From positions 407 to 64,406 of the forward strand of contig JAFXMZ010000025.1 of NCBI GenBank assembly GCA_017529925.1: 64,000 bases of DNA, read 5' to 3'. The notes under the pieces are model-generated. The model saw only the letters and a list, made by a program, of their open reading frames with translations. It made no database searches and was not told the origin of the DNA. Positions within the stretch are counted from its first letter, which is position 1. Each line of letters opens with the position of its first letter. The position numbers and the translations under genes were made by a program. The stretch comes from Clostridiales bacterium. Lineage in GTDB: Bacteria > Bacillota > Clostridia > Saccharofermentanales > Saccharofermentanaceae. Below are positions 1-64,000 of the stretch, piece after piece.

Positions 1-21
1 AGATGTAAGGAGGCGATGATC

Positions 22-954
22 ATGAAGATAATCAGTATGAATTGTCCAAATTGCGGAGCATCGATCAACACACAGACTGAATCATCAAGGATTTTTTGTT
101 CTGCGTGCGGAAGTCAGTTATCTGTCGAGGATGCTCAGACTGTCGGTTATGACATGGAGAAGGGAAGGATCAAGGCTAAGATCGATTCCAATAAAGATAC
201 GATCAGGATACTTGAACAGATTAAGATGCCACTGACTCATTATGATTCTCTCATCAAGGAGTTAGGTAGAGCAAAAAGTGATCTGAATCTATCCTTATCT
301 GAACAGCAGACAATGATAGCTAATTATGGTTCTGCGGGGGAAATAGCAAAGCCTTTCGGAATATCATTGGTCGTGGCTCTGTTAGCGTGCTGGATAGGGG
401 GAATCGTAGGTGCAATTATAAGTGCTGTGGCAGCATTAGTGATCGTAGTTGCAATGGGTAATGCTCAGAATCAGGCAAGGATACAGACAGCATGTCTTGT
501 TGAACAACGCACCAAAGATTGTATCAAGATCGAGGAAAAAGTAGCGGATACTGAACGGATTCTCAATGATAAGGAGAATAATAAAGTTGCAAGACAGATC
601 CCTGAGTCTATGAGAAATGAAAAATCCATAGATTATATGATACAAAAACTAAACAACCAGACTGTATACTCATTAGCCCAAGCTGTTGCTTTATGCAAAG
701 AGAAAAAAGAGAGGGAGAATTTCCTTTCTACTCAGCAGAAAATGATCGAACAGCAGAGAAGACAGCTGGATGAGATGAAGGCGCTTCAGGCTGCAAATGC
801 TCAGAACGGGAAGGTTATTAATGTGACAAACGTAACCTACAAGAAACCTGGGCTTGGTGGTATAGCAGCTAGGGCAGCGGCTGATACTGCGGGGCGATAT
901 GCCGGTTATAAGGCAGCCGACAAGATTTTCAACGAATTGAGAAAGAGGGTGTGA
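22..954 (+). CDS. zinc-ribbon membrane protein, function unknown
   Basis: ORF 16..954. The ATG at 22 lies 8 nt after AAGGAGG (7-13). N-terminal CPNCG-x17-CSACG ribbon, hydrophobic hairpin GISLVVALLACWIGGIVGAIISAVAALVIVVAMG, Q/E/K-rich coiled-coil-like C-terminal half. Confidence 0.75.
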   Translation: MKIISMNCPNCGASINTQTESSRIFCSACGSQLSVEDAQTVGYDMEKGRIKAKIDSNKDTIRILEQIKMPLTHYDSLIKELGRAKSDLNLSLSEQQTMIANYGSAGEIAKPFGISLVVALLACWIGGIVGAIISAVAALVIVVAMGNAQNQARIQTACLVEQRTKDCIKIEEKVADTERILNDKENNKVARQIPESMRNEKSIDYMIQKLNNQTVYSLAQAVALCKEKKERENFLSTQQKMIEQQRRQLDEMKALQAANAQNGKVINVTNVTYKKPGLGGIAARAAADTAGRYAGYKAADKIFNELRKRV

Positions 955-956
955 TC

Positions 957-1226
957 ATGAAACTCGAAAAAGGTAAATGCACATTCTGTGGCGGAGACGT
1001 ATTTCTTGATCCAAGTGTAAAGTCGAGTTTATGCAAAAACTGTGGTTCCGTAATAAAAACAGATGATGTCTTGAATCCACAGGAAGGAATCCAAACAAGA
1101 GATATTTCAACACTGTCTTTTGTGGAAAAGCTGAAGCTGTACTACAACGATATGAATTCTGTTAAAGGATGGTCGATTGCTGTCGGAGTAGTCATTGTGT
1201 TGTTTGTGATCATACACTACGTATAA
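957..1226 (+). CDS. small zinc-ribbon protein with C-terminal TM anchor
   Basis: ORF 951..1226 overlaps the upstream stop (GTGATCATGA). CTFCG-x17-CKNCG ribbon and C-terminal hydrophobic helix WSIAVGVVIVLFVIIHYV. Confidence 0.65.
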   Translation: MKLEKGKCTFCGGDVFLDPSVKSSLCKNCGSVIKTDDVLNPQEGIQTRDISTLSFVEKLKLYYNDMNSVKGWSIAVGVVIVLFVIIHYV

Positions 1227-1241
1227 TGAGGGGTAACTATA

Positions 1242-1574
1242 ATGAAGTTTTGTCCTAACTGTGGAAATAAGATAACTGGTAATCCGAGGTTCTGTTCTGA
1301 GTGTGGCTCGATTCTTGGGCATGATGAAGTAGAGTCAGATGATACGGATTATGAAGGGACTTATAGAAAGATGACCGAAGAGGATGAAGATGATGATTAT
1401 GTCCCATTCGGTGAAGCGGACCGTTACGATAGTACATCTGTAGACAGTTCATATCAGGATCAGGATTATACGGGATATTACAGTTCTCCTGCACCGGAAC
1501 CGCCTGTATCCCAGCCTCCGGTCATAGTCCAGGTTCAGGAAAAGAAAAAACAGCCGATGATAGATGGCATCTGA
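1242..1574 (+). CDS. zinc-ribbon protein with acidic disordered tail
   Basis: CPNCG-x9-CSECG at the N-terminus; the rest is D/E/Y/P-rich low complexity. Only a 15-nt gap to the upstream gene. Confidence 0.6.
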   Translation: MKFCPNCGNKITGNPRFCSECGSILGHDEVESDDTDYEGTYRKMTEEDEDDDYVPFGEADRYDSTSVDSSYQDQDYTGYYSSPAPEPPVSQPPVIVQVQEKKKQPMIDGI

Positions 1575-1585
1575 TAAAACAGACT

Positions 1586-1774
1586 GTGTATCTTCACAAG
1601 TATTATCCGGTCACGAATAAACTAATTGCTATAGAGAATCAGGGGGAGGGCGATTACTATTTGGTCGATGATGACGACAATGTCTTTGAATATGATTCTG
1701 AGATAGATGAGCTAATAAATTTACATATGAAGCTTAATGATTATATTGTATCTCGTTTTGAAAGTATTCGGTGA
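1586..1774 (+). CDS. small acidic protein; resembles the C-terminal third of SMI1/KNR4 (SUKH-type) immunity proteins
   Basis: 62-codon ORF with a GTG start and no clear RBS. The segment IAIENQGEGDYYLVDDDDNVFEYDSEIDEL looks like a SUKH C-terminal motif. May be a truncated remnant. Confidence 0.3.
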   Translation: MYLHKYYPVTNKLIAIENQGEGDYYLVDDDDNVFEYDSEIDELINLHMKLNDYIVSRFESIR

Positions 1775-1879
1775 TATGATTACTTAAAAAGCTAAATGGA
1801 ACAAAAAGAATTGCATTAACCTAAAGAGATAACAATATACCACTTACACTAACACCAGTTCAAAACAGAGTAGCCATTG

Positions 1880-1921
1880 TATCATTGTGATGATATAATG
1901 GCTATATCATTGCAATGATAT
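1880..1921 (+). promoter_or_regulatory. promoter -10 (TATAAT 1894-1899) flanked by two palindromic operators
   Basis: TATCAT-TGTG-ATGATA at 1880-1895 and ATATCAT-TGCA-ATGATAT at 1904-1921, directly upstream of RBS AGGAGAGG and the ATG at 1932. Confidence 0.6.
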
Positions 1922-1931
1922 AGGAGAGGTT

Positions 1932-2627
1932 ATGAAGAGGGTTTTGTACCATGGAAGTGATCATATTGTCGGGATGCCTTCGCTGACGATGGGGTCTCTT
2001 TCCAACGACTATGGCCGCGGATTCTATTGCACTGAAATAGAGTCGATGGCGTGCGAGTGGGCCTGTAAAAAACAGACGAACGGTTTTGTAAATCGGTATG
2101 AGCTGGGTGAAGAAGATCTCAGGATACTTGATCTGGCTGATGGTAACCATACGGTCCTGAACTGGATAGCCGTCCTTCTTAAGAACCGCTCATTTAAGCT
2201 GAACTCTCCAATTGCTCAGGATGCCCGCGATTATCTTGTAAAGAACTTCGGCATCGACACACATCGCTATGATCTTATCAAGGGATACCGTGCGGATGAT
2301 TCATACTTTCAATATGCAGAATCTTTTGTAAGCAACACACTGCCGCTTCGAAGTCTGAACCGTGCTCTGATGCTCGGGAAACTGGGGATGCAGACTGCAC
2401 TTGTGTCGAAGAAGGCTTTCGATAAGCTCAGCTTTATCGATGCATACCAGGCGGATGTGTCGACATGGTTTCCACGGTTTAATGACAGAGATACTGAAGC
2501 GAGAAAGGCATATAAAGACGAAGTGGCGAACAGCAGGACGTATAGAGATGATATCTATATGCTCGACATCTTAAGAGAGGGGATCAGGAACGATGACCCG
2601 CGCATACAACGAATTATACTTAAGTGA
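1932..2627 (+). CDS. DUF3990-like protein (possible ADP-ribosyltransferase-fold protein)
   Basis: The N-terminus VLYHGSDHIV...GRGFYCTEIESMA...KGYRADDSYFQY matches my recollection of the DUF3990 family. The HGS / GFY motifs resemble the H-Y motifs of PARP/DarT-type ARTs. Confidence 0.7.
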   Translation: MKRVLYHGSDHIVGMPSLTMGSLSNDYGRGFYCTEIESMACEWACKKQTNGFVNRYELGEEDLRILDLADGNHTVLNWIAVLLKNRSFKLNSPIAQDARDYLVKNFGIDTHRYDLIKGYRADDSYFQYAESFVSNTLPLRSLNRALMLGKLGMQTALVSKKAFDKLSFIDAYQADVSTWFPRFNDRDTEARKAYKDEVANSRTYRDDIYMLDILREGIRNDDPRIQRIILK

Positions 2628-3240
2628 TGCCAAGGATAACCTGGCGGATTATTTCGACTATCTGGTAAATGACTGCGGCTTTGACATTGATTGGGCCGCG
2701 ATGCTTTTCGAGGTGTCAGGGTATGCTTATATGTTTGAGAGCGGGAATCCTTATGTGCTGTCGGGGATGTCAGGAGTCGAGCTTGCCCGGGAGGTCGTAA
2801 AGAAGACATATCAGGGAAAGGAACTGCCGGAGCCGACATATCCCGAGGAGCTTTCGCCCGAGTACTGGGCGGGATGGGCGCTTGCGGAGTATCAGTGGTA
2901 CAGCGGGCGGCGGTTTAAGGATATCCTGGAGCATGTGAAGATGAATGAGATCCTTTCGATGTATAAGGTCTATCATGAAATGGATATCACCCAGTTCATC
3001 GACGAGATGGAGAGGCGGTGTTCGCAGAATAACGGTGAATCGCGGCTCAAGAAGCTGCGTGAGAACAGGGGATTGTCACAGTCTCAGCTCGCCGAAAGGT
3101 CGGGTGTCGGGCTGAGGTCGATACAGATGTATGAGCAGCGTGTCAATGATATAGATAAGGCTCAGGCGCAGACGATATATAAGCTGTCCAGGGCGATAGG
3201 GTGCAGGATGGAGGATCTGATGGAGGATCCGAGGGCGTGA
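2593..3240 (+). CDS. DUF3791-like N-terminal domain fused to a C-terminal XRE-family helix-turn-helix
   Basis: Overlaps the upstream gene by 35 nt. C-terminal LKKLRENRGLSQSQLAERSGVGLRSIQMYEQRVNDIDKAQAQTIYKLSRAIGC is a typical XRE HTH. Confidence 0.7.
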   Translation: MTRAYNELYLSDAKDNLADYFDYLVNDCGFDIDWAAMLFEVSGYAYMFESGNPYVLSGMSGVELAREVVKKTYQGKELPEPTYPEELSPEYWAGWALAEYQWYSGRRFKDILEHVKMNEILSMYKVYHEMDITQFIDEMERRCSQNNGESRLKKLRENRGLSQSQLAERSGVGLRSIQMYEQRVNDIDKAQAQTIYKLSRAIGCRMEDLMEDPRA

Positions 3241-3342
3241 ATTGATCAGAACTGTCTTCATCTACTATTCATTAATACTATTATCTCTGGAATACGTATT
3301 ATACGTGCTATAATGTGAGTAGTCATGTTAGTGGAGGCGTAG

Positions 3343-3387
3343 ATGAAGGTATCGGAGATGAAGAAACTTCTCAGACAAACAGGGTAA
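3343..3387 (+). pseudogene. hicA: hicA toxin remnant (14 codons, MKVSEMKKLLRQTG-stop)
   Basis: Not in the ORF track. Begins like HicA (MKxxExxKxLxxxGW) behind the TATAAT at 3309-3314, then stops 4 nt before the hicB ORF. Confidence 0.45.
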
Positions 3388-3400
3388 CGAGGTGGTAAAA

Positions 3401-3808
3401 ATGGGAAAGATCTCTATGTATGCATATCCGGCAATAATGACACCTGAGGATGAAGGCGGATACTATATTCATTTTCCTGATTTTGAAAACTGTTATACAT
3501 ATGGAAATGATATCCTTCACGGGTTGGTGATGGCAGAAGATGCACTGGCTCTGTTTCTTTATACGGAATATGAGGAGAAGGGGATCGAGCCGCCTGTTCG
3601 GACTGAGATCAAAGATATCAAGCTCAAGGCTGATGAGTTTGCTTCTTACGTAATCTGTGATACGAAGAGATACAGGAGACGGTTCGGGACTAAAGCTGTC
3701 AAGAAGACACTGACGATTCCTGAGTGGCTTAATGATGCTGCCATGGAGCAGAAGATCAACTTCTCTAAGGTGTTGCAGGAAGCGCTGATGGAAAAGCTCG
3801 AGGTGTAA
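3401..3808 (+). CDS. hicB: HicB-family antitoxin with C-terminal ribbon-helix-helix
   Basis: YAYPAIMTPEDEGGYYIHFPDFENCYTYGNDILHGLVMAEDALALFLY is a HicB N-domain. The C-terminal KKTLTIPEWLNDAAMEQKINFSKVLQEALMEKL is RHH-like. The ATG at 3401 follows GAGGTGG. Confidence 0.75.
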   Translation: MGKISMYAYPAIMTPEDEGGYYIHFPDFENCYTYGNDILHGLVMAEDALALFLYTEYEEKGIEPPVRTEIKDIKLKADEFASYVICDTKRYRRRFGTKAVKKTLTIPEWLNDAAMEQKINFSKVLQEALMEKLEV

Positions 3809-3846
3809 GTAACTGAGAGGAAAGTGTCTGCTGTATTTGGCAGAAT

Positions 3847-3875
3847 TAAAAAAGGCGGCCGGAGCCGCCTTTTGT
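3847..3875. terminator. bidirectional intrinsic terminator
   Basis: AAAAAAA-GGCGGC-CGGA-GCCGCC-TTTT between convergent genes. Confidence 0.7.
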
Positions 3876-3892
3876 TATGCCGTTATTATTCT

Positions 3893-5038
3893 TTAGTATC
3901 TGTCGCCGGTGCAGAAGTAGTTGCCGGTCGACAGGTCGGTTACGACGTAGACGTGGTCGTCGTTGTAGATCAGAAGATTATTGTACATCCTGAAGCCGTC
4001 GCCGTAGACCATGATAACGCGGGAGCTTCCGGTCGCGTAGTAGTCTTCGACCTGCTTGATCCTTGCGTCGATGTCGGACTTCATGCGGTTCACTTCTTCA
4101 GAATGTGCCTTCCCGAGGGGAGATTGTTCTTCGAAGAGGACGCTGTAGCCGCGGAGTTCATATTCGTCGACGTCATAGCCGTTGTTCCAGAGCTCATCGC
4201 CGAGGTGCTCGTTGACAGGTTTCTGAAGTGACTCGTGAACGAAGTGAGACTGGGTGACCCATTCGCTGTAGTCGCCATCGTCGTAGAGGTCGTCGAGGGC
4301 GTCTGTGACTTTGTTGAACTGCTTCATTTCGCAGTGGAAGAGCTTGTTAATGTCGCCGTACGGATAGGTGCTGATCTTACTGACTGAGTTGTCTTTCAGG
4401 GCGCGTTCGGAATGATCCATCAGATTGATGTATTCCTTGACTGCCGAGTCGATCCTTGCGGGGAAGACCGCGAAGACGAAGACAAGGAGAACTGCGGGTG
4501 CGATCATCGAAAGGAGACCGCCGATAACTGAGAGCTTTGTCTTTTTTCTGATGCAGAAGAAAAAGATGCCGAGGAGGGCGACAAAGCAGATGCCGGAGAT
4601 CGCTGTTGTTATCATGCTCTTGTCTCTGTGGTAGAACTCAGGGCATGCGATGAGGAAGACGACCGTTCCGATCACCGCGATGAGGCCGAAGATGAGCGGG
4701 AGGATCGACTTTTTCTTCTGCTTTCCGGAGGGAGCTGCAGGTGCGGCGTAAGCAGGAGCCGCAGGGTAGGCGGGTACTCCCGGAACAGCAGGTGTGACAG
4801 GTGCTGTGGGCGCAGGGACTGCCGGTGCGACCGGAGCTTCAGGCACAGGAGCGACCGGTGCTGCGGGCGCTGTTGCTGTAGAAGCTGCGGGTGCGGGAAC
4901 TGCCGCGGGTGCTTCCGCTGCCACCTCAGCCTTCGCCTCGGCCGCATTCGGTATCTCCATGGTTATAACAGGTGTTCCGCAATAGGTGCAGAACTTTATT
5001 CCGTCGGGAATCTGCTTTCCGCAGTTGCAGCAATACAT
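3893..5038 (-). CDS. zinc-ribbon membrane protein with Pro/Ala-rich linker and extracytoplasmic domain
   Basis: CCNCG-x9-CTYCG at the N-terminus, about 90 aa of A/P/V low complexity, three hydrophobic helices, then a 190-aa C-terminal domain. Confidence 0.75.
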   Translation of the reverse strand: MYCCNCGKQIPDGIKFCTYCGTPVITMEIPNAAEAKAEVAAEAPAAVPAPAASTATAPAAPVAPVPEAPVAPAVPAPTAPVTPAVPGVPAYPAAPAYAAPAAPSGKQKKKSILPLIFGLIAVIGTVVFLIACPEFYHRDKSMITTAISGICFVALLGIFFFCIRKKTKLSVIGGLLSMIAPAVLLVFVFAVFPARIDSAVKEYINLMDHSERALKDNSVSKISTYPYGDINKLFHCEMKQFNKVTDALDDLYDDGDYSEWVTQSHFVHESLQKPVNEHLGDELWNNGYDVDEYELRGYSVLFEEQSPLGKAHSEEVNRMKSDIDARIKQVEDYYATGSSRVIMVYGDGFRMYNNLLIYNDDHVYVVTDLSTGNYFCTGDRY

Positions 5039-5253
5039 ATCATTATCCCCCTCTTTTATGAGTCGGCGTCTGTGCGCCTTTAACGACTACAATTATAATC
5101 TTTGTGAGGTTTTCTTCCAAGTGCAGGGGGAGCCTTTTGTTAATCTGTTAAAAACGATGCCGCGCCGCAGGACGATGAGTGCCCCTGTATGCTAAAATAT
5201 GTTTTATATAGGCTTTTCGAAATGCTCAGGCATCAGTAGAGGGAACAGACATT

Positions 5254-7968
5254 ATGAAGAAGATAACAGCTCTGATATTAAGCGCCGTGATGGCGGCAGG
5301 GATCGCGGGAGCAGTACCCGCTGTGGCAGCAGATACGACCGACGTCCTTACAGTCTTTGAGACGGAGGCGACTTCGACGACATACGTCGACTGGACTTTC
5401 GACGAAACGGAATCCGGCGCGGTCTACAGCGGCAACTCCGCCAGGAGCAGCACATATGCCATCCAGATGAGGAGTAAGAACAACAATTCAGGTATCGTTA
5501 CGACAACTTCGGGCGGATATGCTTCGAAGGTCGAGGTCGAGTGGGATGAGTCGGCAACGACGGGTACCATCTATGTCTACGGAAAGTCGTCCGCCTATTC
5601 TGCGGCATCGGATCTTTACCAGGAATCGACGCGCGGCACTCTGATCGGCAGCATTGCATGCGGGACTGATACCGAGCTCGAGATAGAAGACAGTTATGAA
5701 TATATCGGTCTCAGGTCGGCCAGCGGCGCGATCTACCTTCAGTCCGTGAGCATCACGTGGGGTGACGGATCGTCGGTGCCTGTGGAGAAGTGCAGTGTCA
5801 CTTTCGATGCGGGCGGAGGAACAGGCAGTATGAAGTCTGTCTCCGTCTCGAAAAACGCAGACTACACACTTCCTGAATGTTCGTTTGCGGCACCGTCGGG
5901 TATGCGTTTCGCCGGGTGGCAGGTGCCGGGCGGCGCGGTCAGGATGCCGGGTCAGGTGATCACTGTTACGGCCGACACGACTCTGACTGCCGTGTGGGCT
6001 CAGAAGACCTCCGGACCTGAGTTCACCGATAATATCGATGTGGAACTCCTCGGCGTCGGGGGCTCGTACGATGTCTGGTCCGGCAAGGTGTCCAGCAGCA
6101 ACGCGGTCTATGCAGGCAAGGCCATGAAGGGCAAGAATGCGATCCAGCTCAACGGCAGGAACGATATCGGCATCGTGACTACGTCTTCGGGCGGCAGCGC
6201 GCGCAGGATCGAGTTCTTCTGGAATGCCGACTGCACGGCGGGCACCACGGTAAATATCTACGGCAAGGATACGCCATATGAGAGCGCCGCAGATCTTTAT
6301 TACACCTCGAAAAGCGGCACCCCCGTCGCCAGTACGCTCTCTTCCTCAGGATCGTCTTCAGTCGTCGTCCTGGACGGTGATGTCCCGTATATCGGCATTA
6401 AGCCCTCCAATGCGGTCTATATCGACGAGATCAGGATCACATGGGAGTCCGACGACCCGGATCAGGAGACATACACTGTGACCCTTGCACCCGGAGACGG
6501 ACAGGGGGAGAAGACCACGGTGAAGGTCGTTGCTGGGCACTCCTTTAAGCTTCCCGCATGCAGTTTCACGGCGCCGGAGGGGATGCTTTTCGACGGGTGG
6601 AAACAGAAGGGGACAACGGATGTCTGCGCAGCCGGGACTCATGTACCGGTCATTGGAAATACAACATATATCGCTTCGTATGTCCGGGCGAAAGATCAGT
6701 TCCCCAGCATGCCGTCAGGCAGCAGCTCGTATTCGACGGTCAACGTGAATACTTTTTCGGATATGCCGCACGGGACGGTTGCCTACAGGGTGATAAAGCG
6801 TGGAACGAACGGTTATGCCATAAAGATGGATGCGGAGGACCTGAACAGGTTTTCTTTCGGACAGCTCAATTCTTCGGATCTGGACGAGATCATAATATGC
6901 CTGCCGCAGGGTTATACGCTCTCGGGGAATACGGGCATCATCCATTCTTCGGACGGGCCTTACAGGCTCACTGATTACAACGGGATAAATACTCCCTTGA
7001 AGATCGTGGACACCGTGATCGATACCGACTACGATCCGCGCGATACATCGCTCGCATGCGGTTACCGTGTATGCTTCGGAGGGAAGAACGATATCAGCGC
7101 CGTCTATAATGCCGGCAGCAGGGTCGAAGGAATGTCTCTGAGCCTCGGAGGCGATATCGGAGTCCGTCTCTATATGACATTGAGCGATGCGGCTGTAGCG
7201 AGCAACAATGCCTATATGGAATTCACGCTCCCCGACGGAAGCAGGTCTACGGTCAATGTAGGAGAGGCAGAGCGCGACGGCGACTATTATGTCTTTAAGT
7301 GTCATGTGAAGGCGAGTGAGATGACGCAGGTCATCGAGGCGAGGATGGTCGTTGACGGTCATCCCGGAGAAGCCTACAGTTTTACGGTGCGTGATTACGC
7401 GGAATATATCCTCGAGCACACCGAAAAGCCTGAGTATGCCAAGGCGGAGCCGCTCGTCAGGGCAATGCTCAACTACGGGGCATATGCACAGGAGTATTTC
7501 AAGGTGCCGGGCATGAGGGCTGACTGGAATTATGAGGATGAGACGATGGGGCATATTTCATATGACGATATCGATATAGATGATTATACTGACCCTTCTG
7601 ATCTTCCGGACGATGTAAGATTTACATATGCATCGCTGTCCCTGAAGTCAGAGACGACGCTGTCACTATACTTCGATTCCGAGGAGGAACTGGGATTCAG
7701 ATCTTTTGGTGGAAAGACCGTCGATGTATCGCATGAGGGGAATCATTATGTTGCCCGCATACGGGGCATACGTGCCGATGAACTCGGCGATACATTTAAT
7801 CTTACGATATCCAACCCGAACGGGAACATAGGTGTCAGGTACAGCCCGATGAACTACTGCTACAATGTACTGAAGTCGGATTCGACTTCCATTACTCACA
7901 AGTATGTTATCGAGGCATTGTACAAGTATTATCAGGCGGCAGCTGCGTATACAGGGAAAGAGCCGTGA
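5254..7968 (+). CDS. secreted multidomain surface protein (two N-terminal repeats, each followed by a Listeria-Bacteroides-type repeat; shared C-terminal module)
   Basis: Signal peptide MKKITALILSAVMAAGIAGAVPAVAA. Two VTFDAGGGTG...FAGWQ / YTVTLAPGDGQG...FDGWK repeats. The C-terminal roughly 300 aa is homologous to the C-termini of 53661..55997 and 8644..9051. Confidence 0.85.
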   Translation: MKKITALILSAVMAAGIAGAVPAVAADTTDVLTVFETEATSTTYVDWTFDETESGAVYSGNSARSSTYAIQMRSKNNNSGIVTTTSGGYASKVEVEWDESATTGTIYVYGKSSAYSAASDLYQESTRGTLIGSIACGTDTELEIEDSYEYIGLRSASGAIYLQSVSITWGDGSSVPVEKCSVTFDAGGGTGSMKSVSVSKNADYTLPECSFAAPSGMRFAGWQVPGGAVRMPGQVITVTADTTLTAVWAQKTSGPEFTDNIDVELLGVGGSYDVWSGKVSSSNAVYAGKAMKGKNAIQLNGRNDIGIVTTSSGGSARRIEFFWNADCTAGTTVNIYGKDTPYESAADLYYTSKSGTPVASTLSSSGSSSVVVLDGDVPYIGIKPSNAVYIDEIRITWESDDPDQETYTVTLAPGDGQGEKTTVKVVAGHSFKLPACSFTAPEGMLFDGWKQKGTTDVCAAGTHVPVIGNTTYIASYVRAKDQFPSMPSGSSSYSTVNVNTFSDMPHGTVAYRVIKRGTNGYAIKMDAEDLNRFSFGQLNSSDLDEIIICLPQGYTLSGNTGIIHSSDGPYRLTDYNGINTPLKIVDTVIDTDYDPRDTSLACGYRVCFGGKNDISAVYNAGSRVEGMSLSLGGDIGVRLYMTLSDAAVASNNAYMEFTLPDGSRSTVNVGEAERDGDYYVFKCHVKASEMTQVIEARMVVDGHPGEAYSFTVRDYAEYILEHTEKPEYAKAEPLVRAMLNYGAYAQEYFKVPGMRADWNYEDETMGHISYDDIDIDDYTDPSDLPDDVRFTYASLSLKSETTLSLYFDSEEELGFRSFGGKTVDVSHEGNHYVARIRGIRADELGDTFNLTISNPNGNIGVRYSPMNYCYNVLKSDSTSITHKYVIEALYKYYQAAAAYTGKEP

Positions 7969-8141
7969 TCCGGACGCCCCGAGATGTTCGGGCCCGCCTG
8001 TTTACGCAGGCAGTCGCGCATAAAGGGAAAGCGTGATATACTATTGCACGGTCGGCAGGATGGTCATCTGCCGTCAGGGTACTGCCGTAAGGAGTAAGCC
8101 TTGTTCGGATTTGGATCGATCAGATAAGTGCCGGCGGCCGA

Positions 8142-8217
8142 CGAGGTGTAGCGCAGTTGGTAGCGTACGTGCTTTGGGAGCATGGGGTCGCAGGTTCGAA
8201 TCCTGTCACCTCGACCA
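8142..8217 (+). tRNA. tRNA-Pro (anticodon UGG), CCA encoded
   Basis: Acceptor CGAGGTG/CACCTCG, D-arm TAGCGCAGTTGGTAGCG, anticodon loop CTTTGGGAG, T-arm GGTTCGAATCC, 3' ACCA. Confidence 0.9.
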
Positions 8218-8224
8218 GAAGAAA

Positions 8225-8257
8225 AGCCCGCAGTAATTGGGACTGCGGGCTCTTTTG
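8225..8257 (+). terminator. intrinsic terminator after tRNA-Pro
   Basis: AGCCCGCAGT-AATTGGG-ACTGCGGGCT followed by CTTTTG. Confidence 0.75.
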
Positions 8258-8335
8258 TTAAGCTATCATGCGTCAGAAGACGATGTAAAAAGACGCGGTG
8301 AGTACGCGGCTTGGTGCAGGTTGATCCAGGACCGA

Positions 8336-8531
8336 CCTGTACCAAACCGTGTTTTTAGAGAAAATAGTACGTGAAATCGATGGTTTACACGTACCAAATG
8401 TTCTTAATTCGGATGTTTAGTACAGGAAATCTGAGTTTTCCTGTACTAAATGCAAAAATTAGGAAGAAAAGTACAGGAAAACAGCTGTTTTCCTGTACCA
8501 AACATGTGTTTTTCAGCAAAAAAGTACAGGA
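8336..8531. repeat. hairpin-repeat array 1 (52-bp period, GTAC-word stems)
   Basis: Hairpins start at 8367, 8419, 8471 and 8523 (last one partial). Examples: AGTACAGGAAA-TCTGAG-TTTCCTGTACT and the 28-nt perfect palindrome GTACAGGAAAACAGCTGTTTTCCTGTAC. Spacers such as AAACATGTGTTTTTCAG. Confidence 0.8.
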
Positions 8532-8643
8532 GTCCGATCGGGACAATCGCTACGGTCGGATGTGTTCATTTGTCCATTCACGAAACTCCCGGCTTCAGGA
8601 ACCCGATCATGACAGTCGTGACCGGGCTTAACCCGGTGAACGG

Positions 8644-9051
8644 TTACTGCGCATCATTGTAAGCGATGGCTGCCTCGTAGTAGAAGTAGAGTGCTTTGAC
8701 GAGATCCTTGAGGTCTTCGTTGGAACTCGTCTCGAGGATCTTCCCGCAGTAGTCGAAAGCACTGTACGTGATGGTTTTCGAATAGGAATGATCATTACTT
8801 ACGACCGTTAAGGTGTATGGATCGCTGAGGCGCAGGAGCCTGACGGGGATCCTGATCCTTGTGAGACCGTCATCAGAAGGTGCACTATCGTAGCCGTAAA
8901 TACTGTAGTCGTCAGCGATATCCGGATAGAACTTGAGATAAGGCGTTTCCTTCAGGACGAAGCCGCGGAGACCGGTGCGGGGATGAGCCCTGCCGCCATT
9001 ACTGCCGAAAGCAAAACGGAGATCATCTTTTTCTTTTCCATAGTTCATCAC
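8644..9051 (-). CDS. C-terminal-module-only paralog of the surface proteins (likely gene remnant)
   Basis: The 135-aa ORF ends ...TLTVVSNDHSYSKTITYSAFDYCGKILETSSNEDLKDLVKALYFYYEAAIAY, which aligns with the last roughly 100 aa of the 904-aa and 778-aa proteins. No signal peptide. Confidence 0.5.
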   Translation of the reverse strand: MMNYGKEKDDLRFAFGSNGGRAHPRTGLRGFVLKETPYLKFYPDIADDYSIYGYDSAPSDDGLTRIRIPVRLLRLSDPYTLTVVSNDHSYSKTITYSAFDYCGKILETSSNEDLKDLVKALYFYYEAAIAYNDAQ

Positions 9052-9208
9052 CTCATATCTCAGGATAGAAACATCCCGGCGACGCCTCTGCTAACAGGTT
9101 GTGCCGGGATGGATATTTCTTCATATTCGTGTCTCGACCGGACGGATCCGGCTGTATAAAACTGTCATGGGACTGCTCATCCGTCAGTCGACCGGGGAGA
9201 GGATCTCC

Positions 9209-9328
9209 TTAAGGACGGATCTTCCCTATCTCGTCTTCCTCTGTCTCCTCGAATGTCGAATCCGTGATTATATCCGAATTACCGAGGAGGATTATCTCAA
9301 TCTCGATATCTTCATACTTTTCTTTCAT
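9209..9328 (-). CDS. small acidic peptide (39 aa), paralog of 53545..53643
   Basis: Not in the ORF track. MKEKYEDIEIEIILLGNSDIITDSTFEETEEDEIGKIRP, with SD AGAGAGG 7 nt upstream. Shares MKE-Y-E-EIE-I-G-DIIT-S with the second copy. Confidence 0.5.
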   Translation of the reverse strand: MKEKYEDIEIEIILLGNSDIITDSTFEETEEDEIGKIRP

Positions 9329-9640
9329 ATTCGTACCTCTCTAATTACGTCTGCTCTTACTATTCTATCACAGATATCAATGGATTTCCGCTATTTTATG
9401 TTCTGTATTCGATCGCGTTCTGTCCGGCGCTGGGTGCCCGAATCTGTACGGGGTACTCAAATCGGCGGAGGATGCCCGAACACGATTTGTATTATATAAT
9501 GTGAGTGTAGTCAGTTCGATCACCGGGTGTGGCCGGTGAGGCAGCGGCCGGCGAGCAGATGGATGAAGTTGGCGCGGCGGGGGAAGAGTTCCCCACACAC
9601 TGATCGGGAACGATGCCGCGGCCGGCGGGGAGGTTTTCTT

Positions 9641-10090
9641 ATGGCGATGAAATTCAAATATGTCAGGATCCAGGGCGCGGAGCTCGCCGAGAATACGATG
9701 TATGCCAAGGGGATCTTTTCGATGTGTGTCCAGCTGGTGCAGAACAACGTGATGGACGCTGAGGACGCCGAGCTCTTCCACGAGATCGACGACTGGTTTG
9801 CGCACGAGCTGCCGTGGCCCGAGCCTTGCCGCCGCCGCGAGAAGGTCGTCTGTTTCTTCAAGACCGAGAATGCCGACGAGATGATGCGCTACATCCGCCC
9901 CATGATGTGGCTGCTCGAAAAGTACGACCACCCCTATTACGTCGTCTACACCAATTCCCCCGGCGAGATCGTGTACGAGGACGAGTACCAGGTCGCCGTA
10001 AAGGTGCCCGGGACGCTTCAGATCGAAAAGATGCAGGATTCCTGGTCGGAGGGGCTGAAGCTCAACGACAAGGGAGTTGTCGAAGACTGA
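9641..10090 (+). CDS. hypothetical cytoplasmic protein (149 aa)
   Basis: The ATG at 9641 follows GGGGAGG. ORF 9527..10090 is probably N-extended. No recognisable domain. Confidence 0.6.
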   Translation: MAMKFKYVRIQGAELAENTMYAKGIFSMCVQLVQNNVMDAEDAELFHEIDDWFAHELPWPEPCRRREKVVCFFKTENADEMMRYIRPMMWLLEKYDHPYYVVYTNSPGEIVYEDEYQVAVKVPGTLQIEKMQDSWSEGLKLNDKGVVED

Positions 10091-11828
10091 CCTCCGCCTG
10101 CCGGTCCGGTACGGGCCGCGACTGTTTTTTGTTCAGTCTGTAGAGCGAGGCCGTGAGGCTGTGGTTTTCGTTGCAGTTGTAGGGCAGGTTATAGCGCCCG
10201 ATCAGCTCGGCTTCGTATGACGAAGGATCCGCGGGGATCAGCTCGCTCATCCAGCCGTCCTCATAAAGATCTTCGTTGATGAAGACATAGACATTGATCC
10301 TTCCCCCCTCGAAAATGTCATTCCCGCGTATCACAGTATTGCCGTCAGCCTCGAAGACCGACAGGTCATTGAGGACTGTGTAAGTGCGGTCAGTCACGAG
10401 GTGATCCGCCTCCGGGATAAGGTACGAAGTGATGCCGAGATCCCACTCGTTGACATGGACGAAGAGCGGGGGCAGGGAAGTGCCGGGATCGTAGATGTCG
10501 CTGTAGGACGGAAGAACGTGATATGAAGCGTCGAAGTCTTTCCTGAAACGGTCGAGTTCGCCCGCGGGCGACTTCCTGTCCACTCCGGTAAAACCTGTAA
10601 TGATGTTGACCGCGCAGACGGCGGTGCACAGAAGAGAGATCATATTTTTCCTGTCGCATGAGGTTATCGCCGCCGCCCACAGGAGAGCCGCTGCACCCGA
10701 GTAGATGAAGAAATATCTTCCGGCGTAGAGGTCCGCGACGTATGTTGCGGCGATGAATCCGGCAAGCGAACCGGCGAAGAGGACGGCGAGCGTTCGGGCG
10801 CCGCGGTATGATTCCACCGCGCGTTCTTTGCGTCCGGGATCGACCGCATCTTTGATGCGCTTTGCGTCGCGGAGCTTCGAGGGGGATATCAAAAGGAGCG
10901 GCGCCAGCAGTGCCGAAAGCACCACGGTCATGACGGCGATGACCGACATGGCCGTTCCCGAGCCGTTCTCGAAGCAGCCGATGAATGCGTAATAGACCGA
11001 GCTGATGACATTGCCTTCCGAGACCCAGTAGCCGTCCTTTACGGCGCCGAGCTGTCCGAGGAGAACGAAGAGCCACGGCAGATAGAGGACCGATACGATG
11101 ACGCCGCTTACAAGGAGTGCGCGCAGGCGCGGGAAGTCGCGCTTGATGAGAGCGGCCACCGCCAGCGCACCGTAAGAGCAGAATGCGATTATGAGCGAAG
11201 TGTTATGTGTATACATCGACAGCAGGCCATAGACAGTCATCAGGATGAGGTCGCGCTTTTCGCCGTGATCATAAAAGAGCGAGGCGTGGATCAGAAAAGC
11301 CGTCGACAGCGCGAAAGCGAGCACCGCCGGCCTGACCGTGTGCCCGAAATAGATCGTATAGCGCGAGCAAAGGACGAAGACTGCGGCGAGCACTGACGCG
11401 CGCGGTCCGAGCAGGCGCCGGCCGGGGAAGAGTATCACAGCAAAGAGAAATGCATAGATGACGACGGTGACCGCCCTCAGCGAAAAGAGGCTTCCGCCGG
11501 TGATGACCGACACGGCCTTCAGCAGATATGTGTAGAGCGGCGGGCTGTAATCGCTCCGCAGAAGCTGCATGAGCCCGCTCCATGAATGCCTGTTCAGGAA
11601 GTACTGGTAAGCGCTGTCATAGGAGATGCCGTCATGGGTCTCGAAGAGTGCCCACATCACAAGGAATGCGGCCGTGAAGAGGAGCCACAGGATGGCGGTC
11701 TTCAGCGTCCCGATACCGCCGGAGCGTGTACCGGAAGTGAGTGCCCGGCCGCCGCCGGAATAAACATCTGAAGTGAGCGTTCCGCCGCTGCCGGAACTGA
11801 CTTCGCCGGAGGTTTTTCTTGTCGTCAT
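10062..11828 (-). CDS. GT-C fold glycosyltransferase (PMT/ArnT-like, family 39/83-like) integral membrane protein
   Basis: More than 10 hydrophobic helices. The N-terminal loop YDSAYQYFLNRHSWSGLMQLLRSDYSPPLYTYLLK is typical of PMT_2-type enzymes. Start taken at MTTRK (11828); the ORF extends to 11912. Confidence 0.65.
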   Translation of the reverse strand: MTTRKTSGEVSSGSGGTLTSDVYSGGGRALTSGTRSGGIGTLKTAILWLLFTAAFLVMWALFETHDGISYDSAYQYFLNRHSWSGLMQLLRSDYSPPLYTYLLKAVSVITGGSLFSLRAVTVVIYAFLFAVILFPGRRLLGPRASVLAAVFVLCSRYTIYFGHTVRPAVLAFALSTAFLIHASLFYDHGEKRDLILMTVYGLLSMYTHNTSLIIAFCSYGALAVAALIKRDFPRLRALLVSGVIVSVLYLPWLFVLLGQLGAVKDGYWVSEGNVISSVYYAFIGCFENGSGTAMSVIAVMTVVLSALLAPLLLISPSKLRDAKRIKDAVDPGRKERAVESYRGARTLAVLFAGSLAGFIAATYVADLYAGRYFFIYSGAAALLWAAAITSCDRKNMISLLCTAVCAVNIITGFTGVDRKSPAGELDRFRKDFDASYHVLPSYSDIYDPGTSLPPLFVHVNEWDLGITSYLIPEADHLVTDRTYTVLNDLSVFEADGNTVIRGNDIFEGGRINVYVFINEDLYEDGWMSELIPADPSSYEAELIGRYNLPYNCNENHSLTASLYRLNKKQSRPVPDRQAEVSLRQLPCR

Positions 11829-11953
11829 TGCCACGCAGTCCTTATTTGATACAATAATGATGTCATACGCGCAAAAAGGTGTCAAATGAGCGCGGGTCCC
11901 GGCGCACGCCACGCGGCGCGTGACGACGCGTGATGAAAGGAATGGAGGACAGG

Positions 11954-12568
11954 ATGGGTATATTTGAAAACTGGAAGGATCTGTTTACGCTCGAATTCTG
12001 GCAGAACCTGCTGGAGAGCTACAAGACGTTCGGCCCCGTTGCGCCGATAGCGCTCGCATTCCTTGAAGCGATCTTTCCGCCGCTGCCGATGGTGGCGATC
12101 GTGCTCGCGAACGTGGCCGCTTACGGCGTTAAGCTCGGATTCCTCTACAGCTGGATCGGCTCGTGCCTCGGCTGCACCTTCGTCTTTTTCCTCTTCCGGC
12201 TGCTGTTCAGACCGCTTTTCGCGTGGATGGGAAAGAAGAGCCGCAAGATAGATCACGCGCGCCGCTGGGTCAAGGGCGTCTCCGTGCCGACACTCTTCAT
12301 CCTGATAACGCTGCCGTTCACGCCGTCGTCCTTCGTCAACTTCGCGTTCGGCGTTTCCGACTACTCGGCGCCCAAGTACCTTATCACGCTCTATCTGGCC
12401 AAGACCGTCATGCTCGCGCTCCTCGCCTTCGTCGGCGAAAGCGTCGTTCTCTCCTTCAAACAGCCGTGGATGATCGCGGTCTCCGTCGCGGTCCTGGTCC
12501 TGTCATACATCATCTCGAAAAAGATCACATCCTCAAAGATCGCCGACGACGCCGGGAAGGAAGAATAA
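11954..12568 (+). CDS. VTT-domain (TVP38/TMEM64, DedA-related) membrane protein
   Basis: FGPVAPIALAFLEAIFPPLPMVAIVLANVAAYGVKLGFLYSWIGSCLG. The ATG at 11954 lies 5 nt after GGAGG. Confidence 0.7.
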   Translation: MGIFENWKDLFTLEFWQNLLESYKTFGPVAPIALAFLEAIFPPLPMVAIVLANVAAYGVKLGFLYSWIGSCLGCTFVFFLFRLLFRPLFAWMGKKSRKIDHARRWVKGVSVPTLFILITLPFTPSSFVNFAFGVSDYSAPKYLITLYLAKTVMLALLAFVGESVVLSFKQPWMIAVSVAVLVLSYIISKKITSSKIADDAGKEE

Positions 12569-12610
12569 TCCCCTCTATTGCGATACGTTTTAACACATCG
12601 GCCCGCGTCT

Positions 12611-14248
12611 TTACTTGCTGTGGATATCCTCGAATCTGAGCTTGAGGCTCTCGTTGTGGTCGACTACCCAGTCGATCGCCCATTCTGACTCGAAGAGGAC
12701 GACGGGTTCGTCGTCGCGGTCGAGAACGAGCATCGATGTCGATGTCAGCGTCATGTCATGGTAGTCGGGGCCGCCCTGTGCGCCGAACCCGCCGTCCACG
12801 TCGCTCTTTACCCAGCGCGCAAGGCGGTAGTTCAGGGGCGTCCTTATGATGTCGACACCGTATTCGCTCTTGAGGCGGTACTCGAGTACGTCGAACTGGA
12901 GTATTCCGACGACGCCCATAATGTATGTCTCCGTTCCGATGTCGGGCTGCTTGTAGAGCTGTACCGCACCCTCCTCGGAGAGCTGCTCGATTCCCTTGAG
13001 GAACTGCTTCCTCTTCATCGAATCCTTGGGCTGCACCTTTGCGAAGTTTTCGGGCGGGAAGACCGGGATCGGATCAAACTCGAAACGCCTGCCCGACGAG
13101 ATCAGCGTGTCGCCGATCCTGAAGTGGCCGGGGTCAAAGACTCCGATGATGTCGCCTGCAAATGCATCCTCAACGATATTTCTGTCCTGCGCCATGAACT
13201 GCTGCGGCTGCGCCAGCGTGATCTTCTTGCCAAGGCGCATGTGGTTGACGCTCATGTTCTTCTCATACTTACCGGAGCAGATCCTAATGAAGGCCATCCT
13301 GTCGCGGTGGTTCGGATCCATATTCGCCTGGATCTTGAATACGAATCCCGAAAACATCTCATCCGTGGGCTCGACCACGCCGATGTCATCAGACGCATGG
13401 TGCGGCTGGGGCATGGGAGCTATCTTCAGGAAGTGCTTGAGGAAGGGCTCGACACCGAAGTTCGTGATCGCCGATCCGAAGAATACGGGCGTAAGCTGTC
13501 CCGCAAGAATGCGGTCGAGGTCAAACTCGTCACCTGCCATGTCCAGGAGCTCTATGTCATTCCTGAGTGTCTCGTAGTGGTAGGGGCTCATGAGTTCCTT
13601 GAGCCTGGGGTCGTCGATACCCGTCGAAGTCTCGCGGACCATCGAGGCACCGTGATCCTGGTTTGACGCATCGAAAAGCAGCACTTCGCCGGTCTCTCGC
13701 TCGTAGACGCCCTCGAAGTCGCCGTCTGTTCCTATCGGCCAGTTGACGGGCGTGGAGCGGATGCCGAGGACCTTTTCGAGCTCGTCGATAAGATCGAAAG
13801 GATTCTTAGCCGCACGGTCCATCTTGTTGATGAAGGTGAAGATCGGAACGCCGCGGTTGCGGCAGACGTGGAAGAGCTTTATGGTCTGGGCCTCGACGCC
13901 TTTCGCGCCGTCAAGGAGCATGACTGCGGCGTCAGCGGCGCACAGCGTACGGTATGTGTCCTCGGAGAAGTCCTGGTGTCCGGGTGTGTCGAGGATGTTG
14001 ATGCAGTAGCCGTCATATTCGAACTGCATGACGGATGACGTGACGGAGATACCTCTCTGCTTCTCGATCTCCATCCAGTCGGATGTGGCGTGGCGCGCGG
14101 CCTTACGGGCCTTGACCGAACCGGCCATGTGGATCGCGCCTCCGTAGAGGAGCAGTTTCTCGGTCATGGTGGTCTTACCGGCGTCCGGGTGCGATATTAT
14201 CGCAAATGTGCGTCTTCTCTTGATCTGGTCTTCCGTAGAATAACTCAT
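12611..14248 (-). CDS. prfC: peptide chain release factor 3
   Basis: RRRTFAIISHPDAGKTTMTEKLLLYGGAI...DWMEIEKQRGISVTSSVMQF, a translational GTPase. The start MSYSTEDQ follows GAGGT. Confidence 0.92.
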   Translation of the reverse strand: MSYSTEDQIKRRRTFAIISHPDAGKTTMTEKLLLYGGAIHMAGSVKARKAARHATSDWMEIEKQRGISVTSSVMQFEYDGYCINILDTPGHQDFSEDTYRTLCAADAAVMLLDGAKGVEAQTIKLFHVCRNRGVPIFTFINKMDRAAKNPFDLIDELEKVLGIRSTPVNWPIGTDGDFEGVYERETGEVLLFDASNQDHGASMVRETSTGIDDPRLKELMSPYHYETLRNDIELLDMAGDEFDLDRILAGQLTPVFFGSAITNFGVEPFLKHFLKIAPMPQPHHASDDIGVVEPTDEMFSGFVFKIQANMDPNHRDRMAFIRICSGKYEKNMSVNHMRLGKKITLAQPQQFMAQDRNIVEDAFAGDIIGVFDPGHFRIGDTLISSGRRFEFDPIPVFPPENFAKVQPKDSMKRKQFLKGIEQLSEEGAVQLYKQPDIGTETYIMGVVGILQFDVLEYRLKSEYGVDIIRTPLNYRLARWVKSDVDGGFGAQGGPDYHDMTLTSTSMLVLDRDDEPVVLFESEWAIDWVVDHNESLKLRFEDIHSK

Positions 14249-14359
14249 CGTCAACAACCTCAACAGTGATATAATAGACAAAGGCTTATCGATACTTTTG
14301 TTTTTATTAAAGCCAAACTATTATAACAGGTTGCGTCAAAAGCGCAAAGGAGGAATAAG

Positions 14360-15868
14360 ATGAAACGCGGAGGCGGAGTCCTGATGCACATCGCATCGCT
14401 GCCGGGCCCTTTCGGGATCGGCGTATTCGGCGAGGAGGCGGTTGCTTTCTCGGCACAGCTTAAGGAACAGGGGATGAAGTACTGGCAGGTCCTGCCTTTC
14501 TCATATCCCGGGATGGGAGACTCGCCTTATCAGAGCTTTTCGGCGTTTGCGGGCAACTGGCTCTTCATCGACCCCAGGCGTCTCATGAAGAAAGGCCTTC
14601 TCACGGCAAATGAGGTCGTGGGCGCAGAATATAATGTCAACAAATGGCGCATCGACTATGACTATCTCAGGGTCGAGCGCGAGAAGCTCCTCAGGCTGGC
14701 ATACTCCAGGGCGGACGACGCACTGAAAAAGGAAGTCGCGAAGTTCCTGAAGGAGAATGCATGGGCCGACGATGTCGCGCTCTATCAGGCGATCAAGGAC
14801 GACAACTGGCAGCAGGCATGGTGGCAGTGGAAGGACGAGGCCCTCAAGGCCCGCGACGCCAAGGCGGTCGATGAGGTAAGGAAGGGTGAGAACTATCAGT
14901 TCCATGCTTTCGTCCAGTATCTCTTCATCACCGAGTGGCACGAGATCAAGAAGGAGATCAATGCCAACGGCGTGCAGATCATCGGTGACATGCCGATCTA
15001 CGTTTCGGGCGATTCGTCCGACGTCTGGGCGCATAAGGACCTTTTCAAGATGGCGAAAAAGGCCGAGGGCGATCTCGTTTTCGACAAGGTCGCGGGCGTG
15101 CCGCCGGATTATTTCTCCGAGGACGGCCAGCTCTGGGGCAACCCCATCTACGACTGGAAGAAGCACAAGGACACGCACTACGCATGGTGGATGGACCGCA
15201 TCCGCGCGAACTACGAGCTCTACGACATAGTCAGGATCGACCATTTCAGGGCATTCTCGTCCTACTGGGAAGTCCCCGCGACCGCCAAGACCGCCAAGGA
15301 AGGCGAGTGGAAGAAGGGACCCGGAATGGACTTTTTCGAGGTGCTCGATAAGGAATTCGGCGATTCGTCGAGGCTGATCGCTGAGGATCTCGGCGAAAAG
15401 ACGCCCGACCTCGAGGCATTCCTGAAGGAGTGCGGACTGCCCTGCATGAAGGTCATGCAGTTCGCGTTCAACCCGGGCGACGACAGCGCATATCTGCCTC
15501 ACAACTATGAGGATAACTGCGTGGCATATACCGGCACGCACGACAACAATACGATGCTCGGCTGGCTCTGGGAGGCACAGCCGCACGAGCGCGAGGAGTG
15601 CCTGAAATACTGCGGATTTGACGGCAATAACTGGGGCGACGGCGGACCTCACAGCGGCTCGCTGCGCGCGGTCATTAGGACCCTGTGGATGAGCCACGCC
15701 AACTGCACGATCATCCCGATCCAGGACATGCTCGGCTACGGCAGCGATACGAGGATGAACATCCCCGGCACCGCGACCGGCAACTGGGTCGTCAGATTCT
15801 CGCGCGAGGACCTCGACGGCATCGACAACAAGTGGTATAAAGAGCTGAACAGGCTCTACAGGAGATGA
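14360..15868 (+). CDS. malQ: 4-alpha-glucanotransferase (amylomaltase)
   Basis: GVLMHIASLPGPFGIGVFG...SPYQSFSAFAGN...RIDHFRAF...GTHDN, the GH77 signature. Confidence 0.92.
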   Translation: MKRGGGVLMHIASLPGPFGIGVFGEEAVAFSAQLKEQGMKYWQVLPFSYPGMGDSPYQSFSAFAGNWLFIDPRRLMKKGLLTANEVVGAEYNVNKWRIDYDYLRVEREKLLRLAYSRADDALKKEVAKFLKENAWADDVALYQAIKDDNWQQAWWQWKDEALKARDAKAVDEVRKGENYQFHAFVQYLFITEWHEIKKEINANGVQIIGDMPIYVSGDSSDVWAHKDLFKMAKKAEGDLVFDKVAGVPPDYFSEDGQLWGNPIYDWKKHKDTHYAWWMDRIRANYELYDIVRIDHFRAFSSYWEVPATAKTAKEGEWKKGPGMDFFEVLDKEFGDSSRLIAEDLGEKTPDLEAFLKECGLPCMKVMQFAFNPGDDSAYLPHNYEDNCVAYTGTHDNNTMLGWLWEAQPHEREECLKYCGFDGNNWGDGGPHSGSLRAVIRTLWMSHANCTIIPIQDMLGYGSDTRMNIPGTATGNWVVRFSREDLDGIDNKWYKELNRLYRR

Positions 15869-16069
15869 CCTGAAGGGCGGATGCCCTGCGGGAGCCGCCC
15901 TGAGGGAGGCGAATCTCCGGCCCGCGCCCGGGCGGTAACGGCCGGACAGCGGCGGAAGACCGGTCCGTCAGGGTCAACGGCTGAAGGTTACGGAATGCAT
16001 TCGCCCGGGCGGGCAGGGGCCGCCGGCGGGTGCTTTTCGAGGGGAATAAGAGATAAGAAGGACTGAGAT

Positions 16070-16999
16070 ATGAAAGGTTTGCTGATAGTTCTGTTTCAGA
16101 TGGCGGTTACGATCCTGATCGGATTCGTGCTGCGCAAGAACCGCGTGATCGACGAGAGGAGCCAGAAGTCGCTTTCCGATATACTGCTGCAGGCGACGCT
16201 GCCGTTTACGATCCTTGCGTCGAGCCAGTACGAGTACTCCGATGACATCGCGCTCGGCATGATGGCAGTCGGCGCGTGCTCGGTCATCTACTATATCGTC
16301 ACGCTGGTGATCGTTCGCCTGATCTCAAAGAAGGCCCTGAATGACAGCGCTGAATCGAGGATCATTACGACGACTGCGGTCTTCGCGAACACGGGCTTTG
16401 TCGGGATCCCGCTGATGGCGAGCCTTTTTGGCGGTGCGGGCGTCCTGCTGGCGGCAGTCTACAATTTTGCATACAACATCTTTTTCTACACATACGGCGC
16501 ACATCTGATCTCGGGAAAGAAGGGCAATGTCCTTGAGCTGATCCTGAACCCGGTGTCGCTCGCGTCCATCGCTGCGGTCATCATGTTCCTGATACCGCCG
16601 CGCCTTCCGGAATTCCTGGCTGATACGATGGACCTGATCGGCGGCGTAACGGTGCCCCTTTCGATGATAATCCTCGGCTCGACGCTCGCGACGGTCGACT
16701 ATAAGAAGCTATTTACCGACGTCAAGTCGTATATCGTCACGCTCCTGAGGCTCGTTATCTTCCCGCTCGCAATGATGGCGGCGCTCCTCGTCGCGAGAAG
16801 GTTCACGACAATCTCGGACACGACCATGATCACGCTGATAGTAATGACGGCACTGCCTTCGGGCACCATGAACGTAATCTATGCCGATAAGTACAATACC
16901 GCGCCCAAGTTCTGCGCGCGCACGGTCGTCCTGACGCTCCTGTTCATGATGATCACGCTCCCGCTGATCCTCGGGCTCTCGTTCATGCTGAACAGATAA
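16070..16999 (+). CDS. AEC-family (auxin efflux carrier) transporter
   Basis: About 10 TM helices; N- and C-terminal halves typical of AEC permeases. Confidence 0.75.
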   Translation: MKGLLIVLFQMAVTILIGFVLRKNRVIDERSQKSLSDILLQATLPFTILASSQYEYSDDIALGMMAVGACSVIYYIVTLVIVRLISKKALNDSAESRIITTTAVFANTGFVGIPLMASLFGGAGVLLAAVYNFAYNIFFYTYGAHLISGKKGNVLELILNPVSLASIAAVIMFLIPPRLPEFLADTMDLIGGVTVPLSMIILGSTLATVDYKKLFTDVKSYIVTLLRLVIFPLAMMAALLVARRFTTISDTTMITLIVMTALPSGTMNVIYADKYNTAPKFCARTVVLTLLFMMITLPLILGLSFMLNR

Positions 17000-17110
17000 G
17001 CGCTTAGTCGCACGGGTGGCGGCCGGGCGGATAGGCGGATGATCTGCGGGCTGCGGGCTGCGCCGTGCCACGGGTGGCGGCCCGCTGTTATTATGTGAGA
17101 AGGTGATGAA

Positions 17111-18094
17111 ATGACTTCCGGTGAAGATCCTTTTGTAAGAGAAAACATAGTCAACGACGAGCTCTTGTCGGCGATGAAGAAGATGCGCCGCGAAAAGACT
17201 CCCGACTCCATGACCGACGTCCTCCTTAAGGTGGCGGCGGCCCGGCTCCTTGTTCCTGTAGATGTGAAGGACGGGAGATATTCCCTGAACAGCGTTGCCG
17301 ACTCGAAAGGCCGCCGCTTCGTGATCGCTTTTTCCGACACGGCATCGTTCGAGATCGGCAAGAAAGACGATGACCAGCAGGCGGTCCTGTCCTCCTTTGA
17401 AGACCTGATCAGCGTGTCGCTCGATCCCGCATTCGGCCTGTCGGGTCTGATCATCAATCCCGGCGCCGAAGAAGTGATGTTCGGAAGCGAGCTGCTGAAA
17501 ATGATAGATGACCAGATGAAGGGCGGCGCCGGGGGCACGGCCGCTGGTGGTGTCGGTGGTGGCGCCGAAGACGGTGCCGGAGCAAACGGCGCGGGGGCTG
17601 TCGGCACGGTGGGCAGCGGAGTTGCAGGCGGCGTTCAGACCGGCGGGGCAAACGGCGGTGAGGCGGCAGCTGCAGTGTCAGACGGTGCCGAAGTGGGAAC
17701 TACGCAGGACAGCAACAGCAGCTCGAAGTCTGCAGTGAACGCGCTGAACGCTTCCGCAGAGTCTAAGAACCATCTGCCTGCGGGAAGGGTGTCGATCGGG
17801 CTCCCGAACCGTTATCCTGAGGGACTTCTCGAGAAGTTTAAGGCATTCTGTGAAGATGATGAGCGGATCCTGAGAGGATGGGCGCTTTTCGCCGTGAATG
17901 ATGAAGGTGATGCCAGGTGGCTGTTCATCGTAGAGAGCAGGGCCGAGGCGGGCGAGCGCGACTACCAGTTTGAGACGCTGGCGAGGTTTATGACGCCGTA
18001 TCTTGAGGGCATTGCGCCGGTGGTGCTGGATCTCGCCGACGAAAGGTCGGTGCTGGCGGCGCACGGGAACGAGCCGGTCTTTTCGAGGATGTAG
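17111..18094 (+). CDS. SseB-family protein with Gly/Ala-rich insert
   Basis: The N-domain NDELLSAMKKMRREKTPDSMTDVLLKVAAARLLVPV...RRFVIAFSD is SseB-like. A roughly 70-aa G/A low-complexity linker sits in the middle. Confidence 0.55.
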   Translation: MTSGEDPFVRENIVNDELLSAMKKMRREKTPDSMTDVLLKVAAARLLVPVDVKDGRYSLNSVADSKGRRFVIAFSDTASFEIGKKDDDQQAVLSSFEDLISVSLDPAFGLSGLIINPGAEEVMFGSELLKMIDDQMKGGAGGTAAGGVGGGAEDGAGANGAGAVGTVGSGVAGGVQTGGANGGEAAAAVSDGAEVGTTQDSNSSSKSAVNALNASAESKNHLPAGRVSIGLPNRYPEGLLEKFKAFCEDDERILRGWALFAVNDEGDARWLFIVESRAEAGERDYQFETLARFMTPYLEGIAPVVLDLADERSVLAAHGNEPVFSRM

Positions 18095-18120
18095 TCTCCG
18101 GGGACAGAAAACGGCGATCG

Positions 18121-18239
18121 GCCGGCGCTTGTTTATGATACAGATCCGCATGTGCTGTCAAGGCCAAGCCGCATTGGCGGTGGCAGGCCAGCCTTGACAG
18201 GCAGACATGACGGATCTGTTTTTTGGTTGGCAAGCCGGC
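18121..18239 (+). repeat. conserved long imperfect hairpin element, copy A
   Basis: GCCGGC ... ACAGATCCG(18140-18148)-CATGTG-CTGTCAAGGC ... GCCTTGACAG-GCAGACATGA-CGGATCTGT(18211-18219)-TTTTTT ... CAAGCCGGC. Same architecture and arms as 48280-48413. Confidence 0.75.
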
Positions 18240-18262
18240 GGTGCATTTTCGACGGGCTCAGG

Positions 18263-19033
18263 TCAACGCACGGCAGTGCGGGCGGATACCGTGTGAAGGT
18301 CGGTGATGATATAGAGCATCTTCGCGATCTCGCTCCGTATAACGTTGACCGGCGGCATGTAGATGTCGTCGCCGCACAGGATCAGGAGTTCGCGGCCGAT
18401 GTAGATTCCGCCCATGAGATAATCCTTCAGCTTGAACTTATTGTCGTCGACGTACCGCTCGTCCCTGAGGCGGCCGAGGTACTCGATGAAGAAGCAGCAA
18501 CCGAATTCGGGAAGGTAGACCGCGAAATCGACAGTGTGAGTGATGCCGTTTGTGATGATCTCGCAGTCGTACTTGTAGGTGAGGCCCATTTCGTCGAGGA
18601 CCTGGGCTATGACCATCTCTGCGCGCGATCTGTAGTTAACGTTCCTGTAGAAATAGCGGTTGTTGTTCGGGTAGGTCGTCGCGCACGGTTTGAGGCTGTC
18701 GAAGAAGGCTTTGTCGAAGTTAAGGCGAGGCGATGAGGTGAAGCGGGTGGTCGCGGCGTCATTTTCGATGTTGCTGCCGAAACGGTCGGAGTAGACCTGC
18801 GCCATCTCGTCCAGCTCCTTCTTCAGGGTGGTGCGCAGTTCGTAGAGCTTCGCGTATTCACGGCCTTTGGGGGATGTGGTTCGGTAACGATTTCTGATGC
18901 CGTTATTATTGACAAGGTAAATAGAGTGGCCTCGCTCGGATCTGATGATGATCGACGGGCACTCGTTCAATCTATTATCCAGCAACTTGTAATGTGCCAG
19001 CATGTAGTTTTGTGGATAGTTATCGTAGTTCAT
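18263..19033 (-). CDS. Vsr/DUF559-like (PD-(D/E)XK-type) nuclease-fold protein with unknown N-terminal domain
   Basis: The C-terminal YRSRAEMVIAQVLDEMGLTYKYDCEI...HTVDFAVYLPEFGCCFFIEYLG fits the S-x-x-E ... DF ... IExxG pattern of DUF559/Vsr-like endonuclease domains. The start MNYDNY at 19033 lies 6 nt after a TATAAT, so the mRNA may be leaderless. The ORF extends to 19075. Confidence 0.6.
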   Translation of the reverse strand: MNYDNYPQNYMLAHYKLLDNRLNECPSIIIRSERGHSIYLVNNNGIRNRYRTTSPKGREYAKLYELRTTLKKELDEMAQVYSDRFGSNIENDAATTRFTSSPRLNFDKAFFDSLKPCATTYPNNNRYFYRNVNYRSRAEMVIAQVLDEMGLTYKYDCEIITNGITHTVDFAVYLPEFGCCFFIEYLGRLRDERYVDDNKFKLKDYLMGGIYIGRELLILCGDDIYMPPVNVIRSEIAKMLYIITDLHTVSARTAVR

Positions 19034-19069
19034 GCCTAGATTATAAAGCCGGAGGAGCAAAAAAACTTC

Positions 19070-19125
19070 CGACAATTACCGACAATTACCGACAAAGAAA
19101 ACGACAAAAACGACAAAAACGACAA
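19070..19125 (-). repeat. six phased TTGTCG (CGACAA) direct repeats upstream of the nuclease-fold gene
   Basis: CGACAA at 19070, 19080, 19090, 19102, 19111 and 19120 (spacings 10, 10, 12, 9, 9). Confidence 0.8.
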
Positions 19126-19202
19126 GATCGGGAATGGTGGATTACCTGTGAGGGTTTGAACGAAACCAGGTTTCTGGAGATTAAAACAAAGGGATTTCTG
19201 CT

Positions 19203-19320
19203 GATGTGGCAAAAATGTGGGTAAAATACCCTCTAAAACCCACACTTTTATCCACATTAGGCCTAAGTTGGCAAAAATGTGGGTAAACGAGGCCTAAAAA
19301 ACCACATTTTTACCACATGT
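19203..19320. repeat. hairpin-repeat array 2 (two 62-bp units)
   Basis: TGGCAAAAATGTGGGTAAA at 19207 and 19269. Arms ATGTGGGTAAAA / TTTTATCCACAT and ATGTGGGTAAA / TTTTTACCACAT. Confidence 0.7.
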
Positions 19321-19378
19321 AAAGAATAAATGACAAATTATGCGTGCAGAGACCGCATACGGGGGCTATCTTATGACG

Positions 19379-20746
19379 TTACTTTGACTTCATCGCCTTC
19401 AGGAGACGGCGACGGCGGCTTCGGTTGCGGCGCTGCTTTATCAGGGGCTTGAAGATCTTGCGGATTCCGCGGTCGGTGGCGGTGACGGCAGTGTTGGTGC
19501 CGCTGCGCAGCTTGTATCCTATGTGGCGGAAGATGTTGTGGTCACGGAGATTGTGGACGTTTGCGTGGTGCTCGATCGTCTTGAGGTAGGCGTCTTCGAT
19601 CCTGTCCGCGAACGTCCCGATATCAAACGGATCAACGCTCTCGCATGCGTTCGCGGACATCTGCAGATACTGATCGCGGGAGAAGTCCGAGAGGACTTCG
19701 CTCACGAGCTCGGGGAGCTCGGCGGGGTCGTGGAATATGCGTCCGTTGCGGCCGTCGACGATTATCGATTCGAGGGATTCGTCGTAGCGGGCGATGACCG
19801 GGAGGCCGGCGGCCATAGCTTCGTAGTAGGTAAGGCCCTGGGTCTCGGTGGTCGAGCAGGAGATGAAGACATCGCCGATATGGTAGTACTTATGGACGTC
19901 GGCAAAGGCGACGGGGCCGGGAAGGATGACGGATGAGCCGAGGCCGAGTTCGTTCACCAGGTCGCGGAGGTTCTTGAGCTCGGGGCCGTCGCCGATCATG
20001 ACGAGGCGGGCGTTCGGGACTTTCGTCAGGATGCCGGGCATCGCGCGGATGATGAGGTCCAGGCTCTTTTCGAAGGCGATGCGGCCGATCGAAAGGAGGA
20101 CCTTGTCGTCAGGGGAGAGGCCGAACTTTTCGCGGATGGCGAGTGTTTCGGAAGGATCCTCGAGGTCGCGGCGGAAGTCCTTGAGGTCGATGCCGGAGGG
20201 GATCTGGAACGTCAGGACGTCGACGCCCTTGGAGGTAAGGTAGTTGTAGACTTTCGCCGTGGGGACGATCAGTGCGTCGGCGTGGCTGCAGAAATACTTG
20301 GAGTATTTGCGTGCGAGCGACTTGAACTGGCGGTCCGGGAAGGTGTGCCCTTTCGAGATGTGGTGCGTATAATCCTCCCACATCGTGTGGTATGTGTGGA
20401 TCTGCGGCAGCCCCAGGCAGTTGGCGACCATTCCGCCCATGAGGCCCATCGAAAACTCCGTGTGCGAGTGGACGATGTCGATCTTGTACTTTTTGCACAT
20501 TTCGATCAGGGGGAGGAGTTCGGGGAGTACGGCGCGGTAGGGCTTGGCGAAGAATACCGGGATCGACGGAACGCGGAAGACCGGCGGGTTCGACGACACC
20601 ATCGTGATCTTGCGCGAGGGCTCCGATATGCAGAAGACGAAGACTTTGTGGCCTTTTTGGCGCAGGCCTTCTATCATCGCCGAGATGGAACTCGCGACGC
20701 CGTTGATGTCGGGGAAATATGTGTCGGTAAAAACTGCAATATTCAT
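19379..20746 (-). CDS. family 4 glycosyltransferase (glycolipid synthase-like) with basic C-terminal tail
   Basis: MNIAVFTDTYFPDINGVASSI ... GRIAFEKSLD ... ETQGLTYYEAMAAGLPVI, a GT4 signature. Tail KQRRNRSRRRRLLKAMKSK. Confidence 0.8.
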   Translation of the reverse strand: MNIAVFTDTYFPDINGVASSISAMIEGLRQKGHKVFVFCISEPSRKITMVSSNPPVFRVPSIPVFFAKPYRAVLPELLPLIEMCKKYKIDIVHSHTEFSMGLMGGMVANCLGLPQIHTYHTMWEDYTHHISKGHTFPDRQFKSLARKYSKYFCSHADALIVPTAKVYNYLTSKGVDVLTFQIPSGIDLKDFRRDLEDPSETLAIREKFGLSPDDKVLLSIGRIAFEKSLDLIIRAMPGILTKVPNARLVMIGDGPELKNLRDLVNELGLGSSVILPGPVAFADVHKYYHIGDVFISCSTTETQGLTYYEAMAAGLPVIARYDESLESIIVDGRNGRIFHDPAELPELVSEVLSDFSRDQYLQMSANACESVDPFDIGTFADRIEDAYLKTIEHHANVHNLRDHNIFRHIGYKLRSGTNTAVTATDRGIRKIFKPLIKQRRNRSRRRRLLKAMKSK

Positions 20747-20821
20747 GTCGGTCACAAACTGATTGATTTGCTATAATATAACACAAAATCAGAACGGACG
20801 ATGCTGAAAGGGGCGCGAGGG

Positions 20822-21808
20822 ATGGATCAGAACAGGGGCAGGACAGGAACGATAGTGCTCATAGCTATCCTTTTTTTCACGTTCCTGATCGTACTCATCC
20901 TGAGCATGGCGAAAACGGGCGATGCCAGGAAGCGCTCCGAGGTCGAGAAGGCATGTGCCGTCCTCGCCGAACGCGACATACATCTCTATGTCATCGGAAC
21001 TCTTCCAGAGGCGATGAGCTTCCCCGAAGACAAGGTCGATGTCATCGCGCCCGAGAACATCAGCGAAGACACGATGCCGGTTCCGTGGAGCCGCTATCCG
21101 ACCGAGGTGCGCGATCCCGAAGGCAATCTTGTAGAGACGATCCCGCCGCGCATCTACGCGGAGCACATGCTGATCCTGGTAAACGGTGTCAGCGACGGGT
21201 TGACGGATGAGGCACTCGAGACGATCAGGCAGTGCGTGGTATCGAATCATGTTCCGGTCCTCCTGATCGGCGAGTATCCGGTCAAAGCGTTCAAACGCAC
21301 GCTCCTGATGACGACTGCGGGCACCGGAGAATTCGATTCGATGTATTACAGTGTCCTGACCGGCGGGATCTCATGTCCGATCGATCCGGACCACGTCGAA
21401 AAGGGGGGTAAGAACCTCACTCTCGATATCATCGGTTTTTGGGAGGAGCGGATCGATGACCCTGCCTCGCAGGAGAGGATAAACGAAGTGATAACGCCGC
21501 CGGCGCAAACGGCAGAAGCCGCGCCGGACGGGAAAGAAACGGAAGAGTCGGTCAACGTCACAGGCTCTGATGACTCCGCGGCCGCTGCGGCAAGTGATCC
21601 CGTGGTAGGGCAGACGATCCCTGAAGGGCTGTTGAACGCGGCCGGGGGCGTGGATCAGGCCGGCAGCGGGGAACCGGCAGGAGGCGCAGACGCGGCTGGC
21701 GGCGCAGGCAGTGAAGATCCCGCCGGCGGCGCGGGTGAAGGCGAAGGAGAGCGGGTCACGGCGTTCGCAGGAGAAGAAGACAACAACAGAACGGAAAACG
21801 CGGCATGA
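20822..21808 (+). CDS. membrane-anchored hypothetical protein with G/A/E-rich tail
   Basis: N-terminal TM IVLIAILFFTFLIVLILSM. The stop overlaps the prfA start (ATGA at 21805-21808). Confidence 0.6.
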   Translation: MDQNRGRTGTIVLIAILFFTFLIVLILSMAKTGDARKRSEVEKACAVLAERDIHLYVIGTLPEAMSFPEDKVDVIAPENISEDTMPVPWSRYPTEVRDPEGNLVETIPPRIYAEHMLILVNGVSDGLTDEALETIRQCVVSNHVPVLLIGEYPVKAFKRTLLMTTAGTGEFDSMYYSVLTGGISCPIDPDHVEKGGKNLTLDIIGFWEERIDDPASQERINEVITPPAQTAEAAPDGKETEESVNVTGSDDSAAAAASDPVVGQTIPEGLLNAAGGVDQAGSGEPAGGADAAGGAGSEDPAGGAGEGEGERVTAFAGEEDNNRTENAA

Positions 21809-22890
21809 AGAAAGACGACAGCAGGATAAAGGCCATACTCGACAGGTACGACGAGATCTTATCGTCGATGTCTGACCCTGCCGTGGTAAATGACAACGAA
21901 AGATATATGAAACTGTCCCGTGAGCTCGGCGAGCTGACGCCGAAGACGGAGACGATAAAGGCCTGGCAGGATGCGTCAGAGCGTATAGAGGAAGCTCTGG
22001 AGATAATGTCCTCGGGCGATAAGGAACTCCATGACCTTGCGGCTGAACAGCTCGCCGAGGCTCAGGCTGACGAGGAACGGCTCGGCAAGGAGCTCATGCT
22101 CATACTGACTCCGGGGGACCCCAATGACGACAGGTCTGTCATCCTTGAGATAAGAGCGGGGACCGGAGGCGAGGAGGCTGCGCTTTTCGCCGGGACACTG
22201 CTGAAGATGTATAAGGGTTATGCGGCGCGCCGCGGGTATGAGCTTTCGGTCATCGACATGAGCGAGACTGAGCTTGGAGGCATCAAGGAGCTGACGGCCG
22301 AGATCGACGGAAAGGGCGCATACTCGAGGTTCAAGTTTGAGAGCGGGGTTCACCGCGTCCAGCGCGTTCCGGTGACTGAATCTGGCGGCAGGATACATAC
22401 GTCGGCGGCGACCGTGGCGGTGCTTCCTAAAGCCGGGGAACGTGAGATCACCATAGACCCCAAGGACCTGAGGATCGACAGATACAGGGCGTCGGGCGCG
22501 GGCGGCCAGCACATCAACAGGACCGACTCGGCGATAAGGATCACTCACATCCCGACGGGGCTCGTGGTCCAGTGCCAGGATGAGAGGTCGCAGTACAAGA
22601 ACAAGGACAAGGCGATGGCGGTCCTCGAGGCGCGCCTCCTGCAGATGGAAAGGCAGGGCGCCAAGGACGAGGTCGATTCCGAGAGGCGTTCGCAGGTCGG
22701 TTCCGGCGACAGGTCGGAGAGGATCAGGACATACAACTACCATCAGGGGCGCGTGACCGACCACAGGATCGGGCTGACGCTGTACAGGCTCGAGGAGATC
22801 CTTGCGGGAGACCTTGACGAGATCACCGATGCGCTTATACTTGATGAAGCGGCTCGAAAAGCCGAGAAGAGCGGAGATCAGGCAACATGA
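21805..22890 (+). CDS. prfA: peptide chain release factor 1
   Basis: RASGAGGQHINRTDSAIRITHIPTG (GGQ motif) and the RF1-type PVT tripeptide in RVPVTESGGRIHTS. Confidence 0.93.
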   Translation: MKKDDSRIKAILDRYDEILSSMSDPAVVNDNERYMKLSRELGELTPKTETIKAWQDASERIEEALEIMSSGDKELHDLAAEQLAEAQADEERLGKELMLILTPGDPNDDRSVILEIRAGTGGEEAALFAGTLLKMYKGYAARRGYELSVIDMSETELGGIKELTAEIDGKGAYSRFKFESGVHRVQRVPVTESGGRIHTSAATVAVLPKAGEREITIDPKDLRIDRYRASGAGGQHINRTDSAIRITHIPTGLVVQCQDERSQYKNKDKAMAVLEARLLQMERQGAKDEVDSERRSQVGSGDRSERIRTYNYHQGRVTDHRIGLTLYRLEEILAGDLDEITDALILDEAARKAEKSGDQAT

Positions 22891-24659
22891 CGACATATGA
22901 CACGATGATAGTAGACCCCAGGGACGATAAGGCGATGGAGGCGGCAGCCGCGGCGCTCAGGCGCGGCGAGACGGTCGCTTTCCCGACGGAGACAGTATAC
23001 GGGCTTGGCGGAAATGCCGCCGATCCCGAAGCGATAAAGAAGATCTTCGAGGCAAAGGGCAGGCCGTCAGACAACCCGCTCATCGTCCACATCTGGAACA
23101 AGGATCAGATCCCGGAGCTTGCAGCGGAGATAACGCCGCTGGCGTCGGTCCTGATCGACCGTTTCATGCCCGGCCCCATCACGGTGATCGTGAAGAAGAA
23201 CAGCGAAAAGATCTGCGACGAGACGACAGCGGGACTCGATACCGTGGGCATCAGGATGCCTTCGGACAAGATCTGCCGACGTTTCCTCATGATGTGTGAT
23301 ATCCCTGTTGCGGCGCCGTCTGCGAACCTTTCGGGCAGCCCGTCGCCGACGACCGCGCTCCACGTGATAAATGATCTGGACAAGCGCGTCTTTGCGATAA
23401 TAAACGGCGGCAGCTGCGAGGTCGGACTCGAGTCGACGGTCGTCGATGCAACCGGCGAGAAGCCCGTCATCCTTAGGCCCGGCGCGATAACGGCCGACAT
23501 GATCGAAGAGGCAGTAGGCATGGAGACTTCATCAAAGACGAAGGCAGCGGAGGGGGAGACGCCCCGCGCGCCGGGAATGAAATACCGCCACTATGCGCCG
23601 CGCGTTCCGGTCGAGAAGATCGCCATCCCGGAAAGCGTACTGAATGCCGAAGTTGTTGAGATCCCGGAATCAGAGGACGGCAAGGATCCCTACAAGAAAC
23701 TGACGGACGACCAGAAGCAGATCCTTTTCGATGCGGCGCTGCCGTTCATCCAGAGATCGCGTGAGATCCTGGAGGCAAACCCGATGGCGAGGATCGGCAT
23801 CTTTGCGGGCCGTGAGGTAAGGGCCGTTTTCGAGAAGATGGGAGACAGGATCCTTCTGGCGCATACAGAATTCAACATATACGGCGACTCGAAAGATATC
23901 GAGGCCGCGTCGCACGCGCTTTTCGACGGGCTGAGGCATCTGGACATCCAGGAGGTCAATACGATCCTGGCGGCGTCGTTCCCCGAGGGAGGGCTCGCGA
24001 CGGCATATATGAACAGGCTCGGCAAGGCGGCCGGCGGAACGGGAGACACTCCTTCCGGAGCGGCTCTGCAGTCGGTGAGGCACGAGGTGCCGCTCGATGC
24101 GTTCAGGGATGTTTTCACGGCGTCGGTGCTGTTTGTTTCGGATGAGGACCGTGCGCTCGGAGCTGCCTGCGAGGGCATCATGCGCAAGTACCTGAATGAG
24201 CGCGGACCGTACTGTTCGGAGCATTCGACTGAGGTCGGAGCAGAGATCTACTGCGAATCCGCAGGACTCTACGCCGTCGACGGCGACACCCCGGACAAGA
24301 GGATGGAGGAGGTCTTCGCCGAGACTGTCGGCACGTCGATTTCCCACCACCTCGCGACCAAGGCGGGCCCTTCGGTCTATGACATGAACGACCTCATCAT
24401 CACCATGCACGACGACCAGGCTTACGAGATCGCGAGCGCATTCCCGTATATCGCTGACCGCGTATTCTCCATCTCCTCATATGCCGCATCGAAAGGCATC
24501 GTCATCAAGGACGAGAGGTCACGTGTCGTATCGGTATCCATACCCGATCCGAAAGGCGAGAACAGGGAGACATATGTGCACACCGTAAAGGCGCTTGCCG
24601 CATGGCTCGACATCCTTTTCCCGTATATCCTTAAGGATCTGGGCGCACACAGGCTGTAA
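22887..24659 (+). CDS. tsaC: L-threonylcarbamoyladenylate synthase (Sua5/TsaC type) fused to a degenerate LMW-phosphatase-like domain
   Basis: YrdC domain (VAFPTETVYGLGGNA), Sua5 domain (APGMKYRHYAP), then a roughly 170-aa YwlE/LMW-PTP-like domain lacking the CX5R loop (VLFVSDEDRALGAA instead of FVCTGNTCRSPMAE). Confidence 0.85.
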   Translation: MTTYDTMIVDPRDDKAMEAAAAALRRGETVAFPTETVYGLGGNAADPEAIKKIFEAKGRPSDNPLIVHIWNKDQIPELAAEITPLASVLIDRFMPGPITVIVKKNSEKICDETTAGLDTVGIRMPSDKICRRFLMMCDIPVAAPSANLSGSPSPTTALHVINDLDKRVFAIINGGSCEVGLESTVVDATGEKPVILRPGAITADMIEEAVGMETSSKTKAAEGETPRAPGMKYRHYAPRVPVEKIAIPESVLNAEVVEIPESEDGKDPYKKLTDDQKQILFDAALPFIQRSREILEANPMARIGIFAGREVRAVFEKMGDRILLAHTEFNIYGDSKDIEAASHALFDGLRHLDIQEVNTILAASFPEGGLATAYMNRLGKAAGGTGDTPSGAALQSVRHEVPLDAFRDVFTASVLFVSDEDRALGAACEGIMRKYLNERGPYCSEHSTEVGAEIYCESAGLYAVDGDTPDKRMEEVFAETVGTSISHHLATKAGPSVYDMNDLIITMHDDQAYEIASAFPYIADRVFSISSYAASKGIVIKDERSRVVSVSIPDPKGENRETYVHTVKALAAWLDILFPYILKDLGAHRL

Positions 24660-24699
24660 GGCAGACGCGCTTCGCCGGTTCTGATTAGATTGTTTTCCC

Positions 24700-24725
24700 G
24701 CCTCCCGCTGCCGGGAGGCTTTTTC
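24700..24725 (+). terminator. intrinsic terminator after tsaC
   Basis: GCCTCCCG-CTGC-CGGGAGGC-TTTTT. Confidence 0.75.
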
Positions 24726-24761
24726 TATGCCGTGTGGGGAGCGGCGGGTGCCGGGCATCTG

Positions 24762-24912
24762 CGGCGGTCCCGGCTGTCCCGGCGGTCCCGTCAGTCCCCG
24801 AAGTCTCGTGGATCCCGACTGTTCCTTCAGTCCCAAAGTGTCCTCGTGAGACCGTTTTGTCCCATCGGGGTGCCCGCAGTCCCGTTTTTGGCCGGAAAGT
24901 GCAAAACGGGTA
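24762..24912. repeat. hairpin/word array 3 (GTCCC words)
   Basis: GTCCC at 24767, 24776, 24785, 24794 (9-bp period), 24830, 24859 and 24879. Hairpin CCCGTTTT-TGGCCGGAAAGTGC-AAAACGGG at 24881-24910. Also CCCAAAGTGTCC...GTTTTGTCCC. Confidence 0.6.
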
Positions 24913-25113
24913 TAGACGGGCGGAAACAGGGCAGGGTAGAATCAGGACATAAACAAACCGCGGATGCGGCTGACCCGTACGGTTACGGGAAACGGAACTG
25001 CTTGACTTTGAGGTAAGTGCTGTGTTATTCTTTTCGACGCTGTATTTATTAGAAGCAGCATCCCTTGCCCGGCACGCGATGCCGAGCCATAAGACCAAGA
25101 GGAGGTGAACAAC

Positions 25114-25401
25114 ATGGCAAATCAGTATCAGCTGGTAACGGTGCTGAATCCCGCCAACGGCGAGGAGGCAGTCAACGCTCTCATCGAGACGATCAAGAAC
25201 AAGATCGAGTCCGGTGCCAAGATCGATGCACTCGACAATCTCGGAACAAAGCATCTTGCTTATGAGATCGACGATCAGAGAGACGGCGTATACCTTAAGA
25301 TCCTTTACACTGCCGAGAGCGAGTTCCCGAAGGAGATCGAGCGTGTGCTCAACATCACTGACGGCGTTCTTCGTTTCCTTACCGTTCGCGTAGGCGAGTG
25401 A
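25114..25401 (+). CDS. rpsF: 30S ribosomal protein S6
   Basis: MANQYQLVTVLNP...LAYEI. The ATG at 25114 follows AGAGGAGGTG. Confidence 0.92.
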   Translation: MANQYQLVTVLNPANGEEAVNALIETIKNKIESGAKIDALDNLGTKHLAYEIDDQRDGVYLKILYTAESEFPKEIERVLNITDGVLRFLTVRVGE

Positions 25402-25426
25402 TCGCGGAAGCGACAGGAGGCAGTAA

Positions 25427-25954
25427 ATGAACAAGGTTATTTTGGTAGGAAGACTAACAAAGGATCCCGAAGTTAAGAATACTTCAAGTCAGGTTCAGTT
25501 CTGTAATTTCACCATTGCGGTGGACAGAAGGTTCAAGGACCAGAGCGGACAGAGACAGGCAGACTTCATCAACTGTGTTGCATGGAGACAGACAGCATCC
25601 TTCATCGGACAGTATTTCCATAAGGGTTCGAAGATCGGTGTCGTCGGAAGCATCCAGTCCAGAAGCTTTGATGATAATCAGGGTCAGAGAAAATATGTTA
25701 CCGAGGTTCTGGTAGACGAGGCGGAGTTCGTTGATTCCGCTAACGGTCAGGGACAGGGCAACGGCCAGGGCAGGAATCAGGGCCAGCAGGCTCCTTCCGC
25801 AGCTCCCGCAACCGCACCTGCACCTCAGGCTCCCGCACAGGGAACTGCAGCAGCTTCGGCTCCCGTAGCACCCAAGACCGAGATCGCACCTGACATGGAT
25901 TCAGAGGATGTATTCGGATCGGACGGCAATATTGACCTCCCTTTCGAATTCTGA
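25427..25954 (+). CDS. ssb: single-stranded DNA-binding protein
   Basis: MNKVILVGRLTKDPE... OB fold, a G/Q/A/P linker, and the C-terminal tip DGNIDLPFEF. Confidence 0.93.
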   Translation: MNKVILVGRLTKDPEVKNTSSQVQFCNFTIAVDRRFKDQSGQRQADFINCVAWRQTASFIGQYFHKGSKIGVVGSIQSRSFDDNQGQRKYVTEVLVDEAEFVDSANGQGQGNGQGRNQGQQAPSAAPATAPAPQAPAQGTAAASAPVAPKTEIAPDMDSEDVFGSDGNIDLPFEF

Positions 25955-25978
25955 TCAGTTAATTAAGGAGATTTTAAA

Positions 25979-26251
25979 ATGGCTGAGAACAGAGCACCTA
26001 AGGCTGCCGGACGTGAGTTTTCCGGCAATATGAGACAGAGACGTTCCCGCAGGAAGTCATGCAGCTTCTGCGCAGAGAAGGTCGAGGTTATCGATTTTAT
26101 GGATTCCGTTAAGCTCAGAAAGTTCGTTTCCGAGCGCGGCAAGATCCTGCCTAAGAGAATGACAGGCACATGCGCTAAGCACCAGCGTGAGCTCACGACT
26201 GCTATCAAGCGCGCACGTCAGATCGCTCTTCTTCCCTATGTAGCAGATTGA
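25979..26251 (+). CDS. rpsR: 30S ribosomal protein S18
   Basis: [49 protein letters not shown]. Confidence 0.93.
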
Positions 26252-26291
26252 TCCGCTTCATTGGAAATAAGAGACAGGCTAGTATATAATA

Positions 26292-26330
26292 ATCAGGTGT
26301 CGCGCAAAGGTGCGGCACCTGATTTGTTTT
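26292..26330 (+). terminator. intrinsic terminator after rpsR
   Basis: ATCAGGTG...CACCTGAT hairpin followed by TTGTTTT. Confidence 0.7.
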
Positions 26331-26350
26331 AGATCCGGAGGGACAGATAT

Positions 26351-26794
26351 ATGAAGGTTATTCTCTTACAGGATGTCAAGGGACTCGGCAAGGCTAACCA
26401 GGTCGTCGAGGTCAATGACGGATACGGAAGGAACTTCCTGCTCAAGAAGAATCTGGCAAGGGAGTCGACTGCTTCAAACCTTAATGATGTTAAGATGAAG
26501 CAGGGCGCCAAGGCGGAGCTCGAGAAGAGGGCTCTCGCGAAGGCCAAGGAAGTGAAGGAAGACCTGGGCGGAAAGACATTTACGCTCAAGATGAAGAGCG
26601 GCGAGGGCGGAAAGCTCTATGGCGCCGTTACCGATAAGGATATTTCCGACGAGCTCAAGAAGAACGGCTATGAGATCGAGAAGAAGCAGGTCGTTATCAA
26701 TACACCCATGAAGAATGTCGGAACATTCGGTGTGAGGATCAAGCTTCATCCGGAAGTCTCATGTGAGATCAATATCGAGGTAGAGGCACTCTGA
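26351..26794 (+). CDS. rplI: 50S ribosomal protein L9
   Basis: MKVILLQDVKGLGKANQVVEVNDGYGRNFL. Confidence 0.93.
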   Translation: MKVILLQDVKGLGKANQVVEVNDGYGRNFLLKKNLARESTASNLNDVKMKQGAKAELEKRALAKAKEVKEDLGGKTFTLKMKSGEGGKLYGAVTDKDISDELKKNGYEIEKKQVVINTPMKNVGTFGVRIKLHPEVSCEINIEVEAL

Positions 26795-26796
26795 CG

Positions 26797-28551
26797 GTGG
26801 ACAGGAATATGGACGGGAATCTGCTCGGAACGGACATTCCGGGCGCCGGCGGGAAAGGCAGTTCGGCCGTTTCGGACCCCGAGACGGAGAAGGCGCTCCT
26901 TTCGCTGTGCATCAGGAGGAAGGAATCCGTTAACGATACCGTAAGCAGGAAGATCGTTAAGGAGGATTTTTCCGACCGCAGGAACTCGCTCATCTTTGAG
27001 GCTATCGCTAACCTCTATATCAACAACGGCAAGATAGATAAGTTCAACATCTCGGACGAGCTCGAGAGGATGGGACAGTCCTCGGCCGCGGGCGGCAGCG
27101 AGTACCTTTTCGAGGTGGCAAATACACAGAGCGTCGCAAGCAATATCGACAGCTACATCACGATCATCCGTGAGAAGTCCCAGAGGCGTCAGCTGATAAA
27201 GAGCCTCGATGAGATGAAGAAGCTCGCACAGTCGGGCAAGAATGCCGTCAACGATGTCGTGGATATCGGTGTCGGAAGGCTGACCGGGATGCGCGAGGCG
27301 CCGGAAGGTATCGGTTTTGAGCAGCTTTCGGCCATACTGAGGCGTAATCTCAATGATATCCACAGGATCAGGAAGGGCGAGCTGTCCGCGACCGGTATCA
27401 GGTCAGGATTCAGAAAGCTCGACAACATGATCGGCGGTTTCCGTCCCGGCACGCTCAATATCATCGCGGCGCGACCCGGTATGGGAAAGACGGCGCTCGT
27501 TATCAATATCGCAACTAATGTCGGCGTGCACAAGCACCAGAATGTTAATATCTTTTCGCTCGAGATGAGCAAGGAAGAGATCGGAAACAGGATCATGGCT
27601 TCGAGGGCGGACGTTACGACCAAGAAGCTGCAGCGCGCAACGGGTATCTCGGAGGAAGAGGAGACAAAGCTCGCGAGGGTCTATTCTGATCTGGCCGAGC
27701 TCCCGATCTATATCGATGACAATTCGTCCGTGAACCCGATCTCGATGCTTTCGACATGTAAGGAGCTCAAGGCCAACGGCAAGCTTGGACTCTTGATCGT
27801 CGACTACCTTCAGCTCATGTCGATGCCCGGGCGCGGCAACAATTCTTCGAGACAGCAGGAGATCTCGGATATCTCGAGGTCGCTCAAGGTCATGGCCAAG
27901 GATCTCGGAGTGCCGATCATCGCACTGTCACAGCTCTCGAGAGGTTCCGAGAGAAGAGAGGACCACACCCCGATGCTTTCGGATCTCCGTGATTCGGGTG
28001 CTATCGAGCAGGACGCTGACTGCGTTATCTTTATCGACAGGGAAGATTACTACAACAAGGATATAGACAAGATCTCGAATCCTATCCAGAATGCGAAGCT
28101 CATCGTTGCCAAGAACAGGCACGGCGAGACAGGCACGGTACCCGTTAAGTGGTGGGGTGAGAAGACACTCTTCTTCGAGGAGGATGCGGCTTATGATCCC
28201 AAGGATCCCAGAGCGACCGGACAGCAGTCTTCATATACGAGGACGGTGCCGGGCGACAGTTCCGCCGCCAGCTATAGTTTTGATGATAAACAGGATCAGT
28301 CTGCTCCTCCGGGAGCGGATGACATGATCCCGCCGCCTCCTCCGGCCGGAGCGGATGACGGATATCCTTATGCTGAGCCGTCTTACGGCGCGGATACTTC
28401 CTATGGTGGGGATCCATCATACAGTCCGGACGCTTCCTACGGCGCAGCACCGTCCTATGAGGAGCCGCCTTTCGAGCCGGATGATATGTCGAATCCGGAT
28501 AACGATGTCTTCTTCGCCGACAGCAATACCGACTTCCCGGAAGGATTCTGA
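26797..28551 (+). CDS. dnaB: replicative DNA helicase (DnaB family) with a roughly 130-aa low-complexity C-terminal extension
   Basis: Walker A ARPGMGKTAL, then LIVDYLQLM and SQLSRGSERREDHTPMLSDLRDSGAIEQDAD. The extension is P/Y/D/S-rich and ends SNTDFPEGF. The start is uncertain (GTG 26797 or ATG 26809). Confidence 0.9.
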   Translation: MDRNMDGNLLGTDIPGAGGKGSSAVSDPETEKALLSLCIRRKESVNDTVSRKIVKEDFSDRRNSLIFEAIANLYINNGKIDKFNISDELERMGQSSAAGGSEYLFEVANTQSVASNIDSYITIIREKSQRRQLIKSLDEMKKLAQSGKNAVNDVVDIGVGRLTGMREAPEGIGFEQLSAILRRNLNDIHRIRKGELSATGIRSGFRKLDNMIGGFRPGTLNIIAARPGMGKTALVINIATNVGVHKHQNVNIFSLEMSKEEIGNRIMASRADVTTKKLQRATGISEEEETKLARVYSDLAELPIYIDDNSSVNPISMLSTCKELKANGKLGLLIVDYLQLMSMPGRGNNSSRQQEISDISRSLKVMAKDLGVPIIALSQLSRGSERREDHTPMLSDLRDSGAIEQDADCVIFIDREDYYNKDIDKISNPIQNAKLIVAKNRHGETGTVPVKWWGEKTLFFEEDAAYDPKDPRATGQQSSYTRTVPGDSSAASYSFDDKQDQSAPPGADDMIPPPPPAGADDGYPYAEPSYGADTSYGGDPSYSPDASYGAAPSYEEPPFEPDDMSNPDNDVFFADSNTDFPEGF

Positions 28552-28554
28552 CGG

Positions 28555-30084
28555 ATGAGGGATATAGAGACAAAAGTCCTGGAATATGGCAGGAGCCGGG
28601 GACTTTTTGATGCCGGACTTATCGTGGCCGGCGTATCGGGAGGGCCTGATTCGACGGCGCTCCTTTGCATTTTAAGAGAACTTTCTTCGCAGGTAGAGGA
28701 TTTCCCCATTATCGCTGCAGTCCATGTCGATCACGGCATAAGAGGACAGGCTGCGAAGGATGATGCCGCATTCACCGAAAGACTCTGCAGGGATCTCGAT
28801 GTTCCGCTCAGGATCTTCGAATATGATGTGAAGGCCAGGGCCCGCGAGATGTCGCGCGGCGAGGAGGAGACCGGAAGGATCCTGAGATATGAGGCCTTCA
28901 GGCAGTTCGGCGATGAGATCGCGCAGGAAAGAGGGATAAAGCCGGAAGATGTAAGGATCGCGGTCGCGCACCATATGGGCGATGCCGCCGAGACCATGAT
29001 GATAAACCTGTTCCGCGGCACGGGCCTTGAGGGGCTGACGTCCATGAAAGGTATTTCGGGCAACGTGATAAGGCCGCTTTTGTGCCTCGGCAAAGACGAG
29101 ATCACCGCCTATCTCGAGGAGCGCGGCATCCCGTGGTGCACCGACGCGACGAACGGCGAATCGGTCTATACCAGGAATAAATGGCGCAATGAGATATTCC
29201 CACTGATCGGCGAAGCATCCGTCAAGCAGCCCGTGAAGGCGCTCCTTGACGCACGCGAACTGCTGTGCGACGACCTGGACTTCATCACATCCGAAGCGCA
29301 CAGGGCATTCGACGGACTGCTCATTACATTCAGCGGCTTCTCATTTCTCCCGCAGGACGGCCTCCTGAAGCTACGTCCCGCGATCTTTTCGAGGGTCATA
29401 AGGCTCCTGCGCGAAAAGACGCTCGGCCACCTCACGGACTTCGAGACAGTACACATGAACGCCGTTCGGAATATGCTCATGCGCGGCGGAGCGGCCGAGA
29501 CCACGATCGACCTGCCTTTCGGAACGAAGGCATTTCTTGCATCGGGTTATTTTACTTTCCTCAGCGAAAAGGATATACCGGCCGCAGCAAGGGCCGTTGC
29601 CCGGCAGATGGGATTCATCACGGCTTCGCCGGATCAGCCCCTCGACATGAGGATCGGTCTTCACGAGCCAAATACAACAAAATTGCCCGATTCGGATGTT
29701 CAAATGAAGGTCGATATCGTTGAGAATAGTGATGTTTTAGAGTATAATACTCTATCGTGGATTTACCCGGTCGCCGATCCGGATGAGGACATCAGGATCG
29801 TTACGGGAAGGCCGGAAGCATACTTTAAGGCTGCCGGCAGCACGGGCGGCAAGGAGATGAGGCTCCTGCTCAAGGACAGGCATGTTCCCGCCGATGCCAG
29901 ATCATCGGTCGTCGCGGTAGCGAGAGGGGACAGGATCCTCTGGATCCCCGGTATCGGACATGCCGAAGGCTTTACGGGTGAAGGTTCACGACAGAAATGG
30001 GAAAGGGAACGTCAGTCCGACGGAAGTGTGGAGGAAGTCAGGCTTTTCGCTGTGATAACGTTCATAAACGGTGACAGTCAATGA
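28555..30084 (+). CDS. tilS: tRNA(Ile)-lysidine synthetase
   Basis: PP-loop VAGVSGGPDSTALL ... VDHGIRG. Confidence 0.88.
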   Translation: MRDIETKVLEYGRSRGLFDAGLIVAGVSGGPDSTALLCILRELSSQVEDFPIIAAVHVDHGIRGQAAKDDAAFTERLCRDLDVPLRIFEYDVKARAREMSRGEEETGRILRYEAFRQFGDEIAQERGIKPEDVRIAVAHHMGDAAETMMINLFRGTGLEGLTSMKGISGNVIRPLLCLGKDEITAYLEERGIPWCTDATNGESVYTRNKWRNEIFPLIGEASVKQPVKALLDARELLCDDLDFITSEAHRAFDGLLITFSGFSFLPQDGLLKLRPAIFSRVIRLLREKTLGHLTDFETVHMNAVRNMLMRGGAAETTIDLPFGTKAFLASGYFTFLSEKDIPAAARAVARQMGFITASPDQPLDMRIGLHEPNTTKLPDSDVQMKVDIVENSDVLEYNTLSWIYPVADPDEDIRIVTGRPEAYFKAAGSTGGKEMRLLLKDRHVPADARSSVVAVARGDRILWIPGIGHAEGFTGEGSRQKWERERQSDGSVEEVRLFAVITFINGDSQ

Positions 30085-30608
30085 AGATGGATGTGTCCAG
30101 AGTCCTGATCCCGCGCGAGAAGATCGACGAGATGGTCGAGAGGGTCGCGGGTCAGATCAATGATTTCTACGGCGGCGAGAAGCTCGTCGTGGTCGGAATA
30201 CTGACGGGCGCTTATGTCTTTACGGCCGATCTTGTCAGGAAGCTGGACATGCCGGTCATCGTCGATTTTATGCAGGTGTCGAGCTATGAAGGCACCGAGT
30301 CGACGGGCAACATCACGATAAAGAAGGACGTCAGCCTGGACATTAAGGACATGAACGTTCTCATCGTTGAGGACATCGTTGATACGGGAAGGACTCTCAA
30401 GGCTCTCAAGGAGATGCTGCTCGAGAGGCAGCCGAAGTCGCTCAGGATCTGTACGGCTTTCGATAAGCCCTCCAAGCGAGTGACGGATCTCGTCCCCGAT
30501 TTTAACGGCATCGTAGTGCCCGATGAGTTCATCGTCGGCTACGGACTCGACTATAAGGGCCTTTTCCGCGAATTCAAGGATGTAAGGGCAGTGGAGATAA
30601 AGGAGTAA
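30081..30608 (+). CDS. hpt: hypoxanthine phosphoribosyltransferase
   Basis: VLIVEDIVDTGRTL PRPP motif; overlaps the tilS stop. Confidence 0.92.
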   Translation: MKMDVSRVLIPREKIDEMVERVAGQINDFYGGEKLVVVGILTGAYVFTADLVRKLDMPVIVDFMQVSSYEGTESTGNITIKKDVSLDIKDMNVLIVEDIVDTGRTLKALKEMLLERQPKSLRICTAFDKPSKRVTDLVPDFNGIVVPDEFIVGYGLDYKGLFREFKDVRAVEIKE

Positions 30609-30611
30609 AAG

Positions 30612-32735
30612 ATGGATAACAGACCAAACGGTAACGGAAACGGTAACGGCGGCGCGAGACCTCCGATGAACAGGCCGGTGAACCCTAAGAGGGGCGGCGG
30701 TATCCTGTTCTATCTGGTGATCCTCGCAGTGCTCGTGATCTTTTCGACATATATGTACGGCGGACAGGGCAGTTCCAAGAAGGGTGACCCGAAGCTGTCG
30801 GACGTAATGGGCTATATCGACAACGAGGAATACGATGTAACGGATGTCGACATCAAGGGAACGACCATCAAGCTGACATACAAGACGGCGGGCGGCGATG
30901 AGAAGGTCCTGAACCAGAAGATCCCCTACGAGTATGTCGATGATCTCGTCGAAAAGCTCGAGATCGCCAAGCAGGAAGGCAAGATCGAGTCTTATAACTA
31001 CACGGAGCCCCTTGACTGGAGCGGCGTCATCAACCTCATAACGATGGTCGGCATGGGTGTCCTCGTGATCATCATCTTCACGAGCATCACGCGCCAGACA
31101 AAGGAAGGCAACGGAGTCTTCTCCTTCGGAAACAACAGGGCAAGGCTCACGACTCCCAACGAGATCAAGGTCAAGTTCGACGATGTTGCAGGTTCGCTCG
31201 AAGAGAAAGAGGAGCTTTCCGAGATAGTCGACTTCCTGAAGACCCCTAAGAAATATACCAAGCTCGGTGCCAAGATCCCCAAGGGCGTGCTGCTCTTCGG
31301 TGCCCCCGGTACCGGTAAGACGCTCCTTGCGCGTGCAGTCGCAGGTGAGGCAGGCGTTCCGTTCTTCTATATCTCCGGTTCCGACTTCGTTGAGATGCTC
31401 GTCGGTGTCGGTGCATCTCGAGTAAGGAGCCTTTTCGCCGATGCCAAGAAAGCAGCTCCGAGCGTTATCTTCATAGACGAGATCGATGCCGTCGGCCGTA
31501 AGAGAGGCGCAGGCCTCGGAGGCGGTCAGGACGAGCGTGAGCAGACGCTCAATCAGATCCTCGTCGAAATGGATGGTTTTGACGTCAACACCAACGTCAT
31601 CGTCATCGCCGCCACCAACAGGGTTGATGTTCTCGACCCCGCGCTCCTGCGTCCCGGACGTTTTGACAGAAGAGTCCGCGTTAACGAGCCTGACGCCGAC
31701 GAGCGTGAGGCCATCCTCAAAATCCACGCCAAGGGCAAGCCGCTGTCACATGATGTCGATCTTCATGACGTGGCTCTTTCCACGGTCGGATTCACGGGTG
31801 CGGATCTTTCCAACCTCCTGAACGAAGCGGCTCTTCTCGCTGCCAGACGCAACATCCCCGAGATCACTCCCAAGGAGATCTCCGATGCGACATTCCGTGT
31901 CATGATGGGTCCCGAGAAGAATTCCAAGAAGCTTTCAGAGCGCGTCAAGAGACTGACCGCTTTCCACGAGGCCGGACATGCCGTAGTACTCCGTGCTACG
32001 TCCGACTTCCAGAAGGTCGACCGCGTTACGATTATCCCTGCAGGTTCCGCAGGCGGATTCACGGCCTACAAGCCGATCGAGGATATCGACTACTACACTG
32101 AGAAGATGCTCCTCGACACGATCAAGATGTCGCTCGGCGGCCGTGCTGCAGAAGAGATTTTCCTCGGGGAAGTATCCACCGGCGCATCGAACGACCTCAA
32201 GCAGTGTAACCGGATCGCGACCAACATGATCAAGCGCTACGGTCTCTCCGACAAGTTCCGCAACCTCGTCTTCGGCGACGACAACGATGAGGTATTTGTC
32301 GGAGCTTCCTTCGGCCAGGTCCAGAGCTATTCCGATGCGACCGCCGCCGAAATCGACAAGGAGATCCAGCGCATAATCACCGAATGCTATGAGGAGACCA
32401 AGCGCATCCTCATCGAAAAGCGTGCCGTCGTAGAAGGCCTTGCTGCAAGACTTATCGAGTCCTACAAGGTCGACAATCCCGAATTCGAGGCGATCTACGA
32501 GTGCGACGGCGATCTTGCCAAAGCCGACGAGCTCCTCAAGGAGCGCCGCGAAAAGGCGAAGGCCGAAGCCGAGGCTGAGAAAGCTGCCGGGAAGACCGGA
32601 GATGCTGGCGATAAGGATGCTGCTGACGCGGCCGATGCCGGCTCTTCTTCGGGCGACACCGCAGGCACTGACGTAGCCGTCGCCGGTGTCCAGCTCGCTG
32701 AGAAGACCGAGAACGGCGCAGGCGCGCAGTCCTGA
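30612..32735 (+). CDS. ftsH: ATP-dependent zinc metalloprotease FtsH
   Basis: [28 protein letters not shown], and HEAGHA zinc site. Acidic/Ala-rich C-terminal tail. Confidence 0.95.
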
Positions 32736-32852
32736 TCTGCTGATCACCGCGCCGATCCCCGACACCTGCTGCTTAGCGGCAGGGACCGTCCCGATGCAGG
32801 TTTCCTGCAGTCTTGATACGGCTTACGCCGCGCAACTGATAATGATGTTTGA

Positions 32853-32960
32853 AAGTTCCTTTTTTGTTCCTTTTTGCACCGTCAGAAGAGAACATAAAAA
32901 GGAACTTTTTAGTGTATTCCTTTTATTGTTCCTTTTTCCGCCCTCGAAAAGGAACTTTGA
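32853..32960. repeat. hairpin-repeat array 4a (GGAAC words, 62-bp spacing)
   Basis: GTTCCTTTTT-20 nt-AAAAAGGAAC (32866-32905) and GTTCCTTTT-TCCGCCCTCG-AAAAGGAAC (32928-32955). Confidence 0.7.
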
Positions 32961-33011
32961 GGGAACTGTTACAGGCCCCCCGGGGGCGGGGAGGGAAATC
33001 GCAGTCCGGCA

Positions 33012-33067
33012 GGATGAGGACGGTTGGATGAGGCCGGTTGGATGAGGCCGGTTGGATGAGGCCGGCG
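33012..33067. repeat. 14-bp tandem repeat GGATGAGGCCGGTT x about 4
   Basis: Units at 33012, 33026, 33040 and 33054; the first unit has a C-to-A variant. Confidence 0.85.
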
Positions 33068-33105
33068 GGTTCTTTTCGAACGGGGGGATTGTCAAAAATC
33101 GTTTA

Positions 33106-33160
33106 GAGTTGGCAAAAAGTTGGCAAAAACGGCCCTCAAAAGCCACGTTTTTGCCAACTC
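33106..33160. repeat. hairpin element 4b (TTGGCAAAAA word)
   Basis: GTTGGCAAAAA duplicated (33108, 33119). A 13-bp perfect stem AGTTGGCAAAAAC / GTTTTTGCCAACT spans 33118-33159. Confidence 0.75.
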
Positions 33161-33340
33161 TCAAAAATATTTGTAGAAGATGCGCGCCGCCGCGTTGTAA
33201 GTGGTATAGTTAAAGGTGATGTGGGAGCGGTCACGGTGCAGGCAAACCGGCCGCAGCGCAGGAAAACCGGCCGCGGCGCAGGCAAACAGGCAGCGCGGGC
33301 AGGAACCTCCCGGAAGCGGGCAGCAACAGGAAGGACACTC

Positions 33341-34534
33341 ATGAGACGGCTTACGGCACTGATACTGACATTGATACTTATTGCCGCGGCATGCGTTGCC
33401 GTTACGGGGTGCACTGCCATGGAAGAGGAGGACAGGTTCCTTGTCGGAGTCATCTATCTCGACAATTCCAGAGCAACTGCCGGCTATACATATTCCCATC
33501 ATTACGGTCTGACAAAAGCCATGATAAGAGCGGGGATTCCCGAAGAGGACCTGATAGTCGAAGATAACGTCCCCGGCACCGAGGAGGACGCATCGAAAGC
33601 GATCGACCGTCTGGCGGACGCGGGGTGCGATCTGATCATCGGGACAAGCTCAGAGTATGAGAGCGCCTTCGTGAAGGCTGCGGATAAGTATCCTGATATT
33701 ATGTTTGCCCACGCGACAGGCTCATCCTCCAATGACACCAACTTGGTCAATTATTACGGCCGCATATATCAGGCGAGATATCTTGCGGGGATCGCGGCAG
33801 GCTACAAGTCTCTGGAGATAGAAGATAACAATATCGGTTACGTATCGGCCTGGGGCACCGGACTCGCGGAGACATGCGCCGACATCAACTCATTTACGCT
33901 CGGTGTACGCTCAGTAAATCCCGATGCCGTGATCTATGTCAAGGTTATAAACTCCTGGGGCGATTCCAAACTCGAGCGGACGGCAGCAGTGGAACTGATA
34001 GACAGCTACGGCTGCAAGCTGATCAGCCAGGACTGCGACAGTGCGCTTCCCCAGACGGTCGCCCAGGAGCGCGGAATCTACGGCTGCGGCTACAATTCCG
34101 ATATGTCCGACCAGGCACCGGATGCGCATCTCACCGCGCCCGTCTGGAAGTGGGACGTCTACTATCAGTATATCCTCGAGACGGCAATGAACTGCAAGCC
34201 GTCGGAGTTTGCGTCAAAGGCCGGCAATTACTACGGCAGCCTGGCTGACGGTTTCGTGGGGCTGGCTCCGATCACGGAAAACTGCACCCCCGAGACAGAG
34301 GAGGCGATCGCTCTGGCGGCTGACCTCATTAGGAACGGTCAGTGGGACGTCTTTACCGGAACGGCGCTCGAATTCTCAGGCGAAGCGGGAAGCGTCAGCG
34401 TTTCCCTCATCGAAAAGCCTCTCACCGCCGCAGACGGCACAGTGATAGTTCCCGCCGGCGGCGCGTCGGTAGACGATGAAACTATAAGCCACACAATGGA
34501 TTATTATGTCGAGGGAGTAGTCGAGGTCGGCTGA
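33341..34534 (+). CDS. BMP-family (PnrA/Med-like) ABC-transporter substrate-binding lipoprotein
   Basis: Lipobox LIAAACVAVTGC. The start at 33341 follows AGGAAGGA. ORF 33221.. is an upstream extension through a repeat-rich leader. Confidence 0.8.
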   Translation: MRRLTALILTLILIAAACVAVTGCTAMEEEDRFLVGVIYLDNSRATAGYTYSHHYGLTKAMIRAGIPEEDLIVEDNVPGTEEDASKAIDRLADAGCDLIIGTSSEYESAFVKAADKYPDIMFAHATGSSSNDTNLVNYYGRIYQARYLAGIAAGYKSLEIEDNNIGYVSAWGTGLAETCADINSFTLGVRSVNPDAVIYVKVINSWGDSKLERTAAVELIDSYGCKLISQDCDSALPQTVAQERGIYGCGYNSDMSDQAPDAHLTAPVWKWDVYYQYILETAMNCKPSEFASKAGNYYGSLADGFVGLAPITENCTPETEEAIALAADLIRNGQWDVFTGTALEFSGEAGSVSVSLIEKPLTAADGTVIVPAGGASVDDETISHTMDYYVEGVVEVG

Positions 34535-34580
34535 AACCGCACCGGATAATACTGAGCCCGAATCGGTTAACACAGACAGC

Positions 34581-34612
34581 AAAAGATCCTGCAGCCCGCA
34601 GGATCTTTTTTT
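34581..34612. terminator. bidirectional intrinsic terminator
   Basis: AAAAGATCCTGC-AGCC-CGCAGGATCTTTTTTT between convergent genes. Confidence 0.8.
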
Positions 34613-34638
34613 ACTCTAAAAAATCAAATAATGCTCGA

Positions 34639-35391
34639 TCAGAATCCGTTAAGGAATGCCTTTGTCCTCACGGACTGAGGATCGTCTATTACCTGTGAGG
34701 GCTTTCCTTCCTCGACGATCTTGCCGTCATCCATGAAGATGACGTGATCGGATACGTCCCTCGCAAAAGCCATCTCATGCGTTACGATGACCATCGTCAT
34801 ATGTTCTTGCGCCAGGTCGCGGATGACCCTGAGGACGCCTGCGGTCAGCTCGGGATCGAGTGCCGATGTCGGCTCGTCGAAGAACAGGATATCGGGATTG
34901 GTGGCAAGAGCCCTTGCGATGGAGACGCGCTGCTGCTGTCCGCCCGAAAGGTTGCACGGATAGGCGTCGGCCTTGTCCGACAGCTGCATCTTTTCGAGGA
35001 GCCTGTCGCAGACGGCGTCTGCCTCGTCGCGGCTCATCTTGCGGACGTGGACGAGCGACTCGGTGATGTTGCGCCTGACCGAGAAATGAGGGAATAGGTT
35101 GAAGTTCTGGAACACGAGCCCGAACTTCGAACGGATCTCCTGGAGTCCTTTTTTGCTGCAGTAGGTCGTCTTTCCGTCCTTGGTGTCGACGAGTGTCTGA
35201 TCGCCGATCATGATCGCGCCGCTGTCGATGGTCTCGAGCGTCGTTGCGCAGCGCAGGAGCGTGGATTTGCCTCCGCCCGAGGGCCCGATTATGGATGTGA
35301 TCTCGCCCTTTTTGACGGTCATGGAGATGCCCTTCAGGACCCTCAGGTCGCCGAAAGCCTTCTTGACGTCTTTCATTTCAAAAACTTTCAC
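34639..35391 (-). CDS. amino-acid ABC transporter ATP-binding protein
   Basis: [40 protein letters not shown]. Confidence 0.92.
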
Positions 35392-35415
35392 CGGGCGCCT
35401 CCTTTCCTTTTGACC

Positions 35416-36087
35416 TTACTGATAATAGTCGAGCTTTTTCTCGACGCGGTTCATCGTTATCTCGATGATGCCGTTAAATACATAATAGAATACGCCGGCG
35501 ATGATGAACGGCATGATCGACGACATCCTCGCGGCCGCGGATGACGAGAAGAAGAACATCTCCTTGATCGACAGGATCCTCGACAGCGAAGTGTCCTTGA
35601 CGAGAGTGATGATCTCGTTCGTCATGGCCGGCAGGACGCGCTTGAAGACCTGCGGCAGTATGATCCTGAAGAATGTCTGCGACTTCGAAAAGCCAAGTAT
35701 CTGCGCGGCCTCATACTGTCCTTTGGGCATCGACTGGATGCCGCTCCTGAAGATTTCGGCGAAGTATGCCGCATAATTAACGGTGAACGCGATTATGGTC
35801 GCGATAAAATCATAGCTGTAGGGACCGATCTTGATGTTGCCGGTCTTGACCCCGAACATGTAGTAGGGAAGATAGTAGACGAGCAGCAACTGCAGCATCA
35901 GAGGCGTGCCGCGCATTACCGAGATGTAGATGCGCACGAGGCTCCTGATGACGGGATTCCTGCTCATCCTGCCCTTCGACACGAGAAGACCCAGGATGAC
36001 CGAGAAGACGAGGGTATACGCGAAGATCTCGAGCGTTATCACAAATCCGCCCGACAGAAGCTTTATGGTCGATATATACTTCTCCAT
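35416..36087 (-). CDS. amino-acid ABC transporter permease (His/Glu/Gln/Arg/opine family)
   Basis: EAAQILGFSKSQTFFRIILPQ, an EAA-loop motif; 5 TM helices. Confidence 0.9.
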   Translation of the reverse strand: MEKYISTIKLLSGGFVITLEIFAYTLVFSVILGLLVSKGRMSRNPVIRSLVRIYISVMRGTPLMLQLLLVYYLPYYMFGVKTGNIKIGPYSYDFIATIIAFTVNYAAYFAEIFRSGIQSMPKGQYEAAQILGFSKSQTFFRIILPQVFKRVLPAMTNEIITLVKDTSLSRILSIKEMFFFSSSAAARMSSIMPFIIAGVFYYVFNGIIEITMNRVEKKLDYYQ

Positions 36088-36237
36088 CAGATCCTCTTTC
36101 GCCGGCCTGCTCGAAAAGCGGCCGCACCCGATATCCCGATCCGCAAAAAACGGGGCCGTCCCTCAACGGAACAGCCCCATCAGTATAACATCTTATCGAA
36201 CTAAAGAGAACGGTCTTTTACCCGTCTTCAATGTCTT

Positions 36238-37038
36238 TTACTTGCCGATCGTTGTAATGTCCTCGCCGAACCACTTCTCGGAGATCTCTGCGAGCGTGCC
36301 GTCTTCAGCCATCTCCTCGAGAGTCTTCTGAACCTTATCCCTGAGCTCCTCATTGCCGAGAAGGAACCCTACGCCGTACTCCTCGCTGGCGACTGACTCA
36401 TCGAGGATCTTAAAGTCACGGCCGGATGTCTGGATCTGATATTTTGCAACGATCTCATCCATTACGATGGCGTCAACGCCGCCTACCTCGAGGTCCATCA
36501 TGGCGCTGAGATAATCGTCAGCCTGCTTGAGCTCGCCGAAAGAATCCATAAGATCAGTATTCTCCTCGAGAGCAGCGAGTCCGGATGAATCCTTCTGTAC
36601 AACGACTGTAAGTCCCTTGAGGTCAGAGAGCGTCTTGATGTCAGAATCGGATCTTACGACTACGACCTGGTCATTTGCCATATAAGCGTCGGTCCATGTG
36701 TAGTTATCCTCACGTCCGCTGATCGTAAAGCCGTTCCAGATGCAGTCGATATTGCCTGCCTCGAGTTCCTGGTCCTTGGCATCCCATGCGATAGGCTTAG
36801 CCTCGAATTCCATGTCGAGCCTCTTCGCGACTTCCCTTGCGAGGTCGAGGTCGAAACCGACATATTCGCCGTCCTCATCGATGAAGCCCATCGGAGGGAA
36901 CTCGCAGTCAAATCCGACTACCAGGACTCCGTCGTCCTCAGCGCCCTTATCGGAGTCCTTTTTGGAGCACGCCGAAAAGACTCCCACTGCCATTACTGCG
37001 GTAAGCACGACCGCAACTGTCTTCTTAAGTAACTTCAT
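36238..37038 (-). CDS. amino-acid ABC transporter substrate-binding lipoprotein
   Basis: Lipobox GVFSAC. LVVGFDCEFPPMGFIDEDGEYVGFDLDLAREVAKRL is family-3 SBP-like. Confidence 0.9.
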   Translation of the reverse strand: MKLLKKTVAVVLTAVMAVGVFSACSKKDSDKGAEDDGVLVVGFDCEFPPMGFIDEDGEYVGFDLDLAREVAKRLDMEFEAKPIAWDAKDQELEAGNIDCIWNGFTISGREDNYTWTDAYMANDQVVVVRSDSDIKTLSDLKGLTVVVQKDSSGLAALEENTDLMDSFGELKQADDYLSAMMDLEVGGVDAIVMDEIVAKYQIQTSGRDFKILDESVASEEYGVGFLLGNEELRDKVQKTLEEMAEDGTLAEISEKWFGEDITTIGK

Positions 37039-37093
37039 TTTATTTCTCCTTTGTGCAGGTATTCCTGCTGTTTTTTACCCCTGTCGAAAAGTA

Positions 37094-37336
37094 TCAGGCG
37101 TTGGAATCTATCGCTTCGACTACTGCATCTATCTTCTCATTATGGGCAGTGACTTTCGCGGCAGCTTCCCTTGCTCTCGAGATATAACCGGATGCAACAC
37201 CTGCGGCTCCGAGGGCGAGCATTTCCTTGAGCTCATCGCTGGTCTCAACATCGAGAGGGTTGTCGATACCGAGCTTGTCTGCAAGAGTCTCGACGTCATC
37301 AAGACCGGAGCCCGACACGGCGGCGATCATGGTCAT
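37094..37336 (-). CDS. C-terminal piece of a split acidic lipoprotein (homologous to the C-terminus of 38166..39140)
   Basis: GLDDVETLADKLGIDNPLDVETSDELKEML aligns with GLDDLETVCDKLGIDNPLEVENSEDLKEAL. The start overlaps the upstream stop (ATGA). Confidence 0.6.
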   Translation of the reverse strand: MTMIAAVSGSGLDDVETLADKLGIDNPLDVETSDELKEMLALGAAGVASGYISRAREAAAKVTAHNEKIDAVVEAIDSNA

Positions 37337-38073
37337 GTGCCGTTGTCATAGTAGAAGGCTGCTACGATCTGAAGATCTCCCATTATCTTTTTTGCTTCCT
37401 TGAGGTCAGAGGAGTTGGCAGTTCCGCCGCTCTTCTCGGAAATGACCTTTACAGCATCGATAAGGTCATCGCCGTCCATATTTATGACCAGATGGCCCTT
37501 GTTACCGTCGTTCAGATACTCATCTTCATTGAGGTCATCGATATCTATATCGAGACTATCCTCCATGCCATCCTCGACATTTCCCATAAAGTCCTCAAAC
37601 GCTTCGTCTGCCTTGTCCTTATCGGTGAACTCGACGACTGCCGCATAAACGAGCACGGCATCGGATGCCTTCTCGCCGCTGAGCTTCTCGACACCGTCTG
37701 CTTTGATGTAGAAGGTGATATCGCCGAGATCATCCGTATCCCAGTCATCGATATCGAGACCCATTGCATCCATATAAGGAGCGATCTGGTCTGTATCGAT
37801 GTCTTTGATGTCCTTGCCGTAGACATCATCGATCTCTTCGCCGTTTGTCTTGATGACGATTCCGTCCTTGAGAGCCTTGGTTCCCTTGCCCTCGCTGAGA
37901 TCCTCCAGATCCTCGAGAGAATACTCTTCGGCATCGAGCTTGTCCTTCGCGGCCTTCTCGAGCTTCTCGGCGGAAGGCTTCTTGCTGCAGGCCGCCGCTC
38001 CGAGGAGCATAGCTCCGGCAAGAAGGACCGACATTGTCTTTTTCATGCTGTTCTTCATCTTCATATACCTCAT
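37333..38073 (-). CDS. acidic lipoprotein, N-terminal part (paralog of 38166..39140)
   Basis: Lipobox LLGAAAC. Extremely D/E-rich and colinear with the neighbouring paralog up to ...FYYDNG. Confidence 0.75.
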   Translation of the reverse strand: MRYMKMKNSMKKTMSVLLAGAMLLGAAACSKKPSAEKLEKAAKDKLDAEEYSLEDLEDLSEGKGTKALKDGIVIKTNGEEIDDVYGKDIKDIDTDQIAPYMDAMGLDIDDWDTDDLGDITFYIKADGVEKLSGEKASDAVLVYAAVVEFTDKDKADEAFEDFMGNVEDGMEDSLDIDIDDLNEDEYLNDGNKGHLVINMDGDDLIDAVKVISEKSGGTANSSDLKEAKKIMGDLQIVAAFYYDNGT

Positions 38074-38165
38074 GATCTCTCAATGTATCGGGCAGGATGT
38101 CCACGGGTTTCCCCGGGATATCCTGCCCGAATAGTGTTCAGATATTCGATCGTTCAAAGGAAAGA

Positions 38166-39140
38166 TCAGGACAATTCGTCGTCGATCTCTTCCTCAAGTT
38201 CTCTGATAGCTTCATTGTGCTCCTCAACCTCAGCCATGGCGCTCTGAGCCTTGTCGATGTAATTGGAGATTCCGCCGCCGATGACGCCGCTGATGAGAGC
38301 TTCCTTGAGATCCTCGCTGTTCTCTACTTCGAGAGGGTTATCGATGCCGAGCTTATCGCATACTGTCTCAAGATCATCAAGTCCGTTAGCGGAGAAGCCG
38401 CCTACGATCGTGAATACGCCGTTGTCATAATAGACGCCGACTACGATCTGGAGATCGCCGAGCATCTTCTGCATTTCCTTGAGCTGATCCTTGTCCATGT
38501 CTCCGCCATACTGCTTGTACATGTCCTTGACACCGTCGATGATGTCATCAGCGCCCATGCAGATTACGAAGTGACCCTTGTCACCGTCGTTGAGGTACTC
38601 GTCTTCGGAAAGATCCTCAAGATCGAGATCGAGCTGGTCCTCCATGAGGTCCTCGATATTTCCCATGAAATCCTCGAAAGCATCATTAGCCTTATCCTTA
38701 TCTGTGAACTCGACTACTGTAGCAAATACTACGTTCGCATCGTCGAACTCTCCTTCGCCGAGCTCATCAACGCCCTCAGCCTTAGCATAGACAGTGATGT
38801 CACCGAGATCGTCAGTATCCCAGTCATCGATATCAACGCCTACAGCTTCTCCGACCTCAGCAGCGGAAGAAGTATCAGCCTTCTTGATCTGCTTGCCGAA
38901 AACATCGTCGATCTCTTCGCCGTTCGTCTTGATAACGATACCGTCTTCGAGAGCCTCCGTGATCTCATCCTGCTCCATGTCCTTGATGTCCTCGAGAGCG
39001 ATCTCTTCAGCATCGAGCTTGGAAGTTGCGACCTTGTCGAGATTCTTAGCGGAGGGCTTCTTGCTGCAAGCCGCGCAACCGAAGACAACAGATCCGATCA
39101 GGAAAAGGGAGACTGCCTTCATAAGTCTTTTATGTCCCAT
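38166..39140 (-). CDS. acidic lipoprotein, function unknown
   Basis: Lipobox VVFGCAAC. 324 aa and D/E-rich. The intact version of the split pair downstream. Confidence 0.8.
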   Translation of the reverse strand: MGHKRLMKAVSLFLIGSVVFGCAACSKKPSAKNLDKVATSKLDAEEIALEDIKDMEQDEITEALEDGIVIKTNGEEIDDVFGKQIKKADTSSAAEVGEAVGVDIDDWDTDDLGDITVYAKAEGVDELGEGEFDDANVVFATVVEFTDKDKANDAFEDFMGNIEDLMEDQLDLDLEDLSEDEYLNDGDKGHFVICMGADDIIDGVKDMYKQYGGDMDKDQLKEMQKMLGDLQIVVGVYYDNGVFTIVGGFSANGLDDLETVCDKLGIDNPLEVENSEDLKEALISGVIGGGISNYIDKAQSAMAEVEEHNEAIRELEEEIDDELS

Positions 39141-39317
39141 TTTTACATATCCTCCTTAGGATTTGATTACTTTGAAAAGCCTTTCGGCCATTCCCGATAT
39201 CCCAATAATACCACAATCCTGCTTTGCTAAAAAGATGAAGATAAATTATTATTAAGTAAAAAGTCCGGCGGGGGCTCTTTTGCCACGCCGAAAAGCACAA
39301 AAACCGGAGGCCGCATC

Positions 39318-40505
39318 ATGCATTACACAAAGAAGATCACTGAAGATATCATCTGGACAGGCGCATCGGACAGGCGCATCACGCTTTTCGAGGGGCTGTA
39401 TCCCGTAAATGACGGAATGGCTTACAATTCGTATCTCATTAAGGATGAGAAGACGGTCCTTGTCGATACATGCGACAAGGCGGTGTCGGGGCAGTTCTTC
39501 GAGAATGTGGAGGCGGCGCTCGGCGGAAGGGAGCTCGACTACGTCATCGTCCAGCACATGGAACCCGACCACTCGGCGACGCTCGGGGAGCTCGTGCTCA
39601 GATATCCCGGCGTGAAGATCGTGACGAATGCCAAGAGCATCAACATGATAAAGCAGTTCTTTGACTTTGATATCGACTCGAGGGCCGTTCCCGTCGGTGA
39701 AGGCGATGAGCTCGACACCGGGTCGAGGAAGCTTTCGTTCATCGCGGCTCCGATGGTCCACTGGCCCGAAGTCATCATGACTTATGACCCGAAGTCGAAA
39801 GCGCTCTTCTCCGCTGATGCTTTCGGATCATTCGGTTCGATCGACGGCTCGATCTGGGCTGATTCGAAGGACTATATCCTCTATGTCGGTGAAGCCAGGA
39901 GATATTACACGAACATAGTCGGCAAGTACGGCGCCCAGGTGCAGGCTGTACTGAAGAAGGCGTCATCTCTCGACATTGAGATGCTGCTGCCGCTCCACGG
40001 ACTCGTCTGGAGGAAGGATCTTGACCTCATCCTCGGTTCGTATGATAAGTGGAGTTCATTCACTGCAGAGGATGACGGCGCCGCCGTTCTCTATGCGTCC
40101 ATATACGGCAATTCCGCCGCGGTCGCGGACATCATCGCGGGAAAGATCGCGGATCAGGGGAAGAAGGTCACGGTCGTCGACTGCAACATGAAGCAGCACT
40201 CCTATGCGGTGTCGGCGGCTTTCAGGCATAAGAATATCGTCATCGTATCTCCGACGACCGACGGCGGCATAATGAGCAGCATGGAGGATGTCGTCCATGC
40301 GATAGCTGCGCATAACCTTCAGAACAGGGAGGTCTTCGTCGTGGAGAACGGGACGTGGGCACCTGTTGTCAGGAGGAAGGTCACGGAGCTTTTCGGAGGG
40401 CTTAAGAATGTTAATGTGAGCGAGGCTTCGTTCGCGTTCAGGTCGTCGCTCAAAGAGGATGGCATCGAGCCTCTGGAGCGCCTTGTAGAGGCAATTTGCG
40501 GTTGA
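39318..40505 (+). CDS. flavodiiron protein (FprA-type; metallo-beta-lactamase-like plus flavodoxin-like domains)
   Basis: VIVQHMEPDHS di-iron motif. The C-terminal AAVLYASIYGNSAAVADIIAGKI is a flavodoxin-like start. Confidence 0.85.
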   Translation: MHYTKKITEDIIWTGASDRRITLFEGLYPVNDGMAYNSYLIKDEKTVLVDTCDKAVSGQFFENVEAALGGRELDYVIVQHMEPDHSATLGELVLRYPGVKIVTNAKSINMIKQFFDFDIDSRAVPVGEGDELDTGSRKLSFIAAPMVHWPEVIMTYDPKSKALFSADAFGSFGSIDGSIWADSKDYILYVGEARRYYTNIVGKYGAQVQAVLKKASSLDIEMLLPLHGLVWRKDLDLILGSYDKWSSFTAEDDGAAVLYASIYGNSAAVADIIAGKIADQGKKVTVVDCNMKQHSYAVSAAFRHKNIVIVSPTTDGGIMSSMEDVVHAIAAHNLQNREVFVVENGTWAPVVRRKVTELFGGLKNVNVSEASFAFRSSLKEDGIEPLERLVEAICG

Positions 40506-40530
40506 CTTTGTAAGGCGCGCGTGGTTTAAT
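40502..40530 (+). promoter_or_regulatory. sigma-A-type promoter of the ilv operon
   Basis: TTGACT (40502-40507), 17 nt, TTTAAT (40525-40530). Confidence 0.6.
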
Positions 40531-40544
40531 ACTCTTTACAGGCG

Positions 40545-40830
40545 TTGAAGGGAAAAAAGATACGTCAATGCGCATACAGAGAGCCGGCGGTCGCTGCGAG
40601 CCGGTTGCGGCAGATGTAATGATAAGTCATCCCGGAGCTGTCGGATCCAAAGGGCTTTGTCCCGAGTAGAGCCGGTCGGGTCCTCCCGTTACAGAGGAGC
40701 GTGTTGAATGACACGGTCGAGAGGGCCGCATGACGGCCAAGAAGAGTGGTACCGCGGGATAAGTTTTCTCGTCTCTTTCACATCAGGAATATTTCCTTTT
40801 GTGGCGGAGACTTTTTTATTGCTCGAAGCC
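40545..40830 (+). promoter_or_regulatory. T-box riboswitch leader (tRNA-sensing transcription attenuator)
   Basis: AGAGAG bulge at 40578-40583. T-box core AAGAGTGGTACCGCGG at 40742-40757. Downstream GTCTC...GAGAC hairpin plus TTTTTT at 40824-40829. Confidence 0.85.
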
Positions 40831-40868
40831 GAAGCCCGGAGGGAAAGGAAAGACGGAGGTAAGAGTTC

Positions 40869-42533
40869 ATGAAATTAAGCGGAGCGCAGATCGTTGTTGA
40901 GACGCTGATCGAGCAGAACGTCAAGACCATCTTCGGTTATCCCGGAGGAACGGTCCTCGATATCTACGACCAGCTTCAGAAGAAGAGCGACAGGATCACT
41001 CACATACTGACTGCCCATGAGCAGGGTGCGGCACATGCTGCCGACGGATATGCGAGAGCAACGGGTGAAGTCGGAGTAGTTCTCGCGACATCGGGCCCGG
41101 GTGCGACGAACCTCGTTACGGGTATCGCCACCGCGCACCTCGATTCCGTACCGCTGCTCGCGATCACGGGTAATGTAGCGACCGGCATGATCGGGAGCGA
41201 TGCATTCCAGGAGATCGACATCACGGGCATCACACTTCCCATAACAAAGCATAATTTCCTCGTTCACGACGTAAAGGATCTGGCCGACACGATAAGGGAG
41301 GCCATCCGCATCGCGAAGTCCGGACGCCCGGGTCCTGTCCTTGTCGACATCCCGAAAGATGTCCAGGCAGCGATGTGCGAATTTGCATATAAGGCACCGG
41401 TCGAGAGATCGAAGCCCGAGCCCGCGAAGGATGCGGACGTTGACGAGGCTGCGAAGATGATCGCCGAGGCCGGAAGGCCGTTCATATATTTCGGAGGCGG
41501 AGCCGTAAGGGCGGGCGCAGGTGCGCTCATCTCCGAGCTCGCCGACAAGATCGATGCATTTATCGGCTGTTCCATGATGGGACTTTCCGAGCTCCCGACG
41601 AAGCTCGACAGGTTCCTGGGCATGCAGGGAATGCACGGCCATTATGCCTCATCGAAAGCGATGGCGAAGTCAGACCTCATCATCGCCGTCGGCGTAAGAT
41701 TCTCCGACCGTGCGACCGGCAATATCGAGAGATTCTCCGCAGGTGCCCGCAAGATCCAGATCGACATCGACAGCGCCGAGCTCGGCAAGAATATCGAGAT
41801 CACGCTCGGAGCTTCATGCGATATCTGCGATTTCTTAAGGAAGCTCATCGACCGTGTCGACTATAAGCGCAATCCCAACTGGGCTGCGAAGATCGAGAAG
41901 CTCCGCGCCCAGGAGAAGGAGCAGGGATTCGTTGATTTCCTCCCCGAGCAGGCTATAAAGTATGTTGCTTCAAGCGTTACTCCGGATACGGAGATCGCGA
42001 CGGATGTCGGCCAGCACCAGATGTGGACGGCGCAGTATTACGATTTCGAGAAGAAGAGGACATGGATCTCCTCCGGCGGACTCGGCACGATGGGATTCGG
42101 AATGGGCGCCGCTATCGGTGCATGCTTCGGAACCGGCAAGAGGACCGTTCTCTTCACGGGCGACGGCTCTTTCGGAATGAACCTTACTGAGCTCGCCACG
42201 GCAGTTACGTACAATGTTCCCGTTACGATCGTCCTTTTCGATAACGGTACGCTCGGAATGGTAAGACAGCTCCAGACGCTCTTCTACGATAAGAACTATT
42301 CGAATACGACACTCGACAGGAAGACGGACTTCGTAAAGCTCGCCGAGGCATTCGGTGCGAAGGGATTCGAGGCTTCCGACATAGAAGAGTTCAGGAAGGC
42401 TTTCGACGAGGCATATAAGACGGAAGGCCCCGCACTCATCGACCTCAGGATCGATAAGGATGCAGTGGTACTCCCGATGATGAGGCCCGGCGGAACTTTC
42501 GATAAGCTGATACTCGGAGAGGAGGACGACTGA
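40869..42533 (+). CDS. ilvB: acetolactate synthase, large (catalytic) subunit
   Basis: MKLSGAQIVVETLIEQNVKTIFGYPGG...GGLGTMGFGMGAAIGA, a ThDP enzyme. Confidence 0.93.
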   Translation: MKLSGAQIVVETLIEQNVKTIFGYPGGTVLDIYDQLQKKSDRITHILTAHEQGAAHAADGYARATGEVGVVLATSGPGATNLVTGIATAHLDSVPLLAITGNVATGMIGSDAFQEIDITGITLPITKHNFLVHDVKDLADTIREAIRIAKSGRPGPVLVDIPKDVQAAMCEFAYKAPVERSKPEPAKDADVDEAAKMIAEAGRPFIYFGGGAVRAGAGALISELADKIDAFIGCSMMGLSELPTKLDRFLGMQGMHGHYASSKAMAKSDLIIAVGVRFSDRATGNIERFSAGARKIQIDIDSAELGKNIEITLGASCDICDFLRKLIDRVDYKRNPNWAAKIEKLRAQEKEQGFVDFLPEQAIKYVASSVTPDTEIATDVGQHQMWTAQYYDFEKKRTWISSGGLGTMGFGMGAAIGACFGTGKRTVLFTGDGSFGMNLTELATAVTYNVPVTIVLFDNGTLGMVRQLQTLFYDKNYSNTTLDRKTDFVKLAEAFGAKGFEASDIEEFRKAFDEAYKTEGPALIDLRIDKDAVVLPMMRPGGTFDKLILGEEDD

Positions 42534-43036
42534 TGAGCAGGAGTAATTTTGTAATAGCTGTTTATGTTGAGAATAAGTACGGTGTCCTCACGAGAGTCAC
42601 CAGTATGTTCACGAGGCGCGGATTCAATATCGATTCGCTGACAGTGGGTGAGACGGAGGATCCCGATTACTCGAGGATCACGATCTCGCTTTCGGGCGAG
42701 AAATCCGACCGCATCCAGCTCGTATCACAGCTCAAAAAGCTGTATAATGTCAGGAAGGTCGTCGAGATCACTCCCGATGCGGGTATCAAGAGAGAGCTGC
42801 TTCTCATCAAGATAAAGACCGTACCGGAGACGAGATCGGAGATCAGGGACATCACCGAAGTGTTCAAGGCGAAGATAATCGATTACTCCGCCGGCGCGAT
42901 GTGCATCGAGATCACGGGCGATTCGAACAAGATCGACGCCTTTATCGACAACGTCAAGCCTTTCGGTATAATCGAGATGTGCCGCACGGGAATAGTCGCG
43001 CTCGAGCGCGGACCCGAGAGCATGCTCGAGAAGTGA
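42533..43036 (+). CDS. ilvN: acetolactate synthase, small (regulatory) subunit
   Basis: ACT domain VENKYGVLTRVTSMFTRRGFNIDSLTVGETED; the start overlaps the ilvB stop. Confidence 0.92.
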   Translation: MSRSNFVIAVYVENKYGVLTRVTSMFTRRGFNIDSLTVGETEDPDYSRITISLSGEKSDRIQLVSQLKKLYNVRKVVEITPDAGIKRELLLIKIKTVPETRSEIRDITEVFKAKIIDYSAGAMCIEITGDSNKIDAFIDNVKPFGIIEMCRTGIVALERGPESMLEK

Positions 43037-43181
43037 CGGATGCGGGGGATGACCCCGTGAAGTCGAACAGCCGGGGAACGGCCGCGGCGGCCGGGAGACC
43101 GGAGAAGTCCGGGGGAAGACCGGACAGGAATGCCGGGCTGAGCGCCCGGAAGACGAAATGAAATACATTTTTTGGAGGTAA

Positions 43182-44207
<1,026 letters not shown>

Positions 44208-44400
44208 TCCGAACCTTAAAGGAAAAGATCGGGGGATCCGGCTTCTTACATCGGGAGGTCCGGGTCCCCTGTGCTTTATGAAGGCACATATATAACTCAT
44301 CGAAAAGCACCTGCCGCGTCTTTGCGGCGGGGACAGGATCCGCCTTCGCGGCGGGAGAAGCTTTTCGCCATGATAGAGAATGAAAAGGAGAAAATTGGAA

Positions 44401-46062
44401 ATGATCAGGGAAACGATCGTCGACGGTTTCAGTAACGCACCGCACCGTTCGCTCTACCACGCGCTCGGTCTTACAAAGGAGGAACTCGAAAGGCCTTTGA
44501 TCGGCATCGTAAGTTCTTATAACGAGATCGTGCCGGGACACATGAATATCGATAAGATCGTCGAGGCCGTAAAGCTCGGCGTTGCAATGGCGGGAGGCAC
44601 TCCGATAGTATTCCCGGCGATCGCCGTCTGCGACGGTATCGCGATGGGCCACAGAGGTATGAAATATTCTCTCGTGACACGTGACCTGATCGCTGATTCG
44701 ACTGAGGCTATGGTCCTCGCGCACGGCTTCGACGGACTCGTCATGGTGCCCAACTGCGACAAGAACGTTCCGGGCCTCATAATGGCTGCGGCACGTCTCA
44801 ATATCCCTACCGTCTTCGTAAGCGGCGGCCCCATGCTCGCAGGCAGGGTCGACGGAAAGAAGAGATCTTTGTCGGCAATGTTTGAGGCGACGGGTGCTTT
44901 CGCCGCAGGAAAGATCGATGAGGCAAAGCTCACGGAATTCGAGGAGAAGGTCTGCCCGACATGCGGCTCCTGCTCAGGAATGTATACGGCAAATTCGATG
45001 AACTGCCTGACCGAAGTCCTCGGTCTGGGACTGCGCGGCAACGGAACGATCCCTGCCGTCTACTCGTCGAGGATCGAGCTCGCAAAGCACGCCGGAATGC
45101 AGGTCATGGAGTGCGTCAGGAATAACATCAGGCCGCGCGATATCCTTACCGAGGCCGCTTTCGAGAATGCGCTCGCAGCCGACATGGCTATCGGATGCTC
45201 GACTAACTCGATGCTCCACATCCCCGCTATCGCTAATGAGTGCGGCATAAAGATCGACCTTACACACGTTAACGAGATCTCCGAAAGGACACCGAACATC
45301 TGCCATCTGGCACCTGCAGGCCCGACCTATATGGAGGACCTGAACGAAGCAGGCGGCATCCATGCCGTAATGAAGGAACTGCTCGACGGCGGCCTCATAA
45401 ACGGCGATGTCATGACAGTTACAGGAAAGACTCTGAAAGAGAATGTCGCCGATTCCGTTGTCTACGATAAGGAAGTCATCAGACCCCTGTCCGATCCGTT
45501 CTCGAAGACGGGCGGACTTGCAGTCCTGAAGGGCAACCTGGCACCTGACGGATGCGTTGTAAAGAGGTCCGCGGTCGCTCCCGAGATGCTCGTCCACGAA
45601 GGACCCGCGAGATGCTTTGATTCCGAGGAGGATGCGATCGCATTCATCTATTCGGGCAAGGTACAGCCCGGTGACGTTATCGTCATCAGATATGAAGGCC
45701 CCGCAGGCGGTCCCGGAATGAGGGAGATGCTCTCGCCCACGTCCGCAATCGCGGGTATGGGACTAGATAAGGATGTTGCCCTCATCACAGACGGAAGGTT
45801 TTCCGGCGCGACGAGAGGCGCGTCTATCGGACATATCTCGCCCGAGGCGGTATCGGGCGGCCTCATCGCCTACGTCAAGGACGGCGACATCATATCGATC
45901 AACATCCCCGAATATTCCATCTCGCTCAAGGTCTCCGATGAAGAGATCGAGGAGAGGAAGAAGACTGTCGAGATAAAGAAAAGGACCGATCTGTCGGGCT
46001 ATCTCAAGCGTTATGCCGCAGCCGTTTCCTCGGCTGACAAGGGAGCGATAATCAATGTCTGA
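44401..46062 (+). CDS. ilvD: dihydroxy-acid dehydratase
   Basis: [34 protein letters not shown]. The ATG at 44401 lies 10 nt after AAGGAG; the ORF extends to 44380. Confidence 0.93.
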
Positions 46063-47257
46063 ACTGCTAAGAAGGATAGATTCCATGGCGCTCTTCAGGG
46101 GTGTGCGCAACCGCGAGCCCCTGAACAGCCTGTGTGAATATCTTCTCAAGACCGAAGGCGGCTACACGATCGACGAAACGATCGCTGCCTATTCGAAGTT
46201 CGTTGCCGCACTCTATGAAGTCAGGAGCGACGCCGATCTGTCGGGCGCTATCTGGGACTGCCTCGTCTCTGACATGAACCCGTTCCTCCGCCACCGCATC
46301 GACTCCGTCGTATCACCCGGTGACACGACCGAGATGAGCACTCTCATCACACTGACTGCGGAGCGCGAGCTCGACCTTCTGACCGAGATCGGAAACCACA
46401 CATCGACCGAGTTCAAGGAGCAGATCTTCTATGACGGATACCTCCCCGATTTCCGCTCCTCGCATATCGATATGAAGAAGCGCTACATGCGCATGATCGA
46501 CAACATCGAAAGGGACGGTTACGGCATCTTTGCGAAGTACATCATGTTCTGTGTCAAGGAAGGACAGGTCGTTCCCGTAAAGCATCCCGATCCCATAAAG
46601 ACGGATGACCTCTACTGCTATGAGATACCGCGTAAGAAAGTGATCGACAACACGGCCGCATTTATCGCGGGCAAGCCTGCCGCCGATGTCCTCCTCTACG
46701 GCGACGCCGGCACGGGCAAATCCTCGACGGTCAAGGCCGTATCCCGCATGTTCGCGGGCGCAGGAGTCCGTCTTGTCGAAGTGCCCAAGCAGGAGATCAG
46801 GAATATCTCTTCCGTCATCGAGAGACTGTCACAGGTTCCGATGAAGTTCATCATCTTTCTGGACGATATCTCGTTCGAAGCGGATGATCCCATGATCGGC
46901 ATCTTCAAGTCCGTACTCGAGGGCGCAGCCTCGGGCGGAAGAAAGAATATCGTCATCTATGCCACGAGCAACAGGAGACATATAGTCAAGGAATCTTTTG
47001 CCGACAGGCAGAATGAAGTTCACCTGACTGATACGATCGCAGAACAGACTTCGCTGTCCGAGAGGTTCGGCCTGAGGATCCTTTTCGATAAGCCGAACAA
47101 AAAGGACTATCTGGAGATCGTTAAGAAGCTTGCGTCTTCGCGCGGCATCACCATGCCCGAAGAGGAGCTCGAGGCAGAAGCCGAGAAGTTTGCCTTAAGG
47201 GGCGGCGGACGCACTGCAAGACTCGCGCGCCAGTTCATCGATTCGCTCTGCTGCTGA
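46055..47257 (+). CDS. DUF815-type P-loop ATPase
   Basis: Walker [17 protein letters not shown] and Walker [11 protein letters not shown]. Overlaps the ilvD stop by 8 nt. Confidence 0.75.
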
Positions 47258-47450
47258 GGCTTTTGGCTTCGCGCGGATATTGCGCGGATATTGCGCGGAG
47301 CCTTTTCGATATGATGGACAAAGGTTCCGGACAGTTAACGGAAGTGAGACAGTTTGTTCATCCTTACGTAACAACTCGCGATTTGACTAGTGCTATACTT
47401 GAGACAGTTAAGCAAGGCTTAACACAAATTGTAAGGAGGAGGTGAGACCA

Positions 47451-47510
47451 ATGGGACAGGATGAGCAATCGCTTATGATGTCGGGTTTTGCTTCTTCCGA
47501 ATTTTCTTAA
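47451..47510 (+). CDS. candidate 19-aa small ORF (MGQDEQSLMMSGFASSEFS) with strong SD
   Basis: Not in the ORF track. TAAGGAGGAGGTGAGACCA precedes the ATG. Downstream CUUCUUCC could pair with the SD. Function unknown. Confidence 0.3.
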   Translation: MGQDEQSLMMSGFASSEFS

Positions 47511-47600
47511 CAGGTTTTATTTTCTTACGTCGGGAAGAGAACTACAGGTAAAAGACCTGGAACGGCAGATCGCTTAAGCGATTATCACAAATCAACTACA

Positions 47601-47630
47601 GGAGCCGCCTTATCGGACGGCTCCTTTTTT
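47601..47630 (+). terminator. intrinsic terminator
   Basis: GGAGCCGCC-TTAT-CGGACGGCTCC-TTTTTT. Confidence 0.8.
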
Positions 47631-47654
47631 GCGGGATATTTTTCTGCATTTCAG

Positions 47655-48249
47655 TAATGGTCCGGAGGGGAGTTATCCCAAAATCCGTTTTTTCCGGTTT
47701 TGGGGTCTTTGGGATAACGATCATGCCGTTTTGTTATCCCCAATTGGGATTTTTCAGGGTTTGGGATAACTGGAAGATTTGGGATTCATCCCCAATGGCC
47801 GTTTTTGATGGTTTGGGATGAAATCTCAGAGGGTTTTTCATCCCAAATGTGCGTTTTCTGGCGGTTTGGGATGATATCGCAGAAAGTTTATCATCCCAGA
47901 TGTGCGTTTTCAGGCAGTTTGGGATGAAATCGCAGAAAGTTTTTCATCCCAAATGTGCGTTTTCTGGCGGTTTGGGATGAAATCGCAGAAGTTTATTCAT
48001 CACGAAAGGGCTTTTTTCAGGAGTTGGGGATGCATAGGCGGAGAACAGATGCATCCCCAAAGTGCGATTTTCAAAAATGGGGATGCATAGGCGGAGAACA
48101 AATGCATCCCCAAAGTGCGATTTTCAAAAATGGGGATGCATAAGCGGAGAACAAATGCATCCCCAAAGTGCGATTTTTAAAAATGGGGATGCATCGCCGG
48201 AGAACAAATGCATCCCCAAAGTGTGATTTTCAAAAATGGGGATGCATAG
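47655..48249. repeat. hairpin-repeat array 5 (about 11 units, 52-53-bp period)
   Basis: Unit starts at 47708, 47760, 47812, 47865, 47918, 47971, 48025, 48078, 48131, 48184 and 48237. Stems GGGATAAC/GTTATCCC, GGGATGAAA/TTTCATCCC, GGGATGATA/TATCATCCC and GGGGATGCAT/ATGCATCCCC. Confidence 0.9.
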
Positions 48250-48279
48250 CAGACCGTATGAAAGGAAGTAATGCGCAAA

Positions 48280-48413
48280 ACCGGTGGCCGGCCCGCAGAT
48301 ATAATACAGATCCGCATGCACTGTCAAGGCAGTATCCGCTGGAGCGTCGGCAAAGCCGACCTTGACATTCCTGCATGTCGGATCTGTTCCCGGTATACAA
48401 GCCGGCCACCGGT
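48280..48413 (+). repeat. conserved long imperfect hairpin element, copy B
   Basis: ACCGGTGGCCGGC (48280-48292) ... ACAGATCCG (48306-48314)-CATGCA-CTGTCAAGG ... CCTTGACA ... CGGATCTGT (48379-48387) ... GCCGGCCACCGGT (48401-48413). Confidence 0.8.
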
Positions 48414-48510
48414 TGGAGGCCTTTTTGCCGCAATTGGGCAGTTGAAAACGATGACCATAAAGTATAGTATCGAAGCATATAAAATGATCATTATATGAGA
48501 GGATGAGAAT

Positions 48511-49458
48511 ATGAAAAGACCGGTATTGAGGACAGCTGTTGCGGCGTTACTGTCAGCATCCATGCTGTTTGCTGCTTTCGCGATGTGTTCCTGCTCCGAT
48601 AACGGCAATAAGAGCAGGAAGGAACGCAGGTCAGCGCACAGCCGTGACCGCGACGATGACGATGAAGAGACTGAAGAGACAGAAGATACTGAAGAGAGCG
48701 AGTCGGAGATCGTCCCCACTGAAACTTCGGAAGATCCGGAGATCGTCCCCACGGAAACATCGGAAGATCCGGAGATCCCGGGCAGTGAAGACAGGCCTTG
48801 CCTCAAGGTCGCGACCAATGCATACTTTCCTCCTTTCGAGTATTACGACGGTGACGTGATGAAGGGTTTTGATATCGATGTCATCGATGAGATCTGCGAC
48901 GAGATGAATGTTGATTATGAGATCGAAGATACCGAGTTCAGCGGGTTGCTGGCCGGCCTTACGGATGGAAGATATGATGTGGTGATAGCCGGAATGGTCG
49001 CTACGCAAGAGCGCCTTCAGGCGGTCGATGCGTCGATGCCTTACTATTCGAATATCCTGCTCGTAGTGACATGGGAGGATCTGGACATAATGACGCCGGA
49101 TGACCTTTACGGACGTGACGATCTGACGATCGGAGTCCTGGAGGGAACGACGGGTGATCTCTACGCTTCGGAGGATCTGGGAGAGGAGCATGTGATGAGA
49201 TTTACCGACAAGGATGCCATGTTCAGGGCTCTTGATGAAGGAAACCTCGATTGCATCATCGTCTATCAGCAGGATGCGGTAAAGTGCCTTGCAAGATACG
49301 AGGGCCTGAGACCGCTCGAAGAACCGTATGCGATCGAGGAATATGTTATCTTTGTCGGCAAAGGCAATGAGGAGCTCCTGAGTAAGATAAATGCAGCAAT
49401 CCAGAATATGAAGGAGACGAGGAAGATCGAGATCATCGAAAACCGCTACATAGGGTGA
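48511..49458 (+). CDS. amino-acid ABC transporter substrate-binding lipoprotein with acidic repeat linker
   Basis: Lipobox AAFAMCSC. 33-bp tandem repeat encoding EIVPTETSEDP x2. LKVATNAYFPPFEYYDGD...GFDIDVIDEI is family-3 SBP-like. Confidence 0.85.
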   Translation: MKRPVLRTAVAALLSASMLFAAFAMCSCSDNGNKSRKERRSAHSRDRDDDDEETEETEDTEESESEIVPTETSEDPEIVPTETSEDPEIPGSEDRPCLKVATNAYFPPFEYYDGDVMKGFDIDVIDEICDEMNVDYEIEDTEFSGLLAGLTDGRYDVVIAGMVATQERLQAVDASMPYYSNILLVVTWEDLDIMTPDDLYGRDDLTIGVLEGTTGDLYASEDLGEEHVMRFTDKDAMFRALDEGNLDCIIVYQQDAVKCLARYEGLRPLEEPYAIEEYVIFVGKGNEELLSKINAAIQNMKETRKIEIIENRYIG

Positions 49459-49607
49459 TGCACCCGTTCGTGGCAGGAGCCGCCGGCTTCGCTTTCGAGG
49501 GGCACGCAGGATTCAGATCCGGATGGTGATCATTCCAATCGAAAAAGATGCGCCGCCGGCATACGGAAATGATATAATAGAGCCATAATCATTTGGAGGT
49601 GACCGAT

Positions 49608-49784
49608 ATGGATATTGATAAGAAACTCGATGGTGCCAAGGATCTCGCAGGCAAGGCTATCGACGCAGTTAAGTCCAATAAGGACGTTAAGGATGCGGCT
49701 GACAAGGCGATCGGCGAGGTTGAGAAGAAGGTCAAGGTCGATCTCCCTGATGTGGACGGGATTGCGAAGACACTCGGCAAGTAA
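49608..49784 (+). CDS. small K/D-rich hypothetical protein (58 aa)
   Basis: The ATG at 49608 lies 7 nt after GGAGGTG. MDIDKKLDGAKDLAGKAIDAVKSNKDVKDAADKAIGEVEKK. A terminator follows. Confidence 0.6.
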   Translation: MDIDKKLDGAKDLAGKAIDAVKSNKDVKDAADKAIGEVEKKVKVDLPDVDGIAKTLGK

Positions 49785-49790
49785 GAAGCA

Positions 49791-49818
49791 GACGGGGTCC
49801 GGAAAGGCCCCGTTTTTT
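49791..49818 (+). terminator. intrinsic terminator
   Basis: ACGGGGTCC-GGAAA-GGCCCCGT-TTTTT. Confidence 0.75.
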
Positions 49819-49885
49819 ATTTGATGAAATGGAAGTCCGCGGGCGGGCAGGATCGAAGGGTTCAGCGGAGACTTCAGGTTTAGCG

Positions 49886-49954
49886 GAAACAACGGAGCCT
49901 GCAGGTCAGGCGGATACGTCAGAAACAACGGAGCCTGCAGGTCAGGCGGATACG
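49886..49954 (+). repeat. 36-bp-period tandem duplication (33-nt identical core x2)
   Basis: GAAACAACGGAGCCTGCAGGTCAGGCGGATACG at 49886-49918 and 49922-49954. Confidence 0.9.
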
Positions 49955-49963
49955 GAGGTTCAT

Positions 49964-50218
49964 ATGATAAAGACGACGATAGGCGTTCAGGGAATGGCTT
50001 GCAATATGTGCGAGAACCATGTAAATGATGCGGTCAGGAATACCGTAAAGTGCAAAAAGGTCACATCCGACCACAAGAAGGGCATAACCGAGGTCATTTC
50101 GGCGGAGCCGATCGACGAAGAGGCGGTCAGGAATGCGATTACAAAGGACGGCTATGAAGTCACTTCGTTTGAGAGCGCGCCCTATGAGAAAAAGGGGTTG
50201 TTCGGTTTCGGCAGATAA
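49964..50218 (+). CDS. heavy-metal-associated (HMA) domain protein, CopZ-like
   Basis: GMACNMCENHV MxCxxC motif. The ATG at 49964 follows GGAGG; the longer ORF from 49829 runs through the tandem repeat. Confidence 0.75.
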   Translation: MIKTTIGVQGMACNMCENHVNDAVRNTVKCKKVTSDHKKGITEVISAEPIDEEAVRNAITKDGYEVTSFESAPYEKKGLFGFGR

Positions 50219-50402
50219 GGGGCGGAGTCTCTGGCTGCAGAGCTGACGGGAAGCCACCGGTCACGCAGGCGGCCACAAGCTCCTGAAGGAGCCGGACTCC
50301 TCAATAAACTCTGACCGTCGGAAGCCCCCAGACGGCAAAAATGATATTGAGAAATTTCCCCAAAAGTAATATTATTTTTCTTATAAGGTATCGGAGGAAG
50401 TA

Positions 50403-51059
50403 ATGAACGACGAACTGAAGGACATCGTCTATAGCGACCTGTTCAGATATACGGGGAACGCCAGGAGGACCAAGGAGATCTACACGACGTATCTCCAGGA
50501 ACTTCGTTCGAGCCCTGAGTTTCATTATATCAGCACGATGCGCCGTACGAGATATTACTTTGACCAGATCTCGAAGTATGACGGCTACAGGAAGTATCTC
50601 TACAAGATCAAGTTCAGGTTCTTCAACTTCTGGCTCGACAGGCTGTCGAGGAAATATCACTTCCAGATCCCTTACGACACCAACATCGGCAAGGGCTTTT
50701 ACCTTGCTCATTTCGGACGTGTCATAATCCACCCGAAGTCCGTTATCGGCTACAACGTTAACGTTTCCACGGGTGTTGTCATCGGAACTCAGTTCAGAGG
50801 CAAGAGGAAGGGTGCGCCCCATATCGGCAACTTCGTATGGATCGGCGCGAATGCCGTTATCGTCGGCAATATCAACATCGGTAATAATGTCCTGATCGCA
50901 CCGGGTGCATATGTCAACTTTGACGTACCCGACGGTTCGATCGTAATCGGTAATCCGGGACTCATTAGGAGGGCTCCGGGTGCCACATTGAGCTATATCA
51001 ACAACACGATCCAGTTCGACGAATATAACGTCAGGTCGACCGGTACGAGGGTTTTCTGA
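50403..51059 (+). CDS. hexapeptide-repeat O-acetyltransferase (serine acetyltransferase-like)
   Basis: Left-handed beta-helix repeats IGKGFYLAHFGRVIIHPKSVIGYNVNVSTGVVIG...IGANAVIVGNINIGNNVLIAPGAYV. Confidence 0.8.
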   Translation: MNDELKDIVYSDLFRYTGNARRTKEIYTTYLQELRSSPEFHYISTMRRTRYYFDQISKYDGYRKYLYKIKFRFFNFWLDRLSRKYHFQIPYDTNIGKGFYLAHFGRVIIHPKSVIGYNVNVSTGVVIGTQFRGKRKGAPHIGNFVWIGANAVIVGNINIGNNVLIAPGAYVNFDVPDGSIVIGNPGLIRRAPGATLSYINNTIQFDEYNVRSTGTRVF

Positions 51060-51063
51060 TCTT

Positions 51064-52377
51064 ATGAGGATCGACAGCCGCTTCTTCAGTGACAACCGCA
51101 GAGAACTGTTGAGCCGCATTCCCGAGGGAACAGCGGTTTTTCTTTTTGCGGGCCTGTTAAGACCCCAGAGCGCCGACAACGACTACCGCTTTCTCGTCGA
51201 CCGCGACTTCTACTACATGACGGGCATCGAATGCCCCGAGGCGAAGCTGATCCTCATCCATGATAAGGATCACGGCGAAAAGCAGCTCCTCTTCATCCCC
51301 CCGAAGGACCCAATGGTCGAGAGATGGCACGGCAAGCGGGCAGATAAGGAAGAGGTCTCGGCGATCAGCGGGATCGCCGTCGAAGACATATTCGACCTCG
51401 GCGATTTCGACGAGCGCGCCTACCCCTATCTTCACGGGGAATATGTCGTTGCGACGGACAGCAATTCGATAGGCGAAGACACTGCAACATTTATGGCGCT
51501 CGTCGAGGGCGACAGTGATATAGGAAGCGTACTGGTATCCATGAGACTTAAGAAGAAGCCCGAGGAGATAAGTGCGATAAGAGAGGCAGCGAGGATAACG
51601 GAGGAGGCTCTTTCGGAGCTTCGAAAGAAGATCACCGAAGGCATGAGCGAGATGGAGATATATGCCGAGCTCGAATACCAGATGGCAAAGAGAGGATCGC
51701 TCATTCCCGCATTCACAACGATAACTGCGATAGACGGCAATGCCTTCTATCTGCACCATGCCGACCCTGAGGGAAAAGACGGCGCGGTGATAAGAAAAGG
51801 AAGCCAGATCCAGATAGACGTCGGTGCACGCGCTGCAGGATATTGCGCCGACATATCGAGGCTCATGATATACGGCAGGGAAGAAGATGACGACCCGAGG
51901 AGGGTCAGGCTCATAGGACTCATACGGGATCTGCGCAAGCGTGCCTTCGCATTTATCGCGCCGGGCGTGACTTTCGCCTCGCTCAATGAAGAGATGAGAA
52001 GGATCGCCGGTGAGTGGCTCGTGAAAGAGGGCCTTATCGAGGCGGTGCCCGCAGACGGCGCATCACCTGCGGCGGAGGATGAGGCTGAGGCACAGCCCGC
52101 AGCTGCACCTGCACCCGAAGCGCCCGCGCCCACGGCCGAAGATATCGGCAGATACTACTGGCATAATACTTCGCACTATATGGGACTTAATGTACATGAT
52201 GTCGGAGGGAAGGAACTTCCTTTCGAGGAGGGCAACTGCCTTGCGGTCGAGCCCGGAGTATATATCCCCGAGTGGGGATTCGGATTCAGGATCGAGGACG
52301 ACGTGCTTGTCACGAAAGACGGCTGCGAACTGCTGTCCTCGGGCGACGATTCGGGTGAGGGGATCTATCTGTTATGA
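51064..52377 (+). CDS. Xaa-Pro aminopeptidase (M24B) with Ala/Pro-rich insert
   Basis: DVGARAAGYCADISR, HNTSHYMGLNVHDVG, EPGVYIPEWGFGFRIEDDV. Confidence 0.85.
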   Translation: MRIDSRFFSDNRRELLSRIPEGTAVFLFAGLLRPQSADNDYRFLVDRDFYYMTGIECPEAKLILIHDKDHGEKQLLFIPPKDPMVERWHGKRADKEEVSAISGIAVEDIFDLGDFDERAYPYLHGEYVVATDSNSIGEDTATFMALVEGDSDIGSVLVSMRLKKKPEEISAIREAARITEEALSELRKKITEGMSEMEIYAELEYQMAKRGSLIPAFTTITAIDGNAFYLHHADPEGKDGAVIRKGSQIQIDVGARAAGYCADISRLMIYGREEDDDPRRVRLIGLIRDLRKRAFAFIAPGVTFASLNEEMRRIAGEWLVKEGLIEAVPADGASPAAEDEAEAQPAAAPAPEAPAPTAEDIGRYYWHNTSHYMGLNVHDVGGKELPFEEGNCLAVEPGVYIPEWGFGFRIEDDVLVTKDGCELLSSGDDSGEGIYLL

Positions 52378-53402
52378 GACTTGCTGCGGACATGATGCTC
52401 AAAGCTGATACGACAACGATCATCGTGATCATCGCGGTGGTGCTCTTCTTTGCGCTGGCGGGGGCGCTGTTCCTCGCATATATCGGATATTGCAGGAAAC
52501 TCTACGCAAGGATCTTCAGGAGGAGAAAGCCCGTCCCGAAGGTCGACCGTTCGCCCTCGTCGATCGAGCAGGAGACGATCTTCGGCAGGGGAATGAACTG
52601 GTTCTATTCAAACCGCAACGAATATCTCAACGTCAGGATCGATTCTTTCGACAAGACGAAGCTGTCCGGATATTACCGTCCGTCGTCTGACAGGGAGTGC
52701 AGGTCCGCGGTCATCCTGCTCCACGGCTACGACGAGCATCCTGCGCAGATGGCGGCCTATGCCAAGCTCATGATGAGGCAGATCCAGTGCCACGTCCTCA
52801 TAACGCACATGAGGGCCCACAGGATGAGCGGCGGAAAGTATTGCACTTTCGGACTTTATGAGAGCGTTGACCTCATGAGGTGGATCGAGTTTATAAAGAG
52901 GCAGGCGGGCGCCGACATAAGGATCTTCATCGTCGGCAGGTCGATGGGCGCCGTTACGGCACTGCTCGCATCACAGCAGCAGGATTTCCCCGAGAACGTT
53001 GCCGGCATCATTGCCGACTGCCCTTACGAGAGCCTTGACCGCGTTCTCCGCGATATCTCGGCGAAAAGCCACCCCCACCTCAACATGACGCCTTTCCTTC
53101 ATACGGTGAACAGGTTCGTGAACAAGAACCTCGGTTTCGATATGGACCGCTGCGACTGCGTTGAGAATGCGGGAAGGACAAAGTGTCCCGTGCTGTTCTT
53201 TGCGGGCGGCCGGGATGACATCTGCGGACCTGACGGAGTAAGACATATCTACGATAATGTCAGGACGCCCAAGAGGCTCGTAGTCGTCGACCATGCGGAG
53301 CATCTCATGTGCTACGACAGGGCAACGGCAGTCTATGAACGTGAAGTCAGGAAGTTCATCGAGAACTGCGTCGTGCGCCTCGTGAGCAGGGGAAAGATGT
53401 AA
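52374..53402 (+). CDS. membrane-anchored alpha/beta hydrolase
   Basis: N-terminal TM IIVIIAVVLFFALAGALFLAYIGY, nucleophile elbow GRSMGA, LLHGYDEH. Confidence 0.8.
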   Translation: MRLAADMMLKADTTTIIVIIAVVLFFALAGALFLAYIGYCRKLYARIFRRRKPVPKVDRSPSSIEQETIFGRGMNWFYSNRNEYLNVRIDSFDKTKLSGYYRPSSDRECRSAVILLHGYDEHPAQMAAYAKLMMRQIQCHVLITHMRAHRMSGGKYCTFGLYESVDLMRWIEFIKRQAGADIRIFIVGRSMGAVTALLASQQQDFPENVAGIIADCPYESLDRVLRDISAKSHPHLNMTPFLHTVNRFVNKNLGFDMDRCDCVENAGRTKCPVLFFAGGRDDICGPDGVRHIYDNVRTPKRLVVVDHAEHLMCYDRATAVYEREVRKFIENCVVRLVSRGKM

Positions 53403-53544
53403 TTCCCCGAGGACGTATCCACTAATATATAAGATCACATAAAGAAGCCCTGCGGCCTTCATTCCGGCTGCAGAGCTTTGTTTTTTATAAGACTGTCTTC
53501 CGGGACTTCGGGATCGCCTGATCCGCCGGCCTTACCGCCCCCGG

Positions 53545-53643
53545 TCAGATCGACTCTTCGGGGTATGTCGGATCGGATTCGGTGATTATATCGACCTCAC
53601 CGAAACGGATCACTTCAATCTCCAGCTCTGTATATTCCTTCAT
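53545..53643 (-). CDS. small acidic peptide (32 aa), paralog of 9209..9328
   Basis: Not in the ORF track. MKEYTELEIEVIRFGEVDIITESDPTYPEESI. SD AGAGGTGA. Starts 17 nt after the stop of the 778-aa surface-protein ORF. Confidence 0.55.
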   Translation of the reverse strand: MKEYTELEIEVIRFGEVDIITESDPTYPEESI

Positions 53644-53660
53644 TACTCTGTCACCTCTGC

Positions 53661-55997
53661 TCAGACCATTATACCTAAATATCTGCATGCTTCGACATAG
53701 TAATTATAGAAGGATGCAGCAGCCAGCTTTGAAGCAGCTGTAGCTGTCTTGCTCGTCATCAGTGTAGTCTGCACATATGAAAGCGCAGAACATGTTACCA
53801 TACTGCCGTCTTCCAGTGTCACCGTAAACGTATCGCCGAGCTCGGCTGCGTTGAGTCCCGTGATCTGTACGCGGTAGCGTCTTCCGACCTTCTCGGCACT
53901 ATACTCGAAAGTAGTATTGCCCGAAGAAGTGACAGTGATGTTATCAACATTGATCTCCATGCCGTCGGTGACGAAGAAGAGGTTGATCTTCGTCTCTGCC
54001 GTAAGGCTCAGTGAATAGCTGGCAGCTGTCGTATGTTCACCCCTGGTGAATGAAACGGCATAACCGTCTATGGAGGTAATGAAGTAATCCTCGGGAGAGA
54101 ATGCCTTCGTCATCCTCACATGCTTCGCCTCAGTATCGGCGACGGGCTGTGAATAGTATCCGTAGTCATTGATCGCTTTCGCGATGTCGACTGCATCGGA
54201 ATACAATGGATCGTCACCATTCTCCACTATGTATGCGAGATAGTCCTCGACGGTCGTCTCGCCTTTGACGATCTTCTCTGTGCCGTTCTCGAAGTAGTGT
54301 AGATCGGCAGTTATGGTGTCGGCCATCTCGACTGCGGTAATGTCCCTCAGGAATCTGTAGGATCCGTCATTGCCGGGAGTAGCCTCGTCGATCGTGACGG
54401 TGGTCTTCTTGCCGCAGACGTCAAACTCAACGAATGATCCTTCGGTAAGGCTCGCAGGAATATCGAAAATGAACTGCATCGTGAGCTGACCGCGCAGGAG
54501 AAGCGTACATCCGACAAACTCGGGCGCAGGATCCTTTACTGTCACTTCGCATGTGGCGCGGTGGACAGTATCCTCCGTCGTTGCCGTTATGAGAGCCGTT
54601 CCTTTGCCGACCGCAGTAACATTTCCGCTGTCGTCAACTGTGGCGACGTTCTCATCGGAACTTGCCCAGATGATATTCTCCGTGGCATTGGAAGGCGTCA
54701 TCGTCGCAATGAGCCTCATGCACTCTCCGGTGAAGATAGTCGAGGCAGTCTGAGAGAGCTTTATCCCCGTTGCTTCGTTATATGAGGTATCGCGGACGAG
54801 ATACAGGTCAACGTTTCTCAATTCGGTCTGATACATCTTGCTGTCGCTGAAGTAGAATGGTCTGTTGTCTGTCAGGTAATTGGTACCAAACATGCCGGGA
54901 TTCTCCATGCTGACTCCGACCGAGGACCCGTCTTCGAGATACAGGGCCTTTGTCGTGGACGATCCCGCGAGGTAGATATTGCTGACCCTTCCGTCCGCAT
55001 AATTACCGTCTACAACGATCTTTCCTGACATATCGGCAGTTCCGGAGGCGACATAGATACCTCCGCCGGAAAGAGCGTCATTGCCGGTTATCTCAATATT
55101 CATCTGGAGCGCAAGGGTACCGGCGTATTCCAGGATTCCGCCGCCCCTGCCCGAGGCATAGTTGTCTTTTATGACCGAATCTTCGATGTAAACTGTGCCT
55201 CCGTAATTCGCGATACCGGCGCCCTCTTCCGCAGTATTGCCGGAGATGGTTCCGTTCTTGAATTTGAGTTCGGATGAAGATCCTTCGAGGATCATTCCTG
55301 AACCCAGATTGTTACAGACACTTATGCCGGTTGCAAAGAGCTTTCCCCCGTCTTTCAATATTATGCCGCCCGTGACGCCGCCACTTATCGTTCCTTTGCC
55401 CCTGCAGTCATAGAGGTTGAGGGTGACGCCGTTTCCAACGCGGATGACCTCGGATGCGGAATTTCCCTTATAGGCGATACTGTGGCCGTTAAGGCAGAGG
55501 GTAATTCCGTTAACGGGTACCCAGGTCGAATCGAGTCTTACGTCATCTGTCAGGTAGAAACAGCCTGCCCTGTCCGGAAGGGGAGATGACTCCGATGAGG
55601 GGTCCCATTCCTCAAACTCCTTGCTGTCGTGGGAATGGCTGTCCGTATAATATGCATATACTGTCTGGGGATCGCCGCTGAAGAACATCTTTCGGGAAGT
55701 TATCTGATATCCCTCGCCGTTCGGCTCCGAAAACCATCCGTTGAATGCGACTCCCTGATATGGTCCGGGTGTCGGAATGGCGTCATATTTCCCGTAAGTG
55801 TCCTGACTCTCCAGAACAGTATATGACTTTGTCCTTTGATCCGGATCATCACTATTCATGTAGTCATAGGTTATTTCGTAGAAAGTCTTGTCTTCCGAGA
55901 ACGATTCAACTCCGTGCGACGGATCGTCATCGAGTACTGTATTTACTGAAATGCGGTAAGTGTCTTCACCATGACCGCCATGTGTAAATGTGTTCAC
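53661..55997 (-). CDS. surface-protein ORF, distal part (Listeria-Bacteroides-type repeat, beta-helix repeats, Big_2-like domain, shared C-terminal module); no signal peptide of its own
   Basis: GVAFNGWFSEPNGEGY. G-rich parallel beta-helix-like repeats. ATGIKLSQ...IWASSDENVATVDDSGNVTAVGKGTALITA is Ig-like group 2. The C-terminus is homologous to 5254..7968. Confidence 0.8.
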   Translation of the reverse strand: MNTFTHGGHGEDTYRISVNTVLDDDPSHGVESFSEDKTFYEITYDYMNSDDPDQRTKSYTVLESQDTYGKYDAIPTPGPYQGVAFNGWFSEPNGEGYQITSRKMFFSGDPQTVYAYYTDSHSHDSKEFEEWDPSSESSPLPDRAGCFYLTDDVRLDSTWVPVNGITLCLNGHSIAYKGNSASEVIRVGNGVTLNLYDCRGKGTISGGVTGGIILKDGGKLFATGISVCNNLGSGMILEGSSSELKFKNGTISGNTAEEGAGIANYGGTVYIEDSVIKDNYASGRGGGILEYAGTLALQMNIEITGNDALSGGGIYVASGTADMSGKIVVDGNYADGRVSNIYLAGSSTTKALYLEDGSSVGVSMENPGMFGTNYLTDNRPFYFSDSKMYQTELRNVDLYLVRDTSYNEATGIKLSQTASTIFTGECMRLIATMTPSNATENIIWASSDENVATVDDSGNVTAVGKGTALITATTEDTVHRATCEVTVKDPAPEFVGCTLLLRGQLTMQFIFDIPASLTEGSFVEFDVCGKKTTVTIDEATPGNDGSYRFLRDITAVEMADTITADLHYFENGTEKIVKGETTVEDYLAYIVENGDDPLYSDAVDIAKAINDYGYYSQPVADTEAKHVRMTKAFSPEDYFITSIDGYAVSFTRGEHTTAASYSLSLTAETKINLFFVTDGMEINVDNITVTSSGNTTFEYSAEKVGRRYRVQITGLNAAELGDTFTVTLEDGSMVTCSALSYVQTTLMTSKTATAASKLAAASFYNYYVEACRYLGIMV

Positions 55998-57220
55998 ATG
56001 TTCGAACAGATCACAGGAACTTGATGATCATCGACGTCCTCGATCGTATAGAAACGATAGAATTCCCCGTCATCGAGAGCATAGAGATTTATCTCGATAT
56101 GCCCCGGATCCACGGACGGATCGCGCGGTGTCCAAGAGATCGTCTTGCCGTCCCACACGGGAGCAAGATCGTCGGCATAGCGGGCATAGAAGACCATATC
56201 CGACGTTACGGCCGGAGCATTGTTCTTCACGTCGACAAAGCTCGAGGGTTCAAACTGTGGATCCGTATACCACCCGGCGAAAAGCTTCCCCGAAGCGGCA
56301 GGATCTGCAGGAACTGTAAGAGTCTCTCCGTCTGTAATATGCCATACGGTATCATCTGTCCCGTTGTTGTTCACGAACCTGACAGTATGTCCGGCGGTAA
56401 AAGATGCATTGACCGTTACGGCCGTGGCGGGCATCGTGAATGAATAAAGGTTGTTGTCTTCCTTTGTCAGAGCGACCGGGCTTCCACCTGAGGGCGTATA
56501 TGTGACGGAGGATACGGCATAACCCTCATCGGGTGTCAGACGGACATAGACCTTCTCGTTGTCGGCAGCCGATGCGTTGCTCCCTTCGCCCTCTACATCG
56601 ACGACGGCAGAGCCTCCCGCAGAAGCGGTAAGGCCGATTACATGAGGCTCTGAAAAAACAAGTGCGAATCTCGCGGGATCTGCCTGCGTTCCGTCACCCT
56701 CGAGGACCTTTACGCCATAGGGTGCTCCGCGGTCCTCCATGGGGAATGAGAGGATGATATGATCATTGTCAAAGCTTGCAAAATAAAGCTGGTACTCGCC
56801 CCCACCGCCCGGGGCATCGACATAGTAACCGCGCTCGACATCATTGAAGCCGCTTCCGTATGCCCATCCGCTCGCCCAGGACCACTTCTCGTGAGTGATG
56901 TAGAAGAGGTAAAAGCAATCATTTGCGCTCGTATGCCAGCTGTTGTTGGCAGAATCAGCGCCGGGCGTCTGATAATAGCTTATGCATTCGGAAAGGTCGC
57001 CGCTTGCTTTAAACCAGTCTTTGGACTCGCCCTCCATGGGCAGATACTCATTCGAGCTCGTACCGTTGCCGGGCCTGTAGCCGTGTCCGGCAGCAATATA
57101 TGTTCCGGGAACGAGGGGCTTATTGTCCGCGCGGACTGTATTTCCAGAATAAGGCAACAGCGAAAAGATCATCGCTGCCGCGACGACTGCTGCCGATATC
57201 CTGCGTAAAGTCTTTTTCAT
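55994..57220 (-). CDS. surface-protein ORF, proximal part with signal peptide
   Basis: MKKTLRRISAAVVAAAMIFSLLPYSGNTVRA signal. Repeat VRFVNNNGTDD...FAGWYTDPQF. The stop overlaps the next ORF's GTG start (ATGTGA). Confidence 0.8.
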   Translation of the reverse strand: MKKTLRRISAAVVAAAMIFSLLPYSGNTVRADNKPLVPGTYIAAGHGYRPGNGTSSNEYLPMEGESKDWFKASGDLSECISYYQTPGADSANNSWHTSANDCFYLFYITHEKWSWASGWAYGSGFNDVERGYYVDAPGGGGEYQLYFASFDNDHIILSFPMEDRGAPYGVKVLEGDGTQADPARFALVFSEPHVIGLTASAGGSAVVDVEGEGSNASAADNEKVYVRLTPDEGYAVSSVTYTPSGGSPVALTKEDNNLYSFTMPATAVTVNASFTAGHTVRFVNNNGTDDTVWHITDGETLTVPADPAASGKLFAGWYTDPQFEPSSFVDVKNNAPAVTSDMVFYARYADDLAPVWDGKTISWTPRDPSVDPGHIEINLYALDDGEFYRFYTIEDVDDHQVPVICSNM

Positions 57221-57341
57221 ATTAACATCAGATCCTTTTCTGAACATATTCCCGAGTGTACCTAAGTATTATAATACACGCGCGCAAGATGCTCAAATGA
57301 TCATACTTAAGACAGGACCGGTAATCAGGTCTCATCAGATC

Positions 57342-57962
57342 TCATCTGACCTTTATCAGAAGAAGTTTCCCCCCGGTGCAGGTTATCCGGGATCTTTTGC
57401 CCGGCAGTACCTCATTGCTTACGGCATACTGAAAGCTGCTGCTGACGGTGATATCATCGGCAGGATATTTAGCGTCTTCTATCGTGACGCCAGATGCATC
57501 TCCCCCCATCGCTATGAGCGAGAAGAATGAGTAACTGTCATCGATGAAGGCGCCCTCAGGGGGAACCAGCTCCATCTCGGACCAGTCATCGGCTATCATT
57601 CCACGCCTGCCCACGGAGTCCAGATACAGAAGGATCGAGAGGTTCCCGAGCGTATGATCGAGACGGCCGCCGGTGACGCCGATCAGGAGGAATTCTTCAA
57701 AGCCTCTTTTTACGGCTTCCTTCACGGCGAAAAACGAATCAGTATCGTCCTTTATGCATGGGAGGGTTATAGTCTCGGCGTCGGGTCTCGGGCCGTCATA
57801 CGAATCGAAGTCTCCGACGATCAAGGAAGGGGAGACGCCGAGCTTTTCGAGGTGGCGAAGACCGCTGTCGCAGAAGATCACGAAGTCGTCAGGAGAGAGA
57901 AGGCTCCGGATGACCGTATAGTCTTCGATCGGGGCGCCGCCGGCTATGACACATCTTTTCAT
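57342..57962 (-). CDS. thiN: thiamine diphosphokinase
   Basis: FCDSGLRHLEKLGVSPSLIVGDFDS ... GVTGGRLDH. Confidence 0.88.
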   Translation of the reverse strand: MKRCVIAGGAPIEDYTVIRSLLSPDDFVIFCDSGLRHLEKLGVSPSLIVGDFDSYDGPRPDAETITLPCIKDDTDSFFAVKEAVKRGFEEFLLIGVTGGRLDHTLGNLSILLYLDSVGRRGMIADDWSEMELVPPEGAFIDDSYSFFSLIAMGGDASGVTIEDAKYPADDITVSSSFQYAVSNEVLPGKRSRITCTGGKLLLIKVR

Positions 57963-57972
57963 GATGTTTACC

Positions 57973-59277
57973 TCACAGGATATCTATATGCTCGCCGTTC
58001 AGGGCTTTGTTCATACTGCGGACGGCGCAGAACTTTCCGCACATCGAACATGTATCGTCATGTTCCGGGGCGCGGCTGTCACGGATCGCACGCGCAGTCT
58101 CGGGATCGAGCGAGCACCTCCACTGCTCCTCCCAGTCAAAAGCCTTTCTGGCCTCCGCCATTCTGTCGTCGATCTCCCTGGCATGGGGGATCCCCTTGGC
58201 TATATCGGCCGCATGTGCAGCGATCTTCGATGCGATGATGCCCTGTTTTACGTCGTCGACATTGGGGAGCGCAAGATGCTCTGCGGGGGTAACGTAGCAC
58301 AGGAACGATGCGCCGCTCATGGCTGCGATCGCACCGCCTATGGCTGAAGTGATGTGGTCGTAACCCGGGGCGATATCGGTGACGATGGGACCGAGGACAT
58401 AGAAGGGGGCGCCCATGCAGATCGTCTGCTGGATCTTCATGTTGGCTGCGATCTGATCCATCGGCATATGTCCCGGGCCCTCGACCATGACCTGGACATC
58501 CTTTTCCCACGCCCTCTTCGTAAGTTCTCCGAGGCGGACGAGCTCCTCTATCTGGCATACATCCGATCCGTCGGCGAGACAGCCGGGGCGGCATGCATCA
58601 CCGAGAGATATGGTGACGTCATATTCGCGGCAGATGTCGAGTATCTCGTCAAAACGGCTGTAGAAGGGATTTTCCTCTCCCGTCATGCTCATCCATGCGA
58701 AAACGAGGGAACCGCCGCGCGACACGATGTTGAGCTTTCTCTTGTGCTTCTTTATCTGCTCGATAGTCTTTCTCGTAATCCCGCAGTGGAGAGTCACGAA
58801 GTCGACGCCGTCCTGTGCGTGAAGCCTTATGACGTCGATGAAATCATCCGCGGTAAGCGTGGCAAGGTCTCTCTGATAGTGTATTACACTGTCGTATACG
58901 GGCACTGTGCCGATCATGACGGGGCATTCCGATGTGAGCTTGCGCCTGAAGGGAATAGTATCTCCGTGCGACGACAGGTCCATTATCGCGTCTGCTCCGA
59001 GCTCGACCGCCGCCATGACCTTCTGAAGCTCGACATCGTAATCCTTGCAGTCTCGCGACACGCCCAGGTTGACATTGATCTTCGTCCTGAGCATGGAGCC
59101 GATGCCTTCGGGTTCGAGACATTCGTGCAGCCTGTTCTTGCAGATAACGACCTTTCCTTCTGCAACAAGGCTTCTGATCTCTTCCTCAGTCCTGTATTCC
59201 TTTGCCGCGACCTTCTTCATCTCAGGCGTTATTATGCCTTTCCTCGCAGCATCCATCTGTGTTGTATATTCTCTCAT
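57973..59277 (-). CDS. thiC: phosphomethylpyrimidine synthase
   Basis: [19 protein letters not shown] ... [10 protein letters not shown]-terminal Fe-S motif. Confidence 0.95.
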
Positions 59278-59291
59278 CTTATAGTCCTCCT

Positions 59292-60104
59292 TTATGCTTC
59301 CTGACCGGGCTTTTCGGCAAAGCGTCCCGTCAGATCGAAATTATGCTCCATCGGCCCCGCGCCTTTTCCAAGGTCGAGTCCCGCGGCGAGCGCACATGAG
59401 ATATATTCCTTGGCGCGTGAGATCGACTCGTGAAGTGAAAAGCCTTTCGCGAGGTTCGATGCGATCGCTGACGATAGCGTGCATCCCGTGCCGTGCGAAT
59501 TCGGATTATCTATCCTTTTCCCCTCGAAAAGGCAAAGAGTTCCGTCAAACAGCAGGTCGTCTGCATCGTTTATGCTGTGTCCGCCCTTAAGAAGGACAGG
59601 GCAGCCGTATTCCGCGCGGATCTTCCGGGCAGCTGCCTCCATATCGGATACGGATGCGATCTTAAGTCCCGAGAGCACTTCCGCTTCGGGGATATTGGGC
59701 GTGATCAGCGATGCCATGGGAAAGAGGAGCGATGTCATCACAGAGACAGCCTCTGACTTCATGAGGGACGAACCGCTCGTTGCCACCATGACGGGATCGA
59801 CGACGATGTTTTTTGCGCCGTAGAAAGACAGTCGGTCTGCAATGACCTTTATCAGCTCCGGCGAGGAGACCATGCCGATCTTGACCGCATCGGGAAAGAT
59901 GTCTTCGAACACGGCGTCGAGCTGGTCTTTAAGAAATGAAGGTGTCGATTCGAGGATCGACCTGACGCCGGTCGTATTCTGGGCCGTGAGGGCGGTGACG
60001 CATGTCATGGCATAGACGCCGTTCATGGTCATCGTCTTGATATCAGCCTGTATACCGGCGCCTCCGCAGGAATCGGAACCTGCGATCGATAATGCAGTTT
60101 TCAT
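59292..60104 (-). CDS. thiD: hydroxymethylpyrimidine/phosphomethylpyrimidine kinase
   Basis: [21 protein letters not shown]. The ATG at 60104 follows AGGAGG. Confidence 0.92.
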
Positions 60105-60181
60105 TGAATACCTCCTGTAAAACATATGCATTATTTTTGTACCGCGACAGAAGGTGGTGCCCCCGGTCTGCCGCTTTTTTA

Positions 60182-60823
60182 TCAGTTTTGGAGCATCTGA
60201 ATGGTCTTTTCCTTCAGCTCCTTTGTTGCGCTCTTTATATCATCCGCGGCGAAAAGCGCGCTTATCACCGCTACTCCGCATATGCCGGTCCCGCTTAGCT
60301 CGAGGACGTTACCGGTACCTATTCCTCCTATCGCGATGACAGGTATGCTCACCGCTTCGCATATTGCCTTTAAAGTCTCAAGGGAGACGTCATCGGCATC
60401 AGCCTTGGAGCCCGTATGAAAGACGGCGCCGACTCCGAGATAATCCGCGCCGCACTTCTCGGCGAGGAGTGCCTGTTCGACGGTCTGTGCGGAGACGCCT
60501 AGGATCCTGTCCTCCCCGAGGAGGGCACGTGCTTTTCCCGCCTCGAGATCATGCTGTCCGACATGTACCCCGTCCGCTGCTGACTCGAGGGCTATTTCTA
60601 TATCGTCATTGATGACAAATGGGACATCGTACTTCCTGCACAACGCGCCTATATCCTTTGCCTCGCGGAGGAATGCATCGTGGTCGAGATCCTTTTCGCG
60701 CAGCTGCACGAAAGTCGCCCCGCCCTGAAGTACCTCCTCGACCTGCACGTGAAGCGTCCTGCCGCGCAGCCAGGCACGGTCAGTCACGGCGTAGAGCAGA
60801 AGATCCTTCTTATCTGATCTCAT
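60182..60823 (-). CDS. thiE: thiamine-phosphate synthase
   Basis: LLLYAVTDRAWL...VQLREKD...GADYLGVGAVFHTGSK. The ATG at 60823 follows AAGGAG and overlaps the thiM end. Confidence 0.9.
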   Translation of the reverse strand: MRSDKKDLLLYAVTDRAWLRGRTLHVQVEEVLQGGATFVQLREKDLDHDAFLREAKDIGALCRKYDVPFVINDDIEIALESAADGVHVGQHDLEAGKARALLGEDRILGVSAQTVEQALLAEKCGADYLGVGAVFHTGSKADADDVSLETLKAICEAVSIPVIAIGGIGTGNVLELSGTGICGVAVISALFAADDIKSATKELKEKTIQMLQN

Positions 60824-61631
60824 ATCGTGCTCCTTTGTCGAGTGTATCCGCATCCATGTTGTAGATCGCGTCGATGATGCGGTTGCGCAGTGTCGAATTG
60901 CCTTCGCCATCCTTAAGGTTTCCGACACCGGTCTCGCCCGCAAGACCCATCATGGCGACTGCGGCGGCGACTGCCTCCGTCATGTTATCCCTGTTCGCAG
61001 CCGCAAAAGCTGTCGTGATGCCTGAAAGCTGGCATCCCGTGCCGGTTATCCTGCTCATCTCGGGTCTTCCGTTCCTGATGACGTAACACTTTTCGCTGTC
61101 GGCGACAAGGTCGATGGCGCCCGTTATCGCGATAACGGCACCTGAAGATGCGGAGTATGCCTTTGCGACACGGACCATCTCATCGAGGTTTTCTTCGGTA
61201 ACGGCATCGGCTGCGTCCGCATCGACTCCCATCGTGCTCCCGCCTCCTAAAGAAAGAGTCTTGATCTCGGAGATGTTGCCCCTTATGATGTCGGGATGTA
61301 TCTTTCTGACGATATCGGATGCCGTCTCTGTGCGCAGCCTTGAAGCACCTGCGCCTACGGGATCAAGAAGGACCACATGGCCGAGTTCCTTAGCACGCAT
61401 TCCCGCGATATGCATCGCTTCAATGGACATCTTATTGAGAGTGCCGATGTTGATATTGAGGCCTGCGCATATCGAGGTGATGTCAGAGACATCGTCGGGC
61501 TCGTCCGACATGACGGGACTTGCTCCGCACGCGAGTATCGCATTTGCTACGTCATTGACAGTAACGTAATTTGTGATGTTGTGGATGAGTGGGCATGAAC
61601 GCCTTACATTTTCAAGGATCTCTCCGAACAT
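60810..61631 (-). CDS. thiM: hydroxyethylthiazole kinase
   Basis: CPLIHNITNYVTVNDVANAILACGASPVM. Confidence 0.92.
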   Translation of the reverse strand: MFGEILENVRRSCPLIHNITNYVTVNDVANAILACGASPVMSDEPDDVSDITSICAGLNINIGTLNKMSIEAMHIAGMRAKELGHVVLLDPVGAGASRLRTETASDIVRKIHPDIIRGNISEIKTLSLGGGSTMGVDADAADAVTEENLDEMVRVAKAYSASSGAVIAITGAIDLVADSEKCYVIRNGRPEMSRITGTGCQLSGITTAFAAANRDNMTEAVAAAVAMMGLAGETGVGNLKDGEGNSTLRNRIIDAIYNMDADTLDKGARYEIR

Positions 61632-61639
61632 ATTAAAGA

Positions 61640-61805
61640 CCGCCTTTATAAAGTATTCGCAGCGGGATCCCTGTACGGAGAGGATATGTACAGACCGGCT
61701 GAAGATTCAGTTCCGGCATCCCTTCGTTGGCATTATCCAAATCAGGTCAATGGGTCGAAGGTCATACCTTCCTCTCAGCCTGTAATACAAGCTCCCCGCT
61801 GTGTT
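61640..61805 (-). promoter_or_regulatory. TPP (THI-box) riboswitch
   Basis: The reverse complement of 61719-61799 reads GCGGGGAGC...CTGAGAGG...ACCC...GACCTGATTTGGATAATGCCAACGAAGGGA. Confidence 0.9.
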
Positions 61806-61990
61806 GTAAGTAACATAATAATGGACTTATAACATCGAAAATGCAAGCATTTTGAAAATAATCACAATTCAGGGGCAAAATCCTAAAAGAATTGTGTCAT
61901 TTTTGATATAGTACACGGCCCTGTCTTTGTGCTAATATAGAATACAAATTTTCGAAAAGCCTATTTATATTAATTAAGGGGGTTTATCAC

Positions 61991-63499
61991 ATGGCGAAGA
62001 TCTTCGAACAGGAGTCAAGGACATTCAGCGAGTACCTTCTCGTACCTAACCTCACCACGGAGCGCAATACACCCGATCAGGTCGATCTTTCCGCTCCTAT
62101 CGCAAAGTTCAGGAAGGGGCAGGAAGAGTCGAAGCTCAAGATAAACATACCGATGGTCTCCGCGGTAATGCAGGCAGTCTCCGATGACGGAATGGCTATA
62201 GCGCTTGCAAGATGCGGAGGCTTATCTTTTGTCTTCCAGTCGCAGTCGATCGAATCACAGTGCGACATGATAAGGAAGGTCAAGAAGTATAAGGCAGGTA
62301 TCGTAGAGTCTGATTCCAATGTTTCGCCTGAGGCGACCCTTGCCGACATAATCGCTCTCCGCGAGGAGAAGGGACACGGTACGGCTGCCGTTACAGAGGA
62401 CGGAACGGCTGAAGGCAAGCTCCTGGGTCTTGTTACTACAAGGGACTACAGGGTAAGCCGTATGTCTCCCGACACTAAGGTCAGGGAGTTCATGACCCCC
62501 ATCGAGAAGCTCGTTACCGCACCTGAGGGAACGACACTCAAGGAAGCAAATGACATCATCTGGGACAACAAGATCAACCAGCTCCCCATCGTAGATAAGG
62601 ACGGCAGGCTCGTAGGACTCGTTTTCCGTAAGGACTACGAATTCCACAAGGCTAACCCCGAAGAGCTCCTCGACAAGGAGAAGAAGCTCGTCGTTGGTGC
62701 CGGTATCAATACGAGAGACTATGAAGAGAGGGTTCCCGCGCTCATCGAAGCAGGTGCAGACGCTCTCTGTCTCGACTCCTCCGACGGATTCTCCGTATGG
62801 CAGGAGAGAGCCCTCCGCTGGATCAAGAGCAACTATCCTGACGTTATCGTCGGTGCAGGAAACGTTGTTGACGAAGAAGGATTCAGATTCCTCGTCGACT
62901 GCGGCGCAGACTTCGTAAAGATCGGTATCGGCGGCGGTTCCATCTGTATCACACGTGAGCAGAAGGGTATCGGCTGCGGCCAGGCTTCTGCTGTCCTCGC
63001 AGTTGCGAAGGCACGTGACGAGTACTTCAAGGAGACAGGCATCTACATTCCTCTTTGCTCCGACGGCGGTATCGTTCACGACTACCACATGACACTCGCT
63101 CTGGCCATGGGTGCAGACTTCCTGATGCTCGGAAGATATTTCGCAAGATTCGACGAGTCTCCCACGAGAAAGCTCCTCGTCAACGGCACATATGTTAAGG
63201 AGTACTGGGGTGAAGGCAGTAACCGTGCACGTAACTGGCAGAGATATGACGACGGCGGAAAGGGCGGCAAGATGGCTTTCGAGGAGGGCGTCGATTCCTA
63301 TGTTCCCTATGCGGGCGCACTGAAGGACAACCTCGACACTTCACTTGCAAAGGTAAAGGCAACGATGTGTTCCTGCGGATCCTCTTCGATCGAGGAGCTC
63401 CAGCAGAAGGCACGTCTCGTAGTCGTATCCTCGACTTCCATCATCGAGGGCGGCGCTCACGACGTAATCCAGAAGGAGAACGACAGGACCGCGAGATAA
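61991..63499 (+). CDS. guaB: IMP dehydrogenase
   Basis: CBS pair insert; catalytic loop [15 protein letters not shown]. Confidence 0.93.
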
Positions 63500-63632
63500 G
63501 GACCCGTCTCGAAAAGGGACCTCCGTCGGCAACGGTGCCCCGCGGCCTAAGCCCCGGGATTTGCACTAAAGCCGTTTACGGATTAAAATGGTACGAATGT
63601 AATAATAAAAAACAGCATGAGAGGTAATACAA

Positions 63633-64000
63633 ATGGCTGACGAGAACAAGATAGTTTTGACACAGGACGGTTATCAGGAACTGCAGGACGAGCTGTCCGA
63701 CAGAAAGACCAGGATAAATGCCGAGATCACACAGAGACTTGCTGAGGCTAGAGCTCAGGGTGACCTTTCGGAGAACTCCGAATATGATGACGCCAAGGAT
63801 GCACAGGCTAAGAACGAGGCCAGGATCAAGGAGATCGAGTCCATCCTGAAGAGCGCTGAGGTCATCTCCGATGACGATATCTCCAAGACGAAGGTATCCT
63901 TAGGTTCCGTCGTTACGCTCCGTGACGAGGAGACGAAGGAAGAGGAAGTCTACAGGATCGTCGGCGCTAATGAGGAGGATATCTTCTCCAACCGTCTTTC
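63633..64000 (+). CDS. greA: transcription elongation factor GreA (3' end beyond the window)
   Basis: MADENKIVLTQDGYQELQDEL...EARAQGDLSENSEYDDAKDAQ. Confidence 0.9.
   Translation, partial: MADENKIVLTQDGYQELQDELSDRKTRINAEITQRLAEARAQGDLSENSEYDDAKDAQAKNEARIKEIESILKSAEVISDDDISKTKVSLGSVVTLRDEETKEEEVYRIVGANEEDIFSNRL

Follow-up and report, generated by a model that had tools for sequence, protein, structure and literature searches.

The question raised by this locus is whether two short overlapping genes, placed behind a promoter with paired palindromes, form a toxin-antidote module and, if they do, of which kind. The genes, ORF1 and ORF2, belong to a Clostridiales bacterium (assembly GCA_017529925.1, contig JAFXMZ010000025.1), from which a stretch of 64,000 nucleotides, referred to as the window, was analyzed. 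On balance, the pair is probably a self-repressed toxin-antidote cassette of the type II toxin-antitoxin/abortive-infection kind.

Organization of the locus

Both ORFs were found on the plus strand, and the 35-nt overlap described in an earlier sequence-only reading was reproduced at the same coordinates (Table 1). The overlap encodes the C terminus of ORF1 (DDPRIQRIILK before the stop codon) and the N terminus of ORF2 (MTRAYNELYLS), and both peptides are conserved. The SD-like motif within ORF1 points to probable translational coupling of ORF2. As in type II modules, the two genes are small, co-directional, coupled and conserved as a pair.

The pair sits in a low-GC islet of ∼3.9 kb, flanked in the window by housekeeping genes; a Collinsella copy is likewise located among housekeeping genes. 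The surroundings had been taken for a conflict-system island, a description that does not fit this islet, and the supposed hicB remnant turned out to be an intact hicB-like gene beside a truncated hicA.

Table 1. Features of the locus (nucleotide positions refer to the window)
Feature	Position	Strand	Remarks
-35-like hexamer, TAGCCA	1871-1876	+	17 nt upstream of the -10 (promoter scan)
Extended -10, TGaTATAAT	1891-1899	+	TATAAT at 1894-1899, TG at 1891-1892
Putative operator O1	1871-1904		34-bp palindrome; core TATCAT-tgtg-ATGATA at 1880-1895
Putative operator O2	1902-1923		Perfect 22-bp palindrome, CTATATCATTG/CAATGATATAG
RBS of ORF1, AGGAGAGG	1922-1929	+	Read from the sequence; GGAGG at the same place in relatives
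ORF1	1932-2627	+	231 aa; putative toxin
ORF1, DUF3990 domain	Residues 5-168		Predicted ART fold; invariant H7-G8-S9, Y32 and Q154
ORF1, C-terminal extension	Residues ∼175-231		Helical; in long forms with ORF2-type partners only
SD-like motif inside ORF1, AGAGAGGGGA	2574-2583	+	∼10 nt upstream of the ORF2 ATG
ORF1/ORF2 dual-coding overlap	2593-2627	+	35 nt
ORF2	2593-3240	+	215 aa
ORF2, N-terminal domain	2593-3027	+	Residues 1-145; putative toxin-neutralizing domain
ORF2, C-terminal Xre/Cro-type HTH	3046-3219	+	Residues 152-209
ORF2, recognition helix	3109-3138	+	About residues 173-182, GLRSIQMYEQ

Promoter and putative operators

A promoter scan called a sigma-70-like promoter (TAGCCA-17-TATAAT with an upstream TG) at 1871-1899, and an upstream alignment detected TTGACA at the -35 position in most relatives. 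Palindromes had been reported to bracket the TATAAT element; both were recovered in place and proved to be larger than first described. The arms of O1, 15 nt each (1871-1885 and 1890-1904), are 93% complementary, and this element spans the promoter spacer and the -10, its right half-site being the first bases of the extended -10. O2, which contains ATATCAT-tgca-ATGATAT at 1904-1921, lies across the inferred transcription start and the 5' UTR, directly bordering the ORF1 RBS. Together, O1 and O2 constitute an 18-nt direct repeat, 25 bp apart. When ≤1 mismatch was allowed, TATCATNNNNATGATA had 3 matches in the 64-kb window against 0.22 expected, a number reached in 0 of 100 shuffles; its exact matches in the window were O1 and O2 and no other site.

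Relatives were scanned for 6-N4-6 palindromes, since a generic search with 7-nt arms gave too much noise. Their sites occupy the same position in the promoter as in the window. The strict test, a 6-N4-6 palindrome located in the spacer/-10 of a -35/-10 promoter, was passed by 55 of 81 upstream regions, and a related second palindrome was present 21 to 40 bp downstream in 41 of those 55. The half-sites vary among lineages, yet those of O1 and O2 agree within one locus. Particular half-sites go with particular recognition helices: TATCAT with R-S/N-I-Q-M, TATCGT with R-M-I/V-Q-L, TAATAC with N-T-I-R-A and TACT(T/C)C with R/K-T-x-Q-Q. Half-site and helix shared 1.92 bits of mutual information; permutation gave 0.66 on average and attained the observed value in 0 of 10000 runs, statistics that ignore shared ancestry. 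Given this joint variation of half-site and recognition helix, autorepression by ORF2 is well supported, and the layout that had been read as autorepressive thereby gained strong, sequence-based backing. ORF2 very probably shuts off the promoter common to both genes.

ORF1 is a DUF3990 protein

A Pfam profile search assigned ORF1 to DUF3990 (PF13151): residues 5-168 match profile positions 3-152 of 152, with a score of 137.6 bits (cut-off, 32.2) and E = 3.4e-40. This family had been named correctly in the sequence-only reading, as had its place in the ADP-ribosyl clan, DUF3990 being listed in the ART clan of Pfam (PMC7955679). At E ≤ 0.01 the Pfam scan detected no other family in ORF1 and no DarT, and no PHROG or NCBIfam family was found.

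The AF2 model of ORF1 was of medium confidence (pLDDT 75, pTM 0.71). Its matches in BFVD were PolyVal ADP-ribosyltransferases (probability 0.99, E = 4e-4 to 3e-3), and its PDB list was dominated by the ART domains of PARP1/2/4/12, which were weak matches (best PARP E = 0.02, TM ∼0.3). The fold comparison that had been proposed thus gave ART domains, with weak PDB matches, and the model suggests that ORF1 resembles an ADP-ribosyltransferase-like fold. Searches of solved structures by sequence or profile, with ORF1 and with the DUF3990 profile (A5), gave no meaningful match, and a weak ART-PolyVal sequence match came from one ORF1 relative. ART-PolyVal domains, found in phage polyvalent/ejection proteins, and PARP catalytic domains are the best fold matches of the model; against them, the TM-scores are low (0.3 to 0.4) and a Gln would replace the catalytic Glu. 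ORF1 is moreover a small standalone protein with a dedicated partner, whereas ART-PolyVal domains are parts of giant injected proteins.

The HGS and GFY motifs had been likened to the His and Tyr motifs of ART enzymes, in which the NAD-binding His is on strand 1 and the Tyr on strand 2. Long and short DUF3990 proteins alike have H7-G8-S9 and G30-F31-Y32 without variation, and hhalign aligned these motifs with H862-G-S and G-I-Y896 of PARP1 (E = 1e-3, 20% probability, with a PARP1 sequence entered by hand), so this likeness was borne out. Q154 is also invariant across the long and short proteins. By the predicted strand order (E153-157), a placement made without superposition, Q154 would take the place of the catalytic residue that ART enzymes have on strand 5 (Glu, or Asp/Gln), which in PARP-type enzymes is Glu, giving an H-Y-Q arrangement. 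With Gln at this position, transferase activity could be weak, altered or absent.

In T6SS Rhs effectors, such as Serratia Rhs5 and Enterobacter RhsA, DUF3990 also forms the variable C-terminal tip, the toxin part, with an immunity gene downstream (PMC4524185, PMC10763514). These tips carry the same Pfam domain as ORF1 at the position of the toxic activity, as part of a large Rhs protein that is secreted between cells. By analogy, a toxin role for ORF1 is plausible, and the decay pattern described below argues in the same direction.

ORF2 combines an Xre-type HTH with an N-terminal domain distinct from DUF3791

The C-terminal HTH of ORF2 matched HTH_3 (PF01381) at residues 152-209 with 42 bits against a cut-off of 23 (E = 1e-10), a score above the Pfam gathering value that confirmed the expected HTH and identified it as Xre type. 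Related solved structures include Xre, SinR, 434 Cro, HipB and HigA, and a comparison of the ORF2 family profile (A3) with solved structures returned HTH proteins only. The AF2 model of ORF2 was poor (pLDDT 56) because the alignment was shallow (Neff ∼1.5); it contained helices only and no strands, and it was not used for a fold search.

No Pfam family was found for the N-terminal domain. Its conserved motifs are SPEYWaGW and Y-H-E-M-D, and E129, H128, D131, E63 and Q101 are invariant or nearly so in ∼40 diverse members. The domain is homologous to standalone DUF3990 partners of ∼142 aa that have no HTH. A test for an internal repeat was negative.

The sequence-only reading had called this domain DUF3791-like, which the searches contradicted. 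No Pfam match to DUF3791 (PF12668) was obtained even at E ≤ 10, and 0 of 40 relatives matched, while true DUF3791 proteins score E = 1e-15 to 1e-20. Comparison by hhalign with DUF3791 alignments of 37 to 120 sequences gave probabilities of 0.7 to 2.9%, whether the whole domain or each half was used. A likeness seen by eye between YHEMD..F and YEMLHTQGKEY was not upheld, and the DUF3791 profile (A4) had no meaningful match among solved structures.

Distribution and decay of the gene pair

Of 80 species-level genome loci, 77 carry the same ORF1-ORF2 pair, with Bacillota, Actinomycetota, Spirochaetota and Kiritimatiellae all represented; the remaining 3 loci lie at contig ends, where no ORF2 was found, and were not scorable for this gene. 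Overall, the pair was detected across six phyla, and it is carried by plasmids and by 27 IMG/VR viral contigs, often near contig ends. It is kept at 62 to 69% identity in very many gut and rumen genomes. In ∼105 related loci the pair, the overlap frame, the internal RBS and the two-operator promoter are conserved. Among 106 genome and viral loci, 105 have the ORF1 stop 20 to 68 nt past the ORF2 start, with the relative frame unchanged throughout (35 nt is the commonest overlap, in 58 loci), and 103 have an SD-like GAGGAG within ORF1.

Relatives adjoin integrases, a DNA methylase/HNH pair, a UvrD-PDDEXK protein or a RES protein; others are situated at a variable hot spot, beside ParA on a plasmid, or beside ToxN and HEPN genes. 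The distribution is patchy, cross-phylum and on mobile elements, and such patchy horizontal spread is a further trait of type II modules. The pair is a widespread mobile cassette of gut and rumen bacteria and their phages.

Decay of the pair was asymmetric. ORF1 was broken beside an intact ORF2 in four loci (L040, L125 with an IS-like insertion, L126 and L129), and the reverse, a broken ORF2 beside an intact ORF1, was never found among the loci compared. The count is 4 cases, or ∼5 if a start-codon change in L074 is included; in that locus the start codon reads ATA and an in-frame TGA shortens ORF1 by just 4 residues. Another candidate pseudogene, L039, was rejected: its apparent stop, TGA, falls at the invariant W43, which indicates a code-4 host, and the locus was therefore left out of the count. 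On the grounds of this decay pattern, together with the Rhs tips, ORF1 may be the toxic member.

Relation to known systems

One of the systems closest to the pair is a computational candidate, PDC-M42. ORF1 matched PADLOC PDC-M42A over its full length (E = 4.3e-42) and also PDC-M13 and PDC-M10, and a PADLOC scan of ORF1 returned these three only. ORF2 residues 3-133 matched PDC-M42B weakly (E = 1.2e-4, 129 of 138 profile positions). PDC-M42 thus has the same adjacent A and B genes; here, unlike in PDC-M42, one protein joins the B-type domain to an Xre HTH, and two cognate operators are present in the promoter. A Treponema pTS1 locus is a plain PDC-M42 A+B pair, and its B protein is homologous to the ORF2 N-terminal domain (hhalign probability 94%). 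A search of the literature on PDC-M42, PDC-M13, PDC-M10, PF13151 and DUF3791 found no functional study; the sequence-only reading had likewise known of no experimental characterization.

Modules of the form DUF3791-DUF3990(-small ORF) have a DUF3990 domain whose invariant H, Y and Q are those of ORF1 and consist of small overlapping genes on mobile replicons, one beside ParA. Examples are from Clostridium tetani and C. botulinum plasmids, Segatella and Bacteroides. They differ in that DUF3791 (∼75 aa) is upstream, a third small ORF follows and there is no fused HTH; their DUF3990 protein is short (161 aa) and lacks the C-terminal extension of ORF1.

In darT-darG, a mobile and defense-associated system, the ART-superfamily gene is first and the antidote second. 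ORF1 and ORF2, also mobile and associated with defense, would keep this order, predicted ART-fold gene and then putative antidote; they differ in that ORF1 has no DarT match and ORF2 has no macrodomain and is predicted to be all-helical in a low-confidence model. To our knowledge, DarG lacks an HTH, and no operator pair of this kind is present at the DarTG promoter. The description of the pair as DarTG-like consequently holds just loosely because ORF2 has no macrodomain: the gene order stood, and matches to DarT and Macro were not found.

RES-Xre/ParST systems consist of an NAD+-using toxin and an autoregulating antitoxin made of an Xre HTH and a toxin-binding domain. The likeness is that of a putative ART-clan toxin partnered by an Xre HTH protein, RES also being listed in the Pfam ART clan (PMC7955679). 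Gene and domain order are reversed in the present pair, with the putative toxin first and the HTH C-terminal, and neither RES nor DUF2384 was found in ORF1 or ORF2 by Pfam scan.

MqsRA and HigBA have the toxin gene first and an antitoxin with an N-terminal toxin-binding domain and a C-terminal Xre-type HTH, which binds two palindromes overlapping the promoter. Gene order and domain layout would be as in the ORF1/ORF2 pair, and the ORF2 HTH matched MqsA, HipB and HigA models and structures weakly. The toxins, in contrast, are RNases of unrelated fold, and the MqsA zinc domain is unrelated to the ORF2 N-terminal domain.

Proposed mechanism and competing explanations

In the mechanism that we favor, a single promoter (TAGCCA-17-TGaTATAAT) would drive both ORF1 and ORF2. 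ORF2 would be translated from the internal RBS in the last ORF1 codons, and both proteins would therefore be made together. ORF1 would be the growth-arresting component, using NAD+ either to mono-ADP-ribosylate an essential target or simply by consuming it. The N-terminal helical domain of ORF2 would bind and neutralize ORF1, perhaps via the C-terminal helical extension of the latter, and a dimer of the Xre HTH would bind both operators over the -10 and the transcription start, so repressing the operon.

It is possible, if doubtful, that the pair is a dedicated anti-phage abortive-infection system and not a plain addiction module. Autorepression would then keep the ORF1-ORF2 complex low, and infection would free or activate the ART-fold effector and stop the cell. 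This explanation overlaps the favored one, and the biological role alone differs. It would agree with the PADLOC matches of both proteins, with the frequency of the related candidate PDC-M13, one of the commonest systems predicted for rumen genomes (PMC13356809), with the neighboring integrase, methylase/HNH, UvrD-PDDEXK, RES, ToxN and HEPN genes, and with the viral contigs, on which the pair may be a prophage accessory. The PDC-x systems, PDC-M42 included, are however unpublished computational candidates (PMC11811056), and the literature held no mention of PDC-M42 and no test of PDC-M13 or PDC-M10. The copies in the window and in Collinsella are among housekeeping genes, and no trigger or sensor domain is recognizable in the pair.

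An unlikely combination is that of an active H-Y-Q DUF3990 ADP-ribosyltransferase with an unusual target and an ORF2 N-terminal domain that is a new kind of antidote. Nucleic acid, on which DarT and CmdT act, might be one such target, and the antidote might be an ADP-ribosyl-hydrolase of new fold built around Y-H-E-M-D or a phage-sensing sensor that releases the toxin.

It is also unlikely that ORF1 is non-lethal and that the pair is a small regulatory or phage-lysogeny accessory circuit. ORF1 would then bind NAD or ADP-ribose, as an enzyme or a pseudo-enzyme, and would cooperate with the ORF2 repressor or modify it. Gln154, the invariant residue where a Glu would be expected, would mark lost transferase activity; PARP-type enzymes that lack the Glu nevertheless still mono-ADP-ribosylate. 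The stable retention of the pair in gut and rumen genomes and the location of some copies among housekeeping genes would fit this proposal. The Rhs toxin tips and the patchy, mobile-element distribution across phyla speak against it. Furthermore, ORF1 was never found without ORF2 while ORF2 survives beside broken ORF1, and the window has no operator copy away from the promoter of the pair.

Likewise unlikely is the proposal that the ORF2 N-terminal domain, by a DarTG-like logic, removes the modification made by ORF1 enzymatically in addition to sequestering it, through a new hydrolase fold with Y-H-E-M-D and SPEYWaGW as the active site; gene order, the conserved polar residues and the occurrence of the domain without an HTH would fit, but ORF2 and 40 diverse relatives had no Macro, ARH or other hydrolase family match, no solved relative was found beyond the HTH, the low-confidence model is all-helical, and a tight protein-protein interface equally predicts conserved aromatic and acidic residues.

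Significance

ORF1 belongs to a large ART-clan family, DUF3990, whose homologues number in the thousands in metagenomes from gut and rumen; the family serves as an Rhs toxin tip and is listed, by computation only, as a defense candidate. DarTG, ParST/RES-Xre and CmdTAC each revealed new chemistry and new targets. If the pair did combine an active H-Y-Q enzyme with a new antidote, it would be among the most abundant unrecognized abortive-infection systems of gut and rumen Bacillota and their prophages.

The locus is tractable. The predicted enzyme is a protein of 231 aa with three obvious residues (H7, Y32 and Q154), the two predicted jobs of ORF2, neutralization and repression, lie in separable domains, and the natural "specificity swaps" between half-sites and recognition helices predict which residue reads which base. 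Either outcome would settle the standing of an often-annotated PDC candidate, which would become a real system or leave the lists. Toxicity and chemistry, if confirmed, would provide a function for two uncharacterized families.

Conservation of the overlapping gene pair

Both the overlapping ORFs and the palindromes bracketing a -10 element, picked out in the sequence-only reading, were confirmed. ORF1 (the DUF3990 gene and inferred toxin) and ORF2 (the inferred antidote) overlap by 35 nt. Relatives were sought in genomes sampled at one per species, and the best 80 of at least 592 were analyzed, from Oscillospiraceae, Lachnospiraceae, Erysipelotrichaceae, Negativicutes, Coriobacteriia, Treponema and Kiritimatiellae. 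An ORF2-type protein was encoded directly downstream in 77 of these 80 genome loci; the other three were unscorable, being contig-end loci on which ORF2 was not found. The same pair was present on 27 IMG/VR viral contigs. Of 106 loci, 105 had the ORF1 stop 20 to 68 nt beyond the ORF2 start, with no change of relative frame and with 35 nt as the most frequent offset (58 loci), and an SD-like GAGGAG was detected within ORF1 about 10 nt 5' of the ORF2 ATG in 103 of 106. Peptides of both reading frames were conserved in the overlap region. At the sequence level, the constant frame, internal SD and conserved overlap peptides point to translational coupling of ORF1 and ORF2. The module is real, conserved and coherent.

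Features of the window around the gene pair and beyond it
Feature	Position	Strand	Detail
Three N-terminal zinc-ribbon protein genes	16-1574	+	312, 91 and 110 aa; predicted membrane/low-complexity regions
62-aa ORF	1586-1774		SUKH_5 (immunity-protein) match, E 0.0015, below cut-off, C-terminal third of profile
O1 arms	1871-1885, 1890-1904		15 nt, 93% complementary (repeat finder)
Palindrome around O1	1871-1904		34 bp, near-perfect; TAGCCATTGTATCAT / ATGATATAATGGCTA
Promoter-like element	1871-1899		TAGCCA-17-TATAAT, TG upstream (promoter scan)
O1 core	1880-1895		TATCAT-tgtg-ATGATA
Extended -10	1894-1899		TATAAT preceded by TG
O2 palindrome	1902-1923		22 bp, perfect (repeat finder)
O2 core	1904-1921		ATATCAT-tgca-ATGATAT
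RBS before ORF1 ATG	1922-1929		AGGAGAGG
ORF1	1932-2627	+	231 aa
ORF2	2593-3240	+	215 aa
-10 of hicB-like gene	3306-3314		TGcTATAAT
Truncated hicA	3343-3387		MKVSEMKKLLRQTG then stop; resembles first 14 codons of hicA toxin
hicB-like antitoxin gene	3392-3808		intact; HicB_lk_antitox 28.1 bits; phrog_497 E 2.5e-32
N-terminal zinc-ribbon protein gene	3893-5038	-	381 aa; predicted membrane/low-complexity regions
Secreted-looking protein	5254-7968		904 aa, internal repeats, no Pfam match on record; just beyond the low-GC stretch
tRNA-Pro(TGG)	8142-8217		about 4 kb downstream
T-box leader	40536-40779	+	108 bits, above Rfam gathering score
TPP riboswitch	61702-61808	-	64.7 bits, above Rfam gathering score

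Putative operators and autorepression

Both palindromic putative operators upstream of ORF1, O1 and O2, proved larger than first noted, and they form 18-nt direct repeats with a spacing of 25 bp (repeat finder). Allowing one mismatch, the 16-bp core occurred three times in the 64-kb window, against an expectation of 0.22, and three occurrences were reached in 0 of 100 shuffles; the exact core was found only as O1 and O2, with no recurrence elsewhere in the window.

Relatives had a common upstream plan of TTGACA, a palindrome running through the spacer into TATAAT, a second related palindrome, GGAGG and ATG. Under strict rules, a 6-N4-6 palindrome lay in the spacer or -10 of a -35/-10 promoter in 55 of 81 upstream regions, and in 41 of these 55 a second related palindrome followed 21 to 40 bp downstream, with modes of 27 and 37 bp, which differ by one helical turn. 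In the window, the 34-bp palindrome around O1 stands in place of the consensus TTGACA -35 of most relatives, so this promoter may be weaker, or its operator larger, than theirs.

The half-site varied by lineage, was the same in both operators of a locus and followed the HTH recognition helix (ORF2 residues 173-182). Mutual information between helix and operator was 1.92 bits, compared with a permutation mean of 0.66 and maximum of 0.96, and was matched in 0 of 10000 permutations, a control that ignores shared ancestry. Predicted binding of ORF2 to O1 and O2, with repression of its own promoter, is well supported, indirectly, by the placement of the operators and by this covariation, as the sequence-only reading had proposed.

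Recognition helix classes and the operators found with them
Helix	Operator	Remark
R-S/N-I-Q-M	TATCAT-N4-ATGATA	class of the window
R-M-I/V-Q-L	TATCGT-N4-ACGATA	
R-Q-I-Q-L	half-sites TATCGC or TATCTC	right arm GCGATA
N-T-I-R-A	TAATAC-N4-GTATTA	
R/K-T-x-Q-Q	TACT(T/C)C-N4-G(A/G)AGTA	
K-S-I-Q-A	T(A/C)CCAT-N4-ATGG(T/G)A	

Fold and putative active site of ORF1

ORF1 is a DUF3990 member, as first suggested, with a full-length domain (PF13151, E 3.4e-40) and, C-terminal to it, about 60 residues of helical extension; DUF3990 is listed in the Pfam ART clan (PMC7955679). Among PADLOC-DB candidate defence models it matched PDC-M42A (E 4e-42) and, more weakly, PDC-M13 and PDC-M10; no family was matched in NCBIfam or PHROG. 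An AF2 model (pLDDT 75, pTM 0.71) had the strand and helix order expected for an ART core. A search of the BFVD structure set with this model gave an unnamed 202-aa protein as the top match (E 2e-7), followed by PolyVal ADP-ribosyltransferases and polyvalent/ejection proteins (probability 0.99, E 4e-4 to 3e-3) and then giant-virus PARPs. No PDB match reached E 1e-3; that list was headed by the ART domains of PARP1/2/4/12 (probability ≤0.97, TM about 0.3) and included a cyanophage pre-ejectosome protein. Sequence profiles found no solved relatives, and a Treponema relative had a weak ART-PolyVal match.

The His and Tyr motifs noted earlier were borne out: the residues invariant in long and short DUF3990 forms include H7, G8, S9, Y32, W43, W78, R86 and Q154. 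When the combined alignment was compared by hhalign with a manually entered sequence of the PARP1 catalytic domain, LYHGS fell on LWH862GS and GFY on GIY896 (probability 20%, E 1e-3). By strand order in the model, Q154 (strand 153-157) would occupy the place of the PARP catalytic Glu, giving a putative H-Y-Q reading. PARP-type enzymes without this Glu still mono-ADP-ribosylate, which, with the clan membership of DUF3990, makes the predicted transferase activity of ORF1 plausible by analogy.

Invariant Trp43 aligned with a TGA codon in an uncultured 'Bacillales' MAG (L039 position 5115; also L038), which makes genetic code 4, with TGA read as Trp, probable for this host; the module would have spread to such lineages.

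Assignment of toxin and partner

DUF3990 occurs as a variable C-terminal domain, the toxin-bearing position, of T6SS Rhs effectors of Serratia and Enterobacter (PMC4524185, PMC10763514, PMC12165300). A broken ORF1 beside an intact ORF2 was recorded in 4 of about 106 loci: L040, with a premature TAG, which is also one of the three contig-end loci; viral contig L125, with ORF1 split by an insertion of about 2.7 kb (3921-6641); L126, without residues 1-41; and L129, with residues 113-229 only. No intact ORF1 with a broken ORF2 was found among these loci. This asymmetry, in small numbers, is what a toxin-antidote pair would predict. The L125 insertion contains three ORFs (about 142, 126 and 546 aa) laid out like an insertion sequence. 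At L074, the ORF1 start codon position is ATA. One protein, P0387 (281 aa), combines part of DUF3990 (profile positions 20-114) with an N-domain of ORF2 type and is either a natural fusion, a deletion product or an assembly artefact.

The HTH expected in ORF2 was present as an Xre-type domain (residues 152-209; HTH_3, E 1e-10). The N-domain of about 145 residues had no Pfam match at a threshold as loose as E≤10; residues 3-133 matched PDC-M42B (E 1e-4). In PADLOC-DB, PDC-x denotes unpublished candidates for defence systems (PMC11811056), and a literature search found no paper mentioning PDC-M42 and none testing PDC-M13 or PDC-M10. Members of the N-domain family form 1220 or more clusters at 50% identity and take two forms, one of about 210 aa with the fused HTH and one of about 145 aa standing alone; on pTS1 of Treponema saccharophilum a standalone member follows a DUF3990 gene, and it is homologous to the N-domain of ORF2 (hhalign probability 94%).

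The label 'DUF3791-like' for ORF2 failed. Comparison of its N-domain family, whole or in halves, with a DUF3791 alignment built for the purpose gave probabilities of 0.7-2.9%, and the window pair therefore has, on this evidence, a different partner family. Plasmids of C. tetani, C. botulinum, Segatella and Bacteroides did yield genuine DUF3791/DUF3990 modules, in which the DUF3791 gene (about 75 aa, or 147 aa in Bacteroides) precedes a short DUF3990 of 161 aa and, in 3 of 4 loci, a third small ORF comes after the latter. Such downstream ORFs at L086 (2985-3212) and L089 (2474-2749) had faint DUF3791 matches (E 0.02-0.03), so short DUF3990 may have a distant DUF3791-like protein on either side. 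The ORF2-type partner accompanies the long DUF3990 form, which carries the C-terminal extension.

Genomic setting

The pair lies within a stretch of about 3.9 kb (window 1-3900) of 39-49% GC, compared with 50-59% beyond it (4000-12000), which suggests a horizontally acquired islet. Four zinc-ribbon protein genes surround the module. The 62-aa SUKH_5-like ORF is probably a gene fragment. The supposed hicB remnant was intact, the neighbouring hicA being the truncated gene; a decayed toxin next to a retained antitoxin, a further instance of this pattern, adjoins the pair. The wider flanks are housekeeping (carB-type genes, GH3 glycosidase, alanine symporter, prfC), and the T-box leader and TPP riboswitch are ordinary and unrelated to the pair.

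The module is clearly mobile, and conflict genes are often alongside. One relative pair lies immediately 3' of two integrase genes and 5' of a RES-domain protein gene, near genes for a DNA methylase, an HNH protein and a UvrD-PDDEXK protein. Another occupies a variable hot spot, preceded by a gene for an RdRP-domain protein, by an IS1595 transposase or by other genes; in Collinsella the pair lies between yihA and thrB. The neighbours of DUF3990 modules of other architecture are ToxN and HEPN genes in the case of Treponema pTS1, and ParA, ORF6N and Fic in that of Bacteroides pBUN1. The hot-spot RdRP is an unusual occupant: on Oscillospiraceae contigs L093 (316-3357) and L096 (276-3317), a 1013-aa protein with a eukaryote-type RNA-dependent RNA polymerase domain (PF05183) lies just 5' of the pair, and sister contigs have the transposase or other genes instead.

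Overall reading and known systems

The evidence best supports an autoregulated cassette of the type II toxin-antitoxin or abortive-infection type. ORF1 would be an ART-fold toxin, the ORF2 N-domain would neutralise it, the C-terminal HTH would repress the operon, and the overlap would allow both proteins to be made at a fixed ratio. Neutralisation may be mere binding of the toxin or reversal of its modification, and defence, addiction or both are candidate roles.

MqsRA and HigBA are closest in layout, with the toxin first, a C-terminal Xre HTH in the antitoxin and two promoter palindromes; DarTG and RES-Xre/ParST are closest in chemistry, having ART-clan toxins. Membership of all four was rejected. 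None of the DarT, Macro, RES and DUF2384 features tested was found in the pair, which places it outside DarTG and RES-Xre/ParST. The core idea of the sequence-only reading, a toxin/antidote pair, was right as the best-supported interpretation, and its DarTG-like label, like the DUF3791-like one, did not hold. The pair fits PDC-M42, with the added HTH of ORF2; the family is already catalogued and uncharacterised. The module yields unusually clear predictions, in the catalytic residues for mutation and in swaps of operator/helix specificity.

Follow-up and report, generated by a model that had tools for sequence, protein, structure and literature searches.

The tandem array at positions 47655-48247 (array A) of the 64-kb stretch of DNA analysed here (the window) is very probably a non-coding satellite of the class of Firmicutes repeats that combine a constant 52-nt unit with a variable sequence, and it is carried by an uncultured Saccharofermentans-like rumen Clostridium. 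The original prediction stated that the array fits no known repeat class; however, it matches the published tandem repeats of Firmicutes that keep a length of 52 nt and vary in sequence (PMC8161180). This class is known from Bacillus and Paenibacillus and from a few further Firmicutes (Subirana & Messeguer, IJMS 2021, PMC8161180). Its members are non-coding, contain 4-10 units, occur in many arrays and as several families of the same length per genome and are partially conserved between strains, and their units often hold short signals together with their own reverse complement (PMC8161180). In the window we found two arrays, array A and array B (8310-8531), which share a 51-53-nt unit that is constant both within and between the arrays. 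As in the published class, they are non-coding and intergenic, the unit length is not a multiple of three, several families are present in one genome (the GGGAT word of array A and the GTACAGG word of array B within a single 64-kb window), each unit contains a word and its reverse complement, and the host belongs to the Bacillota. The nearest named homologues of the DUF815 protein encoded next to array A were those of Ruminococcaceae bacterium KH2T8 and Saccharofermentans sp., and a T-box leader was present. Subirana and Messeguer reportedly also wrote on the 52-nt constant-length, variable-sequence tandem repeats of Firmicutes in J Bacteriol in 2020.

A significant inverted repeat of 7-13 bp was detected in 15 of the 24 published Bacillus consensus units, and in many published consensus units the inverted repeat is followed by an AAA..TTTT spacer, as can be seen when the thermoamylovorans unit ...CTCGTCGCCAAAAAatGGAGTTTTcCGG is compared with ...CATCCCAAATGTGCGTTTTCTGG of the window. 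The published cases come mainly from Bacillus and Paenibacillus, whereas those described here come from rumen Clostridia and from an isolate named Butyrivibrio sp. AE2032. Among rumen Clostridia the class is first seen here, in the Saccharofermentans-like organism, and array A extends it from the Bacilli to these anaerobes. The 52-nt repeats are a published puzzle, with a single unit length, many sequences and an occurrence in Firmicutes only, and our results add three constraints on any explanation, namely a conserved core word at fixed spacing, centres that evolve much faster than the arms and A/T tracts at intervals of about 10.5 bp, by which the unit is five turns long. The helical AA/TT periodicity, the covariation of the arms and the faster divergence of the centres are unreported in the 2021 papers on the class (PMC8161180, PMC8625621).

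Array A consisted of 10 full and 2 partial units of 52-53 bp in three sub-blocks. Each unit comprised an inverted repeat of 10-12 bp, a centre of 12-14 nt and a spacer of 17-20 nt, the lengths of the centre and the spacer varying with the choice of the arm end. Thus, the predicted 52-53-bp array with inverted arms proved to be real, with unit starts that agreed within 1 nt with those listed earlier. The left arms started at 47708, 47760 (an irregular unit), 47812, 47865, 47918, 47971, 48024, 48078, 48131, 48184 and 48237, and the inverted arms were TTTGGGATAAC/GTTATCCCCAA, TTTGGGATGAAA/TTTCATCCCAAA, TGGGATGATA/TATCATCCCA and TTGGGGATGCAT/ATGCATCCCCAA. The words switch orientation alternately, end to end. 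Tandem Repeats Finder reported a period of 53 both at 47785-48001 (4.1 copies, 87% matches, score 320) and at 48025-48249 (4.2 copies, 94% matches, score 408).

The array begins about 25 bp past an intrinsic terminator of the upstream unit (the DUF815 gene and a small ORF) at 47600..47631 on the plus strand, which has an 8-bp stem AGGAGCCG/CGGCTCCT followed by TTTTTT and is conserved in position in the strain contigs. All parts of array A are given for the plus strand. A degenerate leading unit (47655..47707) is reduced to a right-arm-like GTTATCCCAAA and a spacer of the form A4-N4-T6, and its positions 47672-47682 pair with the following left arm. Sub-block A0 (47708..47811) contains two units with the arms GGGATAAC/GTTATCCC; the covariance model matched 47708-47760 with 36.9 bits, and the second unit is irregular, with an internal partial duplication of greater length in other strains. 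Sub-block A1 (47812..48023) is formed by four 53-bp units (period 53) that scored 56.7-67.4 bits with the covariance model, with the arms TTTGGGATGA(A/T)A / T(T/A)TCATCCCAAA, the centre TCGCAGAAAGTT and the spacer TGTGCGTTTTCTGGCGG. Sub-block A2 (48024..48247), identified by a period of 53 at 94% and by the covariance model, contains four 53-bp units and a terminal left arm (48237-48247), with the arms (T)TGGGGATGCAT/ATGCATCCCCA(A) and the spacer AAGTGCGATTTTCAAAAA. A 136-bp palindromic MITE-like element at 48279..48414, with 14-bp terminal inverted repeats AACCGGTGGCCGGC and a DNA fold z-score of -7.1, was found only in strains that also have sub-block A2, and probably does not belong to the repeat system. 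No ORF of at least 80 aa was present in 47258-48229, and in the gene calls of the contig 47258-48510 contains no gene, up to a solute-binding-protein gene (48511-49458) downstream of the array. The neighbourhood is that of a housekeeping chromosomal region, with the ilv operon and its T-box, rpsF-ssb-rpsR-rplI-dnaB-tilS-hpt-ftsH, prfA and prfC.

Array A departed strongly from chance. The best inverted repeat of each of its units comprised 11-12 pairs compared with 5.5 in shuffles, and the RNA fold z-score of the array was -9.0 for the plus strand and -7.3 for the minus strand. Among 22 distinct units (array A of the window, its strain variants and array B) the 12-bp stem was 90.4% paired, compared with 74% in column shuffles and 32-53% in slid registers, and 8 of the 12 stem pairs had changed on both sides, which bears out the earlier observation that the two arms differ jointly between sub-blocks. 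The further claim that pairing and not sequence is conserved could be upheld only in part. The degree of pairing and the joint change of the arms agree with it, but the core word (TT)GGGAT/ATCCC(AA) was kept from one sub-block and strain to the next and at 16 loci of a related organism, most strain variants had mismatches at the inner stem positions (GGGATGATA with TTTTTCATCCC), and wobble pairs, accounting for 6 of the 31 non-Watson-Crick cells, were not enriched over approximately their chance share. The per-site difference between units was 0.03-0.05 in the arms, 0.07-0.16 in the spacers and 0.13-0.36 in the centres, i.e., the centres diverged 3-9 times faster than the arms. With a centre of 12-14 nt the extrusion of a cruciform would be energetically unlikely. 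The search of Rfam that had been suggested earlier revealed no RNA family matching array A: at gathering thresholds only T-box, tRNA and TPP riboswitch were found in the whole window, and at permissive E-values the best match within 47200-48600 had an E of 0.13, with every match far under the threshold.

The array gains and loses entire units and sub-blocks between strains. As in the published class, the copy number is variable: sub-block A1 contained 3, 4 or 5 units, and sub-block A2 contained 0, 3, 4 or 5 units across eight strain contigs (missing in L014, L015, L016 and L018, 3 units in L011/L012 and 5 in L013), as counted in short-read metagenome assemblies in which two contigs stop inside the array. 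The comparison of unit numbers between strains, proposed along with the original prediction, thus detected variation of both units and whole sub-blocks. In the relatives L002, L003 and L005 (68-70% protein identity) the next gene follows directly after DUF815 and the locus has no array, and a scan of the genome collection with the flanking DUF815 protein found 3 loci, none of them with an array. The likeness of units inside one sub-block is the outcome of concerted evolution, and since an arm variant spreads along with its partner arm, it looks as if only pairing were conserved. In the window strain one arm mismatch was fixed in two ways, as GATGAAA in three units and as TTTATCATC in one unit.

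Array B (8310..8531, plus strand), placed between a tRNA-Pro terminator and a convergent gene, consists of four 51-53-bp units and a terminal left arm; it could be aligned column for column with array A and scored 32-47 bits with the covariance model. Its words, GTAC(A/G)(G/T)G / C(C/A)(C/T)GTAC, are located at 8314, 8367, 8420, 8471 and 8524 (periods of 53, 53, 51 and 53), and its spacer has the CCAAA..GTG..TTTTTC form seen in array A. The words were spaced by 25/28 and 26/27 in array A and by 21-22/31-32 in array B, with the unit length remaining constant. The covariance model of the unit was too specific for the detection of units in other organisms, giving 3 weak matches in 252 kb.

Arrays of this kind were abundant in a relative whose contigs were 99% identical, as judged by one protein, to the cultured Butyrivibrio sp. 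AE2032, an array-rich isolate for experiments. In this AE2032-like organism 52-bp arrays with the same core word GGGAT/ATCCC occupied at least 16 loci, and at least 20 arrays lay on 16 contigs that had been picked by a pattern search. GGGATAA was present in 52 of the 54 units from the 16 loci, with a gap of 19 nt between the cores in 51 of the 54, and pairing past 7 bp was not kept. A period of 52 dominated (25 arrays, compared with 2 arrays with period 51 and 13 with period 53), and half of the arrays counted for the period fell outside the search pattern. The contigs carried units of the GGGATAA, GATATCG and GGTATCG types, and a composite order in which a GGGATAA block stands beside a GATATCG block occurred at no fewer than 7 loci. 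The arrays were located 3' of neighbouring genes as often as 5', the orientation of the units relative to the flanking genes was variable, and relative to the GC skew it was of opposite sign in 5 of 7 cases and of the same sign in 2. The only gene families recurring beside the approximately 20 arrays encoded choline-binding-repeat and solute-binding proteins; no transposase was among them.

AA/TT dinucleotides recurred every 10.4-10.6 bp in array A, in array B and in many published families of the class, which lends support to the earlier idea that the unit corresponds to five helical turns. The fifth AA/TT harmonic (10.4-10.6 bp) was the strongest in 11 of 28 non-redundant families compared with 2.9 expected (Fisher p 2e-5 overall and 1.5e-3 for the published Bacillus families alone), and in 8 of the 13 new consensus units. 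The 10.5-bp signal was absent from sub-block A2 and from about half of the published families. With A/T tracts every ~10.5 bp and a unit of five helical turns, each unit would present the same face; however, this argument applies only to the comparison of one unit with the next, as successive words in array A are 2.5 turns apart and hence face opposite sides.

The best explanation of the arrays, possible although we stop short of calling it probable, is a helically phased duplex-DNA platform for a sequence-specific factor. Each unit consists of two opposed copies of a word with the core TTGGGAT/ATCCCAA, separated by a 12-14-nt centre that is free to vary and followed by the spacer A3-N5-6-T4-5. 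The AA/TT periodicity, the constant unit length with a differing partition, the lack of wobble enrichment, the variable orientation and the location of array B between convergent genes suggest that the array may act at the level of duplex DNA. Word-specific recognition is favoured by the GGGATAA word and the 19-nt gap of nearly all AE2032-like units. The conserved word at fixed spacing could provide a single sequence-specific DNA-binding factor with docking sites in many copies, this factor being an architectural protein, a nucleoid protein or the machinery by which the repeats spread; no candidate gene recurred beside the arrays. The array would then be a phased protein platform or a curved segment located in an untranscribed gap that follows a terminator, and neither an RNA gene nor an operator for a single neighbouring gene. 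A bolder version of this reading is quite improbable. It takes the 52-53-bp satellites as positioning arrays for a putative Firmicutes-specific architectural factor, with a lineage-specific word and exactly five turns per unit; linked to it, an orphan nuclease-like protein could be a trans-acting enzyme that recognises, maintains or spreads hairpin repeats. If true, the positioning arrays would be a bacterial counterpart of protein-phased satellite DNA.

The arrays could also be a selfish or neutral satellite without host function, whose REP/BIME- or MITE-like palindromic unit spreads intergenically and expands by slippage, with template switching at the quasi-palindrome keeping the arms complementary. 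We regard this as rather doubtful. The presence or absence of units and entire sub-blocks between strains and the relatives lacking the array at the locus fit a dispensable or selfish element, and the composite GGGATAA and GATATCG order at 7 or more AE2032-like loci, the location behind terminators, where an insertion is harmless, and the arm mismatch repaired in two ways, exactly as template switching predicts, point in the same direction. However, no transposase or RAYT-type gene was detected among the ORFs scanned in the 64-kb window or beside the approximately 20 arrays, the AA/TT periodicity is unexpected for a neutral repeat, and the maintenance of 51-53 bp across Bacilli and Clostridia despite full sequence turnover is hard to explain without constraint (PMC8161180). 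An array of RNA hairpins, i.e., a transcribed string of stem-loops that serves as the precursor of small RNAs, titrates proteins or RNAs as a sponge or stabilises 3' ends, is unlikely. Folding far better than shuffles on both strands, the 90% paired stem with both-sided change in 8 of 12 pairs and the transcription of the B. coagulans 52-nt repeats, seen in RNA-seq reads (Subirana & Messeguer, Genes 2021, PMC8625621), speak for it. At the same time, the intrinsic terminator ~25 bp upstream and the lack of a convincing promoter toward array A (within the array there was one weak consensus match, not above shuffles) argue against transcription of the array. Moreover, wobble pairs are not enriched, the orientation to neighbouring genes varies, no Rfam family matches, the AE2032-like stem of just 7 A/T-rich pairs around a 15-nt loop is a weak hairpin, and RNA structure would not need a fixed total length combined with a variable split into stem, loop and spacer.

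It is very improbable that array A regulates the solute-binding-protein gene 48511-49458 locally, through operator repeats or as a copy-number switch that changes the promoter distance while keeping the helical phase. The array is situated upstream of this gene with a strain-variable copy number, and several of the relative's arrays adjoin genes for surface or solute-binding proteins. Nevertheless, the 136-bp element and ~100 bp more separate array A from the likely promoter, at least 16 unrelated loci share the word, the relative's arrays lie 3' of their neighbours as often as 5', and array B, being located between convergent genes, has no promoter to control, which excludes a promoter-operator role for it. 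The centromere- or iteron-like role proposed in the original prediction, i.e., a sopC-type partition site or a replication site, is hardly credible. Tandem direct repeats that each contain an inverted repeat, with a period of whole helical turns, resemble such sites, but the region around array A is chromosomal and of housekeeping type, par and rep genes are absent from it, and BLAST revealed no similarity to 72,556 plasmid and 50,697 phage records. When viral contigs were scanned with patterns, 2 and 0 matches were obtained, as expected by chance, and many arrays with several words per genome misfit a single centromere. In the sopC centromere of plasmid F, a 43-bp direct repeat is present 12 times, and SopB binds the 7-bp inverted repeat that every copy contains. 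The arrays share with it the tandem direct repeats with an inverted-repeat site (a protein site in sopC) and a period near whole helical turns; however, sopC is located on a plasmid beside sopAB as one array with one word, whereas here many arrays with several words are chromosomal, with no partition gene.

REP/BIME elements of enterobacteria and pseudomonads are extragenic imperfect palindromes that are clustered, species-specific and present in many copies, and they dock architectural proteins such as IHF and gyrase. REPs have a conserved GT(A/G)G next to the palindrome, and the gene for RAYT, a Y1 transposase, is usually REP-flanked. The arrays resemble REP/BIME in their alternating orientation, two alternating spacer types and location behind genes, but they lack GT(A/G)G by the stem, their long centre of 12-15 nt is flanked by arms of only 7-12 bp, and their strict 52-53-bp period is not a REP/BIME trait. 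Neither GTAG nor GTGG was present: the sequence just before the left arms was GGCGGTTT or CAAAAAT in array A, and in array B it was (A/T)A(A/T)A. A scan of ~40 ORFs of the window, the contig's gene calls for ~36-57 kb and the recurrent neighbours of the ~20 arrays revealed no RAYT gene. The association of RAYT with REPs provides the model for the role proposed above for the orphan nuclease-like protein with hairpin repeats. The BOX elements of pneumococcus (tandem 45-nt boxB modules) and the MIRU-VNTRs of mycobacteria (51-77 bp) are conserved in sequence within a species. The arrays are likewise intergenic and dispersed, with tandem modules of ~45-53 nt and a strain-variable number, but BOX and MIRU do not follow the rule of one length with many sequences, and MIRUs, which overlap translational signals, are not built from hairpins.

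With its regularly spaced, partial palindromes and its alternation of conserved and variable stretches, the array is also reminiscent of CRISPR, which was ruled out: the variable stretch is 12-14 nt long and the copies are related by point mutations. The 53-bp unit, compared with about 60-75 bp, and the many arrays per genome are further differences, and neither the ~40 scanned ORFs of the window nor the contig's gene calls for ~36-57 kb included a cas gene. Arrays of this type break short-read assemblies, and repeat finders could mistake them for CRISPRs. Several known binding sites were considered and rejected. For the DnaA box consensus, TTATCCCCA and TTATCCACA differ in the key position; 12 of the 15 positions of the CodY box were reached by the spacer of sub-block A2 only; and the resemblances to AbrB TGGNA pairs and Fur-type GATAAT half-sites were dropped. 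The array units were also rejected as intrinsic terminators, as the U-tract does not adjoin the stem on the plus strand.

The original prediction of a dispersed family in the window was correct for 8310-8531, which shares the unit with array A, but not for the other four sites: the covariance model gave no match at E <= 10 with filters off at 19203-19320, 32853-32960, 24762-24912 and 33106-33160. The sites 19203-19320 and 33106-33160 represent a different, ~60-nt double-word hairpin element, and 32853-32960 and 24762-24912 are other word clusters. A 53-bp array in L004, the word of which (GGGTAA) is similar to GGGATAA, was ruled out as an orthologue of array A, because it is the double-word hairpin element that stands before a nuclease-like gene in every locus. 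The window also encodes, at 18263-19075 on the minus strand, an orphan protein of ~250 aa with a restriction-endonuclease-like fold. Directly upstream of this orphan nuclease-like gene, tandem double-word hairpin units with a genome-specific word were present at all 6 of the 6 loci examined.

The repeats at 47655-48247 (array A) form a genuine tandem array, as had been proposed in the original prediction, since Tandem Repeats Finder reported a period of 53 for two stretches, 47785-48001 (4.1 copies, 87%) and 48025-48249 (4.2 copies, 94%). The predicted inverted arms were also recovered, with left-arm starts agreeing to within 1 nt. The array consists of three sub-blocks: A0 (47708-47811; arms GGGATAAC/GTTATCCC; two units, the second of them irregular), A1 (47812-48023; TTTGGGATGAAA/TTTCATCCCAAA; four units) and A2 (48024-48236; TGGGGATGCAT/ATGCATCCCCA; four units); it opens with a degenerate unit and closes with a left arm alone. 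Subirana and Messeguer have described "enigmatic" non-coding tandem repeats whose unit is constant at 52 nt (51-53) and variable in sequence; these occur in Firmicutes only, chiefly in Bacillus and Paenibacillus, with several families per genome, typically comprise 4-10 units, hold short signals and their reverse complement within one unit, and are only partially conserved between strains (PMC8161180). In all testable respects, array A and the second array of the window (array B, 8310-8531), which uses another word, agreed with this class. The layout is common to both, and several published consensus units continue with an AAA..TTTT spacer; a significant inverted repeat of 7-13 bp was found in 15 of the 24 published consensus units. 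The function of the 52-nt repeats is not known (PMC8161180), and the titles and abstracts of five papers citing the 2020 J Bacteriol description suggest no explanation of them. Array A is thus a genuine feature, of a class already described that lacks an explanation.

The claim that pairing and not sequence is conserved in the arms held only in part. In an alignment of 22 distinct units from the window, its strain variants and array B, which are related to one another and represent only about four independent arm-change events, the 12-bp stem was 90.4% paired (74% when columns were shuffled, 32-53% when the register was slid) and 8 of the 12 stem pairs had changed on both sides, so the arms do differ jointly between sub-blocks. 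However, the stem base (TT)GGGAT/ATCCC(AA) was invariant. The A1 units of seven other strain contigs mostly read GGGATGATA...TTTTTCATCCC, in which T faces T as a mismatch at position eight. The window strain departs from this, the mismatch having been removed in two ways, by GATGAAA in three units and by TTTATCATC in one.

Via proteins at least 90% identical to those of the two flanking genes, a further eight conspecific contigs were found. The number of A1 units per strain was 3, 4 or 5 and that of A2 units 0, 3, 4 or 5, with two contigs breaking off inside the array, a kind of repeat that short-read assemblies handle badly. Per-site differences among distinct units were smallest in the arms (0.03-0.05), intermediate in the spacers (0.07-0.16) and largest in the centres (0.13-0.36), and therefore the centre is free to vary, whereas the arms and spacer are either under constraint or kept alike by homogenisation. 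A MITE-like palindromic element of 136 bp (48279-48414), bounded by the 14-bp terminal inverted repeats AACCGGTGGCCGGC, occurs in only some of the strains and always jointly with the A2 block.

When a metagenome collection was scanned for two successive GGGAT...ATCCC units, 103 loci were obtained, and period-52 arrays were observed on at least 13 contigs from one sample and on several others. The period histogram over the 0.89 Mb of fetched DNA peaked at 51, 52 and 53 (2, 25 and 13 arrays, respectively), and the search pattern was absent from 20 of the 40 arrays of period 50-54. One array-bearing contig (L048) encodes a protein 99% identical to that of a cultured isolate from the rumen, Butyrivibrio sp. 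AE2032. The GC content of this AE2032-like organism (about 0.49) and two ORFs on other array-bearing contigs found in that scan (L103, L025), which share 69-77% identity with proteins of Saccharofermentans-like loci, suggest that such organisms would belong in the Saccharofermentans-like clade, the broad clade of the window, and not in Butyrivibrio despite the name. In 54 units from 16 of the loci, GGGATAA was present in 52 and the core-to-core gap was 19 nt in 51, while pairing past 7 bp was not maintained. Because the word is conserved and its spacing fixed, with spacers and centres being locus-specific, these sequences suggest that one sequence-specific factor may recognise the word, rather than that selection acts on the hairpin alone. 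In AE2032-like loci the GGGATAA/TTATCCC blocks adjoin GATATCGTTTT/AAAACGATATC blocks and GGTATCGAAA hairpins, in an order constant at at least seven loci; those of L021, L023, L032, L053, L067, L096 and L103 are composite intergenic mosaics of several hundred bp with a 52-bp period, in which GGGATAA units are followed by GATATCGTTTT units and then by GGTATCGAAA hairpins. The neighbouring genes encode choline-binding-repeat and solute-binding proteins, and no transposases were found among the genes adjoining these arrays.

To describe the helical rhythm of the units, the Fourier spectrum of AA/TT dinucleotides was calculated with every unit taken as circular. In 11 of the 28 non-redundant families the fifth harmonic (10.4-10.6 bp) outranked all others, compared with the 2.9 expected from shuffles preserving tracts (Fisher P = 2e-5 for all families, and 1.5e-3 when only the 24 published Bacillus families are counted). 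The signal was seen in A1 (P = 0.045) and array B (P = 0.001), A2 showed none in this spectrum, and the same harmonic again ranked first in 8 of 13 new consensus units from AE2032-like loci. Word spacings are 25/28 and 26/27 bp in array A and 21-22/31-32 bp in array B, so that the unit length is constant and the internal split varies. A five-turn total with a free split is more readily explained by a constraint acting on duplex DNA than by one acting on the fold of an RNA, although this is the weakest link of the argument.

We tentatively favour, at a little under even chances, a helically phased array on duplex DNA on which a putative word-specific factor would dock, and which would turn over unit by unit through slippage and local homogenisation. 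The authors of the 52-nt class proposed either a scaffold of protein on the nucleoid or small RNAs (PMC8161180). That array A is an array of RNA hairpins appears unlikely to us: it folds far better than shuffles on both strands (z of -9.0 and -7.3), and 52-nt repeats of B. coagulans are present in RNA-seq reads (PMC8625621), but no Rfam family matched the array, and wobble pairs made up 6 of the 31 non-Watson-Crick cells, which is about their chance share and therefore no specific pointer to RNA. A selfish or neutral satellite we consider somewhat unlikely. The array is not a CRISPR and has no similarity to plasmid or phage DNA. Array B, which has the terminator of a tRNA on one side and a convergent gene on the other, is for that reason not a promoter operator.

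The region of array A is ordinary chromosome. The window, 64 kb long and part of a metagenome contig of 72 kb, has a T-box-controlled ilv operon, rpsF-ssb-rpsR-rplI-dnaB-tilS-hpt-ftsH, prfA, prfC, malQ and a TPP riboswitch, and no transposase, cas, par or rep gene was detected among about 40 scanned ORFs of the window and the gene calls of the contig. For the DUF815 ATPase encoded beside the array, the closest named relatives (65-69% identity) are from Ruminococcaceae bacterium KH2T8 and Saccharofermentans MAGs, which are rumen Clostridia. The 1.25-kb gap holding array A runs from the DUF815 gene (46055-47257) through a small ORF or sRNA-like unit, the intrinsic terminator at 47600-47631, array A itself and the palindromic element to a solute-binding lipoprotein gene (48511-49458). 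Straight after the DUF815 stop codon, an 11-bp repeat GCGCGGATATT (47271-47299, 2.6 copies) varies in copy number and sequence among strains, with an extra GCGCGGGCATC in two of them (L015, L016). The module at 47400-47631, which follows the DUF815 gene and resembles a small transcription unit, combines a strong RBS (GGAGGTGAG), a 19-22-codon ORF (MGQDEQSLMMSGFASSEFS), a conserved GGTTTTATTTTCTT hairpin and the terminator; its outline is kept in a different genus (L004:11290-11505), and its product could be either a small protein or an sRNA. The lipoprotein carries an acidic linker (48663-48777) built from 9-nt and 33-nt repeats (PEIVPTETSED twice), with alleles of 312 or 315 aa among strains.

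A dispersed family within the window was not borne out, as the covariance model of the unit matched only arrays A and B (E ≤ 10, filters off). Two of the sites assigned to it are instead a double-word hairpin element of about 60 nt, distinct from the 52-bp units and present in three copies (19198-19262 and 19260-19324, 62 bp apart, and 33102-33166), with the structure [word-A5-word]-loop-[word'-T5-word'], the word TGTGG/TTGGCA and the loop GGCCCTC. The copies at 19198-19324 adjoin an orphan gene on the minus strand (18263-19075), whose product of about 250 aa had no Pfam match; a set of 5.8 billion proteins contained only five homologues of it, and L004 has a further, distant one. At all six orphan-gene loci (in the window with 19069-19125 and 19198-19324; L004:11521-12560; L124-L127:2650-3760), about two tandem double-word hairpin units precede the gene, their word being genome-specific (TGTGG, GTACG, CGTAC, GCCA, GGGTAA), and are followed by 3-6 copies of (A/T)TTGT(C/A) about 10 bp apart. 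The AlphaFold model (pLDDT 79.8, pTM 0.70) gave fold matches, all weak (E > 0.01), to AF1548, R2 endonuclease, Bax1, Card1/Can2 and MunI, which coherently, if weakly, point to restriction-endonuclease-like domains; a Holliday-junction resolvase, matched weakly in PHROG, is in line with such a fold. This nuclease-like reading of the orphan protein is a lead and not a finding.

Two further sites proposed as family members, 32853-32960 and 24762-24912, are local word clusters that align with neither element. The latter lies within 24750-24912, just past the Sua5/YwlC gene terminator, where (A/G/T)GTCCC was seen in a cluster of about nine direct copies, four copies of the 9-bp tandem repeat CGGCGGTCC being part of it, together with a CCCGTTTT..AAAACGGG hairpin, and nothing matched the 52-bp unit model. 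Upstream of a Bmp/PnrA-like lipoprotein gene, a GTTCC/GGAAC cluster with flanking T5/A5 tracts (32853-32960 and 33012-33065) accompanies a 14-bp tandem repeat GGATGAGGCCGGTT (3.9 copies). In addition, a dense nest of inverted repeats on the word ATGATATA/TATATCAT (1871-1923), lying directly 5' of a DUF3990 gene and of the HTH_3 (XRE-type) gene that comes after it, is probably an operator.
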